NCBI GenBank assembly: GCA_046350275.1 | Contig: JAXMAS010000005.1 | Location: 13,224-77,223 of the forward strand | Reading direction: 5' to 3' | Origin: Gemmataceae bacterium | GTDB taxonomy: Bacteria > Planctomycetota > Planctomycetia > Gemmatales > Gemmataceae | Length of the DNA stretch: 64,000 bases | Shown: positions 1-64,000 of the stretch, piece after piece | Numbering within the stretch: the stretch's first letter is position 1 | Layout of the letters: each line of letters begins with the position of its first letter | Program-made: the position numbers and the translations under genes | The notes under the pieces: generated by a model | What the model was told of the DNA's origin: nothing | Database searches by the model: none | What the model saw: only the letters and a program-made list of their open reading frames with translations

Positions 1-9
1 CTGCGGGCG

Positions 10-699
10 ATGAACGCGATCATCGGCACGCTGATGCTCCTGGGCGTTGCGGCGCGGGCATCGGGGAGTGTCGGCGTCGAACGCGATCGTGATACGCTCG
101 TCAGCCTGATGACGACGCCGCTAACGACGCAGCAAATCCTTTGGGCCAAATGGCTCGGCAGCTTGGCCAGCGTCCGACCACTCTTGTGGTGGCTCGGACC
201 AGTTTGGCTGATCACGATCCTGGCCGGCGGCGTCAACGCTGCGGCGGTCGTGCTGATGGCGATGGCATGGATGGCCCCGGCGGCATTCTTCGCGGCATGG
301 GGTGTGTACTGCTCGGTCACGGCCGCGACGACATTACGGTCGACGACGTGGGGCGTCATGGGCGCGCTCTTTTTCGGCGGCGCTCACTGGATTTGCATCG
401 GCATGTGTGTCTACGCGCCTCTGGCGGCGCTGGCCCATACGGGCGACGAGATGAAGTGGCCGGCGTACATCGAAGCCGGCCTGACGCCGCCGGCCGTGTT
501 TGCCCTGGTCCCGTTCGACGAATTGAATCGCCTCGACATCGGCAATGATGGCTTGTTCCCCGCGTTCATGGTCCTCGGCATGGTTCTGTGGGTGACGGCG
601 GCCGCGATTGTCGGATCGCTAGCCCACGAGCAATTCGCGCGGATGACGCACCGGAACGCCTTCGCCCGATCCGATCTTCGGCCGGAGAAAAAGCCGTGA
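10..699 (+). CDS. C-terminal part of a polytopic membrane protein with an ABC-2-type permease-like domain; the 5' end lies outside the window
   Basis: The ORF is open from the window edge. It has hydrophobic TM segments and the motif ERDRDTLVSLMTTPLTTQQILWAKWLG, which matches the ExExGTLE..L.TP...EI..GK signature of ABC-2 family permeases. It is paralogous to the C-terminal halves of the next three genes. Confidence 0.6.
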   Translation: MNAIIGTLMLLGVAARASGSVGVERDRDTLVSLMTTPLTTQQILWAKWLGSLASVRPLLWWLGPVWLITILAGGVNAAAVVLMAMAWMAPAAFFAAWGVYCSVTAATTLRSTTWGVMGALFFGGAHWICIGMCVYAPLAALAHTGDEMKWPAYIEAGLTPPAVFALVPFDELNRLDIGNDGLFPAFMVLGMVLWVTAAAIVGSLAHEQFARMTHRNAFARSDLRPEKKP

Positions 700-2633
700 A
701 CTTCCTCGGCCCCGTCTTCTGGCACGACCTGGTCCGGGTCGCCCGCCGCCAACGATTGGCCCTCTGGCGGGCGATCTACGGCCTTGCGTTATTGCTGGCT
801 CTGGCCCTCGTGTACGCGAACACGATGCCGCCGAGCGTTTGGTTGGGCGGGCACCTGCGGCCCGGAGAAGAGGCAGCATTTGCCGATGGATTCCTGACCG
901 TGTTCACCGTTGCCCAGTTCGCGGCTGTCATCCTGTTGACACCGGCTCTGGCCGCCAACGCGCTGGCCGAAGAGAAGACGCATAACACGCTCATCTTCCT
1001 ATTCACGACGCAACTCACGAGCCGCGAGATCGTGCTCGGTAAGCTCGTCACCCGACTGATGCACATTGGTTCGCTGGTGCTGACGGGGCTGCCGGTGTTG
1101 GCGATCCTGCAATTCCTCGGTGGCGTGGATCTTCCCAAAGTCGTGGCGTCGTTTGCGGCCGTCGCGGTGACAGCCGTGAGCCTGGCGAGCATCGGGCTGG
1201 CCTGTGCCGTGTTTACCCGCAAGCCGCAAAACGCTCCGTGGCGGGCGTACCAGATCGTCCTGGCCTATGCGGCTCTGAGTAGCGTTTGCATCTGGGCCTA
1301 CGAATTGCCGTGGGGGAGCACGTTCGCCGGGCGCACCGTCACGCGATTTGCACTTCCCGGCGGCATTACCGGCGTCTGGGCGTTTACGCCGACGCTTCCG
1401 CCGCAGCCGTGGGACTCGGAGTTGGTCGAGCCGTTCAACTACGCCAATCCGTACTACGCCTACCGCCGCATTTGGACGGCGCAGCAGCTTGGGGCCGACA
1501 CAAACACCGAATTGCTGAAGATCGGCAGCATTTACGTGGCGACGCACCTGGTCATTGCCGCGCTGTTTTCCGGCCTGGCCATTGCACGACTGCGGGTGGC
1601 GACGGCCAAGACGCTGGGCGGCAGTGGACTGACGCACAAGAACAAGGCGATCCTCAAAGCCGCTCCGCATCCGCCGATCCGCAATCGCCCCGTGTTGTGG
1701 AAGGAACTCTACTGCGAGTCGAAACCGCGGCAGCGATGGCTAGCGCTTCTCTTCACGCGCTGGTTCTTCGTCGCGAGCTTTCTGCCGGCGTGGGTAATCA
1801 TCGTTCTTTTGCTCGATAACAGCTTCAGCAAGCTGGCCTCGTACACGTTGCTTGGGCTGCGCTATGGCGGAACACTTGTCGCCTGCGGCCTGATCGTGCG
1901 TGTCGGGTTGCAGGCGGCGCGATCCATCGGCTCGGAACGCGACCGCGAGACGTTCGATAGCATGATGACCACCGCCCTCGAACCGGACGAGATCGTTAAT
2001 GGCAAATGGTGGGGTAGCTTTCTCTCGGGTCGCTGGATGGTCGTCTGGCTCCTCGTCCATTGGGGCCTGGGCGTGTTGGCTTTGGCCGTTAGCCCATTCG
2101 CAGTGCCGCTCCTGATTCTGGGCGTATTGGTGTTCGCGGCATTCGCGGTCAGCCTCGGGATGTTCTGCGCGGCGCACTTCCCACGGACGAAACAGGCCGC
2201 GTCGGTGACGCTGATGATCCTCCTCTTCGCCACGACACTGATGCCGTGGACGCTTGGGAAGATCACCGGTGCGTTGATGGACCCGCAGCCGGCGTTCAGT
2301 ATGGGCCGACCGTGGCAGCGGCCGCAGATGCCGTGGCCCGAGGCGCTCGCGGGCGGATTGACGCCGCCGCGGGCGCTCGCCTCGTGCGTGATCGAATCCG
2401 ACTATTTTCAGGGCTTCGGCTACTACTACAGACCGGACGAAGACCGCTTCAGCGAGATGGCCGTTCCGATCGCCATCGGCCTGATGGTCTATGGTGGTCT
2501 GGCGATCGTGTTGGCCGCACTGGCCCACCGGGCGTTCCGCGCGTCATTGCCGGGGCATCGCCGGGGCAACGCCGGGCCGCGCGCCGCTTCACGAATCGCC
2601 AGGCCACAGCGCGAACCTGTCGAGGTGGAGTAA
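696..2633 (+). CDS. Fused tandem ABC-2-type permease-like membrane protein (two permease-like repeats in one polypeptide)
   Basis: A GTG at 696 overlaps the upstream stop (GTGA). The N-terminus VNFLGPVFWHDLVRVARRQRLALWRAIYGL is paralogous to the N-termini of genes 3 and 4. Two signature motifs are present (EEKTHNTLIFLFTTQLTSREIVLGKL and ERDRETFDSMMTTALEPDEIVNGKWWG), with many TM helices. The ORF-track start at 588 is probably an upstream extension. Confidence 0.6.
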   Translation: MNFLGPVFWHDLVRVARRQRLALWRAIYGLALLLALALVYANTMPPSVWLGGHLRPGEEAAFADGFLTVFTVAQFAAVILLTPALAANALAEEKTHNTLIFLFTTQLTSREIVLGKLVTRLMHIGSLVLTGLPVLAILQFLGGVDLPKVVASFAAVAVTAVSLASIGLACAVFTRKPQNAPWRAYQIVLAYAALSSVCIWAYELPWGSTFAGRTVTRFALPGGITGVWAFTPTLPPQPWDSELVEPFNYANPYYAYRRIWTAQQLGADTNTELLKIGSIYVATHLVIAALFSGLAIARLRVATAKTLGGSGLTHKNKAILKAAPHPPIRNRPVLWKELYCESKPRQRWLALLFTRWFFVASFLPAWVIIVLLLDNSFSKLASYTLLGLRYGGTLVACGLIVRVGLQAARSIGSERDRETFDSMMTTALEPDEIVNGKWWGSFLSGRWMVVWLLVHWGLGVLALAVSPFAVPLLILGVLVFAAFAVSLGMFCAAHFPRTKQAASVTLMILLFATTLMPWTLGKITGALMDPQPAFSMGRPWQRPQMPWPEALAGGLTPPRALASCVIESDYFQGFGYYYRPDEDRFSEMAVPIAIGLMVYGGLAIVLAALAHRAFRASLPGHRRGNAGPRAASRIARPQREPVEVE

Positions 2634-2638
2634 CTCCG

Positions 2639-4435
2639 ATGCCCGTCCTGGGGCCATTATTCCGACACGAGCTTGTTCGCTTGGCCCATCGGCAACGGCT
2701 GACGCTGTGGCGCAGCGTGTATGCGCTGTGCCTGGTCGGTATCGCGGCGATCACGTTCGCCGCGGCCACCAACGGCTTCGAGAAGCGATTGACGCCGTTC
2801 CTGACGGCCCGCATTGCCGAAGCGTTGTTCGTCGGGCTGATGCTGCTCCAGTTCGTTCTCGCGGCGGTGCTCATCCCACAATGGACGGCCGACGTGGTGG
2901 CCGGCGAGAAGGAGCGACAGACGCTGCCCTTTCTGCTCGTCTCGGACCTGACCAGCCGCGAAGTTGTCCTCGGCAAGATGGCCGCCCGGCTTGCTCAGGT
3001 ATCGATGTTTCTATTTGCGGGGCTGCCGGTCCTGGCCATGCTTCAGCTTTATGGCGGAGCCGACATCGAATTGATCGTCTGGGTTGTCCTGTCTCTCGTG
3101 GCGACACTCTTGAGCGCGAGTGGGGCCGCGATCCTCGCGTCCGTGGCCGAACGGACGACCCGGCAAGCAACGAAACGGGCGGCTCAGATCTTCGCCGTCT
3201 ACGCCTTTTGGCCGATGGCCGCCGATTGGCTCTGCCGCGCCTGGCCGATGATCGGCTACTTCCCGCGAACGCTCGGCTGGCAGGTCTCGTACACGCTCGA
3301 CGATCTCATCGCGGTCATCAATTGGGGCAACCCGCTGTATGTCGGTCGGGAACTCATCAATCAGCTCCGAGCGGGTGGCACCGTTGCCGCGACGATCGCG
3401 CCAATGGCGGCGCAGTACATTCTGTTCCACATGATTGCAGCCGGGATCTGCACCGGCTGGGCGATCCGGCGGCTCCGGCCGGTCCACGCGGAGCAAGGCG
3501 ATGGACCGCCCGTGCCCAAGGCCAACGTCCCGAAATTGCTCAAACCGCCGGGACGACCAACCGTCGGTGAACGCCCTGTCTTCTGGAAGATGCTGCATTG
3601 CGATGCGCGTCTCAGCCGGACGATCTGGCAGTTCAACCTGATGCGCTTTATCTACGTCGCGAGCTACCTGTTTCAGCCGGCTCTCCTGGTGATGATTGCC
3701 ATACAGGTGGGATCACGCAACGCTCAAGCCGTGACCGATGTGTCGATGATCGTGGTCCGTGGCGTGGTCACCGTTGTCCTGGCCGCTCTCTGCATGCACG
3801 CGGCCGGGTTGGCCGCGGCCTGCATCGGGCGCGAGCGGCAGAAACAAACGCTCGACGAACTCCTCCTGACCGATCTCACTGTCGAGGAAATCCTCGCACA
3901 GAAGTGGATCGCCAGCTTCTGGAGTGGGCGATGGGTGTTGCTCTGGGTGCTGGTTCAATGGGCGATCGGCATTGCAGTCGGGGCGTTGCATCCGATGGCG
4001 GTCGTCGCAGTGACGCTCGCCTGGACCGCATTTGCCGCGAGTGGGACAAGCCTGGGCCTCTACTGGGCGGTCCGAACTCCGACGATGCAGCGGGCGAACG
4101 CCTGGACCGGCCTGTGCGGCTTCGCCTTGGTGGCGGTACCGGTCGTGCTGGCGATGTTCCTCCTGATTTGGACGGACGCGCGTCGCGGGTCGGAGCTGCT
4201 CGCGATGTCGCCGCCCGGCACGCTCGGCTTGGCGGCCATCTCACCCGATAACTGGGCGCAACTCCGTCGCGGCGAATGGTCGTACCTGTTGATGGCCGCC
4301 GCCTGCCTCGCCTGCATCGCGTTCCACGCGATCCTGGCGTGGCGGTTGTGGCGTGCCGCGTGCCGACGGTTTGCAATCGTGACGGGCCGAGCGCCCGAAT
4401 CCTGGCGTGCCGTCGCTCCTGGGGAGGTGTCATGA
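2639..4435 (+). CDS. Fused tandem ABC-2-type permease-like membrane protein, paralog 3
   Basis: An internal ATG gives MPVLGPLFRHELVRLAHRQRLTLWRSVYAL, paralogous to the neighbouring N-termini. Motifs EKERQTLPFLLVSDLTSREVVLGKM and ERQKQTLDELLLTDLTVEEILAQKW are present and the protein is polytopic. The start lies 6 nt after the upstream stop. The ORF track extends to 2246, which is probably not real. Confidence 0.6.
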   Translation: MPVLGPLFRHELVRLAHRQRLTLWRSVYALCLVGIAAITFAAATNGFEKRLTPFLTARIAEALFVGLMLLQFVLAAVLIPQWTADVVAGEKERQTLPFLLVSDLTSREVVLGKMAARLAQVSMFLFAGLPVLAMLQLYGGADIELIVWVVLSLVATLLSASGAAILASVAERTTRQATKRAAQIFAVYAFWPMAADWLCRAWPMIGYFPRTLGWQVSYTLDDLIAVINWGNPLYVGRELINQLRAGGTVAATIAPMAAQYILFHMIAAGICTGWAIRRLRPVHAEQGDGPPVPKANVPKLLKPPGRPTVGERPVFWKMLHCDARLSRTIWQFNLMRFIYVASYLFQPALLVMIAIQVGSRNAQAVTDVSMIVVRGVVTVVLAALCMHAAGLAAACIGRERQKQTLDELLLTDLTVEEILAQKWIASFWSGRWVLLWVLVQWAIGIAVGALHPMAVVAVTLAWTAFAASGTSLGLYWAVRTPTMQRANAWTGLCGFALVAVPVVLAMFLLIWTDARRGSELLAMSPPGTLGLAAISPDNWAQLRRGEWSYLLMAAACLACIAFHAILAWRLWRAACRRFAIVTGRAPESWRAVAPGEVS

Positions 4436-6267
4436 CGCAGATCCCGCCGCGCGTCAAACCGGTTCGCCAATACCGGCCGCTCGTCGGACCGCTGTTCGCG
4501 TACGACCTGGTGGCGAGCACGCGCCGCGGCCAGCACGTCGGGCTCCGCGTCCTCATCGCGACACTGCTTCTGATCGTCCTCTACTGCGTCTACTCCGTCG
4601 AACTGCGGGTGGACCCGCTCGCGAACCCGTTCAAGGCCGGACCTACGATCGCCATCAACGCCATGGCCGGGTTCGCCAACAACTTCGCGATCTGGTGCAT
4701 CGTCGTGCAGATGCTCGCGGTACTGCTGGTCACGCCGATCGTCGTCGCCGACGCCATCGCCCGTGAGAAGGAACGGCGTGCCCTCGACTTCCTTTTCGTC
4801 ACCGATTTGACCGACCGCGAGATCGTCTTCGGTAAGCTCGGATCGCGGCTGACGTACCTCGTCGGTGTATTGCTGACGGGAATGCCGGTCGTCGGGATGA
4901 CGCAGCTCTTTGGCGGTGTCAGCCTGGGGCTTTTCATCGGCGGGTACGTCGTCATCTACTCGACGCTGATCGGCTTGACGAGTCTGAGCATCTGTTGCTC
5001 GGTACTGTCGAAAACCTCGCTTCAGGCGACGACGCGGGCATACGCTGTTGCAGCGGGTTACTTGCTCTTCTCGCCGTGCGTGATCGGCATGATGCGTGGC
5101 GATGAAGGGTTCATCGTCGCTGTGACGGCGTTCGCGTTCGCCAACTTGATGGTCTCCGTCTTCGCCGTCGGCACGAGCCTGACAGAGTTGCGACCGCGGG
5201 CACTGGCTTTGACCTACCACCTGCCGCCCGTGCCACTGACGATGCCGTCCGTCCCGGCGGTCGCCAAGACGGCGGTGAAAACGGCGGCACAACCCATGCG
5301 GGGTTGGGGGGCGATGGAGGACGATGGTGGGCCGCCGTTTGTGCGGCCCGCACCGCCGCTCACGCCGAAATTACCTCGGCACGTCGAGGTCTGGCAACCA
5401 CCACCGATTCCGCCGCCGCCGTTACCCCCAATCGACGAGGAGCGGCCGCTTCTGTGGAAGGAAGTGTGTCTCCATTCGTTCACGCGCGGACGGGTCGGCC
5501 CGGCGACGCCGGCGTTGATGGGCGCGATCGTCGTGGCCGCCGTACTGCTGGGCCTGATGCTGATTGTTGTGCTGACAGATCGGAACGCGGGCCTCCACGA
5601 GATCGCGCAGTTGGGGACCATCGTCGTCAAGGTGGTCACAGTCGCCGTCGGTTCCATCCTCGGCCTCGCCGCAATCCTGCACACGACCAACAGCATCGTC
5701 CGGGAGCGTGAGCGCGATACACTCGACGCCTTATTGACACTGCCATTCGACCGGGTAATGCTCCTGGAGGCGAAGTGGCTCGGTGGACTGTACGATCTGC
5801 GGGCGCTGCCGATGATTCTGGGGCTGGGTTGGCTCTTTGGCCTGGTGACGGGCGGGTTGCACCCGATCGCCCTGTTCTGGTTGATCTGCTGTGTATTGGC
5901 CCCGATTGAGTTCCTCGCGAGCCTGGGTCTGTGGTTATCGGCGGTCAACCGTTCGAGCTTGCGAGCGAATCTGGTCGCGGCCCTGTGCGTGCTGGGTGTC
6001 GGCTTCGGGCCGTGGATCGCGGCCAACTATGTCGAGTTTCTGTACCCGCGCGGGTACGGCCAGAGTGATTGGTCGGACATCGTGTATACGACGCTGATGC
6101 CGCCGGCCGCGTGGCTTCATGCAGCGGTTTCCTGGGAAGACTACGCAAAACTGCCGGCGTACACCGGTGACGTGTTGCTATCCGGGGCGCTCCTGTATGC
6201 GATCGGGGCGTGGCTTTTGTGGCGAATGTCGGTCGCCCGATTGCGATGGGTCGCCGGAAAGCGATGA
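4432..6267 (+). CDS. Fused tandem ABC-2-type permease-like membrane protein, paralog 4
   Basis: An ATG at 4432 overlaps the upstream stop (ATGA) and gives MTQIPPRVKPVRQYRPLVGPLFAYDLV. Motifs EKERRALDFLFVTDLTDREIVFGKL and ERERDTLDALLTLPFDRVMLLEAKWLG are present. A Pro-rich linker (PPPIPPPPLPP) joins the two halves. Confidence 0.6.
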   Translation: MTQIPPRVKPVRQYRPLVGPLFAYDLVASTRRGQHVGLRVLIATLLLIVLYCVYSVELRVDPLANPFKAGPTIAINAMAGFANNFAIWCIVVQMLAVLLVTPIVVADAIAREKERRALDFLFVTDLTDREIVFGKLGSRLTYLVGVLLTGMPVVGMTQLFGGVSLGLFIGGYVVIYSTLIGLTSLSICCSVLSKTSLQATTRAYAVAAGYLLFSPCVIGMMRGDEGFIVAVTAFAFANLMVSVFAVGTSLTELRPRALALTYHLPPVPLTMPSVPAVAKTAVKTAAQPMRGWGAMEDDGGPPFVRPAPPLTPKLPRHVEVWQPPPIPPPPLPPIDEERPLLWKEVCLHSFTRGRVGPATPALMGAIVVAAVLLGLMLIVVLTDRNAGLHEIAQLGTIVVKVVTVAVGSILGLAAILHTTNSIVRERERDTLDALLTLPFDRVMLLEAKWLGGLYDLRALPMILGLGWLFGLVTGGLHPIALFWLICCVLAPIEFLASLGLWLSAVNRSSLRANLVAALCVLGVGFGPWIAANYVEFLYPRGYGQSDWSDIVYTTLMPPAAWLHAAVSWEDYAKLPAYTGDVLLSGALLYAIGAWLLWRMSVARLRWVAGKR

Positions 6268-6619
6268 GCTGTCATCAACCGTCGGCAGGTCGTTCCCGAT
6301 AACCATCGAGGGCGGCCTGTCGTGCGGCACCGTGATCGGCCTCAGCCCAACGAAAACTCTCAGGACAGCGGCTACCCCTGTGCCGGTCGGTCTTCGGGGT
6401 GTCTCAAGGGCCACGATGCAGGAGAATTGCGCCTGGGTTGCTGGCCTAGACATCGAGGAGGGTAGCGCTCGTCGGCTATGCTTCGCGGGCCGAGGCGTCG
6501 TGCCACCGGCACGACTATGCGAGGCGACTCTTTCATCGGCCCGATTGTTGGTTTGGTATTCGGAGCTCAGGACGGAGGCTTGAAAACTCTGAGTGGATTC
6601 AACGCAGCAACACATATTG

Positions 6620-7531
6620 TCATGGTACGCTAATCGCCTCACCTCCGGAACGAGTCGCAAGTGCAGGCAGTACGTTTCTTGTTTCATAAGTTAGGAACCG
6701 TACCGATCCTTCCGCGAATAGCCAGTTGCCGCCATCGGAATGCAAACTCCAATAGTGGAATCGATCACATGGGTTGGTTGCATAGCCAGGACCGAACTCA
6801 AATCTGCCGTTGCACTGACTATCCGCGTAATTAACGCCGACGGCCAGCCAACCGCAATCCGGCCCTCGGGCGAGCGAATTGAGCTGGTTTCGATACCAAC
6901 TCCCTGCCTGTCCGGAGTCGGGCGGAGGCCTCTCGCCGACCATGAGGGTATTGCTAACCCCATCTGTGATCTCGCTGAAGCGAATTCCAAGTCTACCGGG
7001 CCTACCGAGAACGCCATCCCAATCCAGCGCCCCTCCCACGCCTAGGTAAGACGTGACTGCCATTTGAGTGTCGGGGCTGGACATGAATCGGGAGATTGCT
7101 TCCCTTCCATCAGCTGGGCACACAAAAAGCCGAATCGGTGTACTGTTGCCAACATGCGGCGGGTCTAAATCCGCATCGGAGGCGATTCGAAAGGCGTCTA
7201 GGATCTGCCGCCAACGAGCATCTTGTTCAAGGTCCGGGAGTATCAAGGCCATCCAACTCAGCCACACGTCCGCGTCGGGTTCTGGCTTGGTTCCACCGAC
7301 GTATACCCGCCGCGGTGGAAGATTGCCATGACGACCGTGATAGTTGGCGAGTCCAACGCCCAACTGTCGCAGGCTATTCGCGCAGGAGATGCGCATCGAG
7401 TTGGCCCGCGCGGCCTGCACTGCCGGTAACGACAAACTCACTAGAAGGCCAACCACACCGATGGCGACGAGTACTTCGGCAAGGGTGACCGCCGTTCGAT
7501 TCGGGTTGCGGGCGTGTCGTCGCATCGTCAA
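6620..7531 (-). CDS. DUF1559 domain protein with a prepilin-type N-terminal cleavage/methylation domain (Planctomycetes-typical)
   Basis: The N-terminus RTAVTLAEVLVAIGVVGLLVSLSLPAVQAARANSMRISCANSLRQLGVGLANYH is the canonical DUF1559 / type IV pilin-like start. Local GC is about 50%, well below the flanks. Confidence 0.8.
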   Translation of the reverse strand: MTMRRHARNPNRTAVTLAEVLVAIGVVGLLVSLSLPAVQAARANSMRISCANSLRQLGVGLANYHGRHGNLPPRRVYVGGTKPEPDADVWLSWMALILPDLEQDARWRQILDAFRIASDADLDPPHVGNSTPIRLFVCPADGREAISRFMSSPDTQMAVTSYLGVGGALDWDGVLGRPGRLGIRFSEITDGVSNTLMVGERPPPDSGQAGSWYRNQLNSLARGPDCGWLAVGVNYADSQCNGRFEFGPGYATNPCDRFHYWSLHSDGGNWLFAEGSVRFLTYETRNVLPALATRSGGEAISVP

Positions 7532-7827
7532 TCCTTGATAGTCACAGGGACTTCGACTTTCGATTGACCCGAGTCACTCGTCGCCATTAGGACAACATGA
7601 CCGTATCGGTTGCGACCCTCAACTCGAGCAGACTTCTTGCATTCAATTGTCACAACGTGACGCTCAGCATCTGTAATTAGGCCATTGTCGATGATCACTC
7701 CAAAATCCTCTGGGGCCGAGGCTACTGTCAAGCCAAACACTTTCGACGGCACAGCACGGCAAATACACCTGGCGCTGTATATTGGCCCATCGGATGAGTT
7801 TCGCGGCAGGACGACAGCGGCGGGCAT
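7528..7827 (-). CDS. Hypothetical protein, translationally coupled to the downstream DUF1559 gene
   Basis: A 99-aa ORF overlaps the DUF1559 start by 4 nt. It lies inside the low-GC island and has no recognisable motif. Confidence 0.4.
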   Translation of the reverse strand: MPAAVVLPRNSSDGPIYSARCICRAVPSKVFGLTVASAPEDFGVIIDNGLITDAERHVVTIECKKSARVEGRNRYGHVVLMATSDSGQSKVEVPVTIKD

Positions 7828-7839
7828 TACTTCATAACC

Positions 7840-8187
7840 TTATACCGCGCGACCCCGTACCGGAATGGCAATCGGTCTTGCATCATCACCCTTCACATAT
7901 ACCAATATGTTTCCTTGCACCGGCCCCTGAGCACTCGGGGAGAAGGCTATTTCCACGCCCGCTACGTTGTGACCATCCGTCGGAGATTCGTCGGCCCGAC
8001 CTTTCACTAGTGTTACGGACAAGCTCTCCGGATTATCGCTGACTACGCGCTCGACTTCACGGGGCAGCGGTCGGGTATCAAACAGGTGAACTGTTTGACG
8101 CGCACAACTTCCAACTGGGACGTCCCAAAATGCTGCCCCGGCGCATACCGCGGGCAACACAAAGTAGGCAAGAATCCGAGTAGCCAT
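7840..8187 (-). CDS. Hypothetical secreted protein
   Basis: The internal start MATRILAYFVLPAVCAGAAFW resembles a signal peptide. The ORF track extends to 8244. It sits in the low-GC island. Confidence 0.4.
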   Translation of the reverse strand: MATRILAYFVLPAVCAGAAFWDVPVGSCARQTVHLFDTRPLPREVERVVSDNPESLSVTLVKGRADESPTDGHNVAGVEIAFSPSAQGPVQGNILVYVKGDDARPIAIPVRGRAV

Positions 8188-8209
8188 ATACCGCTCCACG
8201 ATGGTGAAG

Positions 8210-9262
8210 CTAAGGAGTTTGTTTGCGGCGACGGATGAGCGCAAAACTGATGCCGACTAACAAGACGGCAACTGAAACGGGTGTCAACCAACTTGCAAAC
8301 CCGTTCCCGCGTTCAGTGACAGGCGTGGGTTCCGCCGGTGGAATGCTCGTTAGGAGCGTGGTTGTAACTTGCTTGCTGTTGTCCGGCTCCAGTTTGCCAC
8401 CCGAGCCGACGCGGAACTCGCGTCCCTGTATGCCGTCAATTACCCGAGTACCTTCGGGGAAGGCCAGTGAGAAAGTTGAGTCGGGCACTCCCAAGTTTAC
8501 CTTGATGTCGCGAAAAGATGTTCCATACGTACTGGGTGTTTCATGCCCGTCACGTCCGACAACGATAAGCCGAACCTCGGACGGAAAGTACAAGCCAGGC
8601 GATACCTCTGTGAACCCGCGTACTTCTGCCCCGCCACGAGACTGGCCGTGAGAACTATCCGTAACTAAGCGCTTTCGTACTAAATAGTTGACGGACGGAT
8701 CGAACCACAACTCATTGCGGATTTCGCCGGTCTGGATGTCTAAATAGGTCAACTGCCGGCCGTCGACCGTTACCTCAGCCGCGCTCCGAAGTTTGTGCGG
8801 ACCCGCTAACAGTTCATCTAGCGAATAGACCTGGCCGTTCATGCCAAAGTGCGTGAATAAGGCGGTCAGCCAGACATCGCTATACCCGAAAAAGCCCTTG
8901 CTACGCGATATGGTACCTGTCAGGGATTGTCGCCCGCCGCTCCAGACTGCGGGCGACAATGAGCGCACGTCACCATTTCGACAGGCGATGTCAACCCCAA
9001 AGCCGAGGTAGTTCTCACGTATGCGGACCAACTCTCCCTTTCTCCAATAGTCAATGGAGACCGGGGCTGGTGATGGCGCGGCGGACTTCGCTCGGCCACC
9101 GACTTCGGTAGCCCGGCAATAGAAATCTACCATCGACTGAACCGTCGCCGAGTGGGCTTGCCGCACTAAGGTTGCCAGTTCGTCCTCCCCTCCCCTCACC
9201 GTGGGCACTAGGAAAGTGGGTACTACAGCAGCAGCCATTGTCAGTCGTATGGCAAGCGACAT
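8210..9262 (-). CDS. Hypothetical secreted protein with a C-terminal membrane anchor
   Basis: The N-terminus has a signal-like stretch (MSLAIRLTMAAAVVPTFLVPTVRG). The C-terminus ends in a hydrophobic helix plus a basic tail (WLTPVSVAVLLVGISFALIRRRKQTP), similar to a sorting-signal anchor. It is in the low-GC region. Confidence 0.45.
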   Translation of the reverse strand: MSLAIRLTMAAAVVPTFLVPTVRGGEDELATLVRQAHSATVQSMVDFYCRATEVGGRAKSAAPSPAPVSIDYWRKGELVRIRENYLGFGVDIACRNGDVRSLSPAVWSGGRQSLTGTISRSKGFFGYSDVWLTALFTHFGMNGQVYSLDELLAGPHKLRSAAEVTVDGRQLTYLDIQTGEIRNELWFDPSVNYLVRKRLVTDSSHGQSRGGAEVRGFTEVSPGLYFPSEVRLIVVGRDGHETPSTYGTSFRDIKVNLGVPDSTFSLAFPEGTRVIDGIQGREFRVGSGGKLEPDNSKQVTTTLLTSIPPAEPTPVTERGNGFASWLTPVSVAVLLVGISFALIRRRKQTP

Positions 9263-9363
9263 TGTCGTCCTCGACTAATGGTCAAGCCAGAAAAAACTCA
9301 TGTGATCAAGCGGTGCCTAGACTTCAAAATGGCGGGCTTGAATCACGTTCACAGTCGGCCTGC

Positions 9364-9633
9364 CTATGGGCAAGTGGCAAACGTAGCTCCGCACGGCCCG
9401 CCAGTAGTGCAGGTACCTTGGCAAACAAAATTGGAGCCGTTCGTGCAGCCGCCAGCGCCATTGCCACAGTAGTTGAAGCCACCCGCTCCACTGATCGAAC
9501 AACTGCATAGCTGCTGAGTTTGGAGATTCACTCCAGCAAACGTGCCACCTTGGGAGCACAAGAAGCTCCCGCTACAGGCTCCGAAGACGCCGAAGGCGTA
9601 TCCGCTTACCATCATTGCAGTGCTCAAGGACAA
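9364..9633 (-). CDS. Small Cys/Gly-rich putative secreted peptide (89 aa; alternative ATG starts at residues 7 and 8)
   Basis: The N-terminus is hydrophobic (MSLSTAMMVSGYAFGVFGA). About 12 Cys and 20 Gly follow in GxC/CxxG patterns (CSGSFLC, CSCSISGAGG, CGNGAGGC, CQGTCTTGGPCG). The start is TTG with no clear SD, so coding status is uncertain. Confidence 0.3.
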   Translation of the reverse strand: MSLSTAMMVSGYAFGVFGACSGSFLCSQGGTFAGVNLQTQQLCSCSISGAGGFNYCGNGAGGCTNGSNFVCQGTCTTGGPCGATFATCP

Positions 9634-9696
9634 CGCTGCGAGTAGTCTGGGTCGGGCCTTCTGTGCATGTCCCCTTAGATCAATTCCCAGGATCCT

Positions 9697-9730
9697 GTAA
9701 CGCGAGCGGCGATTATCCCACTCGCGTTAC
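9697..9730. promoter_or_regulatory. Perfect 10-bp inverted repeat GTAACGCGAG-N14-CTCGCGTTAC in a divergent, AT-rich intergenic region, followed by a T9 run
   Basis: The palindrome and poly-T were read directly. The site lies between the minus-strand Cys-rich ORF and the plus-strand exbB-like gene. The T-run is about 22 nt from the stem, too far for a classic intrinsic terminator. Confidence 0.3.
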
Positions 9731-9802
9731 CAATGTCAAGTAAATTACCTAGTTTTTTTTTCTAGGTCACTGGCACCCGGAATACCTGGCGACAGGAACT
9801 AT

Positions 9803-9832
9803 TTGCCTGCTCCAGCGTCAAAAGTGTACATT
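9803..9832 (+). promoter_or_regulatory. Candidate sigma70-like promoter (TTGCCT, 18-nt spacer, TACATT) about 80 nt upstream of the exbB-like gene
   Basis: Hexamers were read by eye in the AT-rich intergenic region. Planctomycete promoter consensus is poorly known, so this is weak. Confidence 0.25.
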
Positions 9833-9910
9833 GTCTGATAGGAAGTCCGCGGCCCTCCCGGCCCGATCGGGGCGCGGTGTCATACCGTTCATATCCGGGG
9901 ACAGCATCTG

Positions 9911-10774
9911 ATGCCGCCGAATCTTTCCCGTGCGCGGGTTTTCGCCTTCGTTGTTGTCTCTCTTCTGACGCTTTTCGCCACCGGATGGATTGCTCCCGCG
10001 ACGGCTCTTGCCGGTCCGGATGACCCAGCCGCCGCGCCGGCGGGCGACGGCCCCGCACCGATTGTGGAAGACAGCCTGCCGATGCACATCATCAAGTCGG
10101 CTGGTTGGGTCTTTGGCCCACTGCTGCTCGGCTTGTCGATGGCGCTCGTAGCCCTTTGCGTTCTGCTTTTCCTGGACCTCCGGATGCAAAACGCCATTCC
10201 ACCGGGCTTTGTCGAAGAGTTCACCGACACGGTGAACAAGCGAAAGTTCAAGGAAGCATTCGATATGGCTCGGGCTGACCCGTCGTTCCTGGGCAAAGTG
10301 CTCACGGGCGGCATGAGCCGGCTGCAATATGGCATCGAGGATGCTCGCGATGCCGCGTTCAACATGGTCGAGTCGATCAAGTCGTCCAAGGAACAGATCA
10401 ACAACTACACCGCCGTTATTTGTTCGCTCGGCCCGCTCATCGGCCTCGTCGGCACCGTGTTCGGCATGATCCTGTCGTTCAAGGAGTTGGCGAAGGGCGG
10501 CAAGATCGATGCAGCCCGTCTTGCGGATGGCATCTCGCATGCGCTCGTCATCACGATGCTGGGGATCGGTTTGGCCGTTCCCGGCTTGTTCTTCAATGCG
10601 TTTTTCCGCAATCGCATTACCCGTATCTCGATGGATACGGCCAACATCGCCGATGACCTTCTGACGCAGATGTACCACGGCTCGAAGAAGCCCGCTCCGC
10701 CGCCCAGTTCCGTGCCGTCCCCGGAACAGCGGCCGACACCCGTGCCGCCGCCCCAGGCGATGCCGACGAAATAG
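9911..10774 (+). CDS. exbB: MotA/TolQ/ExbB family proton-channel protein
   Basis: A signal/TM N-terminus is followed by three TM helices with the conserved ExbB/TolQ segment YTAVICSLGPLIGLVGTVFGMILSFKELA ... ISHALVITMLGIGLAVPGLFFNAFF. Confidence 0.8.
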   Translation: MPPNLSRARVFAFVVVSLLTLFATGWIAPATALAGPDDPAAAPAGDGPAPIVEDSLPMHIIKSAGWVFGPLLLGLSMALVALCVLLFLDLRMQNAIPPGFVEEFTDTVNKRKFKEAFDMARADPSFLGKVLTGGMSRLQYGIEDARDAAFNMVESIKSSKEQINNYTAVICSLGPLIGLVGTVFGMILSFKELAKGGKIDAARLADGISHALVITMLGIGLAVPGLFFNAFFRNRITRISMDTANIADDLLTQMYHGSKKPAPPPSSVPSPEQRPTPVPPPQAMPTK

Positions 10775-10832
10775 GAGTCCGGAGTCCGCTGCATTTCTGA
10801 CCCCGATTCCTGACCCCTGACTTCAGGTTGCA

Positions 10833-11300
10833 ATGTCCCACGGGCCGACGAGCAACAGCGAACTGGCGGAACCCAATCTGATTCCGCTGCTGGACCTGGT
10901 GTTGCAGCTCGTCATGTTCTTCATGATGTGTGCCAACTTCGCGATGCAGGAGAACGATCAGTCGATCAAACTGCCCACCTCGCAACAGGCCAAACCTGTC
11001 GCCGACACCGGGCCGGATGTTCTGCACCTCGGCATCGACCAGGATGGCGCCGTGCGCGTCGTCGGTCGGCCGCCGCTGACGACGGACGAAGAGATCGTCA
11101 CATTTCTGCGACTCGATGTGTACGAGGCCAACAAACGCCGCGCAGCCGAACGGGGCGAAAGCGAAGTTCGGACGCTCGTGATCGTTCGTGCCGATCGAAA
11201 TACCGCCTACGAGAAGGTCTATCGCGTCATGCGTCAGTGCCAGCAAGCCGGTCTGCGGAAGCTCCAACTGCGGGCCGACCGCGGGGGTGGCTCGTCGTGA
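10833..11300 (+). CDS. exbD: ExbD/TolR family biopolymer transport protein
   Basis: The N-terminal pattern NLIPLLDLVLQLVMFFMM (single TM) and a periplasmic domain with VIVRADRNTAYEKVYRVMRQCQQAG are typical of ExbD/TolR. Confidence 0.75.
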   Translation: MSHGPTSNSELAEPNLIPLLDLVLQLVMFFMMCANFAMQENDQSIKLPTSQQAKPVADTGPDVLHLGIDQDGAVRVVGRPPLTTDEEIVTFLRLDVYEANKRRAAERGESEVRTLVIVRADRNTAYEKVYRVMRQCQQAGLRKLQLRADRGGGSS

Positions 11301-11821
11301 GGAATCACAGGCACCGCAATCCGGACCGCCCGCTGGATATCCAGCTTCCGATCACGCCAATGCTGGATATGTCGTTCCAGCTCCTGGCCTTCTTCGTCGC
11401 CACGTTCCAGTCCGCGAGCGCAGCCGAAGGGCAACTCGACATGTTCCTCCCGAAAGCCGGCGAGGCGCGGGCCCAGGATCCATCGCAGATCGACCCCAAC
11501 AAGAACTCGGAAGACATCGACACGTCGAGTGACGTGACGGTGTCGATCGCGGCCACAGCCACGGGCGATGCGGGCGATATCAAGATCATCGAAAAGGCCA
11601 CGACGACTCCCATTCCGGGCGAGACTGTTGGCGACCGCATCGCCGCTCTCGGCGCGGCCCTGAAGAAGCTCAACGCTGGGGCCGGCAACAAGGACAACAT
11701 CAAGATCGAAGCGGAGGGCCGGCTCAAATACGCTCGGCTCGTCGAGGTGATAGATGCTTGCATGAAAGCTGGTTACCGGCAAGTCGGCTTTGCACCGCCG
11801 CCGGACCTGGGGCGACGCTAG
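11297..11821 (+). CDS. exbD: Second ExbD/TolR family protein
   Basis: A GTG start overlaps the upstream stop (GTGA). The motif ITPMLDMSFQLLAFFVATFQ matches the ExbD TM signature, and the C-terminus KIEAEGRLKYARLVEVIDACMKAGYRQVGF matches the ExbD periplasmic domain. An alternative start is the ATG at 11360. Confidence 0.7.
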   Translation: MRNHRHRNPDRPLDIQLPITPMLDMSFQLLAFFVATFQSASAAEGQLDMFLPKAGEARAQDPSQIDPNKNSEDIDTSSDVTVSIAATATGDAGDIKIIEKATTTPIPGETVGDRIAALGAALKKLNAGAGNKDNIKIEAEGRLKYARLVEVIDACMKAGYRQVGFAPPPDLGRR

Positions 11822-11862
11822 CGGGAACCGTATTTCGCGGCCGCGCATCGAATGTGGTAGCC

Positions 11863-12750
11863 ATGGCGCGAACCTCTGCCATCGTTGGGCTTCTTGTCGT
11901 CGGGGGGGTGTTTGCTGCGCAGCTGCCGAAGGCCGACGATCGCGGTCCGGGCCACCCGCCAGACGATCCGCAGTCCTTCCCGATAGAGCCGAACCCGTAT
12001 TTCAATTCCGAACTGCTCCGTTACGTCGAGGATAAGCTGCCCATTCAGAACGCGCGGCAGAATCGCTACGAGGCCCAGTGCTACGAGGAGCTATTCCAAC
12101 ACGCCCGGTCGTTGCCGGCCGATCTGCTACGCCGCGCTTCGGGCCGAGGGCTGAAGTACTATCAACTGTTCGGTGAAGATCGGGCCTTGTATCGTGGATG
12201 CCTGACCCACGTCGAGGGGCCAATGCGAATGCTGCGGGCCTATGAACCGCCGGCGCGCCTTCGGGACGATGCGGGCGGATGGACCGAAATGTACGAGGCG
12301 TGGGTCTTCGACACGGAGTCGGGCGGCAATCCATACTGCGTGATCTTCAGCGAAAAGCCCGATAATCTCAAGGCGGTCGAACGCGAGGGAACTCAGTACG
12401 TCGAGACCGATGGCTTCTTCTTCAAGCGTTACCGCTATGGTGCCCAGGACGGTCCGCGCGATGCGCCGCTATTGATCGCTCGCTCCATCCGGCCGATCGC
12501 CGCGCCGAGGATGGCGAAGACGGGTGGAGCACTGTGGGACTTGCCATTGGGCGTCCTGCTTACGGCAATGGCGGCCATCGGGGTGGTGATCGTCGCTGCG
12601 GGAGGCACGTGGCTGTGGTTCCGGCGCGACGATGCCCGGGCGCGCGAACGGCTGAAGCGGGCACGGCAGGCTAACCCACCCTCGGATTGGGGCGACGGCG
12701 GGCCAACCGCGGACCGTGGCCCGTTTGGCGGCAGCCCATCGTTGAATTAG
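11863..12750 (+). CDS. Hypothetical membrane protein (N-terminal signal/TM, C-terminal TM) in the exbBD cluster
   Basis: An internal ATG gives MARTSAIVGLLVVGGVFAAQLP. A C-terminal helix (LPLGVLLTAMAAIGVVIVAAGGTWLWF) is followed by a basic tail. No known domain was recognised. Confidence 0.45.
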   Translation: MARTSAIVGLLVVGGVFAAQLPKADDRGPGHPPDDPQSFPIEPNPYFNSELLRYVEDKLPIQNARQNRYEAQCYEELFQHARSLPADLLRRASGRGLKYYQLFGEDRALYRGCLTHVEGPMRMLRAYEPPARLRDDAGGWTEMYEAWVFDTESGGNPYCVIFSEKPDNLKAVEREGTQYVETDGFFFKRYRYGAQDGPRDAPLLIARSIRPIAAPRMAKTGGALWDLPLGVLLTAMAAIGVVIVAAGGTWLWFRRDDARARERLKRARQANPPSDWGDGGPTADRGPFGGSPSLN

Positions 12751-12817
12751 CTGGGTCGATACAATGACTGCTACCGGGATTGGCCGCGATGCCGCTCTCG
12801 GACGTTGACGTAGGCGA

Positions 12818-14419
12818 ATGGGAGCGATGTCGATGGCCACCGTCTCGCAAGACACCGGCACCAACAACGGTCGGCAAACCTCCGCCCCGTCGCCGACCGT
12901 CATGATTCGACAAATGTCCATCGCCTACGAAGGCGAGGACGATCGCTTCCTGAAGCGGCAGGTTCCTGCGTGGGTGATTTCCGGCGGCATCCATCTGCTG
13001 CTCATCTCGGCGTTTTTGATCTCGGCGGCCTTCAACACCCCAATCGTCGCTCCGCCGCCTGAAAACGTCATCATCGAGACGAAGGTCGAGGACGCTGCGC
13101 CCGAGAAGCAGAACTTCGAGAACACGGACGTCGGTCTCGATCCCTCGAAGGAAACGAACTACAACCTCGATCGCATCGAAAACATCTCCGTGCCTGGCCA
13201 ATTCAAGCCGGATGAACCAGTGGGCATCGTCGGCGCACCCGAAGGCGCGGCCCAGACGATTCCGCCACCGGCCGGCTTTGGCGGCGGGCAGGGCGGTGGT
13301 GCGGAAAGTGCCGTACCCGGCGCGGCCCAGATGTTCGGCGATCAGGGCGGCTTTATGGGCGGTCGGGCGATCCCCGGCATGGCGTTCGCCGGCCGGTCGG
13401 GTGCCACCCGACAAAAGATGCTGGCCGAGGGCGGCGGAAACGCGCCGAGCGAGGCGGCAGTCGCCAAGGGGTTGCAGTGGCTCGTGAAGATGCAGAAGAA
13501 CGATGGCCGCTGGGATATTGACGGCAACGTCAATGATTCCGTCGCTGGGACCGCGCTCGCATTGCTGCCATTCCTGGCCGCCGGTCACACCCACAAGACG
13601 ATCAAGGGCGAAAAAGAGAGCCCGTATGCCAAGACGGTCGAGTACGGCTTGAGCTACATCAAGGGCAAGCAGAAGGCGAACGGTAGCTACGGCAACCGCG
13701 ACCTGTATGGTCACGCGATTGCCACGATGGCTTTGTGCGAAGCGTACGGCATGTCGCAGGATCCGTCGCTCAAGCGGCCGGCCCAATCGGGACTGGACTA
13801 CCTCGTCAAGGCGCAACACCAGGTCGGCGGCTTCCGCTATACGCCCAACCAGGCCGGCGACACGTCGGTAACAGGCTGGTGTCTTCAGTGCATGAAGTCG
13901 GGCCTGCTCGCGGGCTTGAGTGTGCCCCGCGAAGCGTTCTACAAGGTCTCGAACTACCTCGACACCGTGCAGACGCAGGAGGGGGCCGCGTATGGCTATA
14001 CGGGGCCGGGGAACACGTCGTCGATGACCGCCGTCGGTCTGCTCTGTCGCGAATACCTCGGCTGGGGGCCGAAGAATCCGAAGCTGGTCGCCGGCGTCGA
14101 GAACCTGAAGAAGAACATGCCGCGCAAGGGCCTCGACAACATCTACTACTACTATTACGCGACGCAGGTGATGCACTTCTTCGGTGGCGACGACTGGGAC
14201 AAGCTCTGGAACCCGAAGATGCGAGATCTATTGATCGACACGCAGGATAACACGACAACGGCGAACCGTGGTTCGTGGACGCCGGATCGCACGATCACCG
14301 GCACGGGCGGCGGCCGCCTGACTTCCACGTGTCTGTCCCTGTTGACGCTGGAGGTCTACTACCGCCATCTGCCGCTGTACAAGCGCGACAACAGCGGATT
14401 GAAGGAACTCGACGGCTGA
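12818..14419 (+). CDS. TonB-like anchored protein: N-terminal TM anchor, Pro-rich linker, C-terminal prenyltransferase/squalene-cyclase-like (alpha/alpha toroid) repeat domain
   Basis: One TM helix (WVISGGIHLLLISAFLISAAF) is followed by a Pro/Glu-rich spacer (IVAPPPENVIIETKVEDAAPEKQ) and a Gly-rich segment. Repeated QW-type motifs (GLQWLVKMQKNDGRW, GLSYIKGKQKANGSYG, GLDYLVKAQHQVGGFRYT, YLDTVQTQEGAAYGY, NIYYYYYATQVMHF) are typical of terpenoid cyclase/prenyltransferase toroid repeats. Confidence 0.6.
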   Translation: MGAMSMATVSQDTGTNNGRQTSAPSPTVMIRQMSIAYEGEDDRFLKRQVPAWVISGGIHLLLISAFLISAAFNTPIVAPPPENVIIETKVEDAAPEKQNFENTDVGLDPSKETNYNLDRIENISVPGQFKPDEPVGIVGAPEGAAQTIPPPAGFGGGQGGGAESAVPGAAQMFGDQGGFMGGRAIPGMAFAGRSGATRQKMLAEGGGNAPSEAAVAKGLQWLVKMQKNDGRWDIDGNVNDSVAGTALALLPFLAAGHTHKTIKGEKESPYAKTVEYGLSYIKGKQKANGSYGNRDLYGHAIATMALCEAYGMSQDPSLKRPAQSGLDYLVKAQHQVGGFRYTPNQAGDTSVTGWCLQCMKSGLLAGLSVPREAFYKVSNYLDTVQTQEGAAYGYTGPGNTSSMTAVGLLCREYLGWGPKNPKLVAGVENLKKNMPRKGLDNIYYYYYATQVMHFFGGDDWDKLWNPKMRDLLIDTQDNTTTANRGSWTPDRTITGTGGGRLTSTCLSLLTLEVYYRHLPLYKRDNSGLKELDG

Positions 14420-14640
14420 TTTACGGTGAGCGTGGCAGCATCAGCCCGCCGTGCCTTCGCGAGTACGTCGGGCTGACGTCCCGACGGCTGCCTTATCAAT
14501 TTGCCCATCTTTCCCTCCAACTCGGCAATCCTGGCGACTTCGGCCAATGCCACAAGGTCCGCAACGCCGATGCAATCGGCGAGACGCGCCGTCCCGGACG
14601 GATTCGGCAAGCCGGTGCGTTGGGGAGGGAGAGTCAACTC

Positions 14641-15810
14641 ATGGCACGGATGTGCGCGAAGCTGTCGCTGGCCGCGGCCCTGGTCGGAGGATCGCTGGCG
14701 TTCGGACAGGATGCCCCGAAACCGACAACAGCCCCGAAGGAAGGCGAAAACGTCCTGTCGCTGGTCAAGGAAGGCCAGCCGGGGCGGCGCTGCAAGGTCC
14801 TGCGTAGCTATAAGCATCCGTCCGGCGGCATCGCCTACGAAGTCAAAGACGAGAAGACCGGCGAGGTCATGACCGTCATTGAGGGCGTCGCCAAGGACGG
14901 GACGAAGGACGTCAAGATTGAGGCGAAAGATGCCAAAGTCGAGACGAAAGATGCGAAGTCGACGTCGAAGCTGTTCCCGATCAAGATTCCGTCGCTGAAA
15001 GACACGAAGGCTTCCAGCAAGGATCGAGTGATCGCCCCGACGGAAGTCAAGCTCCCGGTCACGGATGCAAAAGTGACATCGACGGAGTTGAAGCTCCCGG
15101 TCACGGATGCGAAGGTGACATCGACTGAGGCGAAGCTTCCGATCAAAGATGGGAAAGTGACGCCGATTGACGCGAAGCTTCCGGCCAAAACGGCGACGGA
15201 TGGGCCGAGCCTGATGGCGAGCGATCCGATCCTGAGTCCCAAGGCGTACACGAGTAACTCCAAGGTAGTTAAGGAGTTCTCGTCCGAGCCAGCCCAGCCG
15301 ACCGAGTCGAAACCGGCTAGCCAGACGGTGACGACCAAGTACCCCCAGCCGCCGGTGCCGGCCGCCAAGCGGTGGTTCCAGTGGAGCCTCGACTCGAAGG
15401 CACCGGCCAAGCCGGTCGTCAAAGCTCGGCCGATGCCAATGCCGATGCCGATGCCGATGCCGATGCCGACAATGGGTCCGGTGGAGCCTACGGTCTTCGT
15501 TGCGGCGACTTCGCCCGATCCGGTCATCCGGCTGATCGGTCGCTTGCGTGACGATATGCTCCCGTCGATGCGCGAAATCTCGGCCACTCAGTTGGCCTAT
15601 TATGGCCGTGGCCGCGCCGACGCCTTTGACGCTCTCGTCGATGCGGCTCAGCACGACCCAGCCCCGACTGTGCGGGCCTCGTGCCTGCGTTGCCTTGGCG
15701 AAATGCGAGCCAAAACGCCGACCACCATGGCCATGATGCAGACCATGTCTCAGGCCGACGGCGATGAGACGGTCCGCCAAACCGCCATGTCGGTGATGGC
15801 GGGATGGTGA
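14641..15810 (+). CDS. Secreted HEAT-repeat protein with tandem amino-acid repeats (KLPVTDAKVTSTE x3-4; PM x6)
   Basis: An internal ATG gives a signal peptide (MARMCAKLSLAAALVGGSLAFG). The C-terminus has HEAT-like repeats (PDPVIRLIGRLRDD, AFDALVDAAQHDPAPTVRASCLRCLGEM, DETVRQTAMSVMAGW). The DNA carries 42-nt tandem repeats at 15049-15174 and a hexamer (ATGCCG) array at 15431-15469. Confidence 0.55.
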   Translation: MARMCAKLSLAAALVGGSLAFGQDAPKPTTAPKEGENVLSLVKEGQPGRRCKVLRSYKHPSGGIAYEVKDEKTGEVMTVIEGVAKDGTKDVKIEAKDAKVETKDAKSTSKLFPIKIPSLKDTKASSKDRVIAPTEVKLPVTDAKVTSTELKLPVTDAKVTSTEAKLPIKDGKVTPIDAKLPAKTATDGPSLMASDPILSPKAYTSNSKVVKEFSSEPAQPTESKPASQTVTTKYPQPPVPAAKRWFQWSLDSKAPAKPVVKARPMPMPMPMPMPMPTMGPVEPTVFVAATSPDPVIRLIGRLRDDMLPSMREISATQLAYYGRGRADAFDALVDAAQHDPAPTVRASCLRCLGEMRAKTPTTMAMMQTMSQADGDETVRQTAMSVMAGW

Positions 15811-15820
15811 CGAAATCGGG

Positions 15821-15871
15821 GGCGGTCACGATTCCCGCGGCGGTCGCCTCGCCGCGGGAATCGTGACTGCC
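15821..15871 (+). terminator. Long perfect hairpin (18-bp perfect arms, extendable to about 22 bp, 7-nt loop) 11 nt after the stop of the HEAT-repeat gene
   Basis: GTCACGATTCCCGCGGCG-GTCGCCT-CGCCGCGGGAATCGTGAC was read directly. No strong T-run follows, so it may be a factor-dependent or structural terminator, or a REP-like element. Confidence 0.45.
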
Positions 15872-15899
15872 CCCGATGCCATTTTGGGTAAGTGTCCCC

Positions 15900-15956
15900 G
15901 TGTGTTGTGGCTGGCCTCTGTGAGTCAGGCCTCACAGAAGCCAGCCACAACCACAC
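15900..15956. repeat. Second long imperfect hairpin (about 28 bp with one mismatch and one bulge) in the same intergenic region
   Basis: GTGTGTTGTGGCTGGCCTCTGTGAG-tcaggc-CTCACAGAAGCCAGCCACAACCACAC. It overlaps the dubious ORF 15892..16203. Confidence 0.4.
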
Positions 15957-16280
15957 TCAGACAGTACCCCGTTTAGCGGAGCCGTTTGCCCTTGCTTCTT
16001 TCGCGCCTCGTCGGCACAGTCCCGAGCCGGAAGTCAACCCCGCGTACAGAGACTTGCACCGGGGAATGATGGACAATTCGGCGAAATGGGTGGCTTTGGA
16101 GAAGACGCGCTACTTGGACGTGGAAGTTTATAGGCGACAGGATTTCGCGACGAAGTGCCTTGCTCGCTTGAAACGGTTGGTCTACCATGAAGGTAGACAC
16201 TAAACCTGAATCCGCTTCGCTGCGACGTGGCGCCCGGACGTCTCGGCCTTTCGTTCCTCCCAACGAAGGTGGATGAACGT

Positions 16281-16757
16281 ATGGAATGCTCAACGTCGTG
16301 TATCGAACAGCCTCAGCCGGTTGCGGTATGTCCGGACCTGCCAGATTTATCCACGATCGAGAAGTTGAGCGTCTACGACGATTGTGAGCGTGAGGCGGAC
16401 CGGTTTAAGTGGATCGAGAGCGAGAAAGCCGGCTGCGACTTAGGTGAGGCTGCCATTAGCCGGTGGGTTCACGAGCATTGGTGGGGGTACCTGCGAGCGA
16501 AATGGATGGAGCACATTCAGGGTCGCCGCTTTTGGATCGAACTGGACCGCGGTGACTTCGGATTGTTGCAGCGCGAATTCCGAGACGACGCACTTCTCCT
16601 CGACCGCATCCTCGACCGCCTGAAAACGGGGCAAGAAAACCTCAACATCATCTGCTGGGCCGAGGATTGGCGAATTCCCATGAGCCAGGTGATCAAAATC
16701 CTGGCGGCTCTCGACATCAACTCGCGTCGTCTCTCTCACCGCTTCCATTGTTCCTAG
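16281..16757 (+). CDS. Hypothetical protein (Cys-rich N-terminus; conserved-looking HEHWWGYLRAKWMEH...FWIELDRGDFGLL segment)
   Basis: The ORF 16227..16757 has an internal ATG at 16281 (MECSTSC...). No family was confidently recognised. Confidence 0.4.
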   Translation: MECSTSCIEQPQPVAVCPDLPDLSTIEKLSVYDDCEREADRFKWIESEKAGCDLGEAAISRWVHEHWWGYLRAKWMEHIQGRRFWIELDRGDFGLLQREFRDDALLLDRILDRLKTGQENLNIICWAEDWRIPMSQVIKILAALDINSRRLSHRFHCS

Positions 16758-16797
16758 ATCCGGCATTCGCGCCGGATGTCCGGCCGGTCGGCCGGAC

Positions 16798-17823
16798 TTA
16801 CGCGAGCCGCCGTTCCAGCGGTCCAGCGAGATTCCTCAACCCGTTGAGCAGCTTGTCGAACCCCGCGAAGTCGAGCGACTGCGCACCGTCGGATAGGGCG
16901 TGTGCCGGATCGGGGTGAACCTCGAGCAAAAGACCGTCGGCACCCGCGGCAAAGGCGGCCAGCGCCATCGGCTGCACGTAGTCGCGTTTGCCCGTGCCGT
17001 GGCTGGGGTCCACCAGGATCGGCAGGTGGCTGAGCTTCTTTGCGGGTGGAATCACTGACAGGTCGAGCGTGTTGCGGCTATGGTCCGAAAACGTCCGCAC
17101 GCCGCGCTCGCAGAGGATCACGCCGTAGTTACCACCGGCCATCACGTACTCGGCAGCCATGAGCCACTCTTCCAGCGTTGCTGCGAGACCCCGCTTGAGC
17201 AGGACCGGCTTGCGAGCCAGGCCGACACGCTTGAGCAGACTGAAGTTCTGCATGTTGCGCGTGCCGATCTGAATCACGTCGGCGGCCGTCTCCACAGCAT
17301 CGGCATATTCCGTGTCCATCAGTTCCGTGACGATGCCGATGCCCGTCTTCTCGCGCACTCGCACCAGGATATCGAGGCCCTTTTGGCCCATGCCCTGGAA
17401 CGCGTAGGGACTGGTTCGCGGCTTGAACGCTCCGGCTCGCATGAGCTTGACGCCGCGGCTGACGAGAAACTCGGCCGTTCGCAGCACCATCTCTTCGTTC
17501 TCGACCGAGCACGGGCCAGCGATGAGAGTGAATGTGCCGGGGCCGATGACCGTCTGTGGAAGCGTAACGACGCTATCCGCCGGGTGCATTTCGCGGCTGG
17601 CGAGCTTGAATGGCTTGGTGACGCGGATGAGCTCTTTGACGCCCGGCAGCAGTTCCAAGGGCCGCGGGTCCACCGCACCGGTGTTGCCGGTGATGCCAAT
17701 GGCGACCCGCGTCGCGCCGGGCAGCGGGTGCGCCGTCAAGTCGAGGCACCGGATCGCGTCGAGCACGGCCGCGAGTTGCATCTCGTCGGCGTCGGCATGC
17801 ATCACCACCAGCATCGAGTCCAC
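16798..17823 (-). CDS. aroF: 3-deoxy-7-phosphoheptulonate (DAHP) synthase, class I-beta, with an N-terminal regulatory (ACT/ferredoxin-like) extension
   Basis: The conserved motifs TLIAGPCSVENEEMV, KLMRAGAFKPRTSPYAFQGMG, LVDPSHGTGKRDYV and a KDO8P/DAHP synthase-type TIM barrel are present. Confidence 0.8.
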   Translation of the reverse strand: MDSMLVVMHADADEMQLAAVLDAIRCLDLTAHPLPGATRVAIGITGNTGAVDPRPLELLPGVKELIRVTKPFKLASREMHPADSVVTLPQTVIGPGTFTLIAGPCSVENEEMVLRTAEFLVSRGVKLMRAGAFKPRTSPYAFQGMGQKGLDILVRVREKTGIGIVTELMDTEYADAVETAADVIQIGTRNMQNFSLLKRVGLARKPVLLKRGLAATLEEWLMAAEYVMAGGNYGVILCERGVRTFSDHSRNTLDLSVIPPAKKLSHLPILVDPSHGTGKRDYVQPMALAAFAAGADGLLLEVHPDPAHALSDGAQSLDFAGFDKLLNGLRNLAGPLERRLA

Positions 17824-17915
17824 CTCGCAAGCGGGCGACCGCTCATTATAGCTCCGATTCCCGGCCTGGTTGGCGGGATCTTGACTGGCGGCCCCGGCTG
17901 CGCGATGCTACCGGC

Positions 17916-18374
17916 ATGAGCAATCTCAAGGGTCGCTACATCTACGAGTATGAACGGCCCGCGGTGACGGTCGATATCGCCGTCGTTACGCGCGAAGCCG
18001 ATCCGAGGATTCTGCTCATTCGCCGGAAGGACGATCCGTTCGCGGGTGCATGGGCACTGCCGGGAGGCTTCGTCGATCCCGGCGAGACACTTGCCGATGC
18101 GGCGCATCGCGAGCTGCGCGAGGAAACGGGCCTCGGCGAGGTCGATCTCGAACAACTGGCGGCGTTTGGCGATCCCGGTCGCGATCCGCGCGGCTGGACC
18201 ATCACAGTGACCTTCCTGGTCCGTGTGGATGCCAAGCGGGTCACGCCGATGGCGGGCGACGATGCCGCCGCGCTGAGTTGGCATTCGCTCGCATCGCCGC
18301 CGACGCCACTTGCCTTCGACCACGACCAGATGATAGCGCGCGTGCGGGCACGACTTGCCGCGTTTGCACCGTAG
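17916..18374 (+). CDS. NUDIX hydrolase (ADP-ribose pyrophosphatase-like)
   Basis: The Nudix box GGFVDPGETLADAAHRELREETGL fits GX5EX7REUXEEXGU. Confidence 0.8.
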   Translation: MSNLKGRYIYEYERPAVTVDIAVVTREADPRILLIRRKDDPFAGAWALPGGFVDPGETLADAAHRELREETGLGEVDLEQLAAFGDPGRDPRGWTITVTFLVRVDAKRVTPMAGDDAAALSWHSLASPPTPLAFDHDQMIARVRARLAAFAP

Positions 18375-18399
18375 CATCGACGAATTTTCCCACATTTTT

Positions 18400-18428
18400 T
18401 TGCATTCGATTTGCGGCCGCGTTATATT
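18400..18428 (+). promoter_or_regulatory. Near-consensus sigma70-type promoter TTGCAT-N17-TATATT preceded by a T-run, about 65 nt upstream of the large membrane-protein gene
   Basis: Read directly from cacatttttttgcattcgatttgcggccgcgttatattcgg. The spacer is exactly 17 nt. Confidence 0.4.
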
Positions 18429-18492
18429 CGGCCGGCGGCGACGCCCAACTCTCCAAGCGTCGTATCTCCTTTCCTGCCGCGAGGATGCCCAC

Positions 18493-21321
18493 ATGTCCAC
18501 CGCGTCCGCCCCCGAACTGTCCGCCGATTGGCGCGATTTGTTCACGGCCATCGGGTTTGCGCGCGATCGTTTTGCCAATTGGGCAAAAGACGGAACCGCT
18601 CGCACGGATCTGGCCACGTACTACTCCGACTTGCTGACCAAGCTCAATGCCGACGCCGCGTCCGGTCAGCCGCTGCCGAGCGATCCATACCTTCCGCCGC
18701 TCGAAGGACCGGACCCGAAGTTCGGCGTGTTGCGATGCTGGAAGTTCGTTGCGAACGAGATTCGTCGCCGCGAAGACGCCGGTCACCTGACGGCCAACGC
18801 CGCTCATGCTTGTCTCAATGACGTGCATGGACGCATGAAGTACTTACGCCGCCGACTCGATGCTGAGCCGCCGATGGTCCATCCAGCACCGGACGAGCGA
18901 GTCGTGATCGCGACACCCCGTAAGCCGATCATGGAATTGCTACTCGACCCGCGCAGCATTCAATGGCTTCTCGCGGCGGGCGGCGGCTTGTTTGTCCTTG
19001 GAGCCGTCCTGTACCTCTATTCCAAGGGCGTTTTCGAGAACAAGCTGTTCGTCGCCTGCGGTCTGGGGGCCGCCAACACCGCAGCGCTCGTCAGCGGCTG
19101 GGCGATTGTACGACGCACCCGCTACCAAATGGCCGGCCGGGCGCTGACACTGCTGGCGTGTCTCGTCATGCCGCTCAATCTTTGGTTCTACCACGCCCAA
19201 GGCCTCGTGACGCTCGATGGGCACCTGTGGGTCGCGGGCGTCGTGGTCAGTGCGCTCTACGCTGCAACAGCCTGGGTCGTCCGCGAACGGACATTTGTGT
19301 CCGTGTTCGTGGCCGGTGTGGCCATGACGGGCCTGCTGCTACTGGCCGACCTGAACCGGTTCTGGGAGATTGCAGCGCCGAGTACGTTCCTCGTCGTCTT
19401 TGGGCTAGCGGCGATTCACGTCGAGCGGGCGTTTCCCGAAGGCGACGGGCCGTTTACGCGCAAGTCGTTCGGCCGAGGCTTCTTCGAGGATGGACACGCC
19501 AGCCTCGCGGTCGGCCTGTTGCTCCTCCTCGGAGCCCAATTGGCAGGGCATTGGTTCTACCCGTTCTTCCAGGATACCTACAGGTCGCTCCAGGCTCTGC
19601 CGTCGCCAGTCGTCACCGAGCCGTGGGGCCAGTGGTTGGCCCTCGGTTTGGTTGTCGCCGGGATATATGCGTACCTGTACTCGGACCTCGTCGTCAGGCG
19701 ATCCGGCTTTTTCGCCGCGGCCGCGGCCGGATGCTGCGTCTGGGCCGAAATACTCGCGCTCGAACTGCTGAAGCTGCCGGCTGGCACAGAAATCGTTCTG
19801 ATGGCGCTGGCTGGCACGTCGCTCGCTGTCAACGCCATTGCCGCGACCCGACGGCCTGTGGCACGATCGTTGCCCACGTTGGGCCTGGTTCTCGCGCTCG
19901 TCCCATTGGCTCTTGGCTTGGTCTTGCATTATCGCTCGACGAATCTGGCACTTCCGTCGTGGCGATATTCGGGTGGCTGGCCATTTGTCGGCGCGATGGC
20001 GCTCACAGTGGTCGCTTGCCGATTCGGGGCTCAGGTGAGCCGCGAAGAAGGTCGGCGGCGGATGTCGATCTACTTCTTCGCGACGGCCGCGGCCGAGATG
20101 GTTGGTGCGGCTGCGCTATTGCGGCAACTCGGCTACGCAACCTGGGACCAGCAAGCGTGGTTGCTCATGCTGATCCCGATCGCTCACGTCATCGCGGCGC
20201 GGTTGTACGCGGGCAAACCGTGGGCAAGCCCGGTGTTTGCAGCCGGACAGGCCGCGACGTTCGTCATGCTCGCGTCGAGTGTGGTAGCAACCCTTGGATC
20301 CGTTCTCGACTTCCAGCACGGATCGCTAAACCTGACGCTCGCGGGGTTCTTCGCAGAGGCCGCGTTGTTCTTTGCCTTGACGGCTGTACTGCACGGCCGG
20401 GCGAGCGGTGTCTACTGGGCGGCCGTGACCGGATGTGCGGCCGTATGGCAGGGCTTGCTTTACTTCGGTGTCCCGGATGAGCTTTACGCAGCGGCGTTTG
20501 CCGCTCTTGGGATGATCCTGTTGATCGCATACCGGCTGGCGTCGACGGATGGCGTTGGCCGGTTCACGGGTTCGCGCGCCGGCTTCGACAGTGCGAATGG
20601 CTTGCTCACGGTGGCATTTGTCGCAGCGACACTGATCGGCCTTCGGACGCTACTATCCGATAGCGCCAGTTGGCGATCGGTGGGGATTTGCACCCTTCAC
20701 GCGATCGCCGCATTGGTCGCTGCGGCCGTGGTTCATCATGACGGCTGGCGGCGCGGTTATCTGGTTGCCGCCGTTGCCCAGAGCCTGCTCGCCCTCGTGA
20801 CACTGCAGGCGTTGAGCATGTTGTCGATGTGGCAAAAGGCCGAATTGTTCGCGACGGCCGCCGGCCTGTTGCTCCTCGTGGCTGGCCACGTGGGTTGGTA
20901 TCGCGAACGCGACTCGGAGAGTGACGGCGTATCGACCCTGCTCGGTTTCGGTAGCGTTCTCGTCATGGTGCCGCTCACCGCCGGTTTGCTGTGGTATCGT
21001 TCGACACCCGCGTTCTCGTGGCCCGAGGAACTTGGTGTCCTGACCCTGGGCCTCGGACTCCTGGTCAGTGGATCGATGCTGCGAATCAAGTCCACGACGC
21101 TGGCCGGTGTCTCGATGGTGACTGCGTTTGTCGTCACGTTGCCACTCTATGCCCGAGGAATGTTGAAGGAGCTACAGACGACGGCGATTCTGATGACGAT
21201 CGGTGGCGGCCTGGTGTTCGGAATCGGGCTGGCCCTGGCGATGTTCCGCGACCGATTGCTAACGCTTCCAGATCGCATCCGCAAACGCGAAGGAGTATTT
21301 GCAGTCCTCGGGTGGCGCTGA
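18493..21321 (+). CDS. Large polytopic integral membrane protein (about 940 aa, roughly 25-30 predicted TM helices) with a roughly 170-aa soluble N-terminal domain
   Basis: An internal ATG gives MSTASAPELSADW. After about residue 190 the sequence is almost entirely hydrophobic helices separated by short loops. No catalytic motif was recognised. Confidence 0.55.
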   Translation: MSTASAPELSADWRDLFTAIGFARDRFANWAKDGTARTDLATYYSDLLTKLNADAASGQPLPSDPYLPPLEGPDPKFGVLRCWKFVANEIRRREDAGHLTANAAHACLNDVHGRMKYLRRRLDAEPPMVHPAPDERVVIATPRKPIMELLLDPRSIQWLLAAGGGLFVLGAVLYLYSKGVFENKLFVACGLGAANTAALVSGWAIVRRTRYQMAGRALTLLACLVMPLNLWFYHAQGLVTLDGHLWVAGVVVSALYAATAWVVRERTFVSVFVAGVAMTGLLLLADLNRFWEIAAPSTFLVVFGLAAIHVERAFPEGDGPFTRKSFGRGFFEDGHASLAVGLLLLLGAQLAGHWFYPFFQDTYRSLQALPSPVVTEPWGQWLALGLVVAGIYAYLYSDLVVRRSGFFAAAAAGCCVWAEILALELLKLPAGTEIVLMALAGTSLAVNAIAATRRPVARSLPTLGLVLALVPLALGLVLHYRSTNLALPSWRYSGGWPFVGAMALTVVACRFGAQVSREEGRRRMSIYFFATAAAEMVGAAALLRQLGYATWDQQAWLLMLIPIAHVIAARLYAGKPWASPVFAAGQAATFVMLASSVVATLGSVLDFQHGSLNLTLAGFFAEAALFFALTAVLHGRASGVYWAAVTGCAAVWQGLLYFGVPDELYAAAFAALGMILLIAYRLASTDGVGRFTGSRAGFDSANGLLTVAFVAATLIGLRTLLSDSASWRSVGICTLHAIAALVAAAVVHHDGWRRGYLVAAVAQSLLALVTLQALSMLSMWQKAELFATAAGLLLLVAGHVGWYRERDSESDGVSTLLGFGSVLVMVPLTAGLLWYRSTPAFSWPEELGVLTLGLGLLVSGSMLRIKSTTLAGVSMVTAFVVTLPLYARGMLKELQTTAILMTIGGGLVFGIGLALAMFRDRLLTLPDRIRKREGVFAVLGWR

Positions 21322-21498
21322 AACCGATGGGGTCGCCTGGGTGTAAGCTCCTTAGCGACCACTAGCCAAGAATCTTGAGTGCGGTTACACTGATAGCATG
21401 ACGTTGTCGCGGCTACTTCCGCTGGCGATTCTCCTTGCACCCCGTGCTGGGGCCAGGGTTTCGTAACGGGGTGACGCCCGAGACCGAACTCACACGAC

Positions 21499-21530
21499 GG
21501 CCCTGGCACCCGAAAGCGGGTTCCAGGGCC
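21499..21530 (+). promoter_or_regulatory. Stable hairpin (about 14 bp, one mismatch, GAAA-like loop) 25 nt upstream of the leuA start codon; possible leader or attenuator structure
   Basis: GGCCCTGGCACCCG-aaag-CGGGTTCCAGGGCC was read directly. The leader is about 230 nt long. Confidence 0.3.
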
Positions 21531-21554
21531 GCAGCCGTTTCCTGAGGCCGAGCC

Positions 21555-23153
21555 ATGCCGACCGACCCGAACCGCCTCATCATCTTCGATACCACGCTGC
21601 GCGATGGCGAACAAAGCCCCGGCGCGAGCATGAACCTCGCGGAGAAGCTCGAAATTGCGCATGCCCTGCGCGATCTCGGCGTGGATGTGATCGAAGCCGG
21701 CTTCCCCATCGCGTCGATTGGCGACTTCGAGGCGGTCGAGCGCATCGCGCGGGAAGTCGAAGGCCCGACGATTGCAGGGTTGGCCCGGTGCAACGACCAG
21801 GACATCGACCGCGCCTGGGAGGCCGTCAAGGACGCCGCCAAGCCGCGCATCCATACATTCATTTCGACTTCCGACATCCACATCGAGCGGCAGTTTCGCT
21901 CGAACCGCAAGGCGATCCTCCAGCGCGCGCGCGAATGCGTCGCACGAGCGAAGGCATTCTGCGCTGACATCGAGTTTTCGCCGATGGATGCCACGCGCTC
22001 GGATCGCGACTACCTGTACGAAGTCCTTGCGGTCGCCATTCAAGCCGGTGCGACGACGCTGAACATTCCCGACACCGTCGGGTATGCGACACCCGCCGAG
22101 TACGGCGACCTGATCGCCGGCATTCGCAAGAACGTTCCCGGTGCCGATAAGGTCATTCTCTCCACCCATACCCATGACGATCTGGGTGTGGCCGTAGCCA
22201 ATTGCCTGGCCGGCATCCAGGCTGGGGCACGGCAGGTCGAAGTCACGATCAATGGCATCGGTGAGCGGGCGGGCAATGCGTCGCTCGAAGAGGTTGTCAT
22301 GGCCCTGGCAACGCGCAAGGATGTGTACGGCATCACGACCGGTATCAACACGCGACTCCTAGTCCCGGTGAGCCGCAAGCTGACGCACGTGACCGGCCTG
22401 GTGGTCCAGCGGAACAAGGCGATCGTCGGGCAGAATGCGTTCGCGCACGAGTCCGGTATTCACCAGGATGGCATCCTCAAGGACCGCACAACTTACGAGA
22501 TCATGCGCCCCGAAGACGTGGGTCTGACCGATACCGAACTGGTACTCGGCAAGCACAGCGGTCGGCACGCGCTGCGACAACGGGTACTCGAGTTGGGTTA
22601 CCACTTGGACGACGCCCAGTTTCAGAAGCTCTTTGAGGCCTTCAAGGGTTTGGCCGATCGCAAGAAGGCCATCTACGACGCCGATGTGGAAGCGCTGATT
22701 GAGGCCCAGATTCACCGCGGGCCGAGCGGAGCCGTGTGGACATTGGAAGCGTTTACGACCAATGCGGGCACCGGCACAATTCCGATGGCCGCAGTCTGCT
22801 TGTGGCGGCAGGACGGCACGATTCTGAAGGACGCATCGATGGGCGACGGACCGATCGACGCAGTCTTCCAATGTATCGAACGAATTACCGGCATCGAAGA
22901 TGTGACGCTCAAGGACTACCGCGTTCGCAGTGTGACCGTCGGCGAAGACGCGCAGGGCGAAGCGGTCATCGAAGTCGAACATTGCGGCAAGACTTACCGT
23001 GGCCGTGGCGTCAGCACCGACATTGTCGAGGCCAGTGCTCAGGCGTTCTTGCAGGTCATTAACCGTATTGCCCTCAAGCAGTCGAACGAGCGCGTGATCC
23101 GACCGACGGATGCACCGGCGCAGGCTCGCGAGGTCGTTGGCGCGGGGACCTGA
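21555..23153 (+). CDS. leuA: 2-isopropylmalate synthase (possibly citramalate synthase)
   Basis: The N-terminus LIIFDTTLRDGEQSPGASMNLAEKLEIAHALRDLGVDVIEAGFP is the HMGL-like LeuA signature. At 532 aa it includes the C-terminal LeuA dimerisation/regulatory domain. Confidence 0.85.
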   Translation: MPTDPNRLIIFDTTLRDGEQSPGASMNLAEKLEIAHALRDLGVDVIEAGFPIASIGDFEAVERIAREVEGPTIAGLARCNDQDIDRAWEAVKDAAKPRIHTFISTSDIHIERQFRSNRKAILQRARECVARAKAFCADIEFSPMDATRSDRDYLYEVLAVAIQAGATTLNIPDTVGYATPAEYGDLIAGIRKNVPGADKVILSTHTHDDLGVAVANCLAGIQAGARQVEVTINGIGERAGNASLEEVVMALATRKDVYGITTGINTRLLVPVSRKLTHVTGLVVQRNKAIVGQNAFAHESGIHQDGILKDRTTYEIMRPEDVGLTDTELVLGKHSGRHALRQRVLELGYHLDDAQFQKLFEAFKGLADRKKAIYDADVEALIEAQIHRGPSGAVWTLEAFTTNAGTGTIPMAAVCLWRQDGTILKDASMGDGPIDAVFQCIERITGIEDVTLKDYRVRSVTVGEDAQGEAVIEVEHCGKTYRGRGVSTDIVEASAQAFLQVINRIALKQSNERVIRPTDAPAQAREVVGAGT

Positions 23154-23175
23154 ACGAAGCTATAGAACCGGGCGG

Positions 23176-23201
23176 CGGCAGCGGTGGTTGGCCCGCTGCC
23201 G
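23176..23201 (+). terminator. Hairpin (9-bp stem CGGCAGCGG/CCGCTGCCG) 23 nt after the leuA stop; putative terminator
   Basis: Read directly. No T-run follows. Confidence 0.3.
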
Positions 23202-23282
23202 TGGCCACCCGCTTCTTGCCCGCTTGTGCGCACGAACCTACGGTAACTACGGATATCCGCCCACGCCCGTGTGGTTCCAGCT

Positions 23283-24167
23283 ATGTCCGTCGCGACCGTG
23301 TGCCCGTACTGCAACGCTCGGCTGCGCGTCCCCGAGACGAAGCCGGGAGCGGCCATTCGTGTCAAGTGCCGCGTTTGCCATAGTCACTTTCACCCGACCG
23401 TCGTGATGGCCCCCGGGGCTGCGGATGTTCCGTCGGTCGCGCCTCGGCCAGTCACAGCGCCGCACCCCATCGAGGAACCTGCCGTTCCCGTCCGGTCACC
23501 GGATGCTAGCGAACGCCGTCGCGAGCGCCGCATAGCGGCACGAGAGCGGTTGCGCCAGCAAAAGTCTCGCGAGACGGAAAGCCGCAAGCTCGGCTCGCTC
23601 GAATTGCTCCTGGCTGGTGGACTCGTGTGCGGTGGCCTCGTGGCCGTGGCGGCCCTCGTCTGGCAGACATTTCGGCCCAACTCAGCAGGGGTGCCTTCCG
23701 AATCGTACGCCCTCCCAACGGACGGCGATCGAAGGACGGGACAACGCTCGGAATCGCATCTGCCGCCTGTCGATGTTCCCATCAAATCGGTACTCGCTCC
23801 GGACATCGATCGTCCACTGCCGGCGCGACTTTTCGGTCTATGGGATTTGCGATCCGACGATATCCGCCGCGGGACGCTGGAGTTTTCGCCATCCGGCATG
23901 TTGTCGGCCCGAGCCTGGATCGACACGGAAGAGAGCATCCCGTTCCAGGGCAAATGGCACGTAATTGGGGAAGACAACGACGAATTTCGCGTTGAGGCTG
24001 GTCCAGAGCCGGGCTTGCCAAACAATCTCTTGCTGACGCTCGTCCTGACCGGTCCCGATGCATTTACGGTCAAGGAAACCATCGCTCGCGGAGTTCGCAA
24101 TCGCGAGGCCCAGCGATTCGTCCGCCGTGGGGATCGTCGGCCTACGCCGTCGGACGTTCTGCCGTAA
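23283..24167 (+). CDS. Zinc-ribbon (MJ0042-type CxxC...CxxC) membrane protein, paralog A
   Basis: The architecture is MSVATVCPYCNARLRVPE...KCRVCHSHF, then a Pro/Arg-rich linker, one TM helix (LELLLAGGLVCGGLVAVAALVW) and a C-terminal domain ending ...RFVRRGDRRP. Confidence 0.5.
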   Translation: MSVATVCPYCNARLRVPETKPGAAIRVKCRVCHSHFHPTVVMAPGAADVPSVAPRPVTAPHPIEEPAVPVRSPDASERRRERRIAARERLRQQKSRETESRKLGSLELLLAGGLVCGGLVAVAALVWQTFRPNSAGVPSESYALPTDGDRRTGQRSESHLPPVDVPIKSVLAPDIDRPLPARLFGLWDLRSDDIRRGTLEFSPSGMLSARAWIDTEESIPFQGKWHVIGEDNDEFRVEAGPEPGLPNNLLLTLVLTGPDAFTVKETIARGVRNREAQRFVRRGDRRPTPSDVLP

Positions 24168-24191
24168 CCGGTCGCGTGTCGAAGGTGGGTC

Positions 24192-25016
24192 ATGCCGCTT
24201 ACCGTTGTCTGCCCGCATTGCGCTGCTGCATTGGAACTGGAGCATCCTCCGGCGACCCCTACGCCGATGACCTGTCGATCGTGCGGACAATCGTTTGATC
24301 GCAATTCACCCGCGGTCGAGGTACGTTTTCCGGCGTTTTCCACGCCGCCGCTGTTAGCCACACCGCCTCCGCCTCCGCCTCCAACGTTTACGACGCCCCC
24401 GCTCTCGACATCCGCACGGCCGTCGGCCGAGGGCGACGACCAGTTCGACGGACTACCCACGCCGGTCGTGTTGCCGCGCAATCTGGCCGCTCGCTTCCAG
24501 CCGCAACCGTTTGAGACCGCATTGGGGGCGATTCTGGTCTTGGGCCTTCTGGTGGGCGTCGCACTCGGCGGTGTCGCACTGTGGCGGAGGTGGACGGGCG
24601 GGCCGCGGCCTATCCCAGTCGCTGACGGTGCGACCGACGATGCCGAATTCGCCGCACCGATGGGGCCGCCTAGGTCGGAGGTGCCCGGCGAGTTGGTCGG
24701 CGTCTGGGACGCTCGCACCGGGGCTACCGCGTCGGCCACGCTCGACCTCCGCGATGATGGCTCGGCCGCTTACTCCGGCGCGGATGGCGGGTCGGTTGCC
24801 ACTCCGGTCCGTGGATACTGGATCGCGCGGACTCAGCGGGAGCGGGACTACGTCATCGATTTCGTGCCCACGGGTGGCAGCATGAAGAGCTATCGCCTCA
24901 ATCTCACGCTCGCTTCTCCCGAGATGCTGACGATGACTCGACGCGTCGTGGGAGGAGTCGCTAACCACGACGAGTTACGGTTCGTCCGGCGCTCGCCAGC
25001 GGGGCGGTTGCCTTGA
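24192..25016 (+). CDS. Zinc-ribbon membrane protein, paralog B (tandem duplicate of the upstream gene)
   Basis: The architecture is MPLTVVCPHCAAALELEHPP...CRSCGQSF, then a Pro-rich linker (PPPPPPP), a TM helix (ILVLGLLVGVALGGVALW) and a C-terminal domain ending ELRFVRRSPAGRLP, parallel to paralog A. Confidence 0.5.
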   Translation: MPLTVVCPHCAAALELEHPPATPTPMTCRSCGQSFDRNSPAVEVRFPAFSTPPLLATPPPPPPPTFTTPPLSTSARPSAEGDDQFDGLPTPVVLPRNLAARFQPQPFETALGAILVLGLLVGVALGGVALWRRWTGGPRPIPVADGATDDAEFAAPMGPPRSEVPGELVGVWDARTGATASATLDLRDDGSAAYSGADGGSVATPVRGYWIARTQRERDYVIDFVPTGGSMKSYRLNLTLASPEMLTMTRRVVGGVANHDELRFVRRSPAGRLP

Positions 25017-25138
25017 CCGCGCCACCGTGGTCGGCTACGAAGTTCCAAGAACCGATCGCCAGGAACCAAACGTAGAACGAATGCAGCCCCATCGCTCGCG
25101 GGCCGCAGTTCCGGCATCTCTGCCCGCAAGGATTATCG

Positions 25139-28100
25139 ATGGAATCCGACCAGCGCGCCCGCGCCCCCCGTGCCTTCGACGCGTTGCTTGGCCTGGCGAC
25201 AGTCGTTCTGGCATTCTTGCTTGGTTCGTTTGCCGCGGGCGGAGCGGGCAATCCGGACCTGTGGTATCAACTCGCGGCCGGTCGCCTCGTGGTATCCGGC
25301 GAGTTTCCATTTGGCCTCGACCCGTTCAGCCTTCACGAACCTGCGCCGCCGTGGATTCATCATGCGTGGCTGTTCGACGTGCTGATCTATGGTATCTATC
25401 GCAGTTTGGGTGGGGCGGCCCTGGTGGCCATCAAGGCGGGTTTCGTCGCGCTCATGGCTTTCGTATTGCTCCGGACTCGTGAGCGCAAGACCGATGGGTT
25501 ATGGCCCGCGATCGCGACCGTTCTGGCACTTCTGTCGATGAGCCCACGATTGGGGCTTCAGCCATCGATTGCGTCGTATCTGCTGTTCGCCCTCCTACAA
25601 CTTGCGCTCACACGACCGGCCAGAGCGAAGCGTTGGCAATTGCCAGTATTTGCCGGCATCCTCTTCGCGCTCTGGGTCAACCTCGATGGCGGATTCTGGC
25701 TCGGTTTGATTCTGATCGCGATCCGTCTCGTTGGCGCAACGCTGGACCGCTTTGTGCCGCTGGGCGATGCCGATATCGTCGAGTCGAGTCCCGGTGCCGG
25801 TGATCTGGCGCTGGTTCTCGGGGCGGCAATCGTTGGGTGTCTCATCAATCCGTACCTGGTCGGCGCTCTACTAGCCGTGCCAACCGAGTTCGCGATGCTC
25901 CGCGTTGCGCCGGAATCACGCGGCGAGTGGATGTATCGGAACTTCTACCGGCTGCCCTATTCGGCCGAGTACATTCGCGATGCGGGGATCGTTTCGGTGG
26001 TGGCCTACGGCCTACTGCTTGGCTGCGGCATCATCATGTTCTTCTTCAACGCCGCGGGGTGGCGTTGGGGCCGTGTGCTCGCATGGTTTGCGTTCACCGG
26101 CGCAAGCGTGTTCTATCCGCGAATCGTGCCATACGCCGCGATTGTGGCGGGACCGGCGCTCGCGATGAGTGTCCAATCGGCGTGGTCACGCTGGCTGGCG
26201 AATCGACGAGAAAAGATGACGACGGAAGGCAAGCACGTGCTGGCGTTCGCCGGATCGTTTGGGCGGTTCGTTCCGCTCCTGGCCATCGGCGTGCTGCTCT
26301 TCATGGCCTGGCCCGGTTGGCTTGCGGGCGACCCCGGCGGCACTAAGGGGCTGCGGCGCGTCGCGTGGGTCGTCGAACCTGAAGCGACGCACGAGCGCAT
26401 GGCGAAGCAGTTCGCGGCCTGGTATGCCGACGGCCGCTTGCGGCCGGGCGATGCACGTGGCTTCAACTTCAATCCCGAGTTCGGGTACTACTGTGCCTGG
26501 TTTTGTCCGCCTCAGAAGAGCTTCTTCGACCTACGACTCACCGCGCCACCTGATGTTTGGGCCGACTATTCCAAAGCACACAAGGGGATTCTAAATCTGC
26601 GCGGCGGTGGTGAACCCGGCGATGCTCCGCCGGAGCCGATCCTCGAGAAGTATCGGCTCAACTGCTTTACCGGCAGCGGTGAGGCCATCCTGGAACGTGG
26701 TTTGGCCCGGATCATGATGTCGCAGCCCAATCGTTGGCCGCTCTGGGCCGTCAGCGGACACGGTGCGATCTTTGGGTTCCATAGCGCACCAGGGCCTGAC
26801 CCGATGGCGTACCTCCACGCCGACCCAGTGGCCCTCGCGCTGAATCCTAGCGAGAAGCTGCCGACGCCCCATATCGGCGGACCACCCCAGGTGCCGAGCT
26901 TTTGGGACACGTATCTCGCTGGTACGCCACCAATCCCGCCTGAGACGCACGAATCGGCCCTATGGCTCGTGGCCCATGATGCAGATCAGGCCCGCTTTTT
27001 CCCGACGACAATGCTATGGCAGACGGCGGCGGCCATCGGGCTATCAGCACCGATTGGGCCGGGCACGGCGATCAAGCCATTCGAGCCGTTTTCGTTTGCG
27101 TGGATGACAACGCAGGCCGGCGGCGCGCTTGGCACCTTCGACGCCTGGCGACGCTTCACGCCCGATGGGCGCAAGTCGCGTGCGGAGGCACTTCTAGCCC
27201 TGCGTGCGGCGCGGCGGTCCATCGCCGTGAGTCCAGACGACTACGAAGGCTACCTCCGCGCGATGCGGGCGTACATGGCGTTCGACTCGGACGGGTCATT
27301 CGTGCAGCCGCAACAACTCGTCGCCGCTCGCCAAGTGTTGGCGCGCATTCCCCTGGCGGAGGCTGCCGGGCAAGAGGTCGCGCCAGATGCGATTGGAATT
27401 CACGAGGCGCTCCTGGAAATCTACCAGAAAACGCCGATCCTGCCGAATGCCCAGGTGCCGGCGATCGATCTGATCGCCGAGTCGCTCCAGGCGAGAGTCG
27501 ATTTGGGGAGAGGCCTCGCGGCACGGCGCGGCGCGGCACCGGACTCAGTTCCGAAACAATGGGTAGAAATGGCCGACAAGGTTCGTGAGGAAGTTCAGAA
27601 GCGCATTGTCGATTACGAGAACGCTGCCGGTAAGGCTCCGCCGTCGCGCCGGGCGGTTGTCGCCGTCTCGCGCGGTTTGGCACGAGAAGCCATCAAAGTG
27701 CTGCACGAAGCCGACCCGAAGGATGTTGAACCGGCGATCGCCGAGATCATGACAGGTGTTCTGCTCTTGGCCGGCGAGGGCGAGGAGGCGTTTGCCCTCG
27801 CGAATTCCGCGCTGTTGCGGGGATCGCCCGGGGCAATTGAACAGCGCGTCAAGGCGGCAGCCGCGCTCGGGGACTACGATGCCGGCATGGCGGCGCTGGA
27901 CGAGACGCTGGCTGCGTCAGCCGACTCGCTCGGTCGCCCGCTGGCCTGGTTGCTGCAATCGATGCACTTCCCCGACGCGCCGCCGTACGGTCTGACGCGG
28001 GTGATGACGATGCCGTCGTGGGGTGGCACGAAGGTCGCACCGGACCGCATGTACAGCGGCGACTTCGTGGCCGTCGCACTTGGCGCCCAGCACCGGTTCA

Positions 28101-28279
28101 ATTTGCAAGCTCAAATCGGGATGTTGGCACTTGAGCAGGGCGATATGACCAAAGCGCGCGAGAGGCTTCGCGCGGCGGTGCGGCCGGTCGGACCGCCCGT
28201 GTCGTTCCCCTGGCGACCGCCGGCGCTGCGTTGGTTGGAACTGCTCGACCCGAAGCCAGTTCGCGCTGCACCGGAGTGA
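25139..28279 (+). CDS. Large membrane protein: N-terminal multi-TM domain (GT-C/PMT-like glycosyltransferase-fold candidate) plus a long C-terminal helical (TPR-like) domain
   Basis: It has about 11 TM helices in the first roughly 400 aa, with a conserved-looking loop NPDLWYQLAAGRLVVSGEFPFGLDPFSLHE. The C-terminal half is alpha-helical and repeat-rich. The function is inferred only from the architecture. Confidence 0.4.
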   Translation: MESDQRARAPRAFDALLGLATVVLAFLLGSFAAGGAGNPDLWYQLAAGRLVVSGEFPFGLDPFSLHEPAPPWIHHAWLFDVLIYGIYRSLGGAALVAIKAGFVALMAFVLLRTRERKTDGLWPAIATVLALLSMSPRLGLQPSIASYLLFALLQLALTRPARAKRWQLPVFAGILFALWVNLDGGFWLGLILIAIRLVGATLDRFVPLGDADIVESSPGAGDLALVLGAAIVGCLINPYLVGALLAVPTEFAMLRVAPESRGEWMYRNFYRLPYSAEYIRDAGIVSVVAYGLLLGCGIIMFFFNAAGWRWGRVLAWFAFTGASVFYPRIVPYAAIVAGPALAMSVQSAWSRWLANRREKMTTEGKHVLAFAGSFGRFVPLLAIGVLLFMAWPGWLAGDPGGTKGLRRVAWVVEPEATHERMAKQFAAWYADGRLRPGDARGFNFNPEFGYYCAWFCPPQKSFFDLRLTAPPDVWADYSKAHKGILNLRGGGEPGDAPPEPILEKYRLNCFTGSGEAILERGLARIMMSQPNRWPLWAVSGHGAIFGFHSAPGPDPMAYLHADPVALALNPSEKLPTPHIGGPPQVPSFWDTYLAGTPPIPPETHESALWLVAHDADQARFFPTTMLWQTAAAIGLSAPIGPGTAIKPFEPFSFAWMTTQAGGALGTFDAWRRFTPDGRKSRAEALLALRAARRSIAVSPDDYEGYLRAMRAYMAFDSDGSFVQPQQLVAARQVLARIPLAEAAGQEVAPDAIGIHEALLEIYQKTPILPNAQVPAIDLIAESLQARVDLGRGLAARRGAAPDSVPKQWVEMADKVREEVQKRIVDYENAAGKAPPSRRAVVAVSRGLAREAIKVLHEADPKDVEPAIAEIMTGVLLLAGEGEEAFALANSALLRGSPGAIEQRVKAAAALGDYDAGMAALDETLAASADSLGRPLAWLLQSMHFPDAPPYGLTRVMTMPSWGGTKVAPDRMYSGDFVAVALGAQHRFNLQAQIGMLALEQGDMTKARERLRAAVRPVGPPVSFPWRPPALRWLELLDPKPVRAAPE

Positions 28280-28283
28280 GCCA

Positions 28284-28811
28284 ATGGCCGCACGGTCGCA
28301 GTCGAACGATCGCTACAAGAAGCAGAAGGCGAAGCGACTCCGCCGTCACGCACTCCAGTTGGCCCAAGTCAATGCCGGTCGGGCGTGCGGCGGTTGCACG
28401 GCTTGTTGCACCGTCATGGGTGTCGCGGAAATCCCCACGCCGTTCTTCACCCGCTGTCCACACGAGACCGATGCGGGCTGCGCGATTTACGACAAGCGAC
28501 CGGGGGCCTGTCGCGACTTCTACTGCGAATGGCTCGTCGGGGGTTTCGGCGAGGCCGATCGACCCGACAAGCTGGGCCTGTTATTCGTGCCGACGCGCTA
28601 TGCCGACGCGGGAGTCGTCCACGAGTGCCTGGTGGCGTACGAAGTCTGGCCAAGTGCGGCCGACAGCGAAGCGGCTCGTACGATCTTGGCGAGTGCGTCG
28701 GTACGTGGGGAAGTCGGCCTGATTCGCCACCGTGACCTGAGCACTTGCCGTTTGCTCGGCTCGAATCGCGTTGTGGTGCCGCACGTCACCGCTGCCGTAA
28801 TGCCGCGTTGA
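28284..28811 (+). CDS. YkgJ/UPF0153 family Fe-S/zinc-chelating domain protein (CxxCxxCC motif)
   Basis: It carries CGGCTACC followed by CPHETDAGCAIY...CRDFYC, the pattern of the putative zinc- or iron-chelating YkgJ domain. Confidence 0.6.
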   Translation: MAARSQSNDRYKKQKAKRLRRHALQLAQVNAGRACGGCTACCTVMGVAEIPTPFFTRCPHETDAGCAIYDKRPGACRDFYCEWLVGGFGEADRPDKLGLLFVPTRYADAGVVHECLVAYEVWPSAADSEAARTILASASVRGEVGLIRHRDLSTCRLLGSNRVVVPHVTAAVMPR

Positions 28812-28924
28812 AGTCCGTCCGAAACGTGTAACCCGCGGGTGATCGACCATTCAGCGTCGGCCGAAGCGACTCTTCCGTCAATGTCGGTCCGAGTGCACCT
28901 CGGACCGCGCGTCCTGGTCAACGG

Positions 28925-30199
28925 TCACCCCAGCTTGACTTCGCCGCCGACTACGACGTACTTCGCCCGACCGCGAACCGGCCAACCGTGGAACGGGCTG
29001 TTGCGGCTCTTTGATCGGAAGGCATTCACGTCGATCGTCCACAGGGTTGTCGGATCGATGACCGTGACATCGGCCGGGGCCCCGACGGCCAGTGTACCGC
29101 GGTCGATCGATAGAACCCGCGCCGGGTTGCAGGTCACGTAAGCAATGAGCGTTGGCCAATCCAGGTGGCCGGGACCGATCAGGTGCGTCACGCAGAGGGG
29201 CAGGAACGTTTCGACGCCGAGGATTCCGTTGGGGCACTGGTCGAACTCACGCGATTTCTTTTCGGGTGCATGAGGAGCGTGGTCGGTTGCCAGCACGTCG
29301 AGTGTGCCGTCTTTGATGCCGGCCAGGATTGCATCCACATCCTCTTGCGCTCTGAGCGGCGGAGCCATCTTGAAGTTGCTGTCGAACGTCCGAAGACTCT
29401 CGTCGGTCAGGAGGAAATGGTGCGGACAGGCCTCGCCGGTGACTCGTACTCCTTGCGCCTTCCCGCGACGGATCAACTCGACGCTGCCGGCCGTCGAGAC
29501 GTGCAGAATGTGAACTCGGCCGCCGGTCAGCTTCGCGAGTTCGATGTCGCGGAAGACGTGGAGTTCCTCGGCCAAGGCTGGCATGCCGCGGAGGCCGAGC
29601 GCCAGGCTGACTCGGCCCTCGTGCATGACGCCGCCTTTGGTCAGGTCGAGGTCTTCGCAGTGGCTGAGGATCGCCTTGTCGAACATCCGGCTGTACTCAA
29701 GCGCACGTCGCATCATCTCGGCGCTGGAAACCGGCGACCCGTCGTCGGTGAAGGCAACCGCGCCCCCATCCACCATGCCGCCGATCTCGGCCAACTCCTC
29801 GCCACGGCGGCCCTTGGTCACGCAGCCGATGGGGAAAACGTTGGCCATGCCCGCCCGCTTGGCTTGCAAATAGACGAACTCCGCCTGCGCCTGGCTGTCG
29901 AGCGGCGGTTCGGTGTTCGGCATACAGGCGACCGACGTGACGCCGCCGGCGACGGCTGCCGCCGCGCCGGTGGCGATCGTTTCATCCTCCTCCCGTCCCG
30001 GTTCGCGCAGGTGGACGTGCATGTCGATCCAGCCAGGGCTGACGATGCAGCCAGCGGCGTCGAGCGTGCGGTCGGCTGTGCGGCCTGGCTGAGGCCCGAT
30101 GCCGGCAATGCGGCCATTGGCGATCCAAAGATCGGTGCTCGTATCGAGCTTCTGCGATGGGTCGATCACGCGACCACTCGCGATGCGGAGTGTGGTCAT
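28925..30199 (-). CDS. pyrC: Dihydroorotase
   Basis: A cyclic amidohydrolase signature is present (GWIDMHVHLREPG, VTSVACMPNT, metal-ligand H/D pattern, ATDHAPH). The start is taken at MTTLRIASGRVIDP. The ORF track extends to 30229. Confidence 0.8.
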   Translation of the reverse strand: MTTLRIASGRVIDPSQKLDTSTDLWIANGRIAGIGPQPGRTADRTLDAAGCIVSPGWIDMHVHLREPGREEDETIATGAAAAVAGGVTSVACMPNTEPPLDSQAQAEFVYLQAKRAGMANVFPIGCVTKGRRGEELAEIGGMVDGGAVAFTDDGSPVSSAEMMRRALEYSRMFDKAILSHCEDLDLTKGGVMHEGRVSLALGLRGMPALAEELHVFRDIELAKLTGGRVHILHVSTAGSVELIRRGKAQGVRVTGEACPHHFLLTDESLRTFDSNFKMAPPLRAQEDVDAILAGIKDGTLDVLATDHAPHAPEKKSREFDQCPNGILGVETFLPLCVTHLIGPGHLDWPTLIAYVTCNPARVLSIDRGTLAVGAPADVTVIDPTTLWTIDVNAFRSKSRNSPFHGWPVRGRAKYVVVGGEVKLG

Positions 30200-30750
30200 G
30201 GTAGGTGGCTTTCCTGGGGCTGCGGGCACCGCTCCGGAGCGTCACTGGTTGGTCGTGACGGTGAGAGGTCGAGCCGGTGGCGGATTTCCGCGACGATGGT
30301 CTCTGGATCGGGCGCGACGTCGACGCGCAACGAAGCGTCCGGTGGTTCGAGAATCTCGAATTGGCTATGCAGTAGCGCCGGGTTCATGAAGTGGCCAGTA
30401 CGGGCGGCCAGCCGGCGACGGATCAACTCCTCCGACCCGCTCAGGTAGACGAAGCGGACTTGTGTCGGAATGTCCTGGCGGATGTACTCCTGGTACGAGT
30501 GCTTGAGGGCCGAGCAGGCAAGAACGATACTCTCGCGGCGGTCGCAGGCTTCATCGACGAGCCGTCGCAGTGTCTCTAACCACGGCCGCCGGTCGGCATC
30601 GTCGAGGGGCACACCGCGCGTCATCTTCTCGATATTTGCGGCGGGGTGATAGTCGTCGGCGTCGAGAAACGGCCATCCGAGGCTCCGGGCGAGAATCCGT
30701 CCGACGGTTGTCTTGCCTGAACCGGATACTCCCATCAATACGACAATCAT
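30196..30750 (-). CDS. gntK: Gluconokinase (P-loop kinase, GntK/shikimate kinase-like)
   Basis: The sequence MIVVLMGVSGSGKTTVGRILARSLGWPFLDADDYHPAANIEKM is typical of thermoresistant gluconokinase. It overlaps the pyrC start by 4 nt. The ORF track extends upstream to 30918. Confidence 0.65.
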   Translation of the reverse strand: MIVVLMGVSGSGKTTVGRILARSLGWPFLDADDYHPAANIEKMTRGVPLDDADRRPWLETLRRLVDEACDRRESIVLACSALKHSYQEYIRQDIPTQVRFVYLSGSEELIRRRLAARTGHFMNPALLHSQFEILEPPDASLRVDVAPDPETIVAEIRHRLDLSPSRPTSDAPERCPQPQESHLP

Positions 30751-30985
30751 CGACTTATTGTCCCACACACGTTTTCCAGTGCGACACCGATGGTTTACGA
30801 ATGGGCATGAGGCCCGGCTTCGGTTCATAGCACTGCTAAGGCTTAAGCGACTCGCGAACCTCCCTTCGCTTCCCTTGTCCTGTTCCCTGCACCGCGACGG
30901 CGTCAGGCCGGGCGGCACGGCCTGCCGGGGGTTCCCGTCGAGAGGCCGCGTTCCGTAACCGGGTTCGGAAACCGGCCATCGCGAG

Positions 30986-31059
30986 GCAGGGTTAGCTCAG
31001 ATGGTAAGAGCATCGGCCCACTAAGCCGACAGTCCCAGGTTCGACTCCTGGACCCAACA
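30986..31059 (+). tRNA. tRNA-like sequence (canonical D-arm AGCTCAGATGGTAAGAGC and T-arm CCAGGTTCGACTCCTGG) with a defective acceptor stem and a noncanonical anticodon loop (CCACUAA); possibly a tRNA pseudogene
   Basis: In the hand-folded cloverleaf the D and T arms are perfect, but acceptor pairs 2-71 and 3-70 mismatch (C.A, A.A) and position 33 is C. Confidence 0.4.
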
Positions 31060-31336
31060 CCGGATGAGTCGCAGACTCACCCGACTCAACGCTTAACCAG
31101 CGTTACCTTGACCGCCTGACGGACGCGGTCGGTTTCATCGGCGGGCAACCGGCTTTGGCTCGTTGCCCACCGTCCGCGCACACCAGCGGGTGCCGCGCAG
31201 GCGGTTCGCCAGCCCGCGAATCCCGGGGCGGTCGCCCACCGTCTCGGCACTTGCACGGCTCGCGATCCGCTCCCGCGGCATCCCTCGTGCGTCGACGGGC
31301 CGGCGAGGCCGCCGCGTCCGCCGGGCCTTTTGGCAA

Positions 31337-31430
<94 letters not shown>

Positions 31431-31450
31431 TCACAATGGAGGTTCGCCCA

Positions 31451-32551
31451 ATGATCCGCTACATCCGCATTCGTCCATTCGAGGTCGGCCTCGTATTCCG
31501 CCACGGCACGTTCGTCGAGTTGCTCGACGCCGGCGCATACTGGCGGTTCGACCCGCTCGGCCGTGAGCGCGTCGATGTCGTCAGCCAGCGTGTTCCGTGG
31601 CTCGTCCACGAGCAGCTCGACTTGATCGTGCAGAGCGGCAAGCTCGACGGCCGAGCTGTCGTCCTCGACCTGGCCGACCACGAGCGCGGCCTGGTGTGGA
31701 TCGACGGTCGGTTCGAGACCGTCCTGCCACCGGGCCGGTACGCCTTGTGGACGGGCTTCCGGCGAGTTCGCGCCGAGATCGTGGACGCGCGGGCTGTCCG
31801 CTTCGACCACGCCGACCGTGAGGCGGTCCTGCGCGGGGCGAAGGCGGCGGAGCTGCTTGAGATCCACGACGTACCCGCCGACCACGCGGCCGTGCTATTC
31901 CTCGACGGCCGCTACATCGAGACGCTGGCCCCGGGGCGCTACGCGTTCTGGCGGCACCGCGTGACGGTCGAGCTGGCCCATGTGGACCGGCGCGAGCAGG
32001 TGTTGGATGTGCCGGGCCAGGAGGTGCTGACGGCCGACCGCGTGACGCTGCGACTGACGGCCGTGGCCGTCTACCGCGTGGCCGACCCGGTGCGTGCTGT
32101 CACGGCCACGGAGGACGCCAAGCAGGCGCTCTACCGCGAGACGCAGCTCGCCGTCCGGGCCGCCGTTGGTGCGAAGGCACTCGACGCGCTGCTCGCAGAC
32201 AAGGACGGGTTGGCCGCGGCGCTGACGGAGCAGGTGCGGGCGCGGGCCGGCGGATTCGGCCTGGACGTACAGGCGGTCGGCGTGCGCGACGTAATCCTGC
32301 CGGGCGATATGAAGGAGCTGTTGAACAAGGTGATCGAGGCCCGCACGGTGGCGGAGGCCGCGGTTATCACCCGCCGCGAGGAGGCGGCAGCGTTGCGGCA
32401 CCAGGCGAACGCGGCGAAGTTGCTGGCGGAGAGCCCGGTCTTGCAGCGGCTGCGTGAGCTGGAGGTGGTCGAGAAGATCGCCGCCGCCGGCAAGCTGAAC
32501 GTGGTCCTCGGCGAGAAGGGCCTGGCGGACCGCGTGCTGAACATGCTGTAA
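31451..32551 (+). CDS. SPFH/Band-7 (stomatin/prohibitin/HflK-C-like) domain protein
   Basis: A strong SD (GGAGG) lies 8 nt upstream of ATG 31451. The C-terminal half has the Band-7 pattern (LTADRVTLRLTAVAVYRV...AKQALYRETQLAVRAAVG...VRDVILPGDMKELLNKVIEAR...AAVITRREEAAALRHQANAAKLL). The N-terminal half has duplicated GRYALW/GRYAFW beta-segments. Confidence 0.65.
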   Translation: MIRYIRIRPFEVGLVFRHGTFVELLDAGAYWRFDPLGRERVDVVSQRVPWLVHEQLDLIVQSGKLDGRAVVLDLADHERGLVWIDGRFETVLPPGRYALWTGFRRVRAEIVDARAVRFDHADREAVLRGAKAAELLEIHDVPADHAAVLFLDGRYIETLAPGRYAFWRHRVTVELAHVDRREQVLDVPGQEVLTADRVTLRLTAVAVYRVADPVRAVTATEDAKQALYRETQLAVRAAVGAKALDALLADKDGLAAALTEQVRARAGGFGLDVQAVGVRDVILPGDMKELLNKVIEARTVAEAAVITRREEAAALRHQANAAKLLAESPVLQRLRELEVVEKIAAAGKLNVVLGEKGLADRVLNML

Positions 32552-32593
32552 CCAAAGGCGGAATCCCGGCCGTCAGGTCGGGGTTTCGCCGAT

Positions 32594-33523
32594 TCAATCG
32601 ACCTCGCATGCCGCGGCCAGGACGGCCATCCGCACTGCGAGGCCGTTCGTCACCTGCTGCAAGATCGCCGAGTGTTTGCCGTCAGCGACTTCCGGTGTCA
32701 CTTCCACGCCACGGTTGATCGGTCCCGGTGCGAGCAGCAGTACGTCCGGTTTTGCCCGCTTGAGCCGCGGGCCGTCCATGCCGAACAGTCGAGCGTATTC
32801 GCCGACGGATGGGAACAGGCCCGTCCGTTGTCGCTCGAACTGCACCCGCAACAGATTTAGCACGTCGCACCGCGGGAGAATATCGTCGAACGAGTGGGCG
32901 ACTTCAACGCCCCACTCGGCCACGCCCTCCGGCACGAGCGTCGGTGGCCCACAGACGATAACGTTTGCACCCAGCGCTTTAAGCGCATGAACATTGGACC
33001 GCGCCACCCGGCTGTGGGCGATATCGCCGACCAGGCCGACCGTCAGCCCTTCGACCCGCTTCCGCATGCGGCGGATCGTGAACACATCGAGGAGGGCCTG
33101 TGTCGGATGTTCGTGGGCCCCATCGCCGGCGTTGACGACCGCGGCCTGGAGGTGCCGGGCCAACAGATGCGGTGCACCGGGCGACGTATGCCGCACGACC
33201 ACCACGTCTACTCCCATCGCCTCGATGTTCTGAGCCGTGTCGATGAATGATTCGCCCTTGCTCAAGGACGAGCCACCCGGGGAGAAATCGACTGTGTCGG
33301 CCCCAAGGCGGCGGGCGGCCAGACCAAAGCTGGTGCGCGTCCGCGTCGAAGGCTCAAAAAACAGGTTCGCGACGACCTTGCCGGCGAGATCGGTCCGCTT
33401 GGGCCGACCACCTTCGCCAACGCCGACGTACTTCTCGGCTCGGTCAAGAAGCCGTTCGATAGCGGCGCGGCCAAGGCTCTCCAGGCCGAGGAGATGGCGT
33501 GGGGAATCGGTCATCAGCTTCAT
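32594..33523 (-). CDS. pyrB: Aspartate carbamoyltransferase catalytic subunit
   Basis: The motifs [43 protein letters not shown] and [11 protein letters not shown] are present. The start is taken at [13 protein letters not shown]. The ORF track extends to 33700. Confidence 0.85.
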
Positions 33524-34455
33524 TTGTCCTGAGCGAATTGGATCTTCTCGATCCGCCACTGATCGCCGATCGGCACGAAGTAGATGGCGATCTGAATCAT
33601 CCCATTCGAGGCAGCGATCGGGGCGAAGCACAAGTACTCGTATCCCGTACCCGAACGGCGGACCTTTGTCGATCGCTGCGTTGGCGATTGGACGATCCAT
33701 TCCAGGGCGGTCACCTGGGCGAGCCGTTCTTCATACACCTTTTGCGAATGGGCCTTCTGGAACTCCGGCGTGTGCAGGAGGTAGGTGCTGAGCGTCTTCT
33801 TGGCACGGAGATCCTCGATGACGGAATCGCCGAGTTCGTAGATCCGCTTCACGTCCTCCGGATTGACTTTGTTCTCAACGAGGAGTGGCGCGGCCGGTTC
33901 GACCGCCTGCTGTTTAGCAATATCGAGTTCGTCCTTGAGTTTCGCCATCTCCTGACGCAGACCGCGCAATTCCAGGTATCGAGCTCCGGCCCAAGCGACG
34001 CTTGCAAGTACGGCACCGATGACCAGGCCGAGGGCCACCCAGAACGGGCCGGTCGCGATCGTCGTCGTTTCCTCGACGCGGACGCGTTTTTTGCCCTTCG
34101 GCGCCGCATCGGCGGGTTGTTGTGGGGCCGGAGACGCGGTGGCGAGAGCATCGAACTCGACCTGAACTTCGTCGCCCTGGACGCGCACGGGATAGCTACG
34201 GACATCGGATTTCGCCGGCGGACTCAGGTGCCGGCCTGTGGCCAGTTCGAAGCGAGCATCATGCAACGGACAGTGGACTTCTCCGCTCGCGCAGGAGCCG
34301 AGAGCGAGGGACGCGCCGCGATGAGGGCAAGCATTGTCGAGCGCGTAGTAACGTCCATCGATACAGAATAATGCGACTTTGCGGCCGTCCGCCTCGACGA
34401 GCGTCCCGCGGCCCGGCGGGACATCCCTGGCGGACGCCACAGTAACAAACGGCAT
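33520..34455 (-). CDS. Rieske [2Fe-2S] domain (NirD-like) fused to a TM helix, coiled coil and C-terminal domain of unknown function
   Basis: The Rieske motif is CPHRGASL...(16)...CPLHDARF. It is followed by a TM helix ([23 protein letters not shown]), a coiled coil ([22 protein letters not shown]) and a roughly 180-aa domain. It overlaps the pyrB start by 4 nt. A good SD lies before ATG 34455. Confidence 0.6.
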
Positions 34456-34506
34456 GGGGATCAATCTCCGGTCGGCCAATCTCGGTGTGCGGTCATGATA
34501 GCGAAC

Positions 34507-35910
34507 TCAGCCGCGCTTGCCGCGCCCGCCACCGCCGCCGCGTTTGCCTTTTTCTTGCGGCTGTTGCTGATTTGCTGGCGGCTGCGTCGGTGCGGGTGTC
34601 GCGGTCGCCATGAGTTGCATCAGCGCCCCGAGAAAGGCATCGGTTGCCGACATGCTGATTCGCGACTGCGTGACGACGTAGGTGCCATCGACTTTCGTCT
34701 GCGCGTTCGCGCGAATCTGGGAGTTGAAGTCTTTGACAGCGGGCGGCATGATGGCCATCGCGACGGCAAGCAGGCCGGGGTTCTGCTTGACCTTCTCGAC
34801 CGCGTCCGCAATCTGTTGGGCCAACGCTGCATCTCGTACGGCAAACACCTCATGATACTCGACTTCGTTGCCAACCGCTGTGTACCAGGTGGCCTGGCCG
34901 ATGACGCCCTCCGGCATCGCTGACGCACCACCGCCGATGGCGGACAGGGCATTGGATGCCGACATTCCCTCGCGGCTACTGGCGAGAAAGAAATGGCCGC
35001 CACGAGCCTTCGCCAACAACTCGCCGACCGAGCCACCCACGCGGCCTCCTCCGCGCACCACATCGCCCAGTTGCCCTTCGGAAAGTTCGGATTGGAGGAA
35101 CAGCCGGCGTGTCGGCAGCGCGAGTATCTGCGTCGTTCCGCCGACCGCGGGGACGCGCGTCGCGCTTTGACTGCCCACCGTGACGGACGTGCCCGCCGAC
35201 ATCAGTTTGGAACTATCCAATGCCACGCCGGATGCGATGAGGAGTGTGCCGACCTGCTTGCCACCCTCGGGTTGCACGCCGATAACCACACGCTCTGCCA
35301 GGTCGCGATAGGATGCCCCCTTGTCTTGCTTGTACTTGCGGAAGATCGAAAACGCTTCGCCTGTGTCGAACAGCTTCTCGACGTGCGGGGCGAGCGGCGT
35401 GCCCCAAAGTGCCTTTAGGTCCGCTCCCATAACCAACTGGCTATTGGGTGGGACGTACGTCAGCAGATCGACGTCACCGCCGCCACCGCCTCGCGTGACG
35501 AGCCAATAGACCAGGCAGCCGCCGCCTGCCAACAGCAACACCCCGGCCGCGACCAGGATGGGGATCAGGACACTCGAGCCACCACCCGACTTCTTGCGTT
35601 TCGGCTTGCGCTTTGGCCGTTCATCTTCATCTTCGTCGTCCTCCACGACTTCGACGACCTCGACGGCGGCATTGGCTCGGGCCTTTTTGCGGCGCGGCGG
35701 GGCATCATCTTCGACGACCTCCACACCATCCTCGACGACTTCGACGGCCTCCTCGACGACTTCCACCACCTCGACGCTTTCTTCCTCCGGTGGCGGTGCC
35801 GCAAACATGACCTGGCACTTGGGGCAGGTCACGAGCTTGCCTTGCGGAACGGGCTTCGACGACCGGAGCACCTTCCGACACTCCGGACAAGTCACGACGT
35901 AGACGGGCAT
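34507..35910 (-). CDS. Zinc-ribbon (CPEC...CPKC) membrane protein with an acidic VEVVE repeat linker and a C-terminal periplasmic domain
   Basis: It reads MPVYVVTCPECRKVL...CPKCQVMF, then (VEVVE/EEAVEVVEDG) repeats, a basic patch, a TM helix (VLIPILVAAGVLLLAGGGCLVYWLV) and an Ala/Gly-rich domain of about 330 aa. An SD lies before ATG 35910. Confidence 0.55.
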   Translation of the reverse strand: MPVYVVTCPECRKVLRSSKPVPQGKLVTCPKCQVMFAAPPPEEESVEVVEVVEEAVEVVEDGVEVVEDDAPPRRKKARANAAVEVVEVVEDDEDEDERPKRKPKRKKSGGGSSVLIPILVAAGVLLLAGGGCLVYWLVTRGGGGGDVDLLTYVPPNSQLVMGADLKALWGTPLAPHVEKLFDTGEAFSIFRKYKQDKGASYRDLAERVVIGVQPEGGKQVGTLLIASGVALDSSKLMSAGTSVTVGSQSATRVPAVGGTTQILALPTRRLFLQSELSEGQLGDVVRGGGRVGGSVGELLAKARGGHFFLASSREGMSASNALSAIGGGASAMPEGVIGQATWYTAVGNEVEYHEVFAVRDAALAQQIADAVEKVKQNPGLLAVAMAIMPPAVKDFNSQIRANAQTKVDGTYVVTQSRISMSATDAFLGALMQLMATATPAPTQPPANQQQPQEKGKRGGGGGRGKRG

Positions 35911-36007
35911 AGATGATGTCTCCTCGGTTCCACTTAAGCTAGCCAACGGTGGCGTCGGCCGCAATCGCGTGCTAGGCTCCAAATACAGCGGGACAGGGGA
36001 TGAGACC

Positions 36008-36367
36008 ATGCACTCGGCCGTGTTGCAGCGCTACTTCGGATCAGACAAGCAGTGGCGCGGACCGTGCGTCGTCGTCATCGACGCCGAAGCGTCGATCCAG
36101 ACGACCGGGTCGGACAGCATCCTGCAAAGCGGCATGAAGTCGTACGCGCCGCGGCTGATCTCCGGTCGCGTGACGGCCGATTCCGCGTGTTTGCTTGCCG
36201 ACGAGTCGGCTTTATTGCTTCTGCAAACCCAGCGCATCCGGCAAGCGACTGGCGAGGACTTGCACCAACAGACGCTGCTAGTCGTCGATCTGAACCACGT
36301 CGCCGCGATCGAATTTACGAGTCCCGATGCCCTTCGTGCCTTCGGGGTACCCAGCCCGCCAAAATAG
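36008..36367 (+). CDS. Hypothetical small protein (119 aa), divergent from the zinc-ribbon gene
   Basis: An ORF with an internal ATG (MHSAVLQRYFG). No motif was recognised. Confidence 0.3.
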   Translation: MHSAVLQRYFGSDKQWRGPCVVVIDAEASIQTTGSDSILQSGMKSYAPRLISGRVTADSACLLADESALLLLQTQRIRQATGEDLHQQTLLVVDLNHVAAIEFTSPDALRAFGVPSPPK

Positions 36368-36778
36368 GCAGTTGGCGCAAGGCCAGTTTGTAGAATCCTG
36401 GGTGGGATTCGGCATTTCTTACACGCGCATTCATTGCACTTTTTGCAAGACGTGGCGACTTCGTGACTAACGAAAATCGTCTTGTCGAATCGATTCACTG
36501 TGTTGGTCGTGACTTGCGCTTAGTCGCCGAGATTTATGCCGGAACTGGCACGGCGGATGCGTTGTATTATCACCGTCGGGCCAAGACGCCCGGCTCCGCG
36601 ACTCGGCTCACGGCTGTCCCCCCAGCCAAGCCACTCCCCCGCGGTGCCGGACGGGTTCGACGGATGCCGGTTCCGGGCACCCCCCCTGCCCAGCCGGCTT
36701 GATCGAACCGTCACCTCCCCCCGGTGACGCTTCGATTCCCCCCATCCCAACCCCCTCCCCCTATCCCACCCCGAAATG

Positions 36779-36818
36779 CCACCCGCCGTCCCCCCGGCGG
36801 GTGGCTCTTCTTTTTGCC
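36779..36818 (+). terminator. Rho-independent terminator (10-bp GC stem CCACCCGCCG/CGGCGGGTGG, then CTCTTCTTTTTGCC) inside the long leader upstream of the DUF2330-like gene
   Basis: The stem-loop and U-tract were read directly. It is preceded by an unusual poly-C/CU tract (36715-36795). Confidence 0.6.
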
Positions 36819-36894
36819 AGGTAATGCCGCGTATTCGACAGGAACTTATGGATGCGTTAGACTCAATCCACCGAGTTCCCGAGGACCCATATCA

Positions 36895-38001
36895 ATGAAC
36901 AGCCACATCCGCCTGGTGCTGCCGTCGGTCGCTGTCGCACTGACGGGCTACCTGGCCACAACTCCCGCGAACGCGTGTTGTCCCGTGCCGCCGCCGGGTC
37001 AGTCGGTCGTCAACGCCGACCAGACCGTGGTTATGATCTGGGACGCGGCCACCAAGACGCAGCACTTCATCCGGCAAGCTTCGTTCAAGAGTGGAGCCGA
37101 CGACTTCGGCTTCCTGATCCCGAGTCCAACGCAGCCGGAACTCGACGAGTCCGGCAACGAGGTATTCCCGTATTTGCAGGACTTGACCAAGCCGGAGGTC
37201 ATCGTGCGGCAGGCTGGCAGGTCGGGCTGTGGCTGTAGCTCCACTCCACCACCGATGGCAATGAACGCCGCGGTGAAATCGGACGAGGTTCGCGTGCTGG
37301 AGCGCAAGTTCGTTGCCGGCCTGGACGCCGCGGTTCTGGAAGTGAAGTCGGCCGACGCACTGACTCAATGGCTCAAGGACCACAACTACGCCTATTCACC
37401 AGCCGTCGAGGCATGGGCCAAGCCCTATGTCGAAATGGGCTGGAAGATTACCGCCCTCAAAGTGGCGAAGCCGGAGCCGGGGGCCGCGACGAAAGATGTG
37501 GCAGCGACTGCTCTGCGCCTTAGCTTCAAGACCGATCGGCCGTTGTTCCCATACCGCGAGCCCGACTACGGCAACGCCGCGACGAATCTGGGCAACGGCC
37601 GACGGTCGCTGCGCATTTTCTTTGTCGCCGATGCCCGATTCCAGGGCGGCTTGACGAAGGAGGCGCCGTGGACCGGCCGCGTCGCCTGGTCGGGCAAGAT
37701 AAAGTCCGAGAACCGTCGCAGGGCGCTCGACTTAATGAAGCTGCCAGCGACGACGGGGCCGGCCGAATGGTGGTTGACCGAGTTTGAGGACGACTGGCCG
37801 TACCGTGTGGCTCCGGCCGACGTGTACTTCGCACGCGACGACAACCAGAATACGGTGGCGCGGCCGCCGATCGTGCACTACGTTGCTTTGCCGTTGCCGA
37901 CCGATGCGGCGGTGTATGCTCTGGCGGCTGTGGCTATCGTGCCGGCTCTGGTGCGGCGTTTCCGACGGCGGGCCATTCCCAACGGCCGGAAAATCGGCTA
38001 G
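36895..38001 (+). CDS. DUF2330-like secreted/membrane-anchored protein (signal peptide, Cys-rich segments, C-terminal TM)
   Basis: It reads MNSHIRLVLPSVAVALTGYLATTPANACCPVPPPG, has a GCGCSS segment, and ends in a hydrophobic helix AAVYALAAVAIVPALVRRFRRRA. The family call is tentative. Confidence 0.45.
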   Translation: MNSHIRLVLPSVAVALTGYLATTPANACCPVPPPGQSVVNADQTVVMIWDAATKTQHFIRQASFKSGADDFGFLIPSPTQPELDESGNEVFPYLQDLTKPEVIVRQAGRSGCGCSSTPPPMAMNAAVKSDEVRVLERKFVAGLDAAVLEVKSADALTQWLKDHNYAYSPAVEAWAKPYVEMGWKITALKVAKPEPGAATKDVAATALRLSFKTDRPLFPYREPDYGNAATNLGNGRRSLRIFFVADARFQGGLTKEAPWTGRVAWSGKIKSENRRRALDLMKLPATTGPAEWWLTEFEDDWPYRVAPADVYFARDDNQNTVARPPIVHYVALPLPTDAAVYALAAVAIVPALVRRFRRRAIPNGRKIG

Positions 38002-38021
38002 AGTACACTCATCCTCACGCC

Positions 38022-38471
38022 ATGGACCGACATACCATGCACTTTCAGTTCGAGGTCGCTCAGCCGACGCCGGAAGCGCCTCCGCCGCAGGGCGATGGGC
38101 CGCCGCCGCTCGACACGGTTGCCGATCTTCTGAAGCAGCTTCTCGATGTGCAGCGCGAGCAGTTGATGCTATCGCGAGCGTTGACCGCCGCTCACGACGC
38201 CCGCGAGCGCTGGCGGGCCACTATGGCCCGCATGGGCGATGACTTCACCGGTCTGCCAGCGACTTGCAAGAGTGTCCTGCCGCTCTTGGAGCGTGCCTAC
38301 ATCGACATGGTTGCCGAGCTAACCGAGAAACTCCGAGACGAAGAGGTGGACAACGAATTTGCGCTCGCGGAGTTCCTCGACCGCTACGGCATGAGGCTCA
38401 ACCAGCTTGGGACGATTCTCAACGCCGTTGGCCCGCTGGCCGAAGTGGAACCGAGCAACGCGAGCGGTTGA
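38022..38471 (+). CDS. Hypothetical protein (Pro-rich N-terminus, helical)
   Basis: The ORF lies 20 nt after the upstream gene and is followed by a textbook terminator. The start codon choice is uncertain (ATG 38022 or 38037). Confidence 0.4.
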   Translation: MDRHTMHFQFEVAQPTPEAPPPQGDGPPPLDTVADLLKQLLDVQREQLMLSRALTAAHDARERWRATMARMGDDFTGLPATCKSVLPLLERAYIDMVAELTEKLRDEEVDNEFALAEFLDRYGMRLNQLGTILNAVGPLAEVEPSNASG

Positions 38472-38508
38472 GTTTCCTGCGGACGCACGCCAATATCGCC
38501 TGCATCGT

Positions 38509-38549
38509 TGGCCGCCTGGCGGACTAGCCAGGCGGCCAGTGTTTTTTTT
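38509..38549 (+). terminator. Canonical intrinsic terminator (10-bp stem GGCCGCCTGG/CCAGGCGGCC followed by a T9 tract)
   Basis: Read directly: ggccgcctggcggactagccaggcggccagtgttttttttt. A T9 run is rare in this GC-rich DNA. Confidence 0.75.
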
Positions 38550-38556
38550 TCACCCG

Positions 38557-39921
38557 TTACCAGCGCAATTCCGCTCCGAAGCTGACGCCCTGTGCCCAGA
38601 AGTCGTTGCTCTTGAAGATTGGAGCCGGGCGCACGTCGGGAGCCGGGTTGATGACACCCGCCGGGGCGAATCGCGGAATTCGCGTGGCATCGAGCGTGAT
38701 GTCGATGTGTTCGCCGGCACGGGCGACGCGGCTCCAGTACAGGAAGTCGTAGCCGCCGAACAAGCGCAGACCGGGAACCGGGTAGTAGCTCACTTGCCCG
38801 GACACTTGCGGCACGAACGCGAAAACGTTGCGCGTTTGTGTGCCGATGTTCGAGTCGAGAGCCAACATTCCTCCGACGAAATGCAGCGTTTGGCCGTTCG
38901 TCAGGAATCGCGTGTTGGTCCCTTCGATTGACACCTTTTCGTGCGTCGCACCAAACGCGAACATCGTCTTGATGTCGAGCGAGAAGTCCTTGTAACGGTA
39001 CTCGAAGTTCGCACCGAACTGGCCGCCGTAAAAATCGTTGTCGGTCGCAAACCGATCGAACACGACTGCACGCGAACCGGCTAACTCGTCTGGGAAGTTG
39101 ACATCGTTAGCGACGCGCTGCGTCTCCTCGGTTAGCGTTAACGTCTCGTCGAGGTTCAGGTAGCGAAGGCCAACGATGCCGTCGATCCGGGTATTGCATC
39201 CCTGCATCAGGCGACGGCGGAAGTTGATCTCCGCACCCCAAAACTCGCTGTTCAACTCCGTAGAAAACAGCCCGATGACGTCTCCACCGATGAACACGGG
39301 CTTGGCGAGAAACCCTTCCAACCCCGGATTGTTCGAGATGAAAGGGCGAGACAAGTTGGGGAACTCCAACGAGCTAATCCCGATCGACGCATGGCGGTCG
39401 CCGGTGACGAAAGGGATGAGCTCGATACCACTTGTCGAGCAGCGATCGAACCAACGGGTGTAGGTCACCCGCCCACCGTAGCGCTGTTGCTCATCGAGGT
39501 CTTCGCCGCCGATCAGAATGCCGCCGTTGGGACGAAATCCGTTGACGCTCGGTGGCGTCGCCTGCGCCAGGGGGGGCGTCGCGGCAGCCTTGATCCACCA
39601 GACCAGCGCGTCGGCGGAAAAGACGTTTCGCGGCGGTTCGTCGTAGTACTTCAGCCACAGGTCGAGTAACGACCCTGGAGCTGCTGCACTGTCGGCAGGC
39701 GTTGGCACCTCGGGACTGCCGTTGAACCCGCCCGGAGCCATCAACTGGTCGGCTGCCGACGCGGCCGTTGGAGCCGATGCCGGCTGACCGGACGCTGGTG
39801 GAGCGGTCACGGCGGGCTGAGTCGGGGCAGCAGGCGTCGTCGGCGGGACAGGATCCGCGGCCGCGGCGCTCGACAGCAGCCCGAGCGAGGCTCCGAGGGC
39901 ACACGTGAGCAGTTTCTTCAT
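38557..39921 (-). CDS. Putative outer-membrane beta-barrel protein (BBP7-like, Planctomycetes)
   Basis: It has a signal peptide (MKKLLTCALGASLGLLSSAAAADP), an Ala/Pro/Thr-rich N-terminal region, alternating amphipathic beta-strand-like segments, and a C-terminal aromatic residue (ELRW). Confidence 0.5.
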   Translation of the reverse strand: MKKLLTCALGASLGLLSSAAAADPVPPTTPAAPTQPAVTAPPASGQPASAPTAASAADQLMAPGGFNGSPEVPTPADSAAAPGSLLDLWLKYYDEPPRNVFSADALVWWIKAAATPPLAQATPPSVNGFRPNGGILIGGEDLDEQQRYGGRVTYTRWFDRCSTSGIELIPFVTGDRHASIGISSLEFPNLSRPFISNNPGLEGFLAKPVFIGGDVIGLFSTELNSEFWGAEINFRRRLMQGCNTRIDGIVGLRYLNLDETLTLTEETQRVANDVNFPDELAGSRAVVFDRFATDNDFYGGQFGANFEYRYKDFSLDIKTMFAFGATHEKVSIEGTNTRFLTNGQTLHFVGGMLALDSNIGTQTRNVFAFVPQVSGQVSYYPVPGLRLFGGYDFLYWSRVARAGEHIDITLDATRIPRFAPAGVINPAPDVRPAPIFKSNDFWAQGVSFGAELRW

Positions 39922-40269
39922 GGCTACTCCGAATCCGTAGTCGCGAATCCCCGGCGCGGTTGCGCCCGGAGCATCGAAGCTGCCGTTTAGATCGGTTACG
40001 CCGCGAACGCGGATTCTGCGAAAGCTACGGAAACGCGCAACCGGTGCCGTAAAACTCTTCGATACGGTTGGCAAAGTTGCCGTAACTTGCCCAGTCACCT
40101 GCCGCGGGACACGAGACATGAGCCGGAAGTAAGGAGACTTGCATCGGACTGCCAGCATTCGGGCGGAATCGCGAATTCTGCCGCGATGTCTCGACGGTAG
40201 GCGTGCCGGTGGGGTAAGATACCGGTTGTATCAGTTCGCGCAACGGATCGTTCATCCGAGGGTCGAATC

Positions 40270-41208
40270 ATGTCATCCGGTCGGACGCCGCATCGCGGCG
40301 CGTTCACACTCATCGAACTCATGATCGTGATTGCGATCATTGGCCTATTGATTGGGTTAGCGGTCCCTGCGGTGCAGAAGGCTCGCGAGCTGTCGATGCG
40401 AACGCAATGCGTCAACCAGCTCAAGCAAATCGCGCTGGCAGCGCATCAGTACCAGAACGACAAGGGAAGCCTGCCAACCGCCGGCGGTCTGTTCCGCTAT
40501 GGCAATCCGTCGGTGGATCGTCAGGACTTCGGCTGGACCTATGAAATCCTGCCCTATATCGACCAACAAAACGTCTTCGGCCTTCAGGCCAACGCGGCTG
40601 GGAACGCCCAGATGCGAACGACGGTTATCCCGACCTACCATTGCCCGAGCAAGCGTCAGCCCCAACTGTACAACGGCATTGCGGTCTCCGATTACGCCAT
40701 GAACGTGGGGAGCAACTTCTCGGCACAAGATCCATCGACCACCAACATCCTGACCGACGGTGTCGCTAGCGTTAAGCGCAATAACGATGGCGCCTTTCTG
40801 AAGATCACGTTTTCGAGCGTGAGTGACGGCGTCAGTCAGACGCTGATGTTTGCGGAGAAGCGCATTAACTTTCCGACGATGGCCGGCTTGGATCGCAATG
40901 ACGACAGCGACAACTCGGGCTGGGCCGGGCCGGGATTCCCGACCGGCGACATCGTCCGTGGGGCGCTGATGCCCCCCGCTCCGGACCTCAACAACCCATC
41001 CGCTGCGTCCGCGATGTCCACCGAGTATCGGTTCGGTTCGTCGCACTCGGCCGTCTGTCCCGGCGCATTTGTGGACGCATCCGTCCACACGATTCGCTTT
41101 TCCGTGTCGGCAACGGTGTTCCGAGCGCTTTGTACGCGGGAGGGTCGCAAGACGGGCGCGACCCCAGCCGCTCGTCAGGCGGAGACGTTCGAGATCGACG
41201 ACCTGTGA
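40270..41208 (+). CDS. DUF1559 domain protein with a prepilin-type N-terminal methylation domain (second copy)
   Basis: It reads GAFTLIELMIVIAIIGLLIGLAVPAVQKARELSMRTQCVNQLKQIALAAHQYQ and ends with a C-terminal H-x9-DG-like segment. Local GC is lower than the flanks. Confidence 0.8.
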   Translation: MSSGRTPHRGAFTLIELMIVIAIIGLLIGLAVPAVQKARELSMRTQCVNQLKQIALAAHQYQNDKGSLPTAGGLFRYGNPSVDRQDFGWTYEILPYIDQQNVFGLQANAAGNAQMRTTVIPTYHCPSKRQPQLYNGIAVSDYAMNVGSNFSAQDPSTTNILTDGVASVKRNNDGAFLKITFSSVSDGVSQTLMFAEKRINFPTMAGLDRNDDSDNSGWAGPGFPTGDIVRGALMPPAPDLNNPSAASAMSTEYRFGSSHSAVCPGAFVDASVHTIRFSVSATVFRALCTREGRKTGATPAARQAETFEIDDL

Positions 41209-41242
41209 GCAATCGCGCTACGATGCCGTCATCAAAACGGCA

Positions 41243-42628
41243 TCACGGCGCGACGGTCAGTTTGAGAGTGGGAGGCGGAAGCGTCGGGTGTCTGCGGCTC
41301 GCGAAACCGTGAACGAGGTCACCCCGTCCGCTTCCCTTTGTATCGCGTACGACAATCAATGTCGCCACCGCGCCAGTTCGCTGGGACAGAAACGTGGCCA
41401 GGTCTGGGCCGCCAATCGTGTATGGCCCGGTCTGAACGCCCTGAGGCACGACAAACGAGCCGAGCCGCCAAGCCTGTGCCGGGTTCAACTCGCCTCCGTC
41501 GGGTTGATTGGCGGGTGCATTCCCCCATGTCAGCACTTTCGGATCCCAGTCTTCGAGTACCCTGTCGGTCAGACCGTAAACCGAGAAAGTACAATCCGGC
41601 ACTTCAGCAGCGAATCCCATCTCAGTCGGTGAGAGCGTCAGGGTCAATTGCGCGTCGCTGAGCTTTCGACCGGCGAGCGGGGCGAGGTCAAAGCCCATGT
41701 ATGCTTTGCGCAAGTAAGCATTCTGCTTGCCGATGGTGTTTTTGACGAGTAGCAGGATATCGGAGTGATGTTCGGGGTATCGTCCCGGTGTAACGTAGCC
41801 ATCCTTACCACGACCGGCGGCCGTCGAGATGGTGAGTGCATCGGGCAGGTTCGGCACATTCACGACGGCCGGCCGCGGCTCGATCGTGGGATCCAGATCC
41901 TTCAGTCCCGACGGGCTGGCGCGAAGAAAGGCTCCAGTCTTTACCGGCGCGACCTGACCGCTACGATGGTGTGTCACATCGACATGACCATTGAAGACCT
42001 GCAAGTCGGCTGTGTGGCCGTCGTGAACGTGGACGCCGAATTCTGTCCCGATATCCTTGAGCTCCGCAGTCGGTGTATCGACAAGAAACCCGCTTGCAGG
42101 AGGTGGCACTTTCGCCACCAGCCGGCCACTGCGCAAGACACAGCGCCTTGGCCCCATAATCTCGATGTCAGCGGGACCTTCCAACGACAGCTCAGCACCG
42201 CAATCGAAATGCAATCGCGCTAATCCCTCGGCGAGTCGGAGGCGGCCCAAGGTCAGACGGGCACCTTGCTCGGTCGGCAACGTCCCGCCGTCCCACTTGC
42301 ACGCGCGCGCCTCCATAAGTGTCGCCACCGTGGACGGGCGGACCATGGCCCACGTTCCGACACCGAGCAGGAGCGCTACCGCGATGCCGAACAAAGCAGC
42401 CAGCCAACGGCGACGCGGCCGACGTAGCATCGGCAGTTTGGCAGGTGCGATATCGCCGGCTGAGAACGCCAGCGCTGCGTGTTGGTGGATGTATTGAACG
42501 TAGAGCCGCATTGCCTCGGCATTGGTAAGGGCTATGCGTTCGAGATCCGCGGCGTCGTCGGGCGTCAGGCGTCCCTCGATGGCTGCATCGGCCAGGCGAA
42601 ACAGTTCATTCCGATCGAACGTTGCCAC
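41243..42628 (-). CDS. FecR-family anti-sigma factor (N-terminal anti-sigma domain, TM, periplasmic FecR domain plus extra C-terminal domain)
   Basis: It has a cytoplasmic N-terminus, a TM helix (WLAALFGIAVALLLGVGTWAMV), FecR-like motifs (LEGPADIEIMGPRRCVLRSGRLVAKVP, TPTAELKDIGTEFGVHV), and lies directly downstream of the ECF sigma gene. Confidence 0.7.
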   Translation of the reverse strand: MATFDRNELFRLADAAIEGRLTPDDAADLERIALTNAEAMRLYVQYIHQHAALAFSAGDIAPAKLPMLRRPRRRWLAALFGIAVALLLGVGTWAMVRPSTVATLMEARACKWDGGTLPTEQGARLTLGRLRLAEGLARLHFDCGAELSLEGPADIEIMGPRRCVLRSGRLVAKVPPPASGFLVDTPTAELKDIGTEFGVHVHDGHTADLQVFNGHVDVTHHRSGQVAPVKTGAFLRASPSGLKDLDPTIEPRPAVVNVPNLPDALTISTAAGRGKDGYVTPGRYPEHHSDILLLVKNTIGKQNAYLRKAYMGFDLAPLAGRKLSDAQLTLTLSPTEMGFAAEVPDCTFSVYGLTDRVLEDWDPKVLTWGNAPANQPDGGELNPAQAWRLGSFVVPQGVQTGPYTIGGPDLATFLSQRTGAVATLIVVRDTKGSGRGDLVHGFASRRHPTLPPPTLKLTVAP

Positions 42629-42631
42629 GAT

Positions 42632-43168
42632 TCATGCCTCCTGAGCGAGGGAGCGGGTGACACATTCGTGCAGTTCGCGGCGAATGCGGCTCAACGCGCG
42701 ATACACAGCATCGACGGTCCGGCCAAGTTGTTCAGCGATGGTATCAATGCCGTGACCCTCACTATAGCGGAGTTGGATAAGGGTCCGGTGATGCGGCGGC
42801 AGCCGAGTGAGGCAGGTGGCGAGTGCCCGGCAACGGCATTCGAGTAATTCGTCTGTGGCCTCAGCCTCGGCAGCGACAGCCGCCAGAAACTCGTCGGAGA
42901 ACTCCAACCGATCACGCTGGCGCTTCTTGCGCCAGGCCAGAACCTGGTGAAAGGCAACTCGACACGCCCATGCGGCGAAGTTGGTCCCAGGTCGGAATTG
43001 TCCAAACTCGCGCCACAGGACCAGATTGGTCTCTTGGAGCACTTCTTCAGCGTCCCCGGGGCGGGGGACGAGACTGACGACGTAAAGGTAGAGCCGTCGT
43101 TGGTGCTGTGCCAAGAGGCGGACGAATTCATCGACGCGGTCGTCAACTTCGCGGGACACTCCGCTCAT
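42632..43168 (-). CDS. ECF-type RNA polymerase sigma factor (sigma-70 region 2 and region 4)
   Basis: Region 2 reads LYLYVVSLVPRPGDAEEVLQETNLVLWREF. Region 4 reads a helix-turn-helix (TLIQLRYSEGHGIDTIAEQLGRTVDAVYRALSRIRRELH). Confidence 0.85.
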   Translation of the reverse strand: MSGVSREVDDRVDEFVRLLAQHQRRLYLYVVSLVPRPGDAEEVLQETNLVLWREFGQFRPGTNFAAWACRVAFHQVLAWRKKRQRDRLEFSDEFLAAVAAEAEATDELLECRCRALATCLTRLPPHHRTLIQLRYSEGHGIDTIAEQLGRTVDAVYRALSRIRRELHECVTRSLAQEA

Positions 43169-43220
43169 ATCAGTCTAAGAGCGCCAGCGGAGGAAATTGG
43201 ACGGGCGATTCGTCGCGGCA

Positions 43221-44468
43221 CTACACGCCTTCCGCTCGCCGTTTGACCGGCATGAGCCACGGGCGAACCGTTCCAAGGTCCTCGGAGAGCCGTCGAAAGA
43301 CCTCTCGTACGCCGGGCCGCGACTCTATGCCGGTCCCGGCTTGTGTGTACAGACCGAGTAGGAGGCTCCACACAAACAAGGTCTTGAGATTGTACGGTCG
43401 TGGACCCGATCCTTCGGGCAAGAGCCAAACCGGCTCGGTGCCAAACGGTTCGTCGGTCGAACCGGCTCGCTCGGTGCCTTGACCCAGCACGGCATTCCCG
43501 AATCCGAACGCCGTGACGGGAATGATGGCTGCCTCGGAGACGGCGGCCGAATTCACCACCAGATTGATGATTGGCCCGAGGGCATCGCGGAGCGTGGCGT
43601 CGTTCAACTCGTGGCGAGTCCGGTCTGCGTCCGAGAACAGCGTGTCGATTTTGCTCAGCACGATCGCCACGGCCGCGGGCCGTTCGCGCGACCGCTGCCG
43701 CAGTGCCTCACGGAGATACGCAACTGTGATGCGGAGATCGTTCGCATACTTTCGACAATCCTGCGCGCTGGGCCGTGGTGGCGGGCAGGGAACGACGGTC
43801 CACAAGACGTGGGCATCGACGAGGTCGTGCAAGTACTCGTCGTAGCGGGCCTGGTATTCAGCCGCGGAGTCCGGGAGCGTGTGGGTGAGGATCTGGCCAA
43901 TCACTTCCCTCATGCGGATCGCAATGCGACTTTCGTCGCCGTCGAAGACACGATATTGCGTTTGCGACATCCGGATCGTGGGCGGCAGGCCAGACTGATG
44001 TAGCAGGCGCTCTGCCTCTTCCGTCTCTCGGATGAGTCGAGCCACCTCGCGCGGATCGGCGGCATCGATATGCAGACCGGAAGGTAAGTAGTCCCCGACG
44101 ACGCTTTCCCCAATGGCATGAAATATGGCGGTCTTACCGGCGTTACCGCGACCGATACAGCCAATCCGCACTTCGGTGATGTCGGGCGTGCTCGGTTCGG
44201 GGGAAGTTCGTTTGGTAACAGTCGGCTCTACAGCTTTTTCGTTCGGCACTCTAACGGGTTGCGGGGTCGCGGTCGGCGCAGTTGCCGCCGGAACGACGAC
44301 GGCCGTTCCGCAGGCCGTGCATTTTCCTCGACGGCCGGCATAGCGAGCCTGAACCGTGAAGACTCGGCCGCAGTCGGCGTTTGGGCACCGGGCTGTGACT
44401 GTCTGAGGCTGGCTTGCGTCGGCTTGCTCATTGGAACGGATGCCGTTGCCCCCCGCTTCCTTCGCCAT
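43221..44468 (-). CDS. Zinc-ribbon plus P-loop GTPase-like protein
   Basis: The N-terminal zinc ribbon is CPNADCGRV...CTACG. The Walker A / G1 motif is GCIGRGNAGKTAIFHAIG. A G4-like motif is AIVLSKIDTL, with a DxxG-like segment between them. The start is taken at MAKEAGG. Confidence 0.5.
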   Translation of the reverse strand: MAKEAGGNGIRSNEQADASQPQTVTARCPNADCGRVFTVQARYAGRRGKCTACGTAVVVPAATAPTATPQPVRVPNEKAVEPTVTKRTSPEPSTPDITEVRIGCIGRGNAGKTAIFHAIGESVVGDYLPSGLHIDAADPREVARLIRETEEAERLLHQSGLPPTIRMSQTQYRVFDGDESRIAIRMREVIGQILTHTLPDSAAEYQARYDEYLHDLVDAHVLWTVVPCPPPRPSAQDCRKYANDLRITVAYLREALRQRSRERPAAVAIVLSKIDTLFSDADRTRHELNDATLRDALGPIINLVVNSAAVSEAAIIPVTAFGFGNAVLGQGTERAGSTDEPFGTEPVWLLPEGSGPRPYNLKTLFVWSLLLGLYTQAGTGIESRPGVREVFRRLSEDLGTVRPWLMPVKRRAEGV

Positions 44469-44743
44469 CGCCGTCTCCAAAACCGGGGCCGTGGTCGCGG
44501 ATGCAACTCAGTCGGAACACCGGATGTTACCGAGATTATAGCCCGCGATGCATCCGGTTCATCTTGCCCAGACTCGCCTGGCTCCATTCCGCCGTGCCGG
44601 TCGCAGTGAGTTCGCCAGGCCACCCATGTGTGAGCCGTGAGCGGAATGTGCCATTTGTAGCACCTGGGCACACTGGGCCGCAAAAATAGCCGCGGCTCGG
44701 CCGAACGAATTCGACCGAGCCACGGCATGGCATTCGGAGGCGG

Positions 44744-46579
44744 TTAGCGTCCGAAACAGGTTGGATCAATCTTCAAGCATCGTTGGGCGAGCGTGCGCGC
44801 GTCGTCGGCCCGGCCCTCGGCACAGGCAGCGCGGTACGCTGTCATCAATTCGACAAGCCTGGGGTCACACGCAGCCGGTGTTGGCGCAACCGCGGTCCTC
44901 ACTGGGTCGAACGGCCCGCCGGAGGTCGGGGAAACCATGGCATACATCGTCTCGCCAGTGGCCGGACAGCGGCCGAGCCGGTAAATGGCTGCCTTGCCGG
45001 ACGGAACGCTGATCGTCGGCAAGACTGGCGTGCCGGTTGCCGCGTCAAGGCCCCAGATCGTGCCTTCGAGTCGCACGCAGCTCCCGTCGCACGATAGCGT
45101 CGGAGTCAGCGTCAGGCTATTTCCCCGCGTCTCAAACGTGGCTGGCCGCCCCGACAGCGTTATCATGCGGGGTTCGGCGTACAGCTTGCGGCCGTCGCAA
45201 CCGTGGAGGGCATCGGTGAACGCCTTGGCTTCGTCGCCGAGGAACGCGATGTTCTCGGTTGCCATCTTGGCCCACGACCCGCTCGCGTGCGCCCAAAAGC
45301 AATCGCACACAGAGAAGACCGTCATTTCGAGCTGAACCTGACTGGCTGGCTTGACCGGTACGGCCTCTGCCTCTTCGCCGCCGGCCAGCGAGATGACTCG
45401 TGGTGTCAGCAGGACGACGAGGTTATCGGTTTCCGTGTGGCGCGATCGAGCGGAAAAGAACTCGCCGAGCAACGGCAAGTCGCCAAGGACGGGTATCTTC
45501 GATACCTCAGCGACCTCGTGCGATCGGCGACCCGCGCAGAACACCGCAGTGCGACCCGTCGGGACGGCAATCATCTTGGTAATGCCGCACGTGGTCTGCG
45601 TTGGCTGCTGAATGAACTGCGTAAACGGGATCGGCTGTCCCTTGGCCCCGCCTTCGAAGACCGGCGTGATCGATGTCGTGATCGGGAAGAGGGCACCCTC
45701 GCCTTGAAGCTCCGTCACCTCGGCGTTCATCCGGACGGAAATGGCTTTGCGGCCGGGCAGGATGTTGCCGCGGAGCGTCATCGTCACGCCGGACGACAGC
45801 ATCTCCTGACGCGGAACCATCACCGTCTGTCCTTCGACTTCGTGCCGATCGACTCCGACGACGAACGCCTTCATATCCCCAACTTTGACCGTCGCCTCCT
45901 GGCCATCCATCGCTGTCAAACGCGGGGCTTGCATGACGTTGGTGCGGACGTCGCCCTGCGCCATTTCCAGAATCGCTCGCGTTTCGTCGATCGTCATCAT
46001 GCTCACGCCATCGGCCGAGCCAGGCCGACCCATCGCCTCGTAGCATCGGTCGGACACCGAGATCAGCCGGACGTCGAATGTAATCTGCTGGTCCTGAAGT
46101 CGGCGCAACGATGCCAGCAAATCGACAATCTGCTGGTGGACGGCTGGCTTTTGGCGTACGACGAGTGCGAGGCCGATTGCGTGAAACTCGATCGTCCCTT
46201 CACCGCCGGCCGTCGTCCACGTGTCGGGAGCGACCGTGTTGACGATGAGTTGGACCAATTCGCGGTGCATCGTCTTTGGAGCCGTCGGGGCCGGGGCAAC
46301 ACGACACACCTCGGGGCAGCTACCGGGTGCCATGCCAGGCTTTTTTTCAGTCGCCATCATTGGCGGTGCGACGCGACATGCATCGGGACAGGCCGCGGTC
46401 GGGCAGGGCAGTACGACGGCGGAAGAAGTCGCGGGGGCCGCGTGCGGCGAGATGGGATCAGGCACGGGCACGACCAGATCGGCAACAGAGTAGACGCGCT
46501 GGACCAGGACATCGTCGGCACGGGCGGCCGACAGCACCAATGCGGTCGCCGCGAAGGCGAGAAGGAAGCGTCGCATCAT
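44744..46579 (-). CDS. Secretin family protein (GspD/PilQ-like) with Cys-rich N-terminal repeats and a roughly 190-aa Cys-rich C-terminal extension
   Basis: It has a signal peptide (MMRRFLLAFAATALVLSAARADD). The secretin C-domain signature is IPVLGDLPLLGEFFSARSRHTETDNLVVLLTPRVI. The N-terminus repeats CP.ACRVAP twice and the C-terminus has at least 10 Cys. Confidence 0.7.
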   Translation of the reverse strand: MMRRFLLAFAATALVLSAARADDVLVQRVYSVADLVVPVPDPISPHAAPATSSAVVLPCPTAACPDACRVAPPMMATEKKPGMAPGSCPEVCRVAPAPTAPKTMHRELVQLIVNTVAPDTWTTAGGEGTIEFHAIGLALVVRQKPAVHQQIVDLLASLRRLQDQQITFDVRLISVSDRCYEAMGRPGSADGVSMMTIDETRAILEMAQGDVRTNVMQAPRLTAMDGQEATVKVGDMKAFVVGVDRHEVEGQTVMVPRQEMLSSGVTMTLRGNILPGRKAISVRMNAEVTELQGEGALFPITTSITPVFEGGAKGQPIPFTQFIQQPTQTTCGITKMIAVPTGRTAVFCAGRRSHEVAEVSKIPVLGDLPLLGEFFSARSRHTETDNLVVLLTPRVISLAGGEEAEAVPVKPASQVQLEMTVFSVCDCFWAHASGSWAKMATENIAFLGDEAKAFTDALHGCDGRKLYAEPRMITLSGRPATFETRGNSLTLTPTLSCDGSCVRLEGTIWGLDAATGTPVLPTISVPSGKAAIYRLGRCPATGETMYAMVSPTSGGPFDPVRTAVAPTPAACDPRLVELMTAYRAACAEGRADDARTLAQRCLKIDPTCFGR

Positions 46580-46668
46580 GCACGGGGATCCTCGGGCGAG
46601 GGGACGGGGGGGCGGCGAAGTGCGCGGAAAATAGCGAAGTGCGTGGACGGGTCAATCCCAACATAGGT

Positions 46669-46710
46669 GTTTTGGCGAGCCTCGGGTCATTGGCCGACGC
46701 TCGCCAAAAC
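46669..46710. promoter_or_regulatory. Perfect 12-bp inverted repeat GTTTTGGCGAGC-N18-GCTCGCCAAAAC about 90 nt upstream of the secretin start, with a GCGAAGTGCG direct repeat (x2, 20-nt spacing) at about 46614-46643
   Basis: Read directly. No T-tract follows on either strand, so an operator-like site is more likely than a terminator. Confidence 0.35.
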
Positions 46711-46723
46711 GTCAAGGCCGAGC

Positions 46724-47104
46724 CTACTTCTTGTCGCCGCCGCCGAACATCCCCATGATCTTGCCGAGCAGGCCGCCTGCGCCTTCGCCGCCGAGTTGTT
46801 TGAGGACACTCGCCATGTCGATCTTGCTCAGCAAGTCGGCTGGCAGCTTGTCCTTGAGGAAGCCCATGACCATTTCAAAAACGCCATGGAGCTTCGTCAC
46901 ATCGAGACCCGTCTTCGTCAGCAGGTCGGTAATGCTCGGTGTCGGGAGTTCTCCCGCCGCCGCGCCGATGGCTTTGTCGAACTGCGGGGCGCTCTCGGCA
47001 GGCACCTGGCCGCGCAGAAAGCCAAGCACGTGCTCGACGGCACCGCGCGCCGCGTCGGCCGATAGGCCCAACTTCTCAGCAATCGCTTGAATGACCTGTT
47101 CCAT
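46724..47104 (-). CDS. Hypothetical small helical protein (DUF2267-like two-repeat architecture; tentative)
   Basis: The start is MEQVIQAIAEKLGLSADAARGAVEHVLGFLRG, with an SD-like GAGAGGA upstream. The C-terminus is Gly/Lys-rich. The ORF track extends to 47173. Confidence 0.4.
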   Translation of the reverse strand: MEQVIQAIAEKLGLSADAARGAVEHVLGFLRGQVPAESAPQFDKAIGAAAGELPTPSITDLLTKTGLDVTKLHGVFEMVMGFLKDKLPADLLSKIDMASVLKQLGGEGAGGLLGKIMGMFGGGDKK

Positions 47105-47454
47105 CGGTAATCCTCTCATAGGTGAAGGTCGTGCTGCGCTGGATTGATAGACAGTCGGCGGCGAAACGGCCATTGAGTTTCGTACGGCGGATCGATCTGC
47201 TTGCGGTGACGCGCAGGGGGTGTATGATGACGCGCGACTCTCCGGTGCCCCGAGTCGTCGCGTTGAACACCCGGCTCAAGTGACTGCAGGAATACCATCG
47301 CTGCCGCCAGGAGTGGTCAGTTAGGGCCTGGGGGCGGTCGCCATCCGTCGTCGTTTGACCTGGGGATGCGTCCGATTCGACTGGTTACTTCGCGATTGGT
47401 ATCTGCCGCTGTATCGATCGAGTCAGCATGGCGTCATCCTCGAGGGGTCGTGTC

Positions 47455-50400
47455 ATGGCCAAATCCGCGTGTCCGACACCGCAGGAACTCGATCGTGTCC
47501 TTCGCGGCCCAGTGAATAGGCATGATCTGGACCGGCTGGTGGCCCACCTCGAAGGTTGCGAGACGTGTGCGAGCTATGTCGAATCACTTCTCAATGATGG
47601 AAACTTCAAGGCACAACTCGAAGCCCAGTCTGGCACCTCTGCGACGGCAGCCGAGCCGGTGATCGCAAAGGTACTGGCTCGCTTGCGATCACGCCGGCGC
47701 GGCAGTAGTGCGCACAACACTGTTGGTGAGGCTGACGGAACAGCTGCAACTGTACCACCGGGCGATCGTGGGTCGAGTAGTCTCGGTTTTCTTGACACGC
47801 CTCGGTCCGCGGACGAACTCGGTTGGCTCGCCCACTACCGCGTCCTGCGCCAGCTCGGGGCCGGCGGAATGGGGCTCGTATTCCTCGCCGAAGATACCCT
47901 GCTTGCCCGCCAAGTCGCACTCAAGGTCATGCAGCCGAGCCTGGCCAACGAGTCGGGTAACCGTGAGCGGTTCCTGCGCGAAGCTCGCGCGGCCGCGGCG
48001 TTGACCCACGATCACGTCGTCACCATCTATCAGGTCGGCGAACACAACGGCGCGCCGTACCTGGCGATGCAACTGCTCCAGGGCGAATCGCTCGACGATT
48101 ACCTGAAGCGAGGCAAGAAGCTGGCACCCATCCAAATCTGCAAGGTCGGTCGGGAAGTTGCGGAGGGCCTGGCCGCTGCACACGAACGTGGCCTGATCCA
48201 CCGCGACATCAAACCGGCGAACCTGTGGCTCGAAGCTCCGAAGGGACGCGTCAAAATCCTCGATTTCGGCCTCGCTCGGTCGTCGAACGATGTGAACCTG
48301 ACGGGCAGCGGGTTTGTGCTGGGCACACCAAGCTACATGTCGCCCGAACAGGCTCGGGCCGCAGCGGATCTCGATGGTCGAGCGGACCTGTGGAGCCTGG
48401 GCGTGACGCTCTACATGCTCGCGTCGGGCAAGATGCCGTTCCAGGGAGCCGACATCGTCGCCATCGTGACAGCGATCGCCCTCGACGAGCCGACGCCGCT
48501 CGAAAGGCACAACCCGTATTTGCCGCAGGAGTTCGTCGCGCTCGTGACGCAACTCGTGGCGAAGGACAAGACGAATCGGCCGAAGGATGCCAAGGAAGTG
48601 TCGGTTCGGTTGCTCCAGATCGAACGCCAACTGCGGGCGGCGCAGGCGGCGACAACCGCGACGGGTGTCGGTCCGCCGACGTCGTCATCGCGCACACTCG
48701 ACGCGACGCTGGTCCAGCAAGGAACGGATGTAGCGCAAACGAAGTCGCGGCGAGGGCTGATCATCGCGGCCGGCGTCGCTCTTGTCGCCACCGCTTTGGC
48801 CGCCGGTGTGTGGGTCGCGAATAAGCCCGTCGACCAGCCGGTCACACTCGCGAGTCTTCCAAATCCCACACCGCCGGACTTGCCGCCGGTCACGTGGAAG
48901 TCGCGGGACCCGGTGCGCAACTTCGATGTGCCGAAAGGGCCGGCCGCGCCGGTGCCCTTGGTGGCGTTCACCTCCGACGGCCAGACGCTTGTGACGTTCG
49001 ACTCGATACGTGTGGCCCGGCGGCCGGCGACGGGCGGTGTGTGGACGACGCAGCCGGTGGACGTCGAGTTGGCGAGGGCGGGGCTGAAAGGGCCGCCACA
49101 GCACGCCGCCCTCAGCCCCAACGGCAAGTTCGTGGCCCTGGCCCTCGCTGGGCCGACGCCGAAAGTCGTGCTGTGGGACATACCCAACCACCGGCTGGCA
49201 CGGGACAAAGAGAATGACGCCTCGGCAGCCATCACCGGCTTGGCGTTTCGCCCCGACGGAGGGGCCGTGTCGGCTGCGGCCGGCCCAGGCCATGACATGT
49301 TCATCATCCGCGATGGGGCGATCGTCGAGCGGCGAACGTATCGCGACGAGGCCGATGAGGCGACCGGGATCGCCTATGGCGCGGGCGGCTCGTGGATCAC
49401 CACTGCCCTCCGGTCCGGGGCCGTGCGCGTGCGCGACCGCGAAGCCAACCAGTTAAAGTGGGAGAACACGGCTGCCCGCCCACCGCAGTTCGCCCTGGCC
49501 TGGACGCCCGACGGCAAACGGCTCGCGACGGCCGGCATGCGAAGCGGCGTGTTGTTCAATGCCAATGGTCAGAAGCTCGCGGACCTGCCGATCCGATTCC
49601 GCGGCCTGGCGGCGTCGCCCGACTCAAAGCTGTTCGCCGCCGTCGCCGACGTCGAGCCGGGCATCCCCGGCTCTCTGGTCCTGCTCGATGCGGAAACAGG
49701 TCGGGTTGTGGTGCGCAGCGGTCCTGACCTGGATCACGAGGTTCCAGCACTGGCGTTTAGTCCCGACGGTCGAACCGTCGTCAGCCTCGACCGAAGCAGC
49801 GTCCTCAAGTTCTGGGATGTGCCTAAGGAGTTTGTCACCGCTGTCCCCATCGCTCCCGTCATCGCTCCCACGGTCGCCCCGGTCGCTGCGGCACCGACAT
49901 TCGACGACTGGCTCAAGACCACGAAGGCACTACCGGCCGACAAGCGGGCCGACGCGGTCCTGGCCAAGATGAAGGAACTAAACTCCGGCTTCGAGGGCTG
50001 GTCCAAGCCGCCCGAGGTTCGGCAAGGCGTCGTCGCGAAGCTCACCTTCAAGAGTAACCGCGTGGCCGACCTCACTCCACTCATGGCGTTGAGTGGTTTG
50101 TCCGACTTGACGTGCCACTGCCCGGAGATACCGCGCACGGGGGCAGTTATGGACCTGACACCACTCCGTGCCTTGCGCGACAGCCTGCGGACGCTGGACC
50201 TCCACGGCAATACGAAGCTGACGGATCTGGGCCCGCTGGAAGGGATGCAGATTCGCGATCTCAACCTCGGCTTTACGGCAGTGCGCGATCTTACGCCGCT
50301 GGTCGGCTTGCCGCTCCAGAGCCTGCGGCTGGGCTGGACACCAGCCATCGACTTTGGGCCGATTGCGAAGACGCCGCTCAAGTACCTCGACATCCGCGGC

Positions 50401-50550
50401 AACTCGAACCGTCGGCTCGCCACGCTTGGCAGTGCGGCCAAGCTGGAAGCCATCGAGATCGCCTGGGAGCCGGCGAAGCTCGCGCCTCTACGCGCGATCA
50501 AGTCGCTCAAGACGATCGACAGTAAGCCAGCTGCGGAGGTGCTTAGGTGA
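47455..50550 (+). CDS. Multidomain Ser/Thr protein kinase (N-terminal zinc-finger/anti-sigma-like region, kinase domain, TM, WD40-like beta-propeller, C-terminal LRR)
   Basis: The kinase motifs are GAGGMGLVFLAEDTLLARQVALKVM, HRDIKPANLWL, DFGLAR and GTPSYMSPEQ. A TM helix (GLIIAAGVALVATALAAGVWVA) follows. The repeats resemble WD40 (FSPDG..VVS.D....KFWD) and a C-terminal LRR (LxxLxLxxN). A good SD (GAGGGG) lies before ATG 47455. Confidence 0.85.
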   Translation: MAKSACPTPQELDRVLRGPVNRHDLDRLVAHLEGCETCASYVESLLNDGNFKAQLEAQSGTSATAAEPVIAKVLARLRSRRRGSSAHNTVGEADGTAATVPPGDRGSSSLGFLDTPRSADELGWLAHYRVLRQLGAGGMGLVFLAEDTLLARQVALKVMQPSLANESGNRERFLREARAAAALTHDHVVTIYQVGEHNGAPYLAMQLLQGESLDDYLKRGKKLAPIQICKVGREVAEGLAAAHERGLIHRDIKPANLWLEAPKGRVKILDFGLARSSNDVNLTGSGFVLGTPSYMSPEQARAAADLDGRADLWSLGVTLYMLASGKMPFQGADIVAIVTAIALDEPTPLERHNPYLPQEFVALVTQLVAKDKTNRPKDAKEVSVRLLQIERQLRAAQAATTATGVGPPTSSSRTLDATLVQQGTDVAQTKSRRGLIIAAGVALVATALAAGVWVANKPVDQPVTLASLPNPTPPDLPPVTWKSRDPVRNFDVPKGPAAPVPLVAFTSDGQTLVTFDSIRVARRPATGGVWTTQPVDVELARAGLKGPPQHAALSPNGKFVALALAGPTPKVVLWDIPNHRLARDKENDASAAITGLAFRPDGGAVSAAAGPGHDMFIIRDGAIVERRTYRDEADEATGIAYGAGGSWITTALRSGAVRVRDREANQLKWENTAARPPQFALAWTPDGKRLATAGMRSGVLFNANGQKLADLPIRFRGLAASPDSKLFAAVADVEPGIPGSLVLLDAETGRVVVRSGPDLDHEVPALAFSPDGRTVVSLDRSSVLKFWDVPKEFVTAVPIAPVIAPTVAPVAAAPTFDDWLKTTKALPADKRADAVLAKMKELNSGFEGWSKPPEVRQGVVAKLTFKSNRVADLTPLMALSGLSDLTCHCPEIPRTGAVMDLTPLRALRDSLRTLDLHGNTKLTDLGPLEGMQIRDLNLGFTAVRDLTPLVGLPLQSLRLGWTPAIDFGPIAKTPLKYLDIRGNSNRRLATLGSAAKLEAIEIAWEPAKLAPLRAIKSLKTIDSKPAAEVLR

Positions 50551-50854
50551 TCTTGACCGATGGCGACCATCGCGTGTCGCTATGCGAAAACCGAGTTCAT
50601 TAGCCGATCGAGCGATGCGAAGTACCCCGCCGAACCTGACCGACGCGTGTCAGACGACGATCGCTCGCTGAAGCGGGGACCGCTAGCCGGAGCGGATCGG
50701 TAGTGTGGACCTAGTTGCTTCGCGTCGCGAGTCGATCCACGGCGACTCCCAAATGCTCGCCAGTATCAGGTCCGTTCTTCGCGCCCTGGCATTTGCAATC
50801 GTTTTCGGGCACAATAGACGGTCTCCACCGTGTCGCGCACTCAGAGGCCGTGCC

Positions 50855-52423
50855 ATGACCCTCCGCTCCACCGCGTTCATTGTCCTGATCGCCACCGCGC
50901 CACTGCCCGCTCAGACGAAGCTCCCCGACACGTTACCTCTGACCAAGCTACCACCCGCCAAAGTCGCACCCGACCTATGCAAGCTACGATACCGCATTGG
51001 CACGCGCTCGCCGGAATGCCAGACGTTTTTTGATCAGGGGCTGGGCTACTACTACTCGTACGTCTGGATGGAGGCGGCACGCTCGTTCGAGACAGCCGCG
51101 CAGTACGACCCCGATTGCGCCATCGCCTATTACGGCCTGAGCCGGGCGATGGAGGAGTGGAAGGGTGGGCATACCGAAGCGCTTAAGAAGGCACAAGCCG
51201 TGCTGTCCAAGGCCAGTGACCGCGAACGACGACTTATCACGGCTCGTTTGCAATTGAAGGGACTCGAAGGCAAATTCGACAAGGACGAGGATCGTCGTAA
51301 GGCCGCGACGGCGACGCTCGACGAACTGATTTCGCTGTACGAGGATGACGAGGAGGCATGGTACGCACGCGCCAAGTTGGCTGGCGACGGCCGACCCGGC
51401 AACGTCGGAAGTGCTGGCCGAATCAGCGAGATTCCGTTCTGGAAGGCGCTATTGCGGATCAACGCGTTGCACCCTGGCGCAAATCACGAGTTGGTTCACA
51501 TCTACGAAGGCACGAAGCGGCCGGGCCTCGGCTGGCCGCACGCCGAGAAGTACATCGAGTCATCGCCCGGCATTCCGCACGCATGGCATATGCAAGCCCA
51601 CCTGGCCATGCGTCTTGGCAAATGGGACAAGACGTGCGATCGATCCGTGAAGGCGGTCGAACTCGAGAAAGCGTACCACAAGCTCCAGGACGTCAAACCA
51701 CGAGACGACCATCAATTCGATCACCACATCGAGACACTGATGAAGTCGCTGATACACGACGGGCGGTTTCGTGAGGCTCGTCAGATCAAGGCCGAGGCGT
51801 GGGCCTATGGCTATCGCCATTGGCCGCAGTGGTTCCGGCTGCACCTTGCCGAGCAAGATTGGGACGAGACGCAGAAGATCATCGACTACTTCCGCAAAAC
51901 TGACAAGACGACGGCCGCTTACTACGCGGCGATCATGGCCCTAACGCAGAATGACCCGGACAAGGCGAAACCCGAAGTCGAAGTGCTGCGACAGGCCGCG
52001 ACGAAGAAGACGGGTGGGCGGCGAAGCGAGTTCAACCTGTGGGAAACGCAGGGTCTTCTCCTGTGTCAAACCGGGGCTGCCGACGAAGGCCTGAAACTGC
52101 TGGCTCGTTGTGTCGAGAAAACGAAGGATGACTACAGCCACCACGCCTGGGGCGGCGGGGCCTACTACATGGAAGTCTGGGGCATGGCCGCACTCGCGGC
52201 GAACAAGCTTGACGTCGCCGAGGAAGCGTTTCTGGAATCGCTGGCCCACGATGCCGGTAGTGCCAAAGCTGCGTTCGGGATGCAGGTGTTGTGCGAGCGG
52301 CAGGGCCGCGGCGAGGAGGCGCTGCGGTTCGCGGCGCTGGCGCGGCGCGTCTGGAGGCACGCGGAGGTGCGGCATTTCGACCTGATGCGCGTGAACTGCG
52401 GCTGCAAGGCCGAGGCGGAGTAA
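50855..52423 (+). CDS. Secreted tetratricopeptide (TPR) repeat protein
   Basis: An internal ATG gives a signal peptide (MTLRSTAFIVLIATAPLPAQT). The body is helical with repeated W/Y...A...G 34-residue-like units. The ORF track extends to 50705. Confidence 0.55.
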   Translation: MTLRSTAFIVLIATAPLPAQTKLPDTLPLTKLPPAKVAPDLCKLRYRIGTRSPECQTFFDQGLGYYYSYVWMEAARSFETAAQYDPDCAIAYYGLSRAMEEWKGGHTEALKKAQAVLSKASDRERRLITARLQLKGLEGKFDKDEDRRKAATATLDELISLYEDDEEAWYARAKLAGDGRPGNVGSAGRISEIPFWKALLRINALHPGANHELVHIYEGTKRPGLGWPHAEKYIESSPGIPHAWHMQAHLAMRLGKWDKTCDRSVKAVELEKAYHKLQDVKPRDDHQFDHHIETLMKSLIHDGRFREARQIKAEAWAYGYRHWPQWFRLHLAEQDWDETQKIIDYFRKTDKTTAAYYAAIMALTQNDPDKAKPEVEVLRQAATKKTGGRRSEFNLWETQGLLLCQTGAADEGLKLLARCVEKTKDDYSHHAWGGGAYYMEVWGMAALAANKLDVAEEAFLESLAHDAGSAKAAFGMQVLCERQGRGEEALRFAALARRVWRHAEVRHFDLMRVNCGCKAEAE

Positions 52424-52589
52424 CGACTGTGCGGCGCGTGCCCGGCTCTCCGCTGTGGCTCGCTCGCCGATGCACTCGCAATCCTGACGGCTACGAGTCG
52501 GCCGCCGTGTCGTCGGGTTTGTTCGACGATCTGCTCGCCGCTCCGGCTGGCGATTCCGCTTGATGGCATTCAGCGGCCGGTGCCAGGCG

Positions 52590-52877
52590 TCAAACCGCAC
52601 CCGGACCGCGAGCGCTGTCGATGACCCGCGCGATTTCGACGCCGGCGTCCGTAGTACGGTAGAACACCAAGTAACCCCTCAAGGCGTTAACCCGTAACCC
52701 CGTGCCGTACAACTCGTCCGTCGCCCCTTGCAGAAGCGGTTGGTCCGCGATGACCTGAAACCGCGTGAGAAACTCGTCGAAAAGGGCGTTGGCGCGCGCC
52801 TCCGAGAATCGGGCGACGTAGTTGTACAACTCGCGCAGGTCGGCCTGCGCGTCGTTCGCGATCCGATATCGGCTCAT
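52590..52877 (-). CDS. parE: Type II toxin-antitoxin system toxin, ParE/RelE family
   Basis: It is 95 aa and reads MSRYRIANDAQADLRELYNYVARFSEARANALFDEFLTRFQVIADQPLLQG...LRGYLVFYRTTDAGVEIARVID, a ParE-like fold. It overlaps the antitoxin gene by 4 nt. Confidence 0.7.
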   Translation of the reverse strand: MSRYRIANDAQADLRELYNYVARFSEARANALFDEFLTRFQVIADQPLLQGATDELYGTGLRVNALRGYLVFYRTTDAGVEIARVIDSARGPGAV

Positions 52878-53182
52878 GGCGCTTGCGATCGACCGAGGCG
52901 GGCCTGCCCGTCGCGCTTGATTTGCTCGAAGAACGCCCGCAGCGAGGCGTCGTCGAATTCGGTGTAGTCGCCGCGGTCGAGGGCGGCGACCCCCTCGGCG
53001 ACTAGCCGCCGAACCTCGGCCGGGTCCAGTTCGGCGCGCCCGAGAGCCCGCCGTTGGTCCGCCTCCCGGTCGTTCAAAGCATCAAAGGCGTTGCTCACAG
53101 CCGCGTCGGCCGACGAGAAGCGGCCACTGTTGACGGCATCCTCGATTCGGCGGATCGTTTCGGGGCTGAGGGTAATCGGCAT
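52874..53182 (-). CDS. parD: Type II antitoxin, ParD/ribbon-helix-helix family
   Basis: The start MPITLSPETIRRIEDAVNSGRFSSADAAVSNAFDAL fits an RHH antitoxin. It is the upstream partner of the parE-like gene. The ORF track extends to 53218. Confidence 0.65.
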   Translation of the reverse strand: MPITLSPETIRRIEDAVNSGRFSSADAAVSNAFDALNDREADQRRALGRAELDPAEVRRLVAEGVAALDRGDYTEFDDASLRAFFEQIKRDGQARLGRSQAP

Positions 53183-53251
53183 CGCGATCCTCCGTTGCGT
53201 CGTTTCTTGAGTGTCCAAGACCCGGCCCGGATTGTCAACCTCCGTCGCGCC

Positions 53252-54238
53252 TCACCGCACCCAGCCATGCAGGTACACGTCGTCGCCGACATGCTCGCTC
53301 TCCCATCGGACGAGTGGAAGCGCGTCGCGGATCATGGCCGGACCGACGCCGCCGACCGGCGATAAGGCATCTCGGCCGCCGAGGACGCGCGGCGCGACGA
53401 AGACGTGCAGCTCGTCCACCGCCCGCGCCGCGAAGAACGACGCGAAGACCTCGGCCCCGCCTTCGACTAGCACGTTCGTCATCCGCCGCCGGCCCAACTC
53501 CGTGAGCAACTCGGGCACCGGCATCGACACGACTTCGACGGGGGCCACGTCCCGCGTCCGCAGCAGTTGGCAGCCGGCCGGCAGCGTCCCAGACCGGCTT
53601 AGTACGATGCGCGTTGCGACCCGCGGCCCTGGTGGGCGCGCGGTCAGGAGCGGGTCGTCGGCACGCACCGTGCCGGCCCCGACCACGATTGCATCCATCC
53701 GGCCGCGCAGCTCGTGAACCCGCGCCCGTGACGCCGGGCCGCTGATCCACTTCGAGTCGCCGGTCATCGTCGCGATCTTACCGTCGAGCGTCATCGCCCA
53801 CTTCGCGTGGACGTACGGCCGGCCGTCGCGCAACAGCGTCAGGTACGGCGCGTTTAGCCGCACTGCCTCGGCCTCACAGACGCCAACATCGACCGCGATG
53901 CCGACTTCGCGCAGTTTGGCGATGCCGCCACCAGCGACACGCGGGAACGGATCGGCCATCGCCGCGACGACCCGCGCGATGCCGGCCCGGATCACTGCGT
54001 CGGCACACGGTGGCGTCTTCCCGAAGTGGCAGCACGGCTCCAGCGTGACGTAGAGAGTCGCCCCGCGGGCCGCGTCGCCGGCCGCTTCGAGGGCAAAAAC
54101 CTCGGCGTGCGGCCCACCGAATGTCCGGTGCCAGCCCTCGCCGACGATGGTCCTCTCGTGGACGATGACGGCACCGACAAGCGGGTTCGGCTCCACGGCC
54201 CCGCGGCCGTGCTCGGCCAATTCCAGGGCGCGGCGCAT
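53252..54238 (-). CDS. ribD: Bifunctional riboflavin biosynthesis protein RibD (pyrimidine deaminase plus reductase)
   Basis: The deaminase motif is MRRALELAEHGRGAVEPNPLVGAVIV...HAEVFAL...TLEPCCHFGKTPPCADAV. The reductase domain reads AKWAMTLDGKIA...VVGAGTVRADDP. The ORF is open upstream to 54385, so the true start may be further upstream. Confidence 0.8.
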   Translation of the reverse strand: MRRALELAEHGRGAVEPNPLVGAVIVHERTIVGEGWHRTFGGPHAEVFALEAAGDAARGATLYVTLEPCCHFGKTPPCADAVIRAGIARVVAAMADPFPRVAGGGIAKLREVGIAVDVGVCEAEAVRLNAPYLTLLRDGRPYVHAKWAMTLDGKIATMTGDSKWISGPASRARVHELRGRMDAIVVGAGTVRADDPLLTARPPGPRVATRIVLSRSGTLPAGCQLLRTRDVAPVEVVSMPVPELLTELGRRRMTNVLVEGGAEVFASFFAARAVDELHVFVAPRVLGGRDALSPVGGVGPAMIRDALPLVRWESEHVGDDVYLHGWVR

Positions 54239-54386
54239 CCACGCGGTATCGTCTTCGGTGACGGGCACAGCGGAATCCCGGAAAAAGTCGCGAACCGGGC
54301 GCAAGGGTGGCGGCTCTATCCAGTGTACACAACGATGAAATACTCGGGCCGGCCCCTGAATCGCCCAGGGGGCCGGCCCGTTCAAC

Positions 54387-54458
54387 GGCCCGATGGTCTA
54401 ACGGCCAGGACACCCGCCCCTCACGCGGGAGGTCGGGGTTCGATTCCCCGGCGGGCTA
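54387..54458 (+). tRNA. tRNA-Glu(CUC)-like
   Basis: The D-arm (GTCTAACGGCCAGGAC) and T-arm (CGGGGTTCGATTCCCCG) are Glu-type. The anticodon stem CCCGC/GCGGG is perfect. The loop CCCUCAC gives anticodon CUC but has C at position 33. Acceptor pair 7-66 is A.G. Confidence 0.55.
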
Positions 54459-54466
54459 CTGCACAC

Positions 54467-54539
54467 CGACCCGTAGCTCAGCGGCAAGAGCGGCTGCCCT
54501 ACAAGCATACGGTCCGAGGTTCGAGTCCTCGCGGGTCGA
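54467..54539 (+). tRNA. tRNA-Val(UAC)-like with a weak anticodon stem
   Basis: The acceptor stem is perfect (CGACCCG/CGGGTCG). The D-arm is AGCTCAGCGGCAAGAGC and the T-arm CGAGGTTCGAGTCCTCG. The loop CCUACAA gives UAC with C33. The anticodon stem has only 3 Watson-Crick pairs (GCTGC versus GCATA). Confidence 0.45.
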
Positions 54540-54608
54540 ATTGCCAGCGCCGTCGATGCCCGAAGCAGTTCAACCGACCGCTGGTGTTTTACTCGCCGCT
54601 CGCTTCAG

Positions 54609-56954
54609 TTAGCCCGCGAGTGGCCCTTCAACCGACTCGATGCCGACCGAGAACTCGGACGTATTGCCGGACCAGTCGGTCGCCGTCGCCGTGAACAACT
54701 GCACGCCCGGCACCGGGTTGTTGCCGGTGTAGACGAACGAGCCGAGGCCCGAGGCGTCGGTCAGGACGGCGACGGACCCGAGGTAAAAGTTCCCCTCCGC
54801 GACGCCGGTCGGATCGTCGTCGAAATTGGCGAACACGTCGATCCAGAGCGAGCTGTTCGGCAGGCCGGTCACCGAACCAGCGACGCGGATCGTGTTACCC
54901 AGTAGCGGAACGGCCGAGGACAGGACCGGCGCGGCTCGGTTGGCGTTTGTCCCGGCGGCCAGGTCGATGCCGAGCAGGGCGTTGCGGTAGATCGCGCTGC
55001 CGCGAATCGCGTTGCCGGCACCTCGGACCACGCTGACGCCGGCCCCCTGACTGTAAGCGATGGTGTTGCCCTGGCCCGGCGACGTGCCGCCGATCACGTT
55101 TGAGTTGCCGGCGATGAGGATGCCCGCCCCGCCGTTTGGCAGCGACCGGAGGCCATCGCTGGCCAGCCCAATGGTCGTGCCGACGATCGTGTTCGTCGAC
55201 GCGCCGCTCAGTTCGATACCGTTTCCGGTGTTGCCGGCGATCAGGGTCGGGAGCGAGGGGTCGCTCGAGCCGATTCGGGTCAGTGCCACACCCGTGCCGA
55301 GGAAGACACCGTCCCCGGCGTTCGGCAGGGCGGCGTCGCCCCGCGTGTTCGTGCCGATGTAACTGAAGTTGACTCGGGTGTTGCGCGCCCGCCCGAGGAT
55401 TGCGACGCCGTGGCCGAGGTTGCCCGAGATGACGTTCCGCGGGGCGACCGAGAAATCCTGTTGCGGGCCGCCGATCGTGATGTCGCGAGCTTGCCCGCCG
55501 ACCTCGACGCCGTTGTCGAGGTTACTCATGACCGTCGAGCCGTCCGTGTTCAGGCCGATGATACATTGCACGATCTGAACGCCGTGGGCCGAGCCGGAGA
55601 TTTCCACGCCGTCGTCGCCGTTGCGGGAAATGATGCTCGTCTTTACGACGTTGCCGGAGCCGGACGACGTGAAGTTGAAGCCGTCCAAGCCGTTGCCGAG
55701 GTTCATCTGCGTGCTGAACGCGGCAACGCCGGAGAACGAGTTGAACGCGACGAACCCGCTCGCCGAGTCGCGGACGGCCACGCCGTGTTGGCCGTTGGCC
55801 GAGGTCACGTTGCCGAGCGGAATGACGCCGCCGAACGTGGTGTTCGCAGACGTCCCCTCGATGACGGCACCACTCCCGGCGTTGCCGACATTGGCGATGT
55901 TGTTGGCTCCGAGGCCGAAATAGTTCGCCTGGACGACAGTGTTGTTCGAGTCGCGAACCCGCAGGCCGTTCCCTCCGTTCCCGCCGACCACGTTGAAGAA
56001 GACGAATGGGTTCAGGTTGCGGAAGGTGCCGAGCAACGCGTTGTCGTTCGCGCCGATGATGGCCACGCCGTCGAGTTGGTTGCCGACGGAAAGTAGACCC
56101 GTGATGTCGGTGCCGATGAAGTTGCCGCTCAGGTTGTTAAACCGCGCGCCGGCGTTGATCAGTACGCCGTTGCCGGCGTTGCCGGAAATGACGTTGCCGA
56201 GCGGTGGCCGTGCGCCGCTCGTCGGGGACGGTGTCGTGCCGCCGATCGCGTTCGACCTCGCCCCTTGCGTGATGAGGATGCCATCGCCTCCGTTGCCCAG
56301 GTTGGCCGTGCCCGTCCGCTCGGTGCCGATGAGGTTGTTGACGACGGTGTTTCGAGACGAACCGAGGATGGCGATGCCCGCGCCGGCGTTGCCCGAGATG
56401 ATGTTGCGGTCGGTTGTGTTGGGTCCGCCGATGGTGTTCCCGCTGGAGGTTGCAAGGATCTCGAGGCCGTTACCCGTGTTGCCGGCCGCGGTCACGCCGT
56501 CGATCCGCAGGCCGATGACGTTGCCGAACACGCTGATGTTTGATCCGGCCAGGGTAACGCCGGCACCGGCAGCGTCGAAGTGGCCCAGGGCGTACAGGCT
56601 CGAACCGCTGGCCGTGGTCGCGAACCGCAAGCCGGCAAACCCGTTGTAATCGACCTCGACCACGGGGAGAACCTGATAGCGGGGAGCCGTCCGGCCGTCG
56701 ATCGACACCGGGCCAGTGACGGCGGGCAGGGCGCTGGCGAGGGTGATCGTTCCGGGAACGTCGAACTGGATGACGTCAGCCCCGGGCGCGGCGTTGGCGT
56801 CGATGATGGCCTGTCGCAGCGAGCCGGCTCCTGCGTCGCTGAGCGTCGTCACCGCGAACGTCGCCGGGACGGTGCGGTCTTCAAGCTGAACGAGCTCTAT
56901 TGGGGCATGGACGGAGCGGGGCGTGGTGGCCCTGCGCAGAGACGGTGCGAGCAT
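54609..56954 (-). CDS. Secreted right-handed parallel beta-helix repeat protein
   Basis: It has an N-terminal VQLEDRTVPATF segment and dozens of about 22-residue turns (...GN.G.GI.I.G...N.I.GN....). The C-terminus also has beta-helix-like repeats. Confidence 0.6.
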   Translation of the reverse strand: MLAPSLRRATTPRSVHAPIELVQLEDRTVPATFAVTTLSDAGAGSLRQAIIDANAAPGADVIQFDVPGTITLASALPAVTGPVSIDGRTAPRYQVLPVVEVDYNGFAGLRFATTASGSSLYALGHFDAAGAGVTLAGSNISVFGNVIGLRIDGVTAAGNTGNGLEILATSSGNTIGGPNTTDRNIISGNAGAGIAILGSSRNTVVNNLIGTERTGTANLGNGGDGILITQGARSNAIGGTTPSPTSGARPPLGNVISGNAGNGVLINAGARFNNLSGNFIGTDITGLLSVGNQLDGVAIIGANDNALLGTFRNLNPFVFFNVVGGNGGNGLRVRDSNNTVVQANYFGLGANNIANVGNAGSGAVIEGTSANTTFGGVIPLGNVTSANGQHGVAVRDSASGFVAFNSFSGVAAFSTQMNLGNGLDGFNFTSSGSGNVVKTSIISRNGDDGVEISGSAHGVQIVQCIIGLNTDGSTVMSNLDNGVEVGGQARDITIGGPQQDFSVAPRNVISGNLGHGVAILGRARNTRVNFSYIGTNTRGDAALPNAGDGVFLGTGVALTRIGSSDPSLPTLIAGNTGNGIELSGASTNTIVGTTIGLASDGLRSLPNGGAGILIAGNSNVIGGTSPGQGNTIAYSQGAGVSVVRGAGNAIRGSAIYRNALLGIDLAAGTNANRAAPVLSSAVPLLGNTIRVAGSVTGLPNSSLWIDVFANFDDDPTGVAEGNFYLGSVAVLTDASGLGSFVYTGNNPVPGVQLFTATATDWSGNTSEFSVGIESVEGPLAG

Positions 56955-57360
56955 TGGGGTCGCCTATGTTATGGGGTGGATCGAGCGTCAACGGCCGGGC
57001 GAAGTCATCCGCAGGCTCGTCCTGACGCGGACCGTTGCAGTTCATCGTGGCTGGCAGTGAGTCAACGAAATCGGTAACAGAGGGTAGGTCGCGGATCGAG
57101 GGCAGGCAAATCAGGCCTGCGATGGCGGGTCGGCTCCACGCAGAAGCGACGGCGACACCACCTTAGGGCACGCTCGGCGACGAGAACTCTCCGGCTCGAC
57201 AATTGACCTTTTGTCGATGCCAACCGGTCGTACGTCCGCTGGACGTCGCGCAGCCTTGCCGACCCAAGCTACATCGTGCGGAATCCCCGCCGCCGTTTGC
57301 AAAGCCGCCGCTGTGATCTATGCTCGGTTAAAGGCCGCAACTGACAAATTGGGATCACAC

Positions 57361-57708
57361 ATGAACTGGACGAAGTCGTTCGGGATCGTGGCGCTGTGTC
57401 TCGTGGGATGTGCATCGCCGCCTCCACCGAAGACAGAAATTGTCTCTGAGCTGGTGGCCGCGCGAGAGATTCCGGCTGGTACGACCATCGACCGGAGCAA
57501 CGACCTGTTCCACTATGGACGGTTGTACTACAAGGGCGAGAAGCCCAAACAGAGTCCACTCCTTTCTCCGCTTCCGCTGGGTGTTTTTCCTGGTGCCTGG
57601 ATGGGCATGATGGAGGGGAAGAAGGTCGCCCGCAGTCTGAAGAAGGGTGAGACGGTCCGGATGTCCGACATCGTGGAGTCTGACGACTCGCCATTCCAAG
57701 TGCCCTAG
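57361..57708 (+). CDS. Small lipoprotein with a SAF (CpaB/FlgA-like) domain
   Basis: It reads MNWTKSFGIVALCLVGCAS (lipobox). The segment LVAAREIPAGTTIDRSNDL fits the SAF/CpaB N-terminal motif. Confidence 0.45.
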   Translation: MNWTKSFGIVALCLVGCASPPPPKTEIVSELVAAREIPAGTTIDRSNDLFHYGRLYYKGEKPKQSPLLSPLPLGVFPGAWMGMMEGKKVARSLKKGETVRMSDIVESDDSPFQVP

Positions 57709-57971
57709 AAAGGCTCAAGCCGGTCGATGGCCGCTCACATGTCTTGGCAGGCATGCGGCCTGGCTATGCACGCTCGCGCCCCGTGCTGACGCGCTCGGCC
57801 GGTTTTTTGCCTAGACCGCACAGACATGTTCCTTGTGCGATCTGCTGTTTCTCTAGCTATCGGCACTTCGATCCTGTCCCTGATACTCGTATACTTGCAT
57901 GGACTCGAAATACTACGGACGGTCGTCGGAGCCGTAGTGCGGGATGCCATCACCGCAGTCGGGCAAGACTC

Positions 57972-60464
57972 ATGCAACGAAAATTGGCTATCGTCCTCGC
58001 TTGCCTTGTCCTGATGGGAGCCGCTTCCCCAATCGCCCCCGCACAGGAGAACGCGCCGAAAGTCGCCTCACCCAGCAAGGAAGGCGTCGAGTTCTTCGAG
58101 ACGCACATCCGCCCCGTCCTGGCCGACCGCTGTTACGAGTGCCACTCGACCCAATCCAAGAAGCTCAAGGGCGGCTTACTCCTCGACTCGCAGCCCGGCG
58201 TCGCCAAGGGCGGCGACAACGGCCCGGTCGTCGTGCCCGGCGACGTCGAGAAGAGCCGGCTGATCGAGGCGATCCGCTGGGCCGATCCCACATTCGCAAT
58301 GCCGCCCAAGGAGAAGCTCACGCCGCAACAGATCGCGCGGTTCGAGCAATGGGTGAAGATGGGCGCGCCGGACCCGCGGACGACGACGGCGAAGCCGCAG
58401 GCGGCGGGGAAGGCCGTGGACGTGACCGCCGGTCGCAGCTGGTGGGCGTTTCAGCCCGTCCGCGAACTGCCCGCGCCGGCCGTCGCGCAGCCGGCGTGGC
58501 CGAAGAAGAAGATCGACACCTTCGTCTTGCAGCAGCTCGACGCCGCGCACCTGTCGCCGTCGCCCCGCGCCGACCCGCGGACGCTGATCCAACGCGCCTA
58601 CCTCGACCTGACCGGCCTGCGGCCGACCTACGAACAGGCCGAGGCGTTCGCCGCCGACCCGTCCGACGCGGCCTACGAGCGCGTCGTCGAGACGCTGCTC
58701 GCGTCGAAGGCGTACGGGCAGCGGTGGGGCCGGTACTGGCTCGACGTCGCCCGCGGCGGCGAGGACAACCCGACTTCGGAAGCCACCAACCCGCCGTACC
58801 CGTATGCGTGGCGGTACCGCGATTGGGTCATCGACGCGATCAACCGCGACGTGCCGTACGACCGCTTCGTCGCGCTGCAACTCGCGGCCGACCTGATGCC
58901 GGACGTGCCGCGGGGCGACCTCGTCGCCACCGGCTTCCTCGGGGCCGGCCCGATCTACCACAAGGACGGCCGGCTGTCGAAAGAGGTCATCGAAAACCTC
59001 TACCACGACGACTGGGACGAGCGGGTTGACGTCGTCTCCCGCGGCGTCCTCGGGCTGACCGTGGCGTGCGCGCGGTGCCACGACCACAAGTTCGACCCGA
59101 TCACCACCCGCGACTACTACGCCCTCGCCGGCGTCTTCGCGTCCACCGTCGCCGCCGTCCGCCCGACGGCCAAGGTGGATGCCGCGGCCGAAGCGACATT
59201 CATGGCCGCGGCCCAACGCCTCTTCTACCTCAGCTACGCCGCGAACCTGATGCGGACCGAGCCGGGCAGCAAGCCGAAGGACGCCCGAAAGATGGTCGAG
59301 CGGTTCGTCGCGGAACTGGACAAGATCGAGGAGGAGATCGCCCCGCTCCGCACCAGCCACCCGGACCTGCACGCCTACCTCGCCAAGCTCGACAAGCGGC
59401 CCGCGCCGTACGAGCCGAAGCCCGGCGACAAGCCGGCCGCCCCGGCCGAGCGCCAGGGCCGACGCCGCGGCGGGTCGGTCGAGCCGTTCTTCCATTCCGT
59501 GTACGACGCCGGCCTGTGGGTGGACGGGTCCGACCCCGACTTCACCATGATCGACGTCCGGCCGGGGCAGCCCCACGACCTGAACGTCCTGCCCGGCGGC
59601 AACGTGGCCAAGCCGCGCGAGTCGGCCCCGCGCGCGTTCCCGGCCGTGCTGGCCAAGGGCGATGCCGACTTCCGCCGCGGGTCCGGCCGACTGGAACTGG
59701 CCGAGAAGCTGTTCACCGACGCCGCCCCGCTGGCCGCTCGGGTGATGGTCAACCGCGTCTGGGCGTGGCACTTCGGCCGGCCGATCGTCGGCACCCCGAG
59801 CGACTTCGGCGCACAGGGCGAGAAGCCGACGCACCCGCAACTGCTCGACGACCTGGCCGCCCGGTTCGTCGCCAACGGCTGGTCGCTCAAGTGGCTGCAC
59901 CGCGAGATCATGCTCTCCGCGGCGTACCAGCAGGCCAGCCGGCCGCGGGCCGACGCGGCGAAGCTCGACCCGGCCAACCGGCTGCTCTGGCGGATGGCCC
60001 CGCGGCGGCTCGACATTGAGGCGTACCGCGACTGCCTGCTGCAAGCGGCCGGCAACCTCGACCCGACCGCCGGCGGGCCGTCCGCGGACATCGACGGGCC
60101 GGGCAACGTCCGCCGCACCGTCTACGCCCGCATCGGCCGCGGCCGGGTGAGCAACCTGCTCCAGCTTTACGGCTTCCCCGAGGCGACCATGCACAGCCCG
60201 GGCCGCGAGGCCGTCACCACGCCGATCCAACAACTGTTCGTCATGAACAGCCCGTTCCTCCGCGAGCAGGCGGCGGCGCTGGCCGCGGGCGTCGCCAAGG
60301 AGGCCGACACAACCGCCCAGGTGCGGGCGATGGTGCGCAAGGCGCTGGCCCGCGACCCCACCGACCGCGAACTGGCCCTGGCCGCCGAGTACATCGCCGC
60401 CGCGTCGCTCAAGGACTACGCCCACGCCCTGCTCAGCACCAACGAGGTCATCTTTTGGCCATGA
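57972..60464 (+). CDS. PSCyt (planctomycete cytochrome c, CxxCH) / DUF1549 / DUF1553 domain protein
   Basis: It has a signal peptide and the heme-binding motif DRCYECHS. The large protein has the characteristic PSCyt/DUF1549 ... DUF1553 arrangement, ending ...[11 protein letters not shown]. It is paired with the downstream DUF1501 gene as is typical. Confidence 0.8.
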   Translation: MQRKLAIVLACLVLMGAASPIAPAQENAPKVASPSKEGVEFFETHIRPVLADRCYECHSTQSKKLKGGLLLDSQPGVAKGGDNGPVVVPGDVEKSRLIEAIRWADPTFAMPPKEKLTPQQIARFEQWVKMGAPDPRTTTAKPQAAGKAVDVTAGRSWWAFQPVRELPAPAVAQPAWPKKKIDTFVLQQLDAAHLSPSPRADPRTLIQRAYLDLTGLRPTYEQAEAFAADPSDAAYERVVETLLASKAYGQRWGRYWLDVARGGEDNPTSEATNPPYPYAWRYRDWVIDAINRDVPYDRFVALQLAADLMPDVPRGDLVATGFLGAGPIYHKDGRLSKEVIENLYHDDWDERVDVVSRGVLGLTVACARCHDHKFDPITTRDYYALAGVFASTVAAVRPTAKVDAAAEATFMAAAQRLFYLSYAANLMRTEPGSKPKDARKMVERFVAELDKIEEEIAPLRTSHPDLHAYLAKLDKRPAPYEPKPGDKPAAPAERQGRRRGGSVEPFFHSVYDAGLWVDGSDPDFTMIDVRPGQPHDLNVLPGGNVAKPRESAPRAFPAVLAKGDADFRRGSGRLELAEKLFTDAAPLAARVMVNRVWAWHFGRPIVGTPSDFGAQGEKPTHPQLLDDLAARFVANGWSLKWLHREIMLSAAYQQASRPRADAAKLDPANRLLWRMAPRRLDIEAYRDCLLQAAGNLDPTAGGPSADIDGPGNVRRTVYARIGRGRVSNLLQLYGFPEATMHSPGREAVTTPIQQLFVMNSPFLREQAAALAAGVAKEADTTAQVRAMVRKALARDPTDRELALAAEYIAAASLKDYAHALLSTNEVIFWP

Positions 60465-61831
60465 ACCCGCCGATGACGCGCCGCGTGATGCTGCAATCCC
60501 TCAGCACCGGCCTCGGGTCCGTCGCGCTCCTCGGCGCGCTGGCCGACGAGCAGGCCCGCGCCGCGGACGCCAAGCCGGCCGTGCTGCCGCACTTCGCGCC
60601 GAAGGCGAAGGCGAACGTCGTCCTGTTCATGCCCGGCGGCCCGTCGCAGATGGACCTGTTCGACCCGAAGCCGGCCCTCGAAACGCACGCCGGCCAGCGG
60701 CCCGAGTCGGTCAACCTCCGCACCGAGCGGACCACCGGCGGCCTGTACCCGTCGCCGTTCAAGTTCGCGAAGCACGGCCAGTCGGGCCTGGAAGTCAGCG
60801 AGTTGCTGCCGAAGCTCGCGGCCATCGCCGACGACCTGTGCGTCGTGCGGTCGATGTACACGTTCAACCCGACGCACACCCCCGCCCGCAGCCTGTTCCA
60901 CACCGGCAACATCGCGGCCACCCGGCCGGGGATGGGGTCATGGATCTCCTACGGCCTCGGGTCGGAGAACCGCAACCTGCCGGGCTTCGTCGCGTTGGCC
61001 CCCGGCGGCGGCGGGGCCGGCATGCGCAGCGGCTTCCTGCCGGCCAAGCACCAGGCGACGGCCCTCGACGACACGATCACCGACCCGGAGAGGATGATCC
61101 GCCACCTGCGGAACCAGCAGCTCGACCCCGCGGCCCAGCGGCGGCAGCTCGACCTCGTGCAAGAGTTGAACCGCGACCACCAGCGGGCGGTCGGCGAGGA
61201 CGAGTTCTTGGAGGCCCGCATCCAGGCGATGGAGACGGCGTACCGGATGCAGACGGAGGCGACGGACGCGTTCGACCTGCGGGGCGAGCCGGCGGCGGTG
61301 CGGGAGGAGTACGGCAAGACGCCGTTCGCGAACGGCTGCCTGTTGGCCCGCCGGCTGGTCGAGCGCGGCGTCCGCACCGTCCACGTCCACTACGGCCCCG
61401 GCCAACCGTGGGACGACCACAGCAAGATCAACAAGCACCTCCGCGGCCGGTGCCCGGACATGGACCGGGCGTCGGCCGCGCTGATCACCGACCTGAAGCG
61501 CCGCGGCCTGTTGGCGACGACGGCGGTGGTCTGGGGCGGCGAGTTTGGCCGGACGCCGGTGTCCGAGAGCGGCGACGGCCGGGACCACAACCCGTACGGG
61601 TTCACGATGTTCATGGCCGGCGGCGGGATTTTGAGGCGGCGTCTGCTACGGCGGCACCGACGAGTTCGGCTTCCGGGCGGTGGACCGGCGGGTGTCGATC
61701 CACGACCTGCACGCGACGCTGTTGCACGGTATCCTCGGCATCGACCACGAGAAGCGACGTACCGCTACGCCGGCCGCGACTTCCGGCTGACCGACGTGTA
61801 CGGCGAGGTCGTCCGCGACCTGTTGGCGTGA
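60461..61831 (+). CDS. DUF1501 (sulfatase-like) protein with a twin-arginine signal; carries an internal +1/-1 frameshift pair (about 61627-61757)
   Basis: It reads [26 protein letters not shown] (Tat-like). The DUF1501 core is conserved up to ...[16 protein letters not shown]. The next roughly 40 residues in the annotated frame are Arg-rich and low-complexity. The conserved DUF1501 segment ([40 protein letters not shown]) is readable in the +1 frame. The original frame resumes at [24 protein letters not shown]. Confidence 0.7.
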
Positions 61832-62063
61832 CGCCAGGCAGACCTTCCGCGTCCGCTGGCGTCCCTTCTTGCGTTCCGGTTGAGCAGGGCCGTTCTCAAG
61901 TCGAAGGCGAATGGTCGGAGGATGTCCTGTAGGGTGGTACGAGCGCACGGCGAGTACCACCACGACCATCCAGCGCTCCGACAGGTCTGGTGGCACTCGC
62001 TGCGCTCGTACCACCCTACGGGTGCCCGCCTTGGACTTGAGGGCTTGGCCACTACGAGTTGAC

Positions 62064-62135
62064 GGGATTCAGGTGTTACCGGCGGCATCCCCGGCTCTTA
62101 CCCGGGTGGTGAGGGTTCGACTCCCTCGGGTCCCA
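62064..62135 (+). tRNA. Putative tRNA-Lys(CUU), atypical (A at position 8, G.U-rich D-stem)
   Basis: The acceptor stem GGGATTC/GGGTCCC has two G.U pairs. The anticodon stem CCCGG/CCGGG is perfect with loop CUCUUAC (CUU, U33 present). The T-arm is GAGGGTTCGACTCCCTC. The D-arm is weak. Confidence 0.4.
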
Positions 62136-62141
62136 CTGCAC

Positions 62142-62212
62142 GCAGTCGTGATGTAACGGTAGCCTCCGTGTATGCCACGCACGATGCGCGGGTTCGACTC
62201 CCGCCGACTGCA
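62142..62212 (+). tRNA. tRNA-Gly(GCC)
   Basis: The acceptor stem GCAGTCG/CGACTGC is perfect. The anticodon stem CGTGT/GCACG surrounds loop AUGCCAC (GCC). The T-arm is GCGGGTTCGACTCCCGC. Confidence 0.65.
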
Positions 62213-62217
62213 CTCAC

Positions 62218-62290
62218 GTCCCGGTGGAGTAGCGGCTAACTCGTCACCCTGTCACGGTGAAGATCGCGGGTTCAAATCCCGTCCGGGACG
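62218..62290 (+). tRNA. tRNA-Asp(GUC)
   Basis: The acceptor stem GTCCCGG/CCGGGAC is perfect. The D-arm is GAGT-AGCGGCTAA-ACTC. The anticodon stem TCACC/GGTGA surrounds loop CUGUCAC (GUC). The T-arm is GCGGGTTCAAATCCCGT. Confidence 0.75.
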
Positions 62291-62724
62291 CTCCAATCGA
62301 AGCCGGCCTCTCCCGAACGCCGGTTGCGGCTAGTGGCCCATACCGGCAGGGTATCGGGCCGCTGTTACGAGGATGGCCGTCACCAATGCTGCGGCGACGG
62401 CCACGCACACGCAGCCGGCAACGACCGCTGGCTGCCCCGTCAAGGTCTTCCGTCGCGTTAGCATGAACTGCCGCCGAACGACGCTGACACCGCCCAGCCA
62501 GACGGCGACGAACCCAAGGCACAGGCCGGTCAGAAACAGCGGTTCGGCGCACATTGCAGTAGCCTTGTCTTATTCGGCGAAGACGGCCCAGCGAGTCGGT
62601 GGCACGTGCGCGACGGCATGCGTCTGGAATGCCCATATCGGCAGGCCGATCTCCCGGCATTACTTCCGCACCGGGCCGGCGGCCGCTAAACTGTCGGCAC
62701 TCGCCCGCGCACGGAGGGTCGGCC

Positions 62725-63102
62725 ATGTCGTTGCGTCGGTGCGTCGTACTGGGCGTCGGACTGCTGTTCGCTGCGGTGGGCGTTGGCGTATTCGCCCGTC
62801 AGATTCCGCCGCCTGTCGACCTTTCGCCAATTCGGACGGCTGTACCAGCCCTGGAGCCGCCAGGGATCATTCGCTCCGCGAAAGACAAGATGGAGGCGGT
62901 CAAGGTGCCGACCCTGGCCGAGATGATCCAGGAGGTGGAGGCGATCCGGCTTCAGAAGGCGGAACTCGACAAGCGGGAACGCAAGCTCGTGCAGGCCATC
63001 CAGGCCCAACTCCGCCAACACCGGGACAAGCTGCGACTGCTTGGGATCCCGGAGGATTCGTCCGAGCCGCCACTGGCCGAACCGGCCACCGCGAAACCAT
63101 GA
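62725..63102 (+). CDS. Hypothetical small membrane-anchored/secreted coiled-coil protein
   Basis: An internal ATG gives MSLRRCVVLGVGLLFAAVGVGVFA, followed by a charged helical region (EAIRLQKAELDKRERKLVQAIQAQLRQHRDKLRLL). Confidence 0.4.
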   Translation: MSLRRCVVLGVGLLFAAVGVGVFARQIPPPVDLSPIRTAVPALEPPGIIRSAKDKMEAVKVPTLAEMIQEVEAIRLQKAELDKRERKLVQAIQAQLRQHRDKLRLLGIPEDSSEPPLAEPATAKP

Positions 63103-63234
63103 GGTCCGATTCGCAGTCGTATGTCGGCGGTTGCGCGTGGACGATTCGTCGGACTGTCCACAGCCGGCAAACAAAGCGAGCCGGGACAACAAGTCCCGGC
63201 TCGTCGCGTTTCGACCGTCGATCGACGGGTCAGC

Positions 63235-63699
63235 TTAGGCCGCCGACCAGTCTCGCTTCGCATCGCTTGCGTTCTTTGACAGGTGAACGTGATCGTCCAC
63301 CCGAGCAATCCACGAGCCGGGGATGTAGTGGTGTTGCCCATCGGGGCTGTCGTTCTTGGTAAGCTTCAGCCGGTTGCCTTCGACGTGATCGACCACGCCG
63401 ATCTTGCAGCCGCATGAACTGATCACGTCCATCCGTTCCTGGACGGCGGCGACCTCACCGGCCCCGCCTTTGGCCACGCCGCACGATCCGCTGGCTGACG
63501 AGGAAGAGCCAACGGCTTCCTGCACGCGGTTGACAACCTTGTCCTTGGTCTCGCCGAGCGTGTTGCCGACCTGGTGGGCCTTCTCCTTCGCCCAGTCGGC
63601 TGCCTTCTCGACGCCCTCGCCAATCGAGTGGCCGATTTCCGTCGCCTTCTCCGAGACGCGGTGGCCCGCCTGCTGCACTTTGTCCTTGAGGTCTGCCAT
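63235..63699 (-). CDS. CsbD-like N-terminal segment fused to a DUF2171-like C-terminal domain (stress-protein-like)
   Basis: It reads MADLKDKVQQAGHRVSEKATEIGHSIGEGVEKAADWAKEKAHQVGN (CsbD-style KxG repeats). The C-terminus is VVDHVEGNRLKLTKNDSPDGQHHYIPGSWIARVDDHVHLS. The ORF track extends to 63786. Confidence 0.4.
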   Translation of the reverse strand: MADLKDKVQQAGHRVSEKATEIGHSIGEGVEKAADWAKEKAHQVGNTLGETKDKVVNRVQEAVGSSSSASGSCGVAKGGAGEVAAVQERMDVISSCGCKIGVVDHVEGNRLKLTKNDSPDGQHHYIPGSWIARVDDHVHLSKNASDAKRDWSAA

Positions 63700-64000
63700 G
63701 GTGTTTGTCCTCCAGTGAGTCGGGAATGCCGCCGGGCATGGAGTACAAAGGCCCTGCGGCGAACCAACACAAATCGATAGGTGCAAACGGCGCGCCGAAG
63801 CCTAAAGTGCGAAATCGACGGTACAGTCTGGCCGTCCCGGTGTGCATTGTCATTCCGAAACGCCGGAGAAGGGCAAGCCGAGGCGTGGTAATTGCGCTCG
63901 TTATCGGCATCGCGTCGCCCACCCTTCTAGCGGTGGAGCGCCTCATGATCGCCACTCACGAACACTGAGGCCTATGCAAGGACTGCAAGTGGTGGCAGAT

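Follow-up and report, generated by a model that had tools for sequence, protein, structure and literature searches.

In a Gemmataceae genome, four genes in tandem form one operon whose products are recognisable members of a known superfamily: each is a fused pair of ABC-2-type membrane domains, and no ATPase gene accompanies them in the window, that is, the whole 64,000-nucleotide (64-kb) stretch of DNA that was analysed. A permease-only array of paralogs of this kind is an undescribed and unusual organisation; in the literature on orphan ABC-2 permeases of Planctomycetes and on GldAFG in Planctomycetes, no description of the family was found. The products, fused TMD-pair permeases, are probably energised in trans, with a GldA/DrrA-type ATPase as candidate motor and with that motor common to the paralogs; we infer the dependence on an ATPase, the identity of the ATPase and its use by all the paralogs. 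The genes and their junctions are these:

1..699, forward strand: g1, 3' part only (last 232 amino acids, by translation), a C-terminal ABC-2 membrane domain cut by the window edge
696..2633, forward strand: g2, fused double ABC-2 (type V) permease of 645 amino acids, GTG start
2639..4435, forward strand: g3, fused double ABC-2 permease of 598 amino acids, ATG start
4432..6267, forward strand: g4, fused double ABC-2 permease of 611 amino acids with a Pro-rich inter-domain linker, ATG start
684..699, forward strand: g1/g2 junction, with GGAG at 684-687, the GTG start at 696-698 and the TGA stop at 697-699 (GTGA overlap 696-699)
2622-2641, forward strand: g2/g3 junction, GAGGTGGAG, then TAA, 5 nucleotides (2634-2638) and ATG
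4421-4435, forward strand: g3/g4 junction, GGGGAGG followed by the ATGA overlap 4432-4435

Four co-directional tandem genes, the first truncated by the window edge, are seen directly in the sequence, as a sequence-only reading of this DNA had described them, and the operonic arrangement that it proposed is supported. Its two overlaps also stand, GTGA at 696 and ATGA at 4432, but the gap that it gave as 6 nucleotides between g2 and g3 is really one of 5. Shine-Dalgarno-like sites of the GGAG type lie 5' of the starts of g2, g3 and g4 (684-687, 2622-2630 and 4421-4427, respectively), and the starts of g2 and g3 are those of the NCBI gene calls (P0001, 645 amino acids, and P0246, 598 amino acids; 100% identity and coverage for each). 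The full-length product of g1, the first gene of the array, is put at about 690-710 amino acids, also as a fused permease. A promoter and terminator scan 3' of g4 gave no signal over the shuffled background.

Each complete protein matches Pfam PF12679 (ABC2_membrane_2) in two stretches, with 48.3 bits for g2 (E 1e-12), 52.3 bits for g3 (E 6e-14) and 59.8 bits for g4 (E 3e-16), the gathering cut-off being 27.2 bits. The g1 fragment scores 25.3 bits (E 1e-5), slightly under that cut-off, and matches the family profile at positions 373-606 with an E of 6e-53; it is the ortholog of a complete family member and is 52% identical to the product of the first array gene at a related locus, L002, and 64% identical to the g1 protein of another, L001. 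The N-terminal and C-terminal halves are homologous (hhalign probability 98.1%, E 9e-14) and align at the coupling-helix region. Because a PDB sequence search with the family profile returned no match at E <= 1, a comparison of folds was needed, and since Kyte-Doolittle hydropathy was too noisy for a helix count, secondary structure was taken from the models. For g2 and g3, AF2 gives models of medium confidence (pLDDT 76-79; 78.9 for g3), which contain 6+6 TM helices together with connecting and coupling helices. With this topology and the PF12679 matches, the earlier assignment of the proteins as fused double ABC-2 permeases came through the refutation test set for it beforehand. The membrane domain of a type V ABC exporter is short, with six helices and no domain swapping (PMC11406275), and domains of just this kind are present in the models; a connecting helix precedes TM1 and TM7, and a coupling helix lies between TM2 and TM3 and between TM8 and TM9.

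The closest structural counterpart is Rv1217c, of the type V exporter Rv1217c-Rv1218c of Mycobacterium tuberculosis (PDB 8K1M-8K1P; PMC11406275), with which the array proteins share the fused fold of the whole chain, two homologous ABC-2 TMDs in one polypeptide; this fused permease works with two copies of a separate ATPase, Rv1218c (PMC11406275). It is the best Foldseek match of the g2 and g3 models along the entire chain, with modest E values to the PDB (1e-3); sequence similarity is undetectable, with 11-15% identity in the structural alignments. Fusion as such is not unusual, given that Rv1217c has been solved and that the family comprises at least 3,598 clusters at 50% identity (E <= 1e-30). 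Rv1217c is, however, a single gene, whereas the array consists of several paralogs and has no ATPase gene in its operon. The gene of Rv1218c presumably adjoins that of Rv1217c, as the consecutive locus numbers imply.

Two other systems are more distant. NosY is an unfused homodimer encoded with the ATPase NosF and the periplasmic partner NosD. The likeness of the array proteins to NosY of NosDFY(L) (PDB 7O0Y, 7QBA) is structural only, at 14-17% identity, and no nosD, nosF, nosL or nosZ gene occurs in the window or in related loci. Among NCBIfam models, both g1 (E 2e-4) and g2 (E 8e-10) match GldF of the GldA-GldF-GldG system (Bacteroidota gliding) best, and g3 and g4 match it too; the best score, 39.1 bits, is far under the equivalog cut-off of 288.5 for TIGR03518, and GldF is unfused, unlike the array proteins. 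We know of no Bacteroidota-type gliding apparatus in Planctomycetes.

The elements through which a type V membrane domain meets its ATPase were located at these positions:

708..755, forward strand: connecting-helix motif of g2, half 1 (GPVFWHDLVRVARRQR), by motif scan; model helix H5-17
1689-1730, forward strand: equivalent in g2, half 2, by motif scan
2651-2698 and 3575-3616, forward strand: equivalents in g3, by motif scan
4486-4533 and 5446-5487, forward strand: equivalents in g4, by motif scan
969..1043, forward strand: coupling-helix motif of g2, half 1 (EEKTHNTLIFLFTTQLTSREIVLGK), by motif scan; model helix H98-104; this is the 'signature' of the sequence-only reading
79-150, forward strand: coupling-helix equivalent in g1, by motif scan
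1935-2006, forward strand: equivalent in g2, half 2, by motif scan
2906-2977 and 3833-3904, forward strand: equivalents in g3, by motif scan
4765-4836 and 5704-5775, forward strand: equivalents in g4, by motif scan

The E-x-E...T-L...EI..K motif is indeed present in all seven half-domains of the window; N halves have its type A (..REIVLGK), C halves its type B (..KW.G). In the g2 model the connecting helices are H5-17 and H332-340 and the coupling helices H98-104 (TM2-TM3) and H420-424 (TM8-TM9); in g3 they are H5-17 and H313-322, and H96-101 and H405-409, respectively. Short helix pairs are also predicted in the outside loops (H239-249/H252-264 and H547-563 in g2; H220-228/H232-244 and H525-543 in g3), where model confidence is lower. 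Conservation was scored in 42 fused homologs, with every paralog type included, as the average share (0-1) of the most common residue: it is 0.76 in connecting helix 1, 0.74 in the region of coupling helix 1, 0.68 in that of coupling helix 2 and 0.60 in connecting helix 2, and only 0.23-0.25 in the outside loops. Residues G5, P6, D11 and R17 of connecting helix 1 and W335, K336 and E337 of connecting helix 2 (g2 numbering) are invariant. The most conserved elements are those on which the ATPase docks in type V transporters of solved structure (PMC11406275), which argues for coupling to an ATPase in trans, and nothing favours the membrane scaffold that had been suggested in place of a transporter. 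Conserved cytoplasmic helices could also bind a partner other than an NBD, a possibility that counts against the ATPase reading.

The absence of an ATPase from the window, claimed from the outset, was confirmed in three ways: no ORF of the 64 kb has both a Walker A and an LSGGQ-type signature, an ABC ATPase seed gave no phmmer match in the window, and Pfam scans of 30 other long window ORFs revealed no ABC ATPase. The window covers 64 kb of a contig of 425 kb. The gene 5' of g1 is never an ATPase in relatives, so that the absence reaches past the window edge; in L001, a short and probably misbinned contig found by scanning a genome collection with g2, it encodes an HD-domain protein. At 28 loci with fused permeases (about 294 kb of flanks) no adjacent cognate ATPase was found, and an ABC ATPase ORF of any type is present in only three, two of the LolD/MacB type and one of the GldA/DrrA type in a separate operon on the opposite strand 6 kb away. 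Neither here nor in related genomes does an ATPase gene lie close by, and the gene of the motor is therefore probably at another locus. The ATPases of L011 and L019 were rejected as partners, being of the LolD/MacB type (GPSGSGKS...LSGGE), with an identity of only 28-29% to the ABC-2-type ATPase. A C-terminal extension of about 500 amino acids, found in family members of 1100-1200 amino acids, was considered as a 'Rosetta stone' link and likewise discarded, as it resembles neither an ATPase nor the protein of about 800 amino acids described below.

The same absence could mean that the fused ABC-2 domains have lost their motor and work without any ATPase; they might be receptors or anchors, might handle lipids, or might be carriers of a passive or secondary kind. 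Membrane proteins of the YhgE/Pip type, which are ABC-2-like, are not known to have an ATPase. A cognate ATPase is consistently missing beside the fused members (10 of the 11 loci with at least 3 kb on each side have no ABC ATPase ORF at all), the family is large in its ATPase-less state, and the unfused relatives always keep an ATPase adjacent. These relatives, from metagenomes (L044, L045, L047 and L051), are the closest unfused kin in sequence (profile E 1e-20 to 5e-26) and, wherever the contig includes the N-terminus of the permease, share both the coupling-helix motif (GERERQTFDSLL...GK) and the N-terminal helix motif; unlike the array, they have one membrane domain per gene and the ATPase directly upstream or overlapping. 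We nevertheless consider function without an ATPase unlikely, as the connecting and coupling helices, for which no role other than ATPase docking is known in type V transporters, are the best-conserved parts of the proteins, and an ATPase of matching type that lacks a permease is found in the same bacterial family.

This candidate is a GldA/DrrA-type ATPase of 311 amino acids (L005), 85-96% identical over at least 120 Gemmataceae clusters. Its operon is conserved and has the order MazG, a two-TM protein of about 800 amino acids, ATPase, and no six-TM permease occurs within 10 kb of it in L005, L052 or L053. It shares 37-43% identity and the signature LSRG[MQ] with the ATPases of the unfused relatives L044, L045 and L051, and its best NCBIfam match is GldA, with 242 bits, again far under the equivalog cut-off (402.6). 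The two-TM protein, mostly non-cytoplasmic, is loosely reminiscent of GldG, and it matched neither GldG nor any other family; it was rejected as a hidden permease, as nothing beyond a signal peptide and two TM helices in its centre is present. As far as is known, conservation is invariably higher in NBD genes than in TMD genes, and the high conservation of the ATPase is therefore weak evidence for a hub role. Its pairing with the array is plausible, judging from co-occurrence in one bacterial family and from family type. The ATPase is known from related genomes: P0168, a Gemmataceae ATPase, and P0001 are in different assemblies, and L053 (ATPase) and L002 (array), from one metagenome sample, may stem from different genomes.

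Each product is a complete pseudo-heterodimer, a pair of homologous membrane domains of type V (ABC-2, NosY/GldF-like) with 12 TM helices in all. In each half a cytoplasmic connecting helix stands at the N-terminus, a coupling helix follows the second TM helix and precedes the third, and short helices are predicted in the outside loop before the last TM. In the reading preferred here, with a motor in trans, two copies of a separately encoded ABC-2-type ATPase would dock on the two coupling helices of the product, and the cycle of ATP binding and hydrolysis would export a substrate from the membrane or the cytoplasm; alternatively, the output could be the driving of a periplasmic partner, as in NosFY. 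The motor may be the 311-amino-acid ATPase, near-invariant in Gemmataceae and drawn from an operon that lacks a permease, and the four paralogs, which differ most in their outside loops, may provide three to five specificities on that common motor. A multi-substrate exporter array is a reasonable, if putative, reading of the paralogs. More tentatively, and with some doubt, Gemmataceae might possess a modular ABC system, in which one near-invariant, separately encoded GldA/DrrA-type ATPase, with its two-TM accessory protein, would be the common motor for three to five fused TMD pairs as well as singletons, specificity being swapped at the level of the membrane domain. In a more radical version, the TMD pairs would have turned into membrane machines independent of an ATPase.

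ABC exporters are normally recognised as permease-ATPase gene pairs, and here a large fused-TMD family is systematically without a motor gene and has expanded time and again into arrays of old paralogs. Should one ATPase drive several different membrane modules, exporters would offer a clear example from nature of a shared motor, with a bearing on how ABC specificity evolves; if the proteins work independently of ATP, the type V fold would have been put to a new use. The findings would also aid annotation of a sizeable block of membrane proteins in Planctomycetota, in which envelope biology is poorly understood.

The paralogs g1-g4 are only about 30% identical to one another, so the duplications are old; g3 is the most divergent. 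The paralog tree was built by neighbour joining on identity distances. The paralogs align collinearly from end to end, and like halves of different paralogs are much closer to each other than an N half is to a C half, which places duplication after fusion, an order that the sequence-only reading had put up for testing. The array is under purifying selection, with a dN/dS of 0.15-0.32 across its genes (0.30 for g4), and orthologs occur in many contigs at 40-80% identity. High G+C DNA does yield many long spurious ORFs on both strands, and the array could in principle be decaying duplicated DNA or an annotation artefact without function. That is hardly credible, and the evidence on selection and conservation refutes it; the frames are unbroken and agree with the NCBI calls, profile matches are significant and the fold models are confident enough.

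A further alternative is that the paralogs, rather than being independent transporters, make up a single hetero-oligomeric membrane assembly, which may or may not include an ATPase; the need for all subunits in a fixed ratio would account for their retention side by side as overlapping genes. Distinct clades at about 30% identity are retained together, the order g1-g2-g3-g4 is kept in L054 at 37-52% identity, and starts and stops overlap at two of the three window junctions and at several in a JGI contig of 98,027 bp. The overlaps are not conserved, however, with gaps of 5-105 nucleotides between array genes in L002 and L054, and membership varies: among the arrays of three to five genes that relatives at 40-50% identity retain, in no case with an ATPase (in L002, L004 and two JGI contigs, with differing flanking genes), L002 has no g3-type gene, its fourth gene differs and its third is 50% identical to g4, L004 has three genes and one contig five, and many relatives have a single gene. 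As every protein is already a complete TMD pair, like Rv1217c, and as a four-gene array of independent origin exists in L015, such an assembly seems distinctly improbable. Orthologs of g3 (39-67% identity) share contigs with orthologs of g2.

The start of the window is occupied by four consecutive forward-strand genes (1–6267), here g1 to g4, each encoding a fused double ABC-2 permease, in agreement with what had been observed from the sequence alone.

1–699, forward: g1, last 232 aa, the 5' part being cut by the window edge
696–2633, forward: g2, 645 aa, GTG start
2639–4435, forward: g3, 598 aa
4432–6267, forward: g4, 611 aa

There are overlaps of 4 nt between g1 and g2 (GTGA at 696–699) and between g3 and g4 (ATGA at 4432–4435), a gap of 5 nt between g2 and g3, and a GGAG-type site upstream of each start; the proposed operonic organization is borne out. 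For g2 and g3 the starts are the same as those that NCBI assigns to identical proteins, which carry the label 'MAG: ABC transporter permease subunit [Gemmataceae bacterium]' and are encoded on a contig of 425,156 bp. Other genes of the window (DUF1559 proteins, BBP7 porin, DUF1501) are in keeping with Planctomycetota. Pfam ABC2_membrane_2 is matched by two separate stretches in each of g2, g3 and g4 (E 1e-12 to 3e-16, with scores that comfortably clear the gathering threshold) and, just under threshold, by the g1 fragment. Among NCBIfam models, g1 and g2 come closest to the GldF permease, which g3 and g4 also match, in all cases with scores far below the model cut-off. AlphaFold2 models built on ortholog alignments for g2 (pLDDT 75.9, pTM 0.71) and g3 (pLDDT 78.9, pTM 0.68) show one plan twice per chain, namely an N-terminal amphipathic helix, then two long transmembrane (TM) helices that are separated by a short helix from the next three, and finally a sixth TM helix, preceded by an outside loop containing short helices. 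The signature ExExxTL...EI..GK, pointed out in the sequence-only reading and found in all seven half-domains of the window, runs from the last part of TM2 through the coupling helix into the beginning of TM3. Given the Pfam matches, the doubled six-TM plan and the homology of the N and C halves (hhalign probability 98.1%, E 9e-14), the assignment to ABC-2 permeases withstood the profile and topology checks. In the type V exporter fold the TM domains (TMDs) are short and unswapped, TM1/7 are preceded by a connecting helix, a coupling helix lies between TM2-3/TM8-9, and an EH-turn-EH element is present (PMC11406275). For both models the top Foldseek match, aligned over the whole chain, is the M. 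tuberculosis permease Rv1217c, likewise a fused double ABC-2 permease, with a solved structure, whose two fused TMDs are served by two copies of a separate ATPase, Rv1218c (PMC11406275). The fusion as such thus has a solved precedent.

The lack of an ATPase, also claimed previously, holds both for the window and for the genes adjoining the arrays of relatives. In the 64 kb no ORF joins a Walker A motif with an ABC signature, phmmer with an ABC ATPase seed gave no match, and no ABC_tran match occurs among the 30 long ORFs scanned. As the window begins within g1, relatives were used for the upstream content.

Fused-permease arrays of relatives and their neighbours
L001 (64–80% aa identity): g1 and start of g2; upstream HD-domain protein; downstream contig end
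L002/L003 (~50% identity; 3.2-Mb contig): 691/656/607/592 aa; upstream DJ-1/PfpI gene, divergent; downstream pterin-binding DUF6513 gene
JGI 98,690-bp contig: 713/660/588/598 aa; upstream divergent small ORF, then M48 peptidase; downstream ribosomal protein L25
L004: three-gene array
JGI 98,027-bp contig: five genes, 701/678/569/606/604 aa
L054: four genes in the window's order (48–50%, 52%, 41% and 37% identity); upstream ribosomal L35/L20 genes, divergent; downstream DUF1559 genes, as in the window

No ABC ATPase is present at these loci within the 4–10 kb available per side. A further 46 metagenome loci were annotated with a family HMM, a motif scan and phmmer searches from the ABC ATPase seed; full-length fused permeases occur in 28 of them (one in 19 loci, two in 2, three in 4 and four in 3), with flanks summing to 294 kb. 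An ABC ATPase ORF of any kind occurs in just three of these 28; of the 11 loci flanked by 3 kb or more on each side, 10 have none. The ATPases of L011 and L019 are rejected as partners, being of the LolD/MacB type and hence of a different transporter class; that of L005 is ABC-2-type and lies 6 kb from the permease, on the opposite strand and in a separate operon. In all four of the closest unfused relatives (L044, L045, L047, L051), on the other hand, an ATPase gene overlaps the permease gene or immediately precedes it, whereas no cognate one adjoins the fused permeases of the 28 loci. Neither the fused family nor a permease-only organization was found described in the literature searched.

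With no motor gene nearby, the fold might be used independently of an ATPase, which we consider unlikely. Conservation across 42 homologs, measured as the mean frequency of the commonest residue (scale 0–1), ranks highest in connecting helix 1 (0.76); it reaches 0.74 in both the coupling-helix 1 region and the short turn between TM3 and TM4, 0.68 in the coupling-helix 2 region and 0.60 in connecting helix 2, and is lowest in the outside loops (0.23–0.25). Invariant residues of the connecting and coupling elements (g2-type alignment) are G5, P6, D11, R17, E93, T98, L107, E111, I112 and K116 in half 1, and W335, K336, E337, E414, T419, D421, T425, L428 and K437 in half 2. Since these helices form the ATPase contact in solved type V transporters (PMC11406275), and unfused relatives beside an ATPase bear the same motifs, the pattern is read as retained docking and suggests selection to keep it. 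The mechanism we favour, with moderate confidence, is that the products of g1 to g4 would each be a self-contained pair of type V TMDs, driven in trans by an ABC-2 ATPase that is encoded elsewhere and possibly shared, with paralog-specific outside loops setting different specificities.

A candidate motor is the 311-aa ATPase near the single permease of L005, with the signature LSRGM and a C-terminal domain that Pfam weakly assigns to the DrrA type (E 3e-3). GldA is its top NCBIfam match, in parallel with the GldF-like permeases, and it is 37–43% identical to ATPases of unfused relatives (L044, L045, L051), against 28–29% for LolD-type ATPases. Among the matches listed, more than 120 protein clusters are 82–96% identical to it, nearly all at least 85%, and several are labelled Gemmataceae. 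In three loci it closes a conserved operon with the gene order MazG, ~800-aa protein, ATPase.

L005, 2433–6192, reverse: MazG/~800-aa protein/ATPase operon
L052 (NCBI Gemmataceae MAG), 7293–10933, forward: the same operon
L053, 7082–10936, forward: the same operon

With a signal peptide and only two TM helices, both central, the ~800-aa protein is ruled out as a six-helix permease; it matches nothing in Pfam or NCBIfam. No six-TM permease gene lies inside the operon in any of the three loci, nor any fused or other six-TM permease within 10 kb of it in L052 and L053. Gemmataceae thus possess motorless permease operons and a permease-less motor operon, which is consistent with a split system of putative pairing; L053 and L002 come from one sample, not necessarily from one genome. 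The 841-aa ORF of L005 (3365–5890, reverse) contains an Arg/Pro/Gly-rich stretch at about aa 570–700, missing in the L052 and L053 orthologs, which looks like frameshift errors of long-read assembly.

The window paralogs are collinear over both halves and 27–33% identical, compared with 37–67% for orthologs across genomes; by these alignments the fusion preceded the duplications, which are old and took place before these Gemmataceae diverged. Of the earlier interpretation, fused ABC-2 permeases duplicated after fusion, in an operon and with no ATPase in cis, are retained; the fusion in itself is not new, and a non-transporter scaffold has no positive evidence. In a neighbour-joining tree built from 42 fused homologs, g1, g2 and g4 fall in separate clades and window g3 in a g3 clade with the middle gene of L025; the last genes of L002 and L025 represent a further paralog type. 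Together with the five-gene contig, this simple tree suggests that the array may originally have comprised five genes, some of which were later lost in particular lineages. That the paralogs form one hetero-oligomeric assembly is quite improbable, array membership being variable. Singletons of more distant planctomycetes group with the g1 type. An independent tandem four-gene array in a more distant relative (L015, 7340–16122), whose members group with one another or with g1-type genes and not with the g2, g3 or g4 clades, indicates that tandem expansion recurs in the family. Values of dN/dS are 0.15–0.32, upper estimates as dS is near saturation, and such selection, along with the conservation, excludes that the array is non-functional DNA. 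The fused family is, by profile search, large: at least 3,598 cluster representatives (50% identity) match at E <= 1e-30, and the best 150 of them all span both halves. Some members (P0279, P0282, P0345, P0354, P0362, P0370, P0378, P0381, P0396) reach 1100–1200 aa, their 12 TM helices being followed by one more TM helix and a conserved helical extension of ~500 aa; the extensions are mutually 30–36% identical, have no Pfam match, and resemble neither an ATPase nor the ~800-aa accessory protein.

The contig of L001 (CAZNSL010000631.1, 4100 bp) bears the label of an 'uncultured Alcaligenaceae' MAG, yet encodes g1 and g2 homologs with 64–80% identity to those of the window, and is probably misbinned. 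In several relatives a pterin-binding DUF6513/PterinBD-DUF4346 gene lies directly 3' of the array (L002, 15607–16944; L004, 13797–15164; L005, 13156–14490; JGI 98,027-bp contig), overlapping the last permease gene by 4 nt in one; this could reflect a functional link or merely conserved synteny, and the gene is not beside the array in the window. Genes for Chorismate_bind, GHMP-kinase and DUF447 are close by in L005 and L054. Within the window, a MotA/ExbB-type gene adjoins an ExbD-type gene (9911–11821, forward), followed by an ORF (11758–12750) whose sole match, to a LapA domain, is weak and below threshold; genes on the opposite strand lie in the ~4 kb between the array and this energy-transducing module downstream of it. 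Two ORFs of 988 and 1046 aa (18355–21321 and 25139–28279, both forward) match no Pfam, NCBIfam or permease profile, and may encode membrane proteins, as their regions share the strong T-over-A skew of the permease genes. Finally, the segment 58001–62000 has a G+C of 0.71, against ~0.63 elsewhere, and carries long overlapping ORFs on both strands beside a DUF1501 gene (60455–61831).

Follow-up and report, generated by a model that had tools for sequence, protein, structure and literature searches.

Three clustered indels place a conserved segment of a planctomycete DUF1501 gene out of frame without breaking its open reading frame

The DUF1501 locus and its partner gene

The window, that is, the whole stretch of 64,000 nucleotides analysed in this study, contains a DUF1501 gene that directly follows a partner gene with PSCyt1, PSCyt2 and PSD1 (DUF1549/DUF1553) domains. 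The features discussed below are listed in Table 1. The DUF1501 family is highly multiplied in Planctomycetes, and its pairing with PSCyt1/PSCyt2/PSD1 genes is a classical planctomycete module (Kamneva et al. 2012, PMC3542564). This genomic pairing was present at 57975-61831. The three Pfam domains of the partner gene were all full length (PSD1 262 bits, PSCyt2 247 bits, PSCyt1 62 bits). Its mechanical ORF extends from 57744, the coding signal in the codon-usage Viterbi analysis begins at 57988, and the true start likely lies near 57975 (MQRKLAIVLACL...). The mechanical ORF of the DUF1501 gene covers 60455-61831. The true start is the ATG at 60461, which overlaps the stop codon of the upstream gene (ATGA), and the encoded N-terminus is Tat-like and intact.

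The 456-aa product exactly matched a database entry, GenBank MFO0807931.1, 'MAG: DUF1501 domain-containing protein [Gemmataceae bacterium]' (P0001, from a 425 kb contig). Since this is an entry from a metagenome-assembled genome (MAG), the window derives from such an assembly.

Table 1. Positions of the features described in this study (window coordinates).
Feature	Position	Strand	Evidence or remarks
Three large ORFs	588-2633, 2246-4435, 4276-6267	+	Each in a different frame; ABC-2-type transporter membrane domains
DUF1559 (SBP_bac_10) gene	6620-7531	-	Full length
350-aa ORF	8210-9262	-	No Pfam match
tRNA-like gene	30986-31061	+	ARAGORN tRNA-Ser(ACT); Rfam tRNA 54 bits
ribD	53252-54385	-	Followed in the same frame by a 125-aa ORF without Pfam match (52874-54385 overall)
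Partner gene, PSCyt1 + PSCyt2 + PSD1 (DUF1549/DUF1553)	57975-60464	+	Pfam, coding signal
DUF1501 gene	60461-61831	+	456 aa; Pfam PF07394, 384 bits, profile positions 1-390 of 390
Junction 1, GGGATTTTGA	61625-61634	+	Net +1 vs homolog GGN TTY AAR
Patch, ancestral coding signal in the +1 frame	61635-61754	+	Viterbi, codon positions, family columns
Middle indel, +3	61728-61733	+	CAC GGT ATC CTC vs homolog CAC GTS CTC
Junction 2, -1	61755/61756	+	GAGAAGC followed by GACGTACC vs homolog GAGAAGCTSACNTACC (E-K-L-T-Y)
Outer repeat, 15-nt arms	61895-61909 / 62027-62041
Inner repeat, 22-nt arms	61926-61947 / 62001-62022		95% complementary

A conserved segment lies in the +1 frame

The initial annotation of this DNA had proposed that about 40 conserved residues of the DUF1501 product are scrambled by two compensating frameshifts while the ORF stays unbroken. 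The two translations on which this was based, one in the ORF frame and one in the +1 frame, were reproduced exactly by three-frame translation. The +1 and -1 indels lie about 125 nt apart and displace about 41 codons, after which the original frame resumes and the last 24 residues are restored exactly. The peptide read in the annotated frame is Arg-rich, with 14 Arg and 6 Pro in 42 residues (codons over 61631-61756). The +1 frame reads G-F-stop, the TGA standing just upstream as had been described, and continues with 40 residues of family text. When these residues were swapped into the protein, the Pfam score rose from 384.2 to 456.4 bits (+72), and both the annotated and the frame-repaired proteins exceeded the gathering cutoff of PF07394 (27 bits). 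The match of the alternative frame to the DUF1501 family is far beyond chance. The repaired C-terminal 96 aa showed 94.8% identity to the homolog on locus L003.

The displaced segment was also the strongest frame anomaly of the whole window. A codon-usage Viterbi analysis of the 64 kb gave a single A-to-B-to-A excursion, at 61633-61752, and the same interval ranked top in an alternative-frame likelihood scan with 27 nats. The runners-up in the scan (22, 15 and 12.5 nats) lay at the 5' ends of ORFs with over-called starts, and the rest of the top 15 were much weaker. Neither analysis revealed another frame anomaly in the 64 kb, and the Pfam domains were full length in about 43 ORFs. In the genes of this window, 62% of the 41-codon windows in that alternative frame are free of stop codons, so that the DUF1501 ORF staying open means little.

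We then compared the segment, hereafter the patch, with the family. Across 61 intact homologs, 18 columns of the patch were invariant; all of them are lost in the annotated frame and kept only in the +1 frame. The conserved block K-GG..G.TD..GF.A....S.HD..AT....G..HE.L is likewise absent from the annotated product and present in the +1 frame. The patch sits in the most conserved block of the DUF1501 family.

Three indels at the DNA level

The indels were mapped by DNA alignment to eight homologous loci together with coordinate checks. The alignment confirmed both members of the proposed pair, the +1 at junction 1 and the -1 at junction 2, and added a third indel of +3 between them that the initial annotation had missed. 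The window reads GGGATTTTGAGG at 61625-61636, GGTATC at 61728-61733 and AAGCGACG at 61752-61759. The deposited strings GGGATTTTGAGG, CACGGTATCCTC and GAGAAGCGACG stand against the canonical GG(N)TTYAARGGC, CACGTSCTC and GAGAAGCTSAC.

At junction 1, the inserted base is ambiguous. Dropping the last G or A yields G-I-L, while G-F-stop or G-I-stop results when a G, the A or a T is dropped. The TGA of the +1 frame (hereafter the old frame), at 61632-61634, occupies a conserved Lys codon, a point that had been overlooked. Of the 98 close homologs matched by the motif, 93 have GGG-FK-GG, and the TGA differs from AAR at 2-3 bases. The +3 indel adds one residue within the conserved old-frame helix (vs LLH-VL-GIDH). 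The spacing H-xx-G[ILVM]DH was 2 residues in 57 of the 57 regex-matched sequences of a second search, and the +3 was not found in any homolog whose spacing was measured (these 57 plus all displayed close homologs). At junction 2, the window has GAGAAGC followed by GACG where the homologs have GAGAAGCTSAC, and the base was lost outside any homopolymer. Homopolymer runs, to which the initial annotation had drawn attention, were touched only by the first site, as a short G3 and T4; neither the +3 nor the -1 is a classic homopolymer error. Inspection by eye gave no convincing sign that the three indel sites have a motif in common, for example one for methylation. With a net change of +3, the product has one residue more than its relatives. 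The arrangement has the geometry of a compensatory frameshift pair (pCFM): two indels that are not multiples of 3 restore the frame, and what lies between them shows its homology in the other frame.

Codon-position differences and selection

The differences between the patch and L003 numbered 4, 1 and 19 on old-frame codon positions 1, 2 and 3. They amounted to 17 synonymous and 3 non-synonymous codons, and all three of the latter were at family-variable sites. Five other relatives showed the same old-frame third-position pattern in the patch. No trace of evolution under the newly read frame was found in the codon-position differences to these six relatives. The patch has therefore been shaped by purifying selection on the old frame throughout practically all of its history. 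From the concentration of the differences on old-frame third positions it follows that the shift arose extremely recently or does not exist in the organism.

Outside the patch, about 190 invariant columns are common to the DUF1501 gene and 61 homologs. The DUF1501 gene carries 3 private changes at otherwise invariant columns, all conservative. The other sequences have 0-2 (2 in five of them), so that its count is the highest of the 62. Relaxed selection elsewhere in the gene was considered on this basis and set aside, the signal of 3 private changes against 0-2 being too weak to use. No decay was seen in the DUF1501 gene outside the indels: the domain is full length, the N-terminus is Tat-like, and the ATGA overlap joins it to an intact partner.

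Homologs and indel clusters in other assemblies

A full-length protein search for an independent copy gave a next best match of 76-80% identity. Same-species fragments were sought with the repaired C-terminal half; the best matches had 89-91% identity and no protein exceeded 91%. Two exact-DNA scans of metagenome contigs gave 0 matches. In a genome-contig scan, the best identity among the matches listed was 73%, and the organism's own genome may have been missed by it. All full-length close homologs carried the conserved 49-residue segment in a single frame. Orthologs with the Arg-rich segment in the same frame, an arrangement that had been considered beforehand, were not what these comparisons revealed. 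Arg-rich text at this place occurred only in two proteins (P0055 and P0080), which have independent indels with different boundaries and come from noisy long-read assemblies. Their high ranking was partly biased, because alternative-frame words such as HRRVR are common to them and the query.

Indel clusters were found in three DUF1501 homologs on Flye-style ENA contigs (ERZ26871208, ERZ25039595). On L001 (ERZ26871208, contig_24777_np1212; 5081-5372), a +2 stands directly after the same GCCGGCGGC and a -1 follows 45 nt on. The genes flanking this cluster are intact, which indicates that an isolated indel cluster in otherwise clean sequence does occur. L002 (4961-5248) carries five or more single-base insertions within 100 nt, one of which, AAG[A]GGCGG, falls in the same tract. 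In L083 (3900-5100), several shifts are crowded into about 100 nt in another part of the DUF1501 gene. The PSCyt partner gene is split in both L002 and L083. The DUF1501 homolog on L084, a MEGAHIT (short-read) contig, is intact. The suffix _np1212, carried by L001 and L002 and not by the contig studied here, is presumably a NextPolish tag; a literature search gave no confirmation of this. Together with the two other assemblies, whose ranking is partly biased, the GCCGGCGGCGG (GGC-rich) tract gives a hint of an indel hot spot. Many DUF1501 proteins of 199 aa and 244 aa in the protein collection may stem from such broken gene calls.

Predicted structure of the C-terminal region

AlphaFold2 models were made of the window protein and of an intact homolog, P0002, with mean pLDDT of 61 and 67. 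Shallow alignments limited the models to moderate quality. In the P0002 model (mean pLDDT 67), the residues equivalent to the patch form two short strands and a helix (413-423) with pLDDT of 70-83, and the TYRY and DFRL strands come after this helix. In the model of the window protein, the region from 393 to the end (458) has pLDDT of 23-39, and its sole secondary structure is a short helix at 451-457. The P0002 model showed only a weak resemblance to LtaS and sulfatases, members of the alkaline-phosphatase superfamily (E ~1e-4, TM only ~0.3). A sequence search for a relative of the DUF1501 protein with a solved structure found none. A protein with the patch scrambled would very probably be inactive.

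Origin of the indels

Three independent random errors within 130 nt without a local cause are very unlikely. Both main readings of the locus need one local cause, either a consensus failure or a complex mutational event, and we judged consensus failure to be the likelier. Beside the observations themselves (the indels, their positions, the intact old-frame signal and no decay elsewhere), we infer a technical cause: on balance, and with limited confidence, we favour a local assembly or consensus artefact in the MAG, with the three indels not in the organism's DNA. A local cluster of consensus or assembly errors, in a MAG probably built from long reads, would have introduced the indels. In that case the true sequence would be ...(V)LGIDHEK-L-TYRY..., and its product an ordinary DUF1501 enzyme exported by the Tat pathway, with a sulfatase/alkaline-phosphatase fold. 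With errors totalling +3 and a stop-free alternative frame, a gene caller would then output an intact-looking 456-aa protein with 41 scrambled residues. The artefact is favoured because the source is a MAG and no second copy was found in the searched collections, because the patch shows no evolutionary age, and because the gene and operon are otherwise undamaged. Within 130 nt there are three indels and a single garbled codon, with no further unexpected substitution. Such an indel-dominated spectrum is typical of long-read consensus error and also argues for an artefact; spontaneous bacterial mutation yields roughly ten substitutions per indel. Similar indel clusters in L001, L002 and L083, together with the intact MEGAHIT homolog on L084, point the same way. 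So does the rarity of genuine pairs: in a survey of compensatory frameshifts, 6 of 624 candidate pairs passed quality filtering and the genuine ones lay in poorly conserved regions (PMC8935012), whereas the patch here covers 18 invariant columns. Like the error clusters of long-read metagenomes (Nanopore or PacBio CLR), the cluster is indel-dominated, spans at most 130 nt and keeps the coding signal in another frame. Unlike them, it sums to +3 without a stop and so remains unflagged, and the surrounding 64 kb is clean. Against an artefact, the absence of other frame anomalies from the 64 kb shows that the assembly as a whole is not noisy. The +3 and the -1 also lie outside homopolymers, and TGA in place of AAR is no simple miscall. 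A frameshift-correction tool was considered as the source of the -1 and rejected: with so strong an old-frame match, an aligner would have put the correction where the true error lay. In the rival explanation the sequence is genuine, and one DUF1501 paralog was hit by a very recent, localised complex mutational event and is a nascent pseudogene that keeps the look of an ORF by chance. We regard this as possible, though less probable than the artefact. An error-prone repair-synthesis patch or several tightly linked indels are candidate mechanisms, and the product would be inactive or misfolded. The window is otherwise free of frame errors, the indels are mostly outside homopolymers, and the old-frame TGA and the unique +3 look like sequence change. 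The DUF1501 family is so highly multiplied that loss of one copy should cost little (PMC3542564), and in 62% of cases one expects no stop in the alternative frame. The models agree that the patch is structurally important, being ordered in P0002 and of low confidence (pLDDT 23-39) in the window protein, although the mean confidences of 61 and 67 are only moderate. The 3 private changes, top of the 62 sequences, would also fit a lesion, but they are barely above the 2 seen in five others. Against a genuine lesion stand the lack of decay elsewhere in the gene or in the patch and the absence of the sequence from any second sequence in the searches made. Moreover, three indels with essentially no substitutions are unlike neutral drift, so that a single rare complex event must be assumed. 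Young pseudogenes in expanded paralog families such as DUF1501/PSCyt (PMC3542564) are alike in that one copy has frame-disrupting indels and no other damage. Typical pseudogenes have a broken ORF and scattered substitutions, unlike the intact ORF and the lesions all within 130 nt found here.

Two further explanations also take the deposited sequence as real. If it were real and tolerated, a compensatory frameshift pair would have become fixed, with an Arg/Pro-rich loop replacing the strand-strand-helix, the TGA bypassed, and the function kept or changed. Compensatory pairs play a part in protein evolution and are enriched towards the ends of genes (PMC8935012), and here the last 24 residues are restored exactly with ORF and operon intact. 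However, 18 invariant positions of the family are lost along with many near-invariant ones, the peptide that takes their place is predicted to be disordered, the codon positions show no evolution in the new frame, and the arrangement was seen in no relative examined. Known genuine pairs lie in weakly conserved regions (PMC8935012). With accepted pCFMs, the locus shares a +1/-1 pair about 125 nt apart near the 3' end of a gene and a frame restored downstream. Accepted pCFMs are, unlike it, found in weakly conserved genes or regions and are common to related species, whereas here the most conserved block is affected in a single MAG. We consider a tolerated pair very unlikely. Programmed frameshifting, with a +1 shift near 61634 and a -1 shift near 61755, or transcriptional slippage would restore the conserved protein from the DNA as it stands. 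It is the least probable of the explanations, being close to negligible. In its favour, UUG AGG C at 61631-61637 loosely resembles hungry-codon +1 sites, of which Ty1 CUU AGG C is an example, and a T4 run is present. However, neither junction has an X XXY YYZ heptamer or an option for P-site tRNA re-pairing; AUU UUG AGG C and GAG AAG CGA CGU allow no re-pairing in the required direction. Two efficient shifts of opposite sign would be needed, and transcriptional slippage would call for a run much longer than T4. For the 100 nt that follow the first site, the MFE was -37.4 kcal/mol against a shuffle mean of -42.1 (z = +1.53), and 185 of 200 shuffles folded at least as well. The arrangement was present in none of about 240 homologs examined, every intact one being single-frame. 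Programmed +1 systems (prfB CUU UGA C; Ty1 CUU AGG C) are alike in three respects: the conserved frame contains a UGA, an AGG codon of a rare type stands at the junction, and the upstream stretch is rich in G. They differ in that here the ribosome arrives in the other frame, without a re-pairing site, conservation or stimulatory structure, and would need a second, opposite shift. Of the three causes put forward in the initial annotation, we thus reject programmed frameshifting, for lack of a slippery site, structure or conservation, and the evidence leans to a sequencing or assembly error over a degenerate paralog.

Returning to the favoured artefact, MFO0807931.1 passes as an intact DUF1501 enzyme but probably carries 41 wrong residues. 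Indel clusters with no net frame change evade frameshift and pseudogene flags and enter protein databases as seemingly novel low-complexity inserts. If the sequence is real, it would be a snapshot of a paralog at its inactivation in an expanded planctomycete family, of modest interest and within known biology. An artefact or a just-born pseudogene-like lesion is neither new biology nor a new mechanism. A tolerated pair, if true, would be a natural frameshift rescue that makes a radically new segment inside a conserved enzyme core.

Other observations in the window

The codon-usage model classed about 3.7 kb (6209-9962) as non-coding despite the genes within it (Table 1). Recent acquisition or weak expression of genes may lie behind the atypical codon usage. 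The ribD gene ends at an apparent in-frame stop at 53252. A frameshift or read-through was considered for this stop and rejected, as it is most simply the end of ribD with a separate small gene adjoining.

The tRNA-like gene at 30986-31061 is 76 nt long and lacks a long variable arm. It has C, not U, at position 33 (CCACUAA loop) and two acceptor-stem mismatches (C2-A, A3-A). It is possibly a degenerate tRNA, a pseudo-tRNA or another local sequence problem.

The three consecutive large ORFs within 588-6267 show apparent overlaps of 100-390 nt. Their appearance is that of tandem paralogs whose starts are over-called, not of one frameshifted gene.

Nested inverted repeats lie at 61895-62041, between the DUF1501 stop codon and a tRNA-Lys/Gly/Asp cluster (62064-62291). 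Together they would fold into a long composite hairpin (about 147 nt), which may be a terminator or else a small repeat element.
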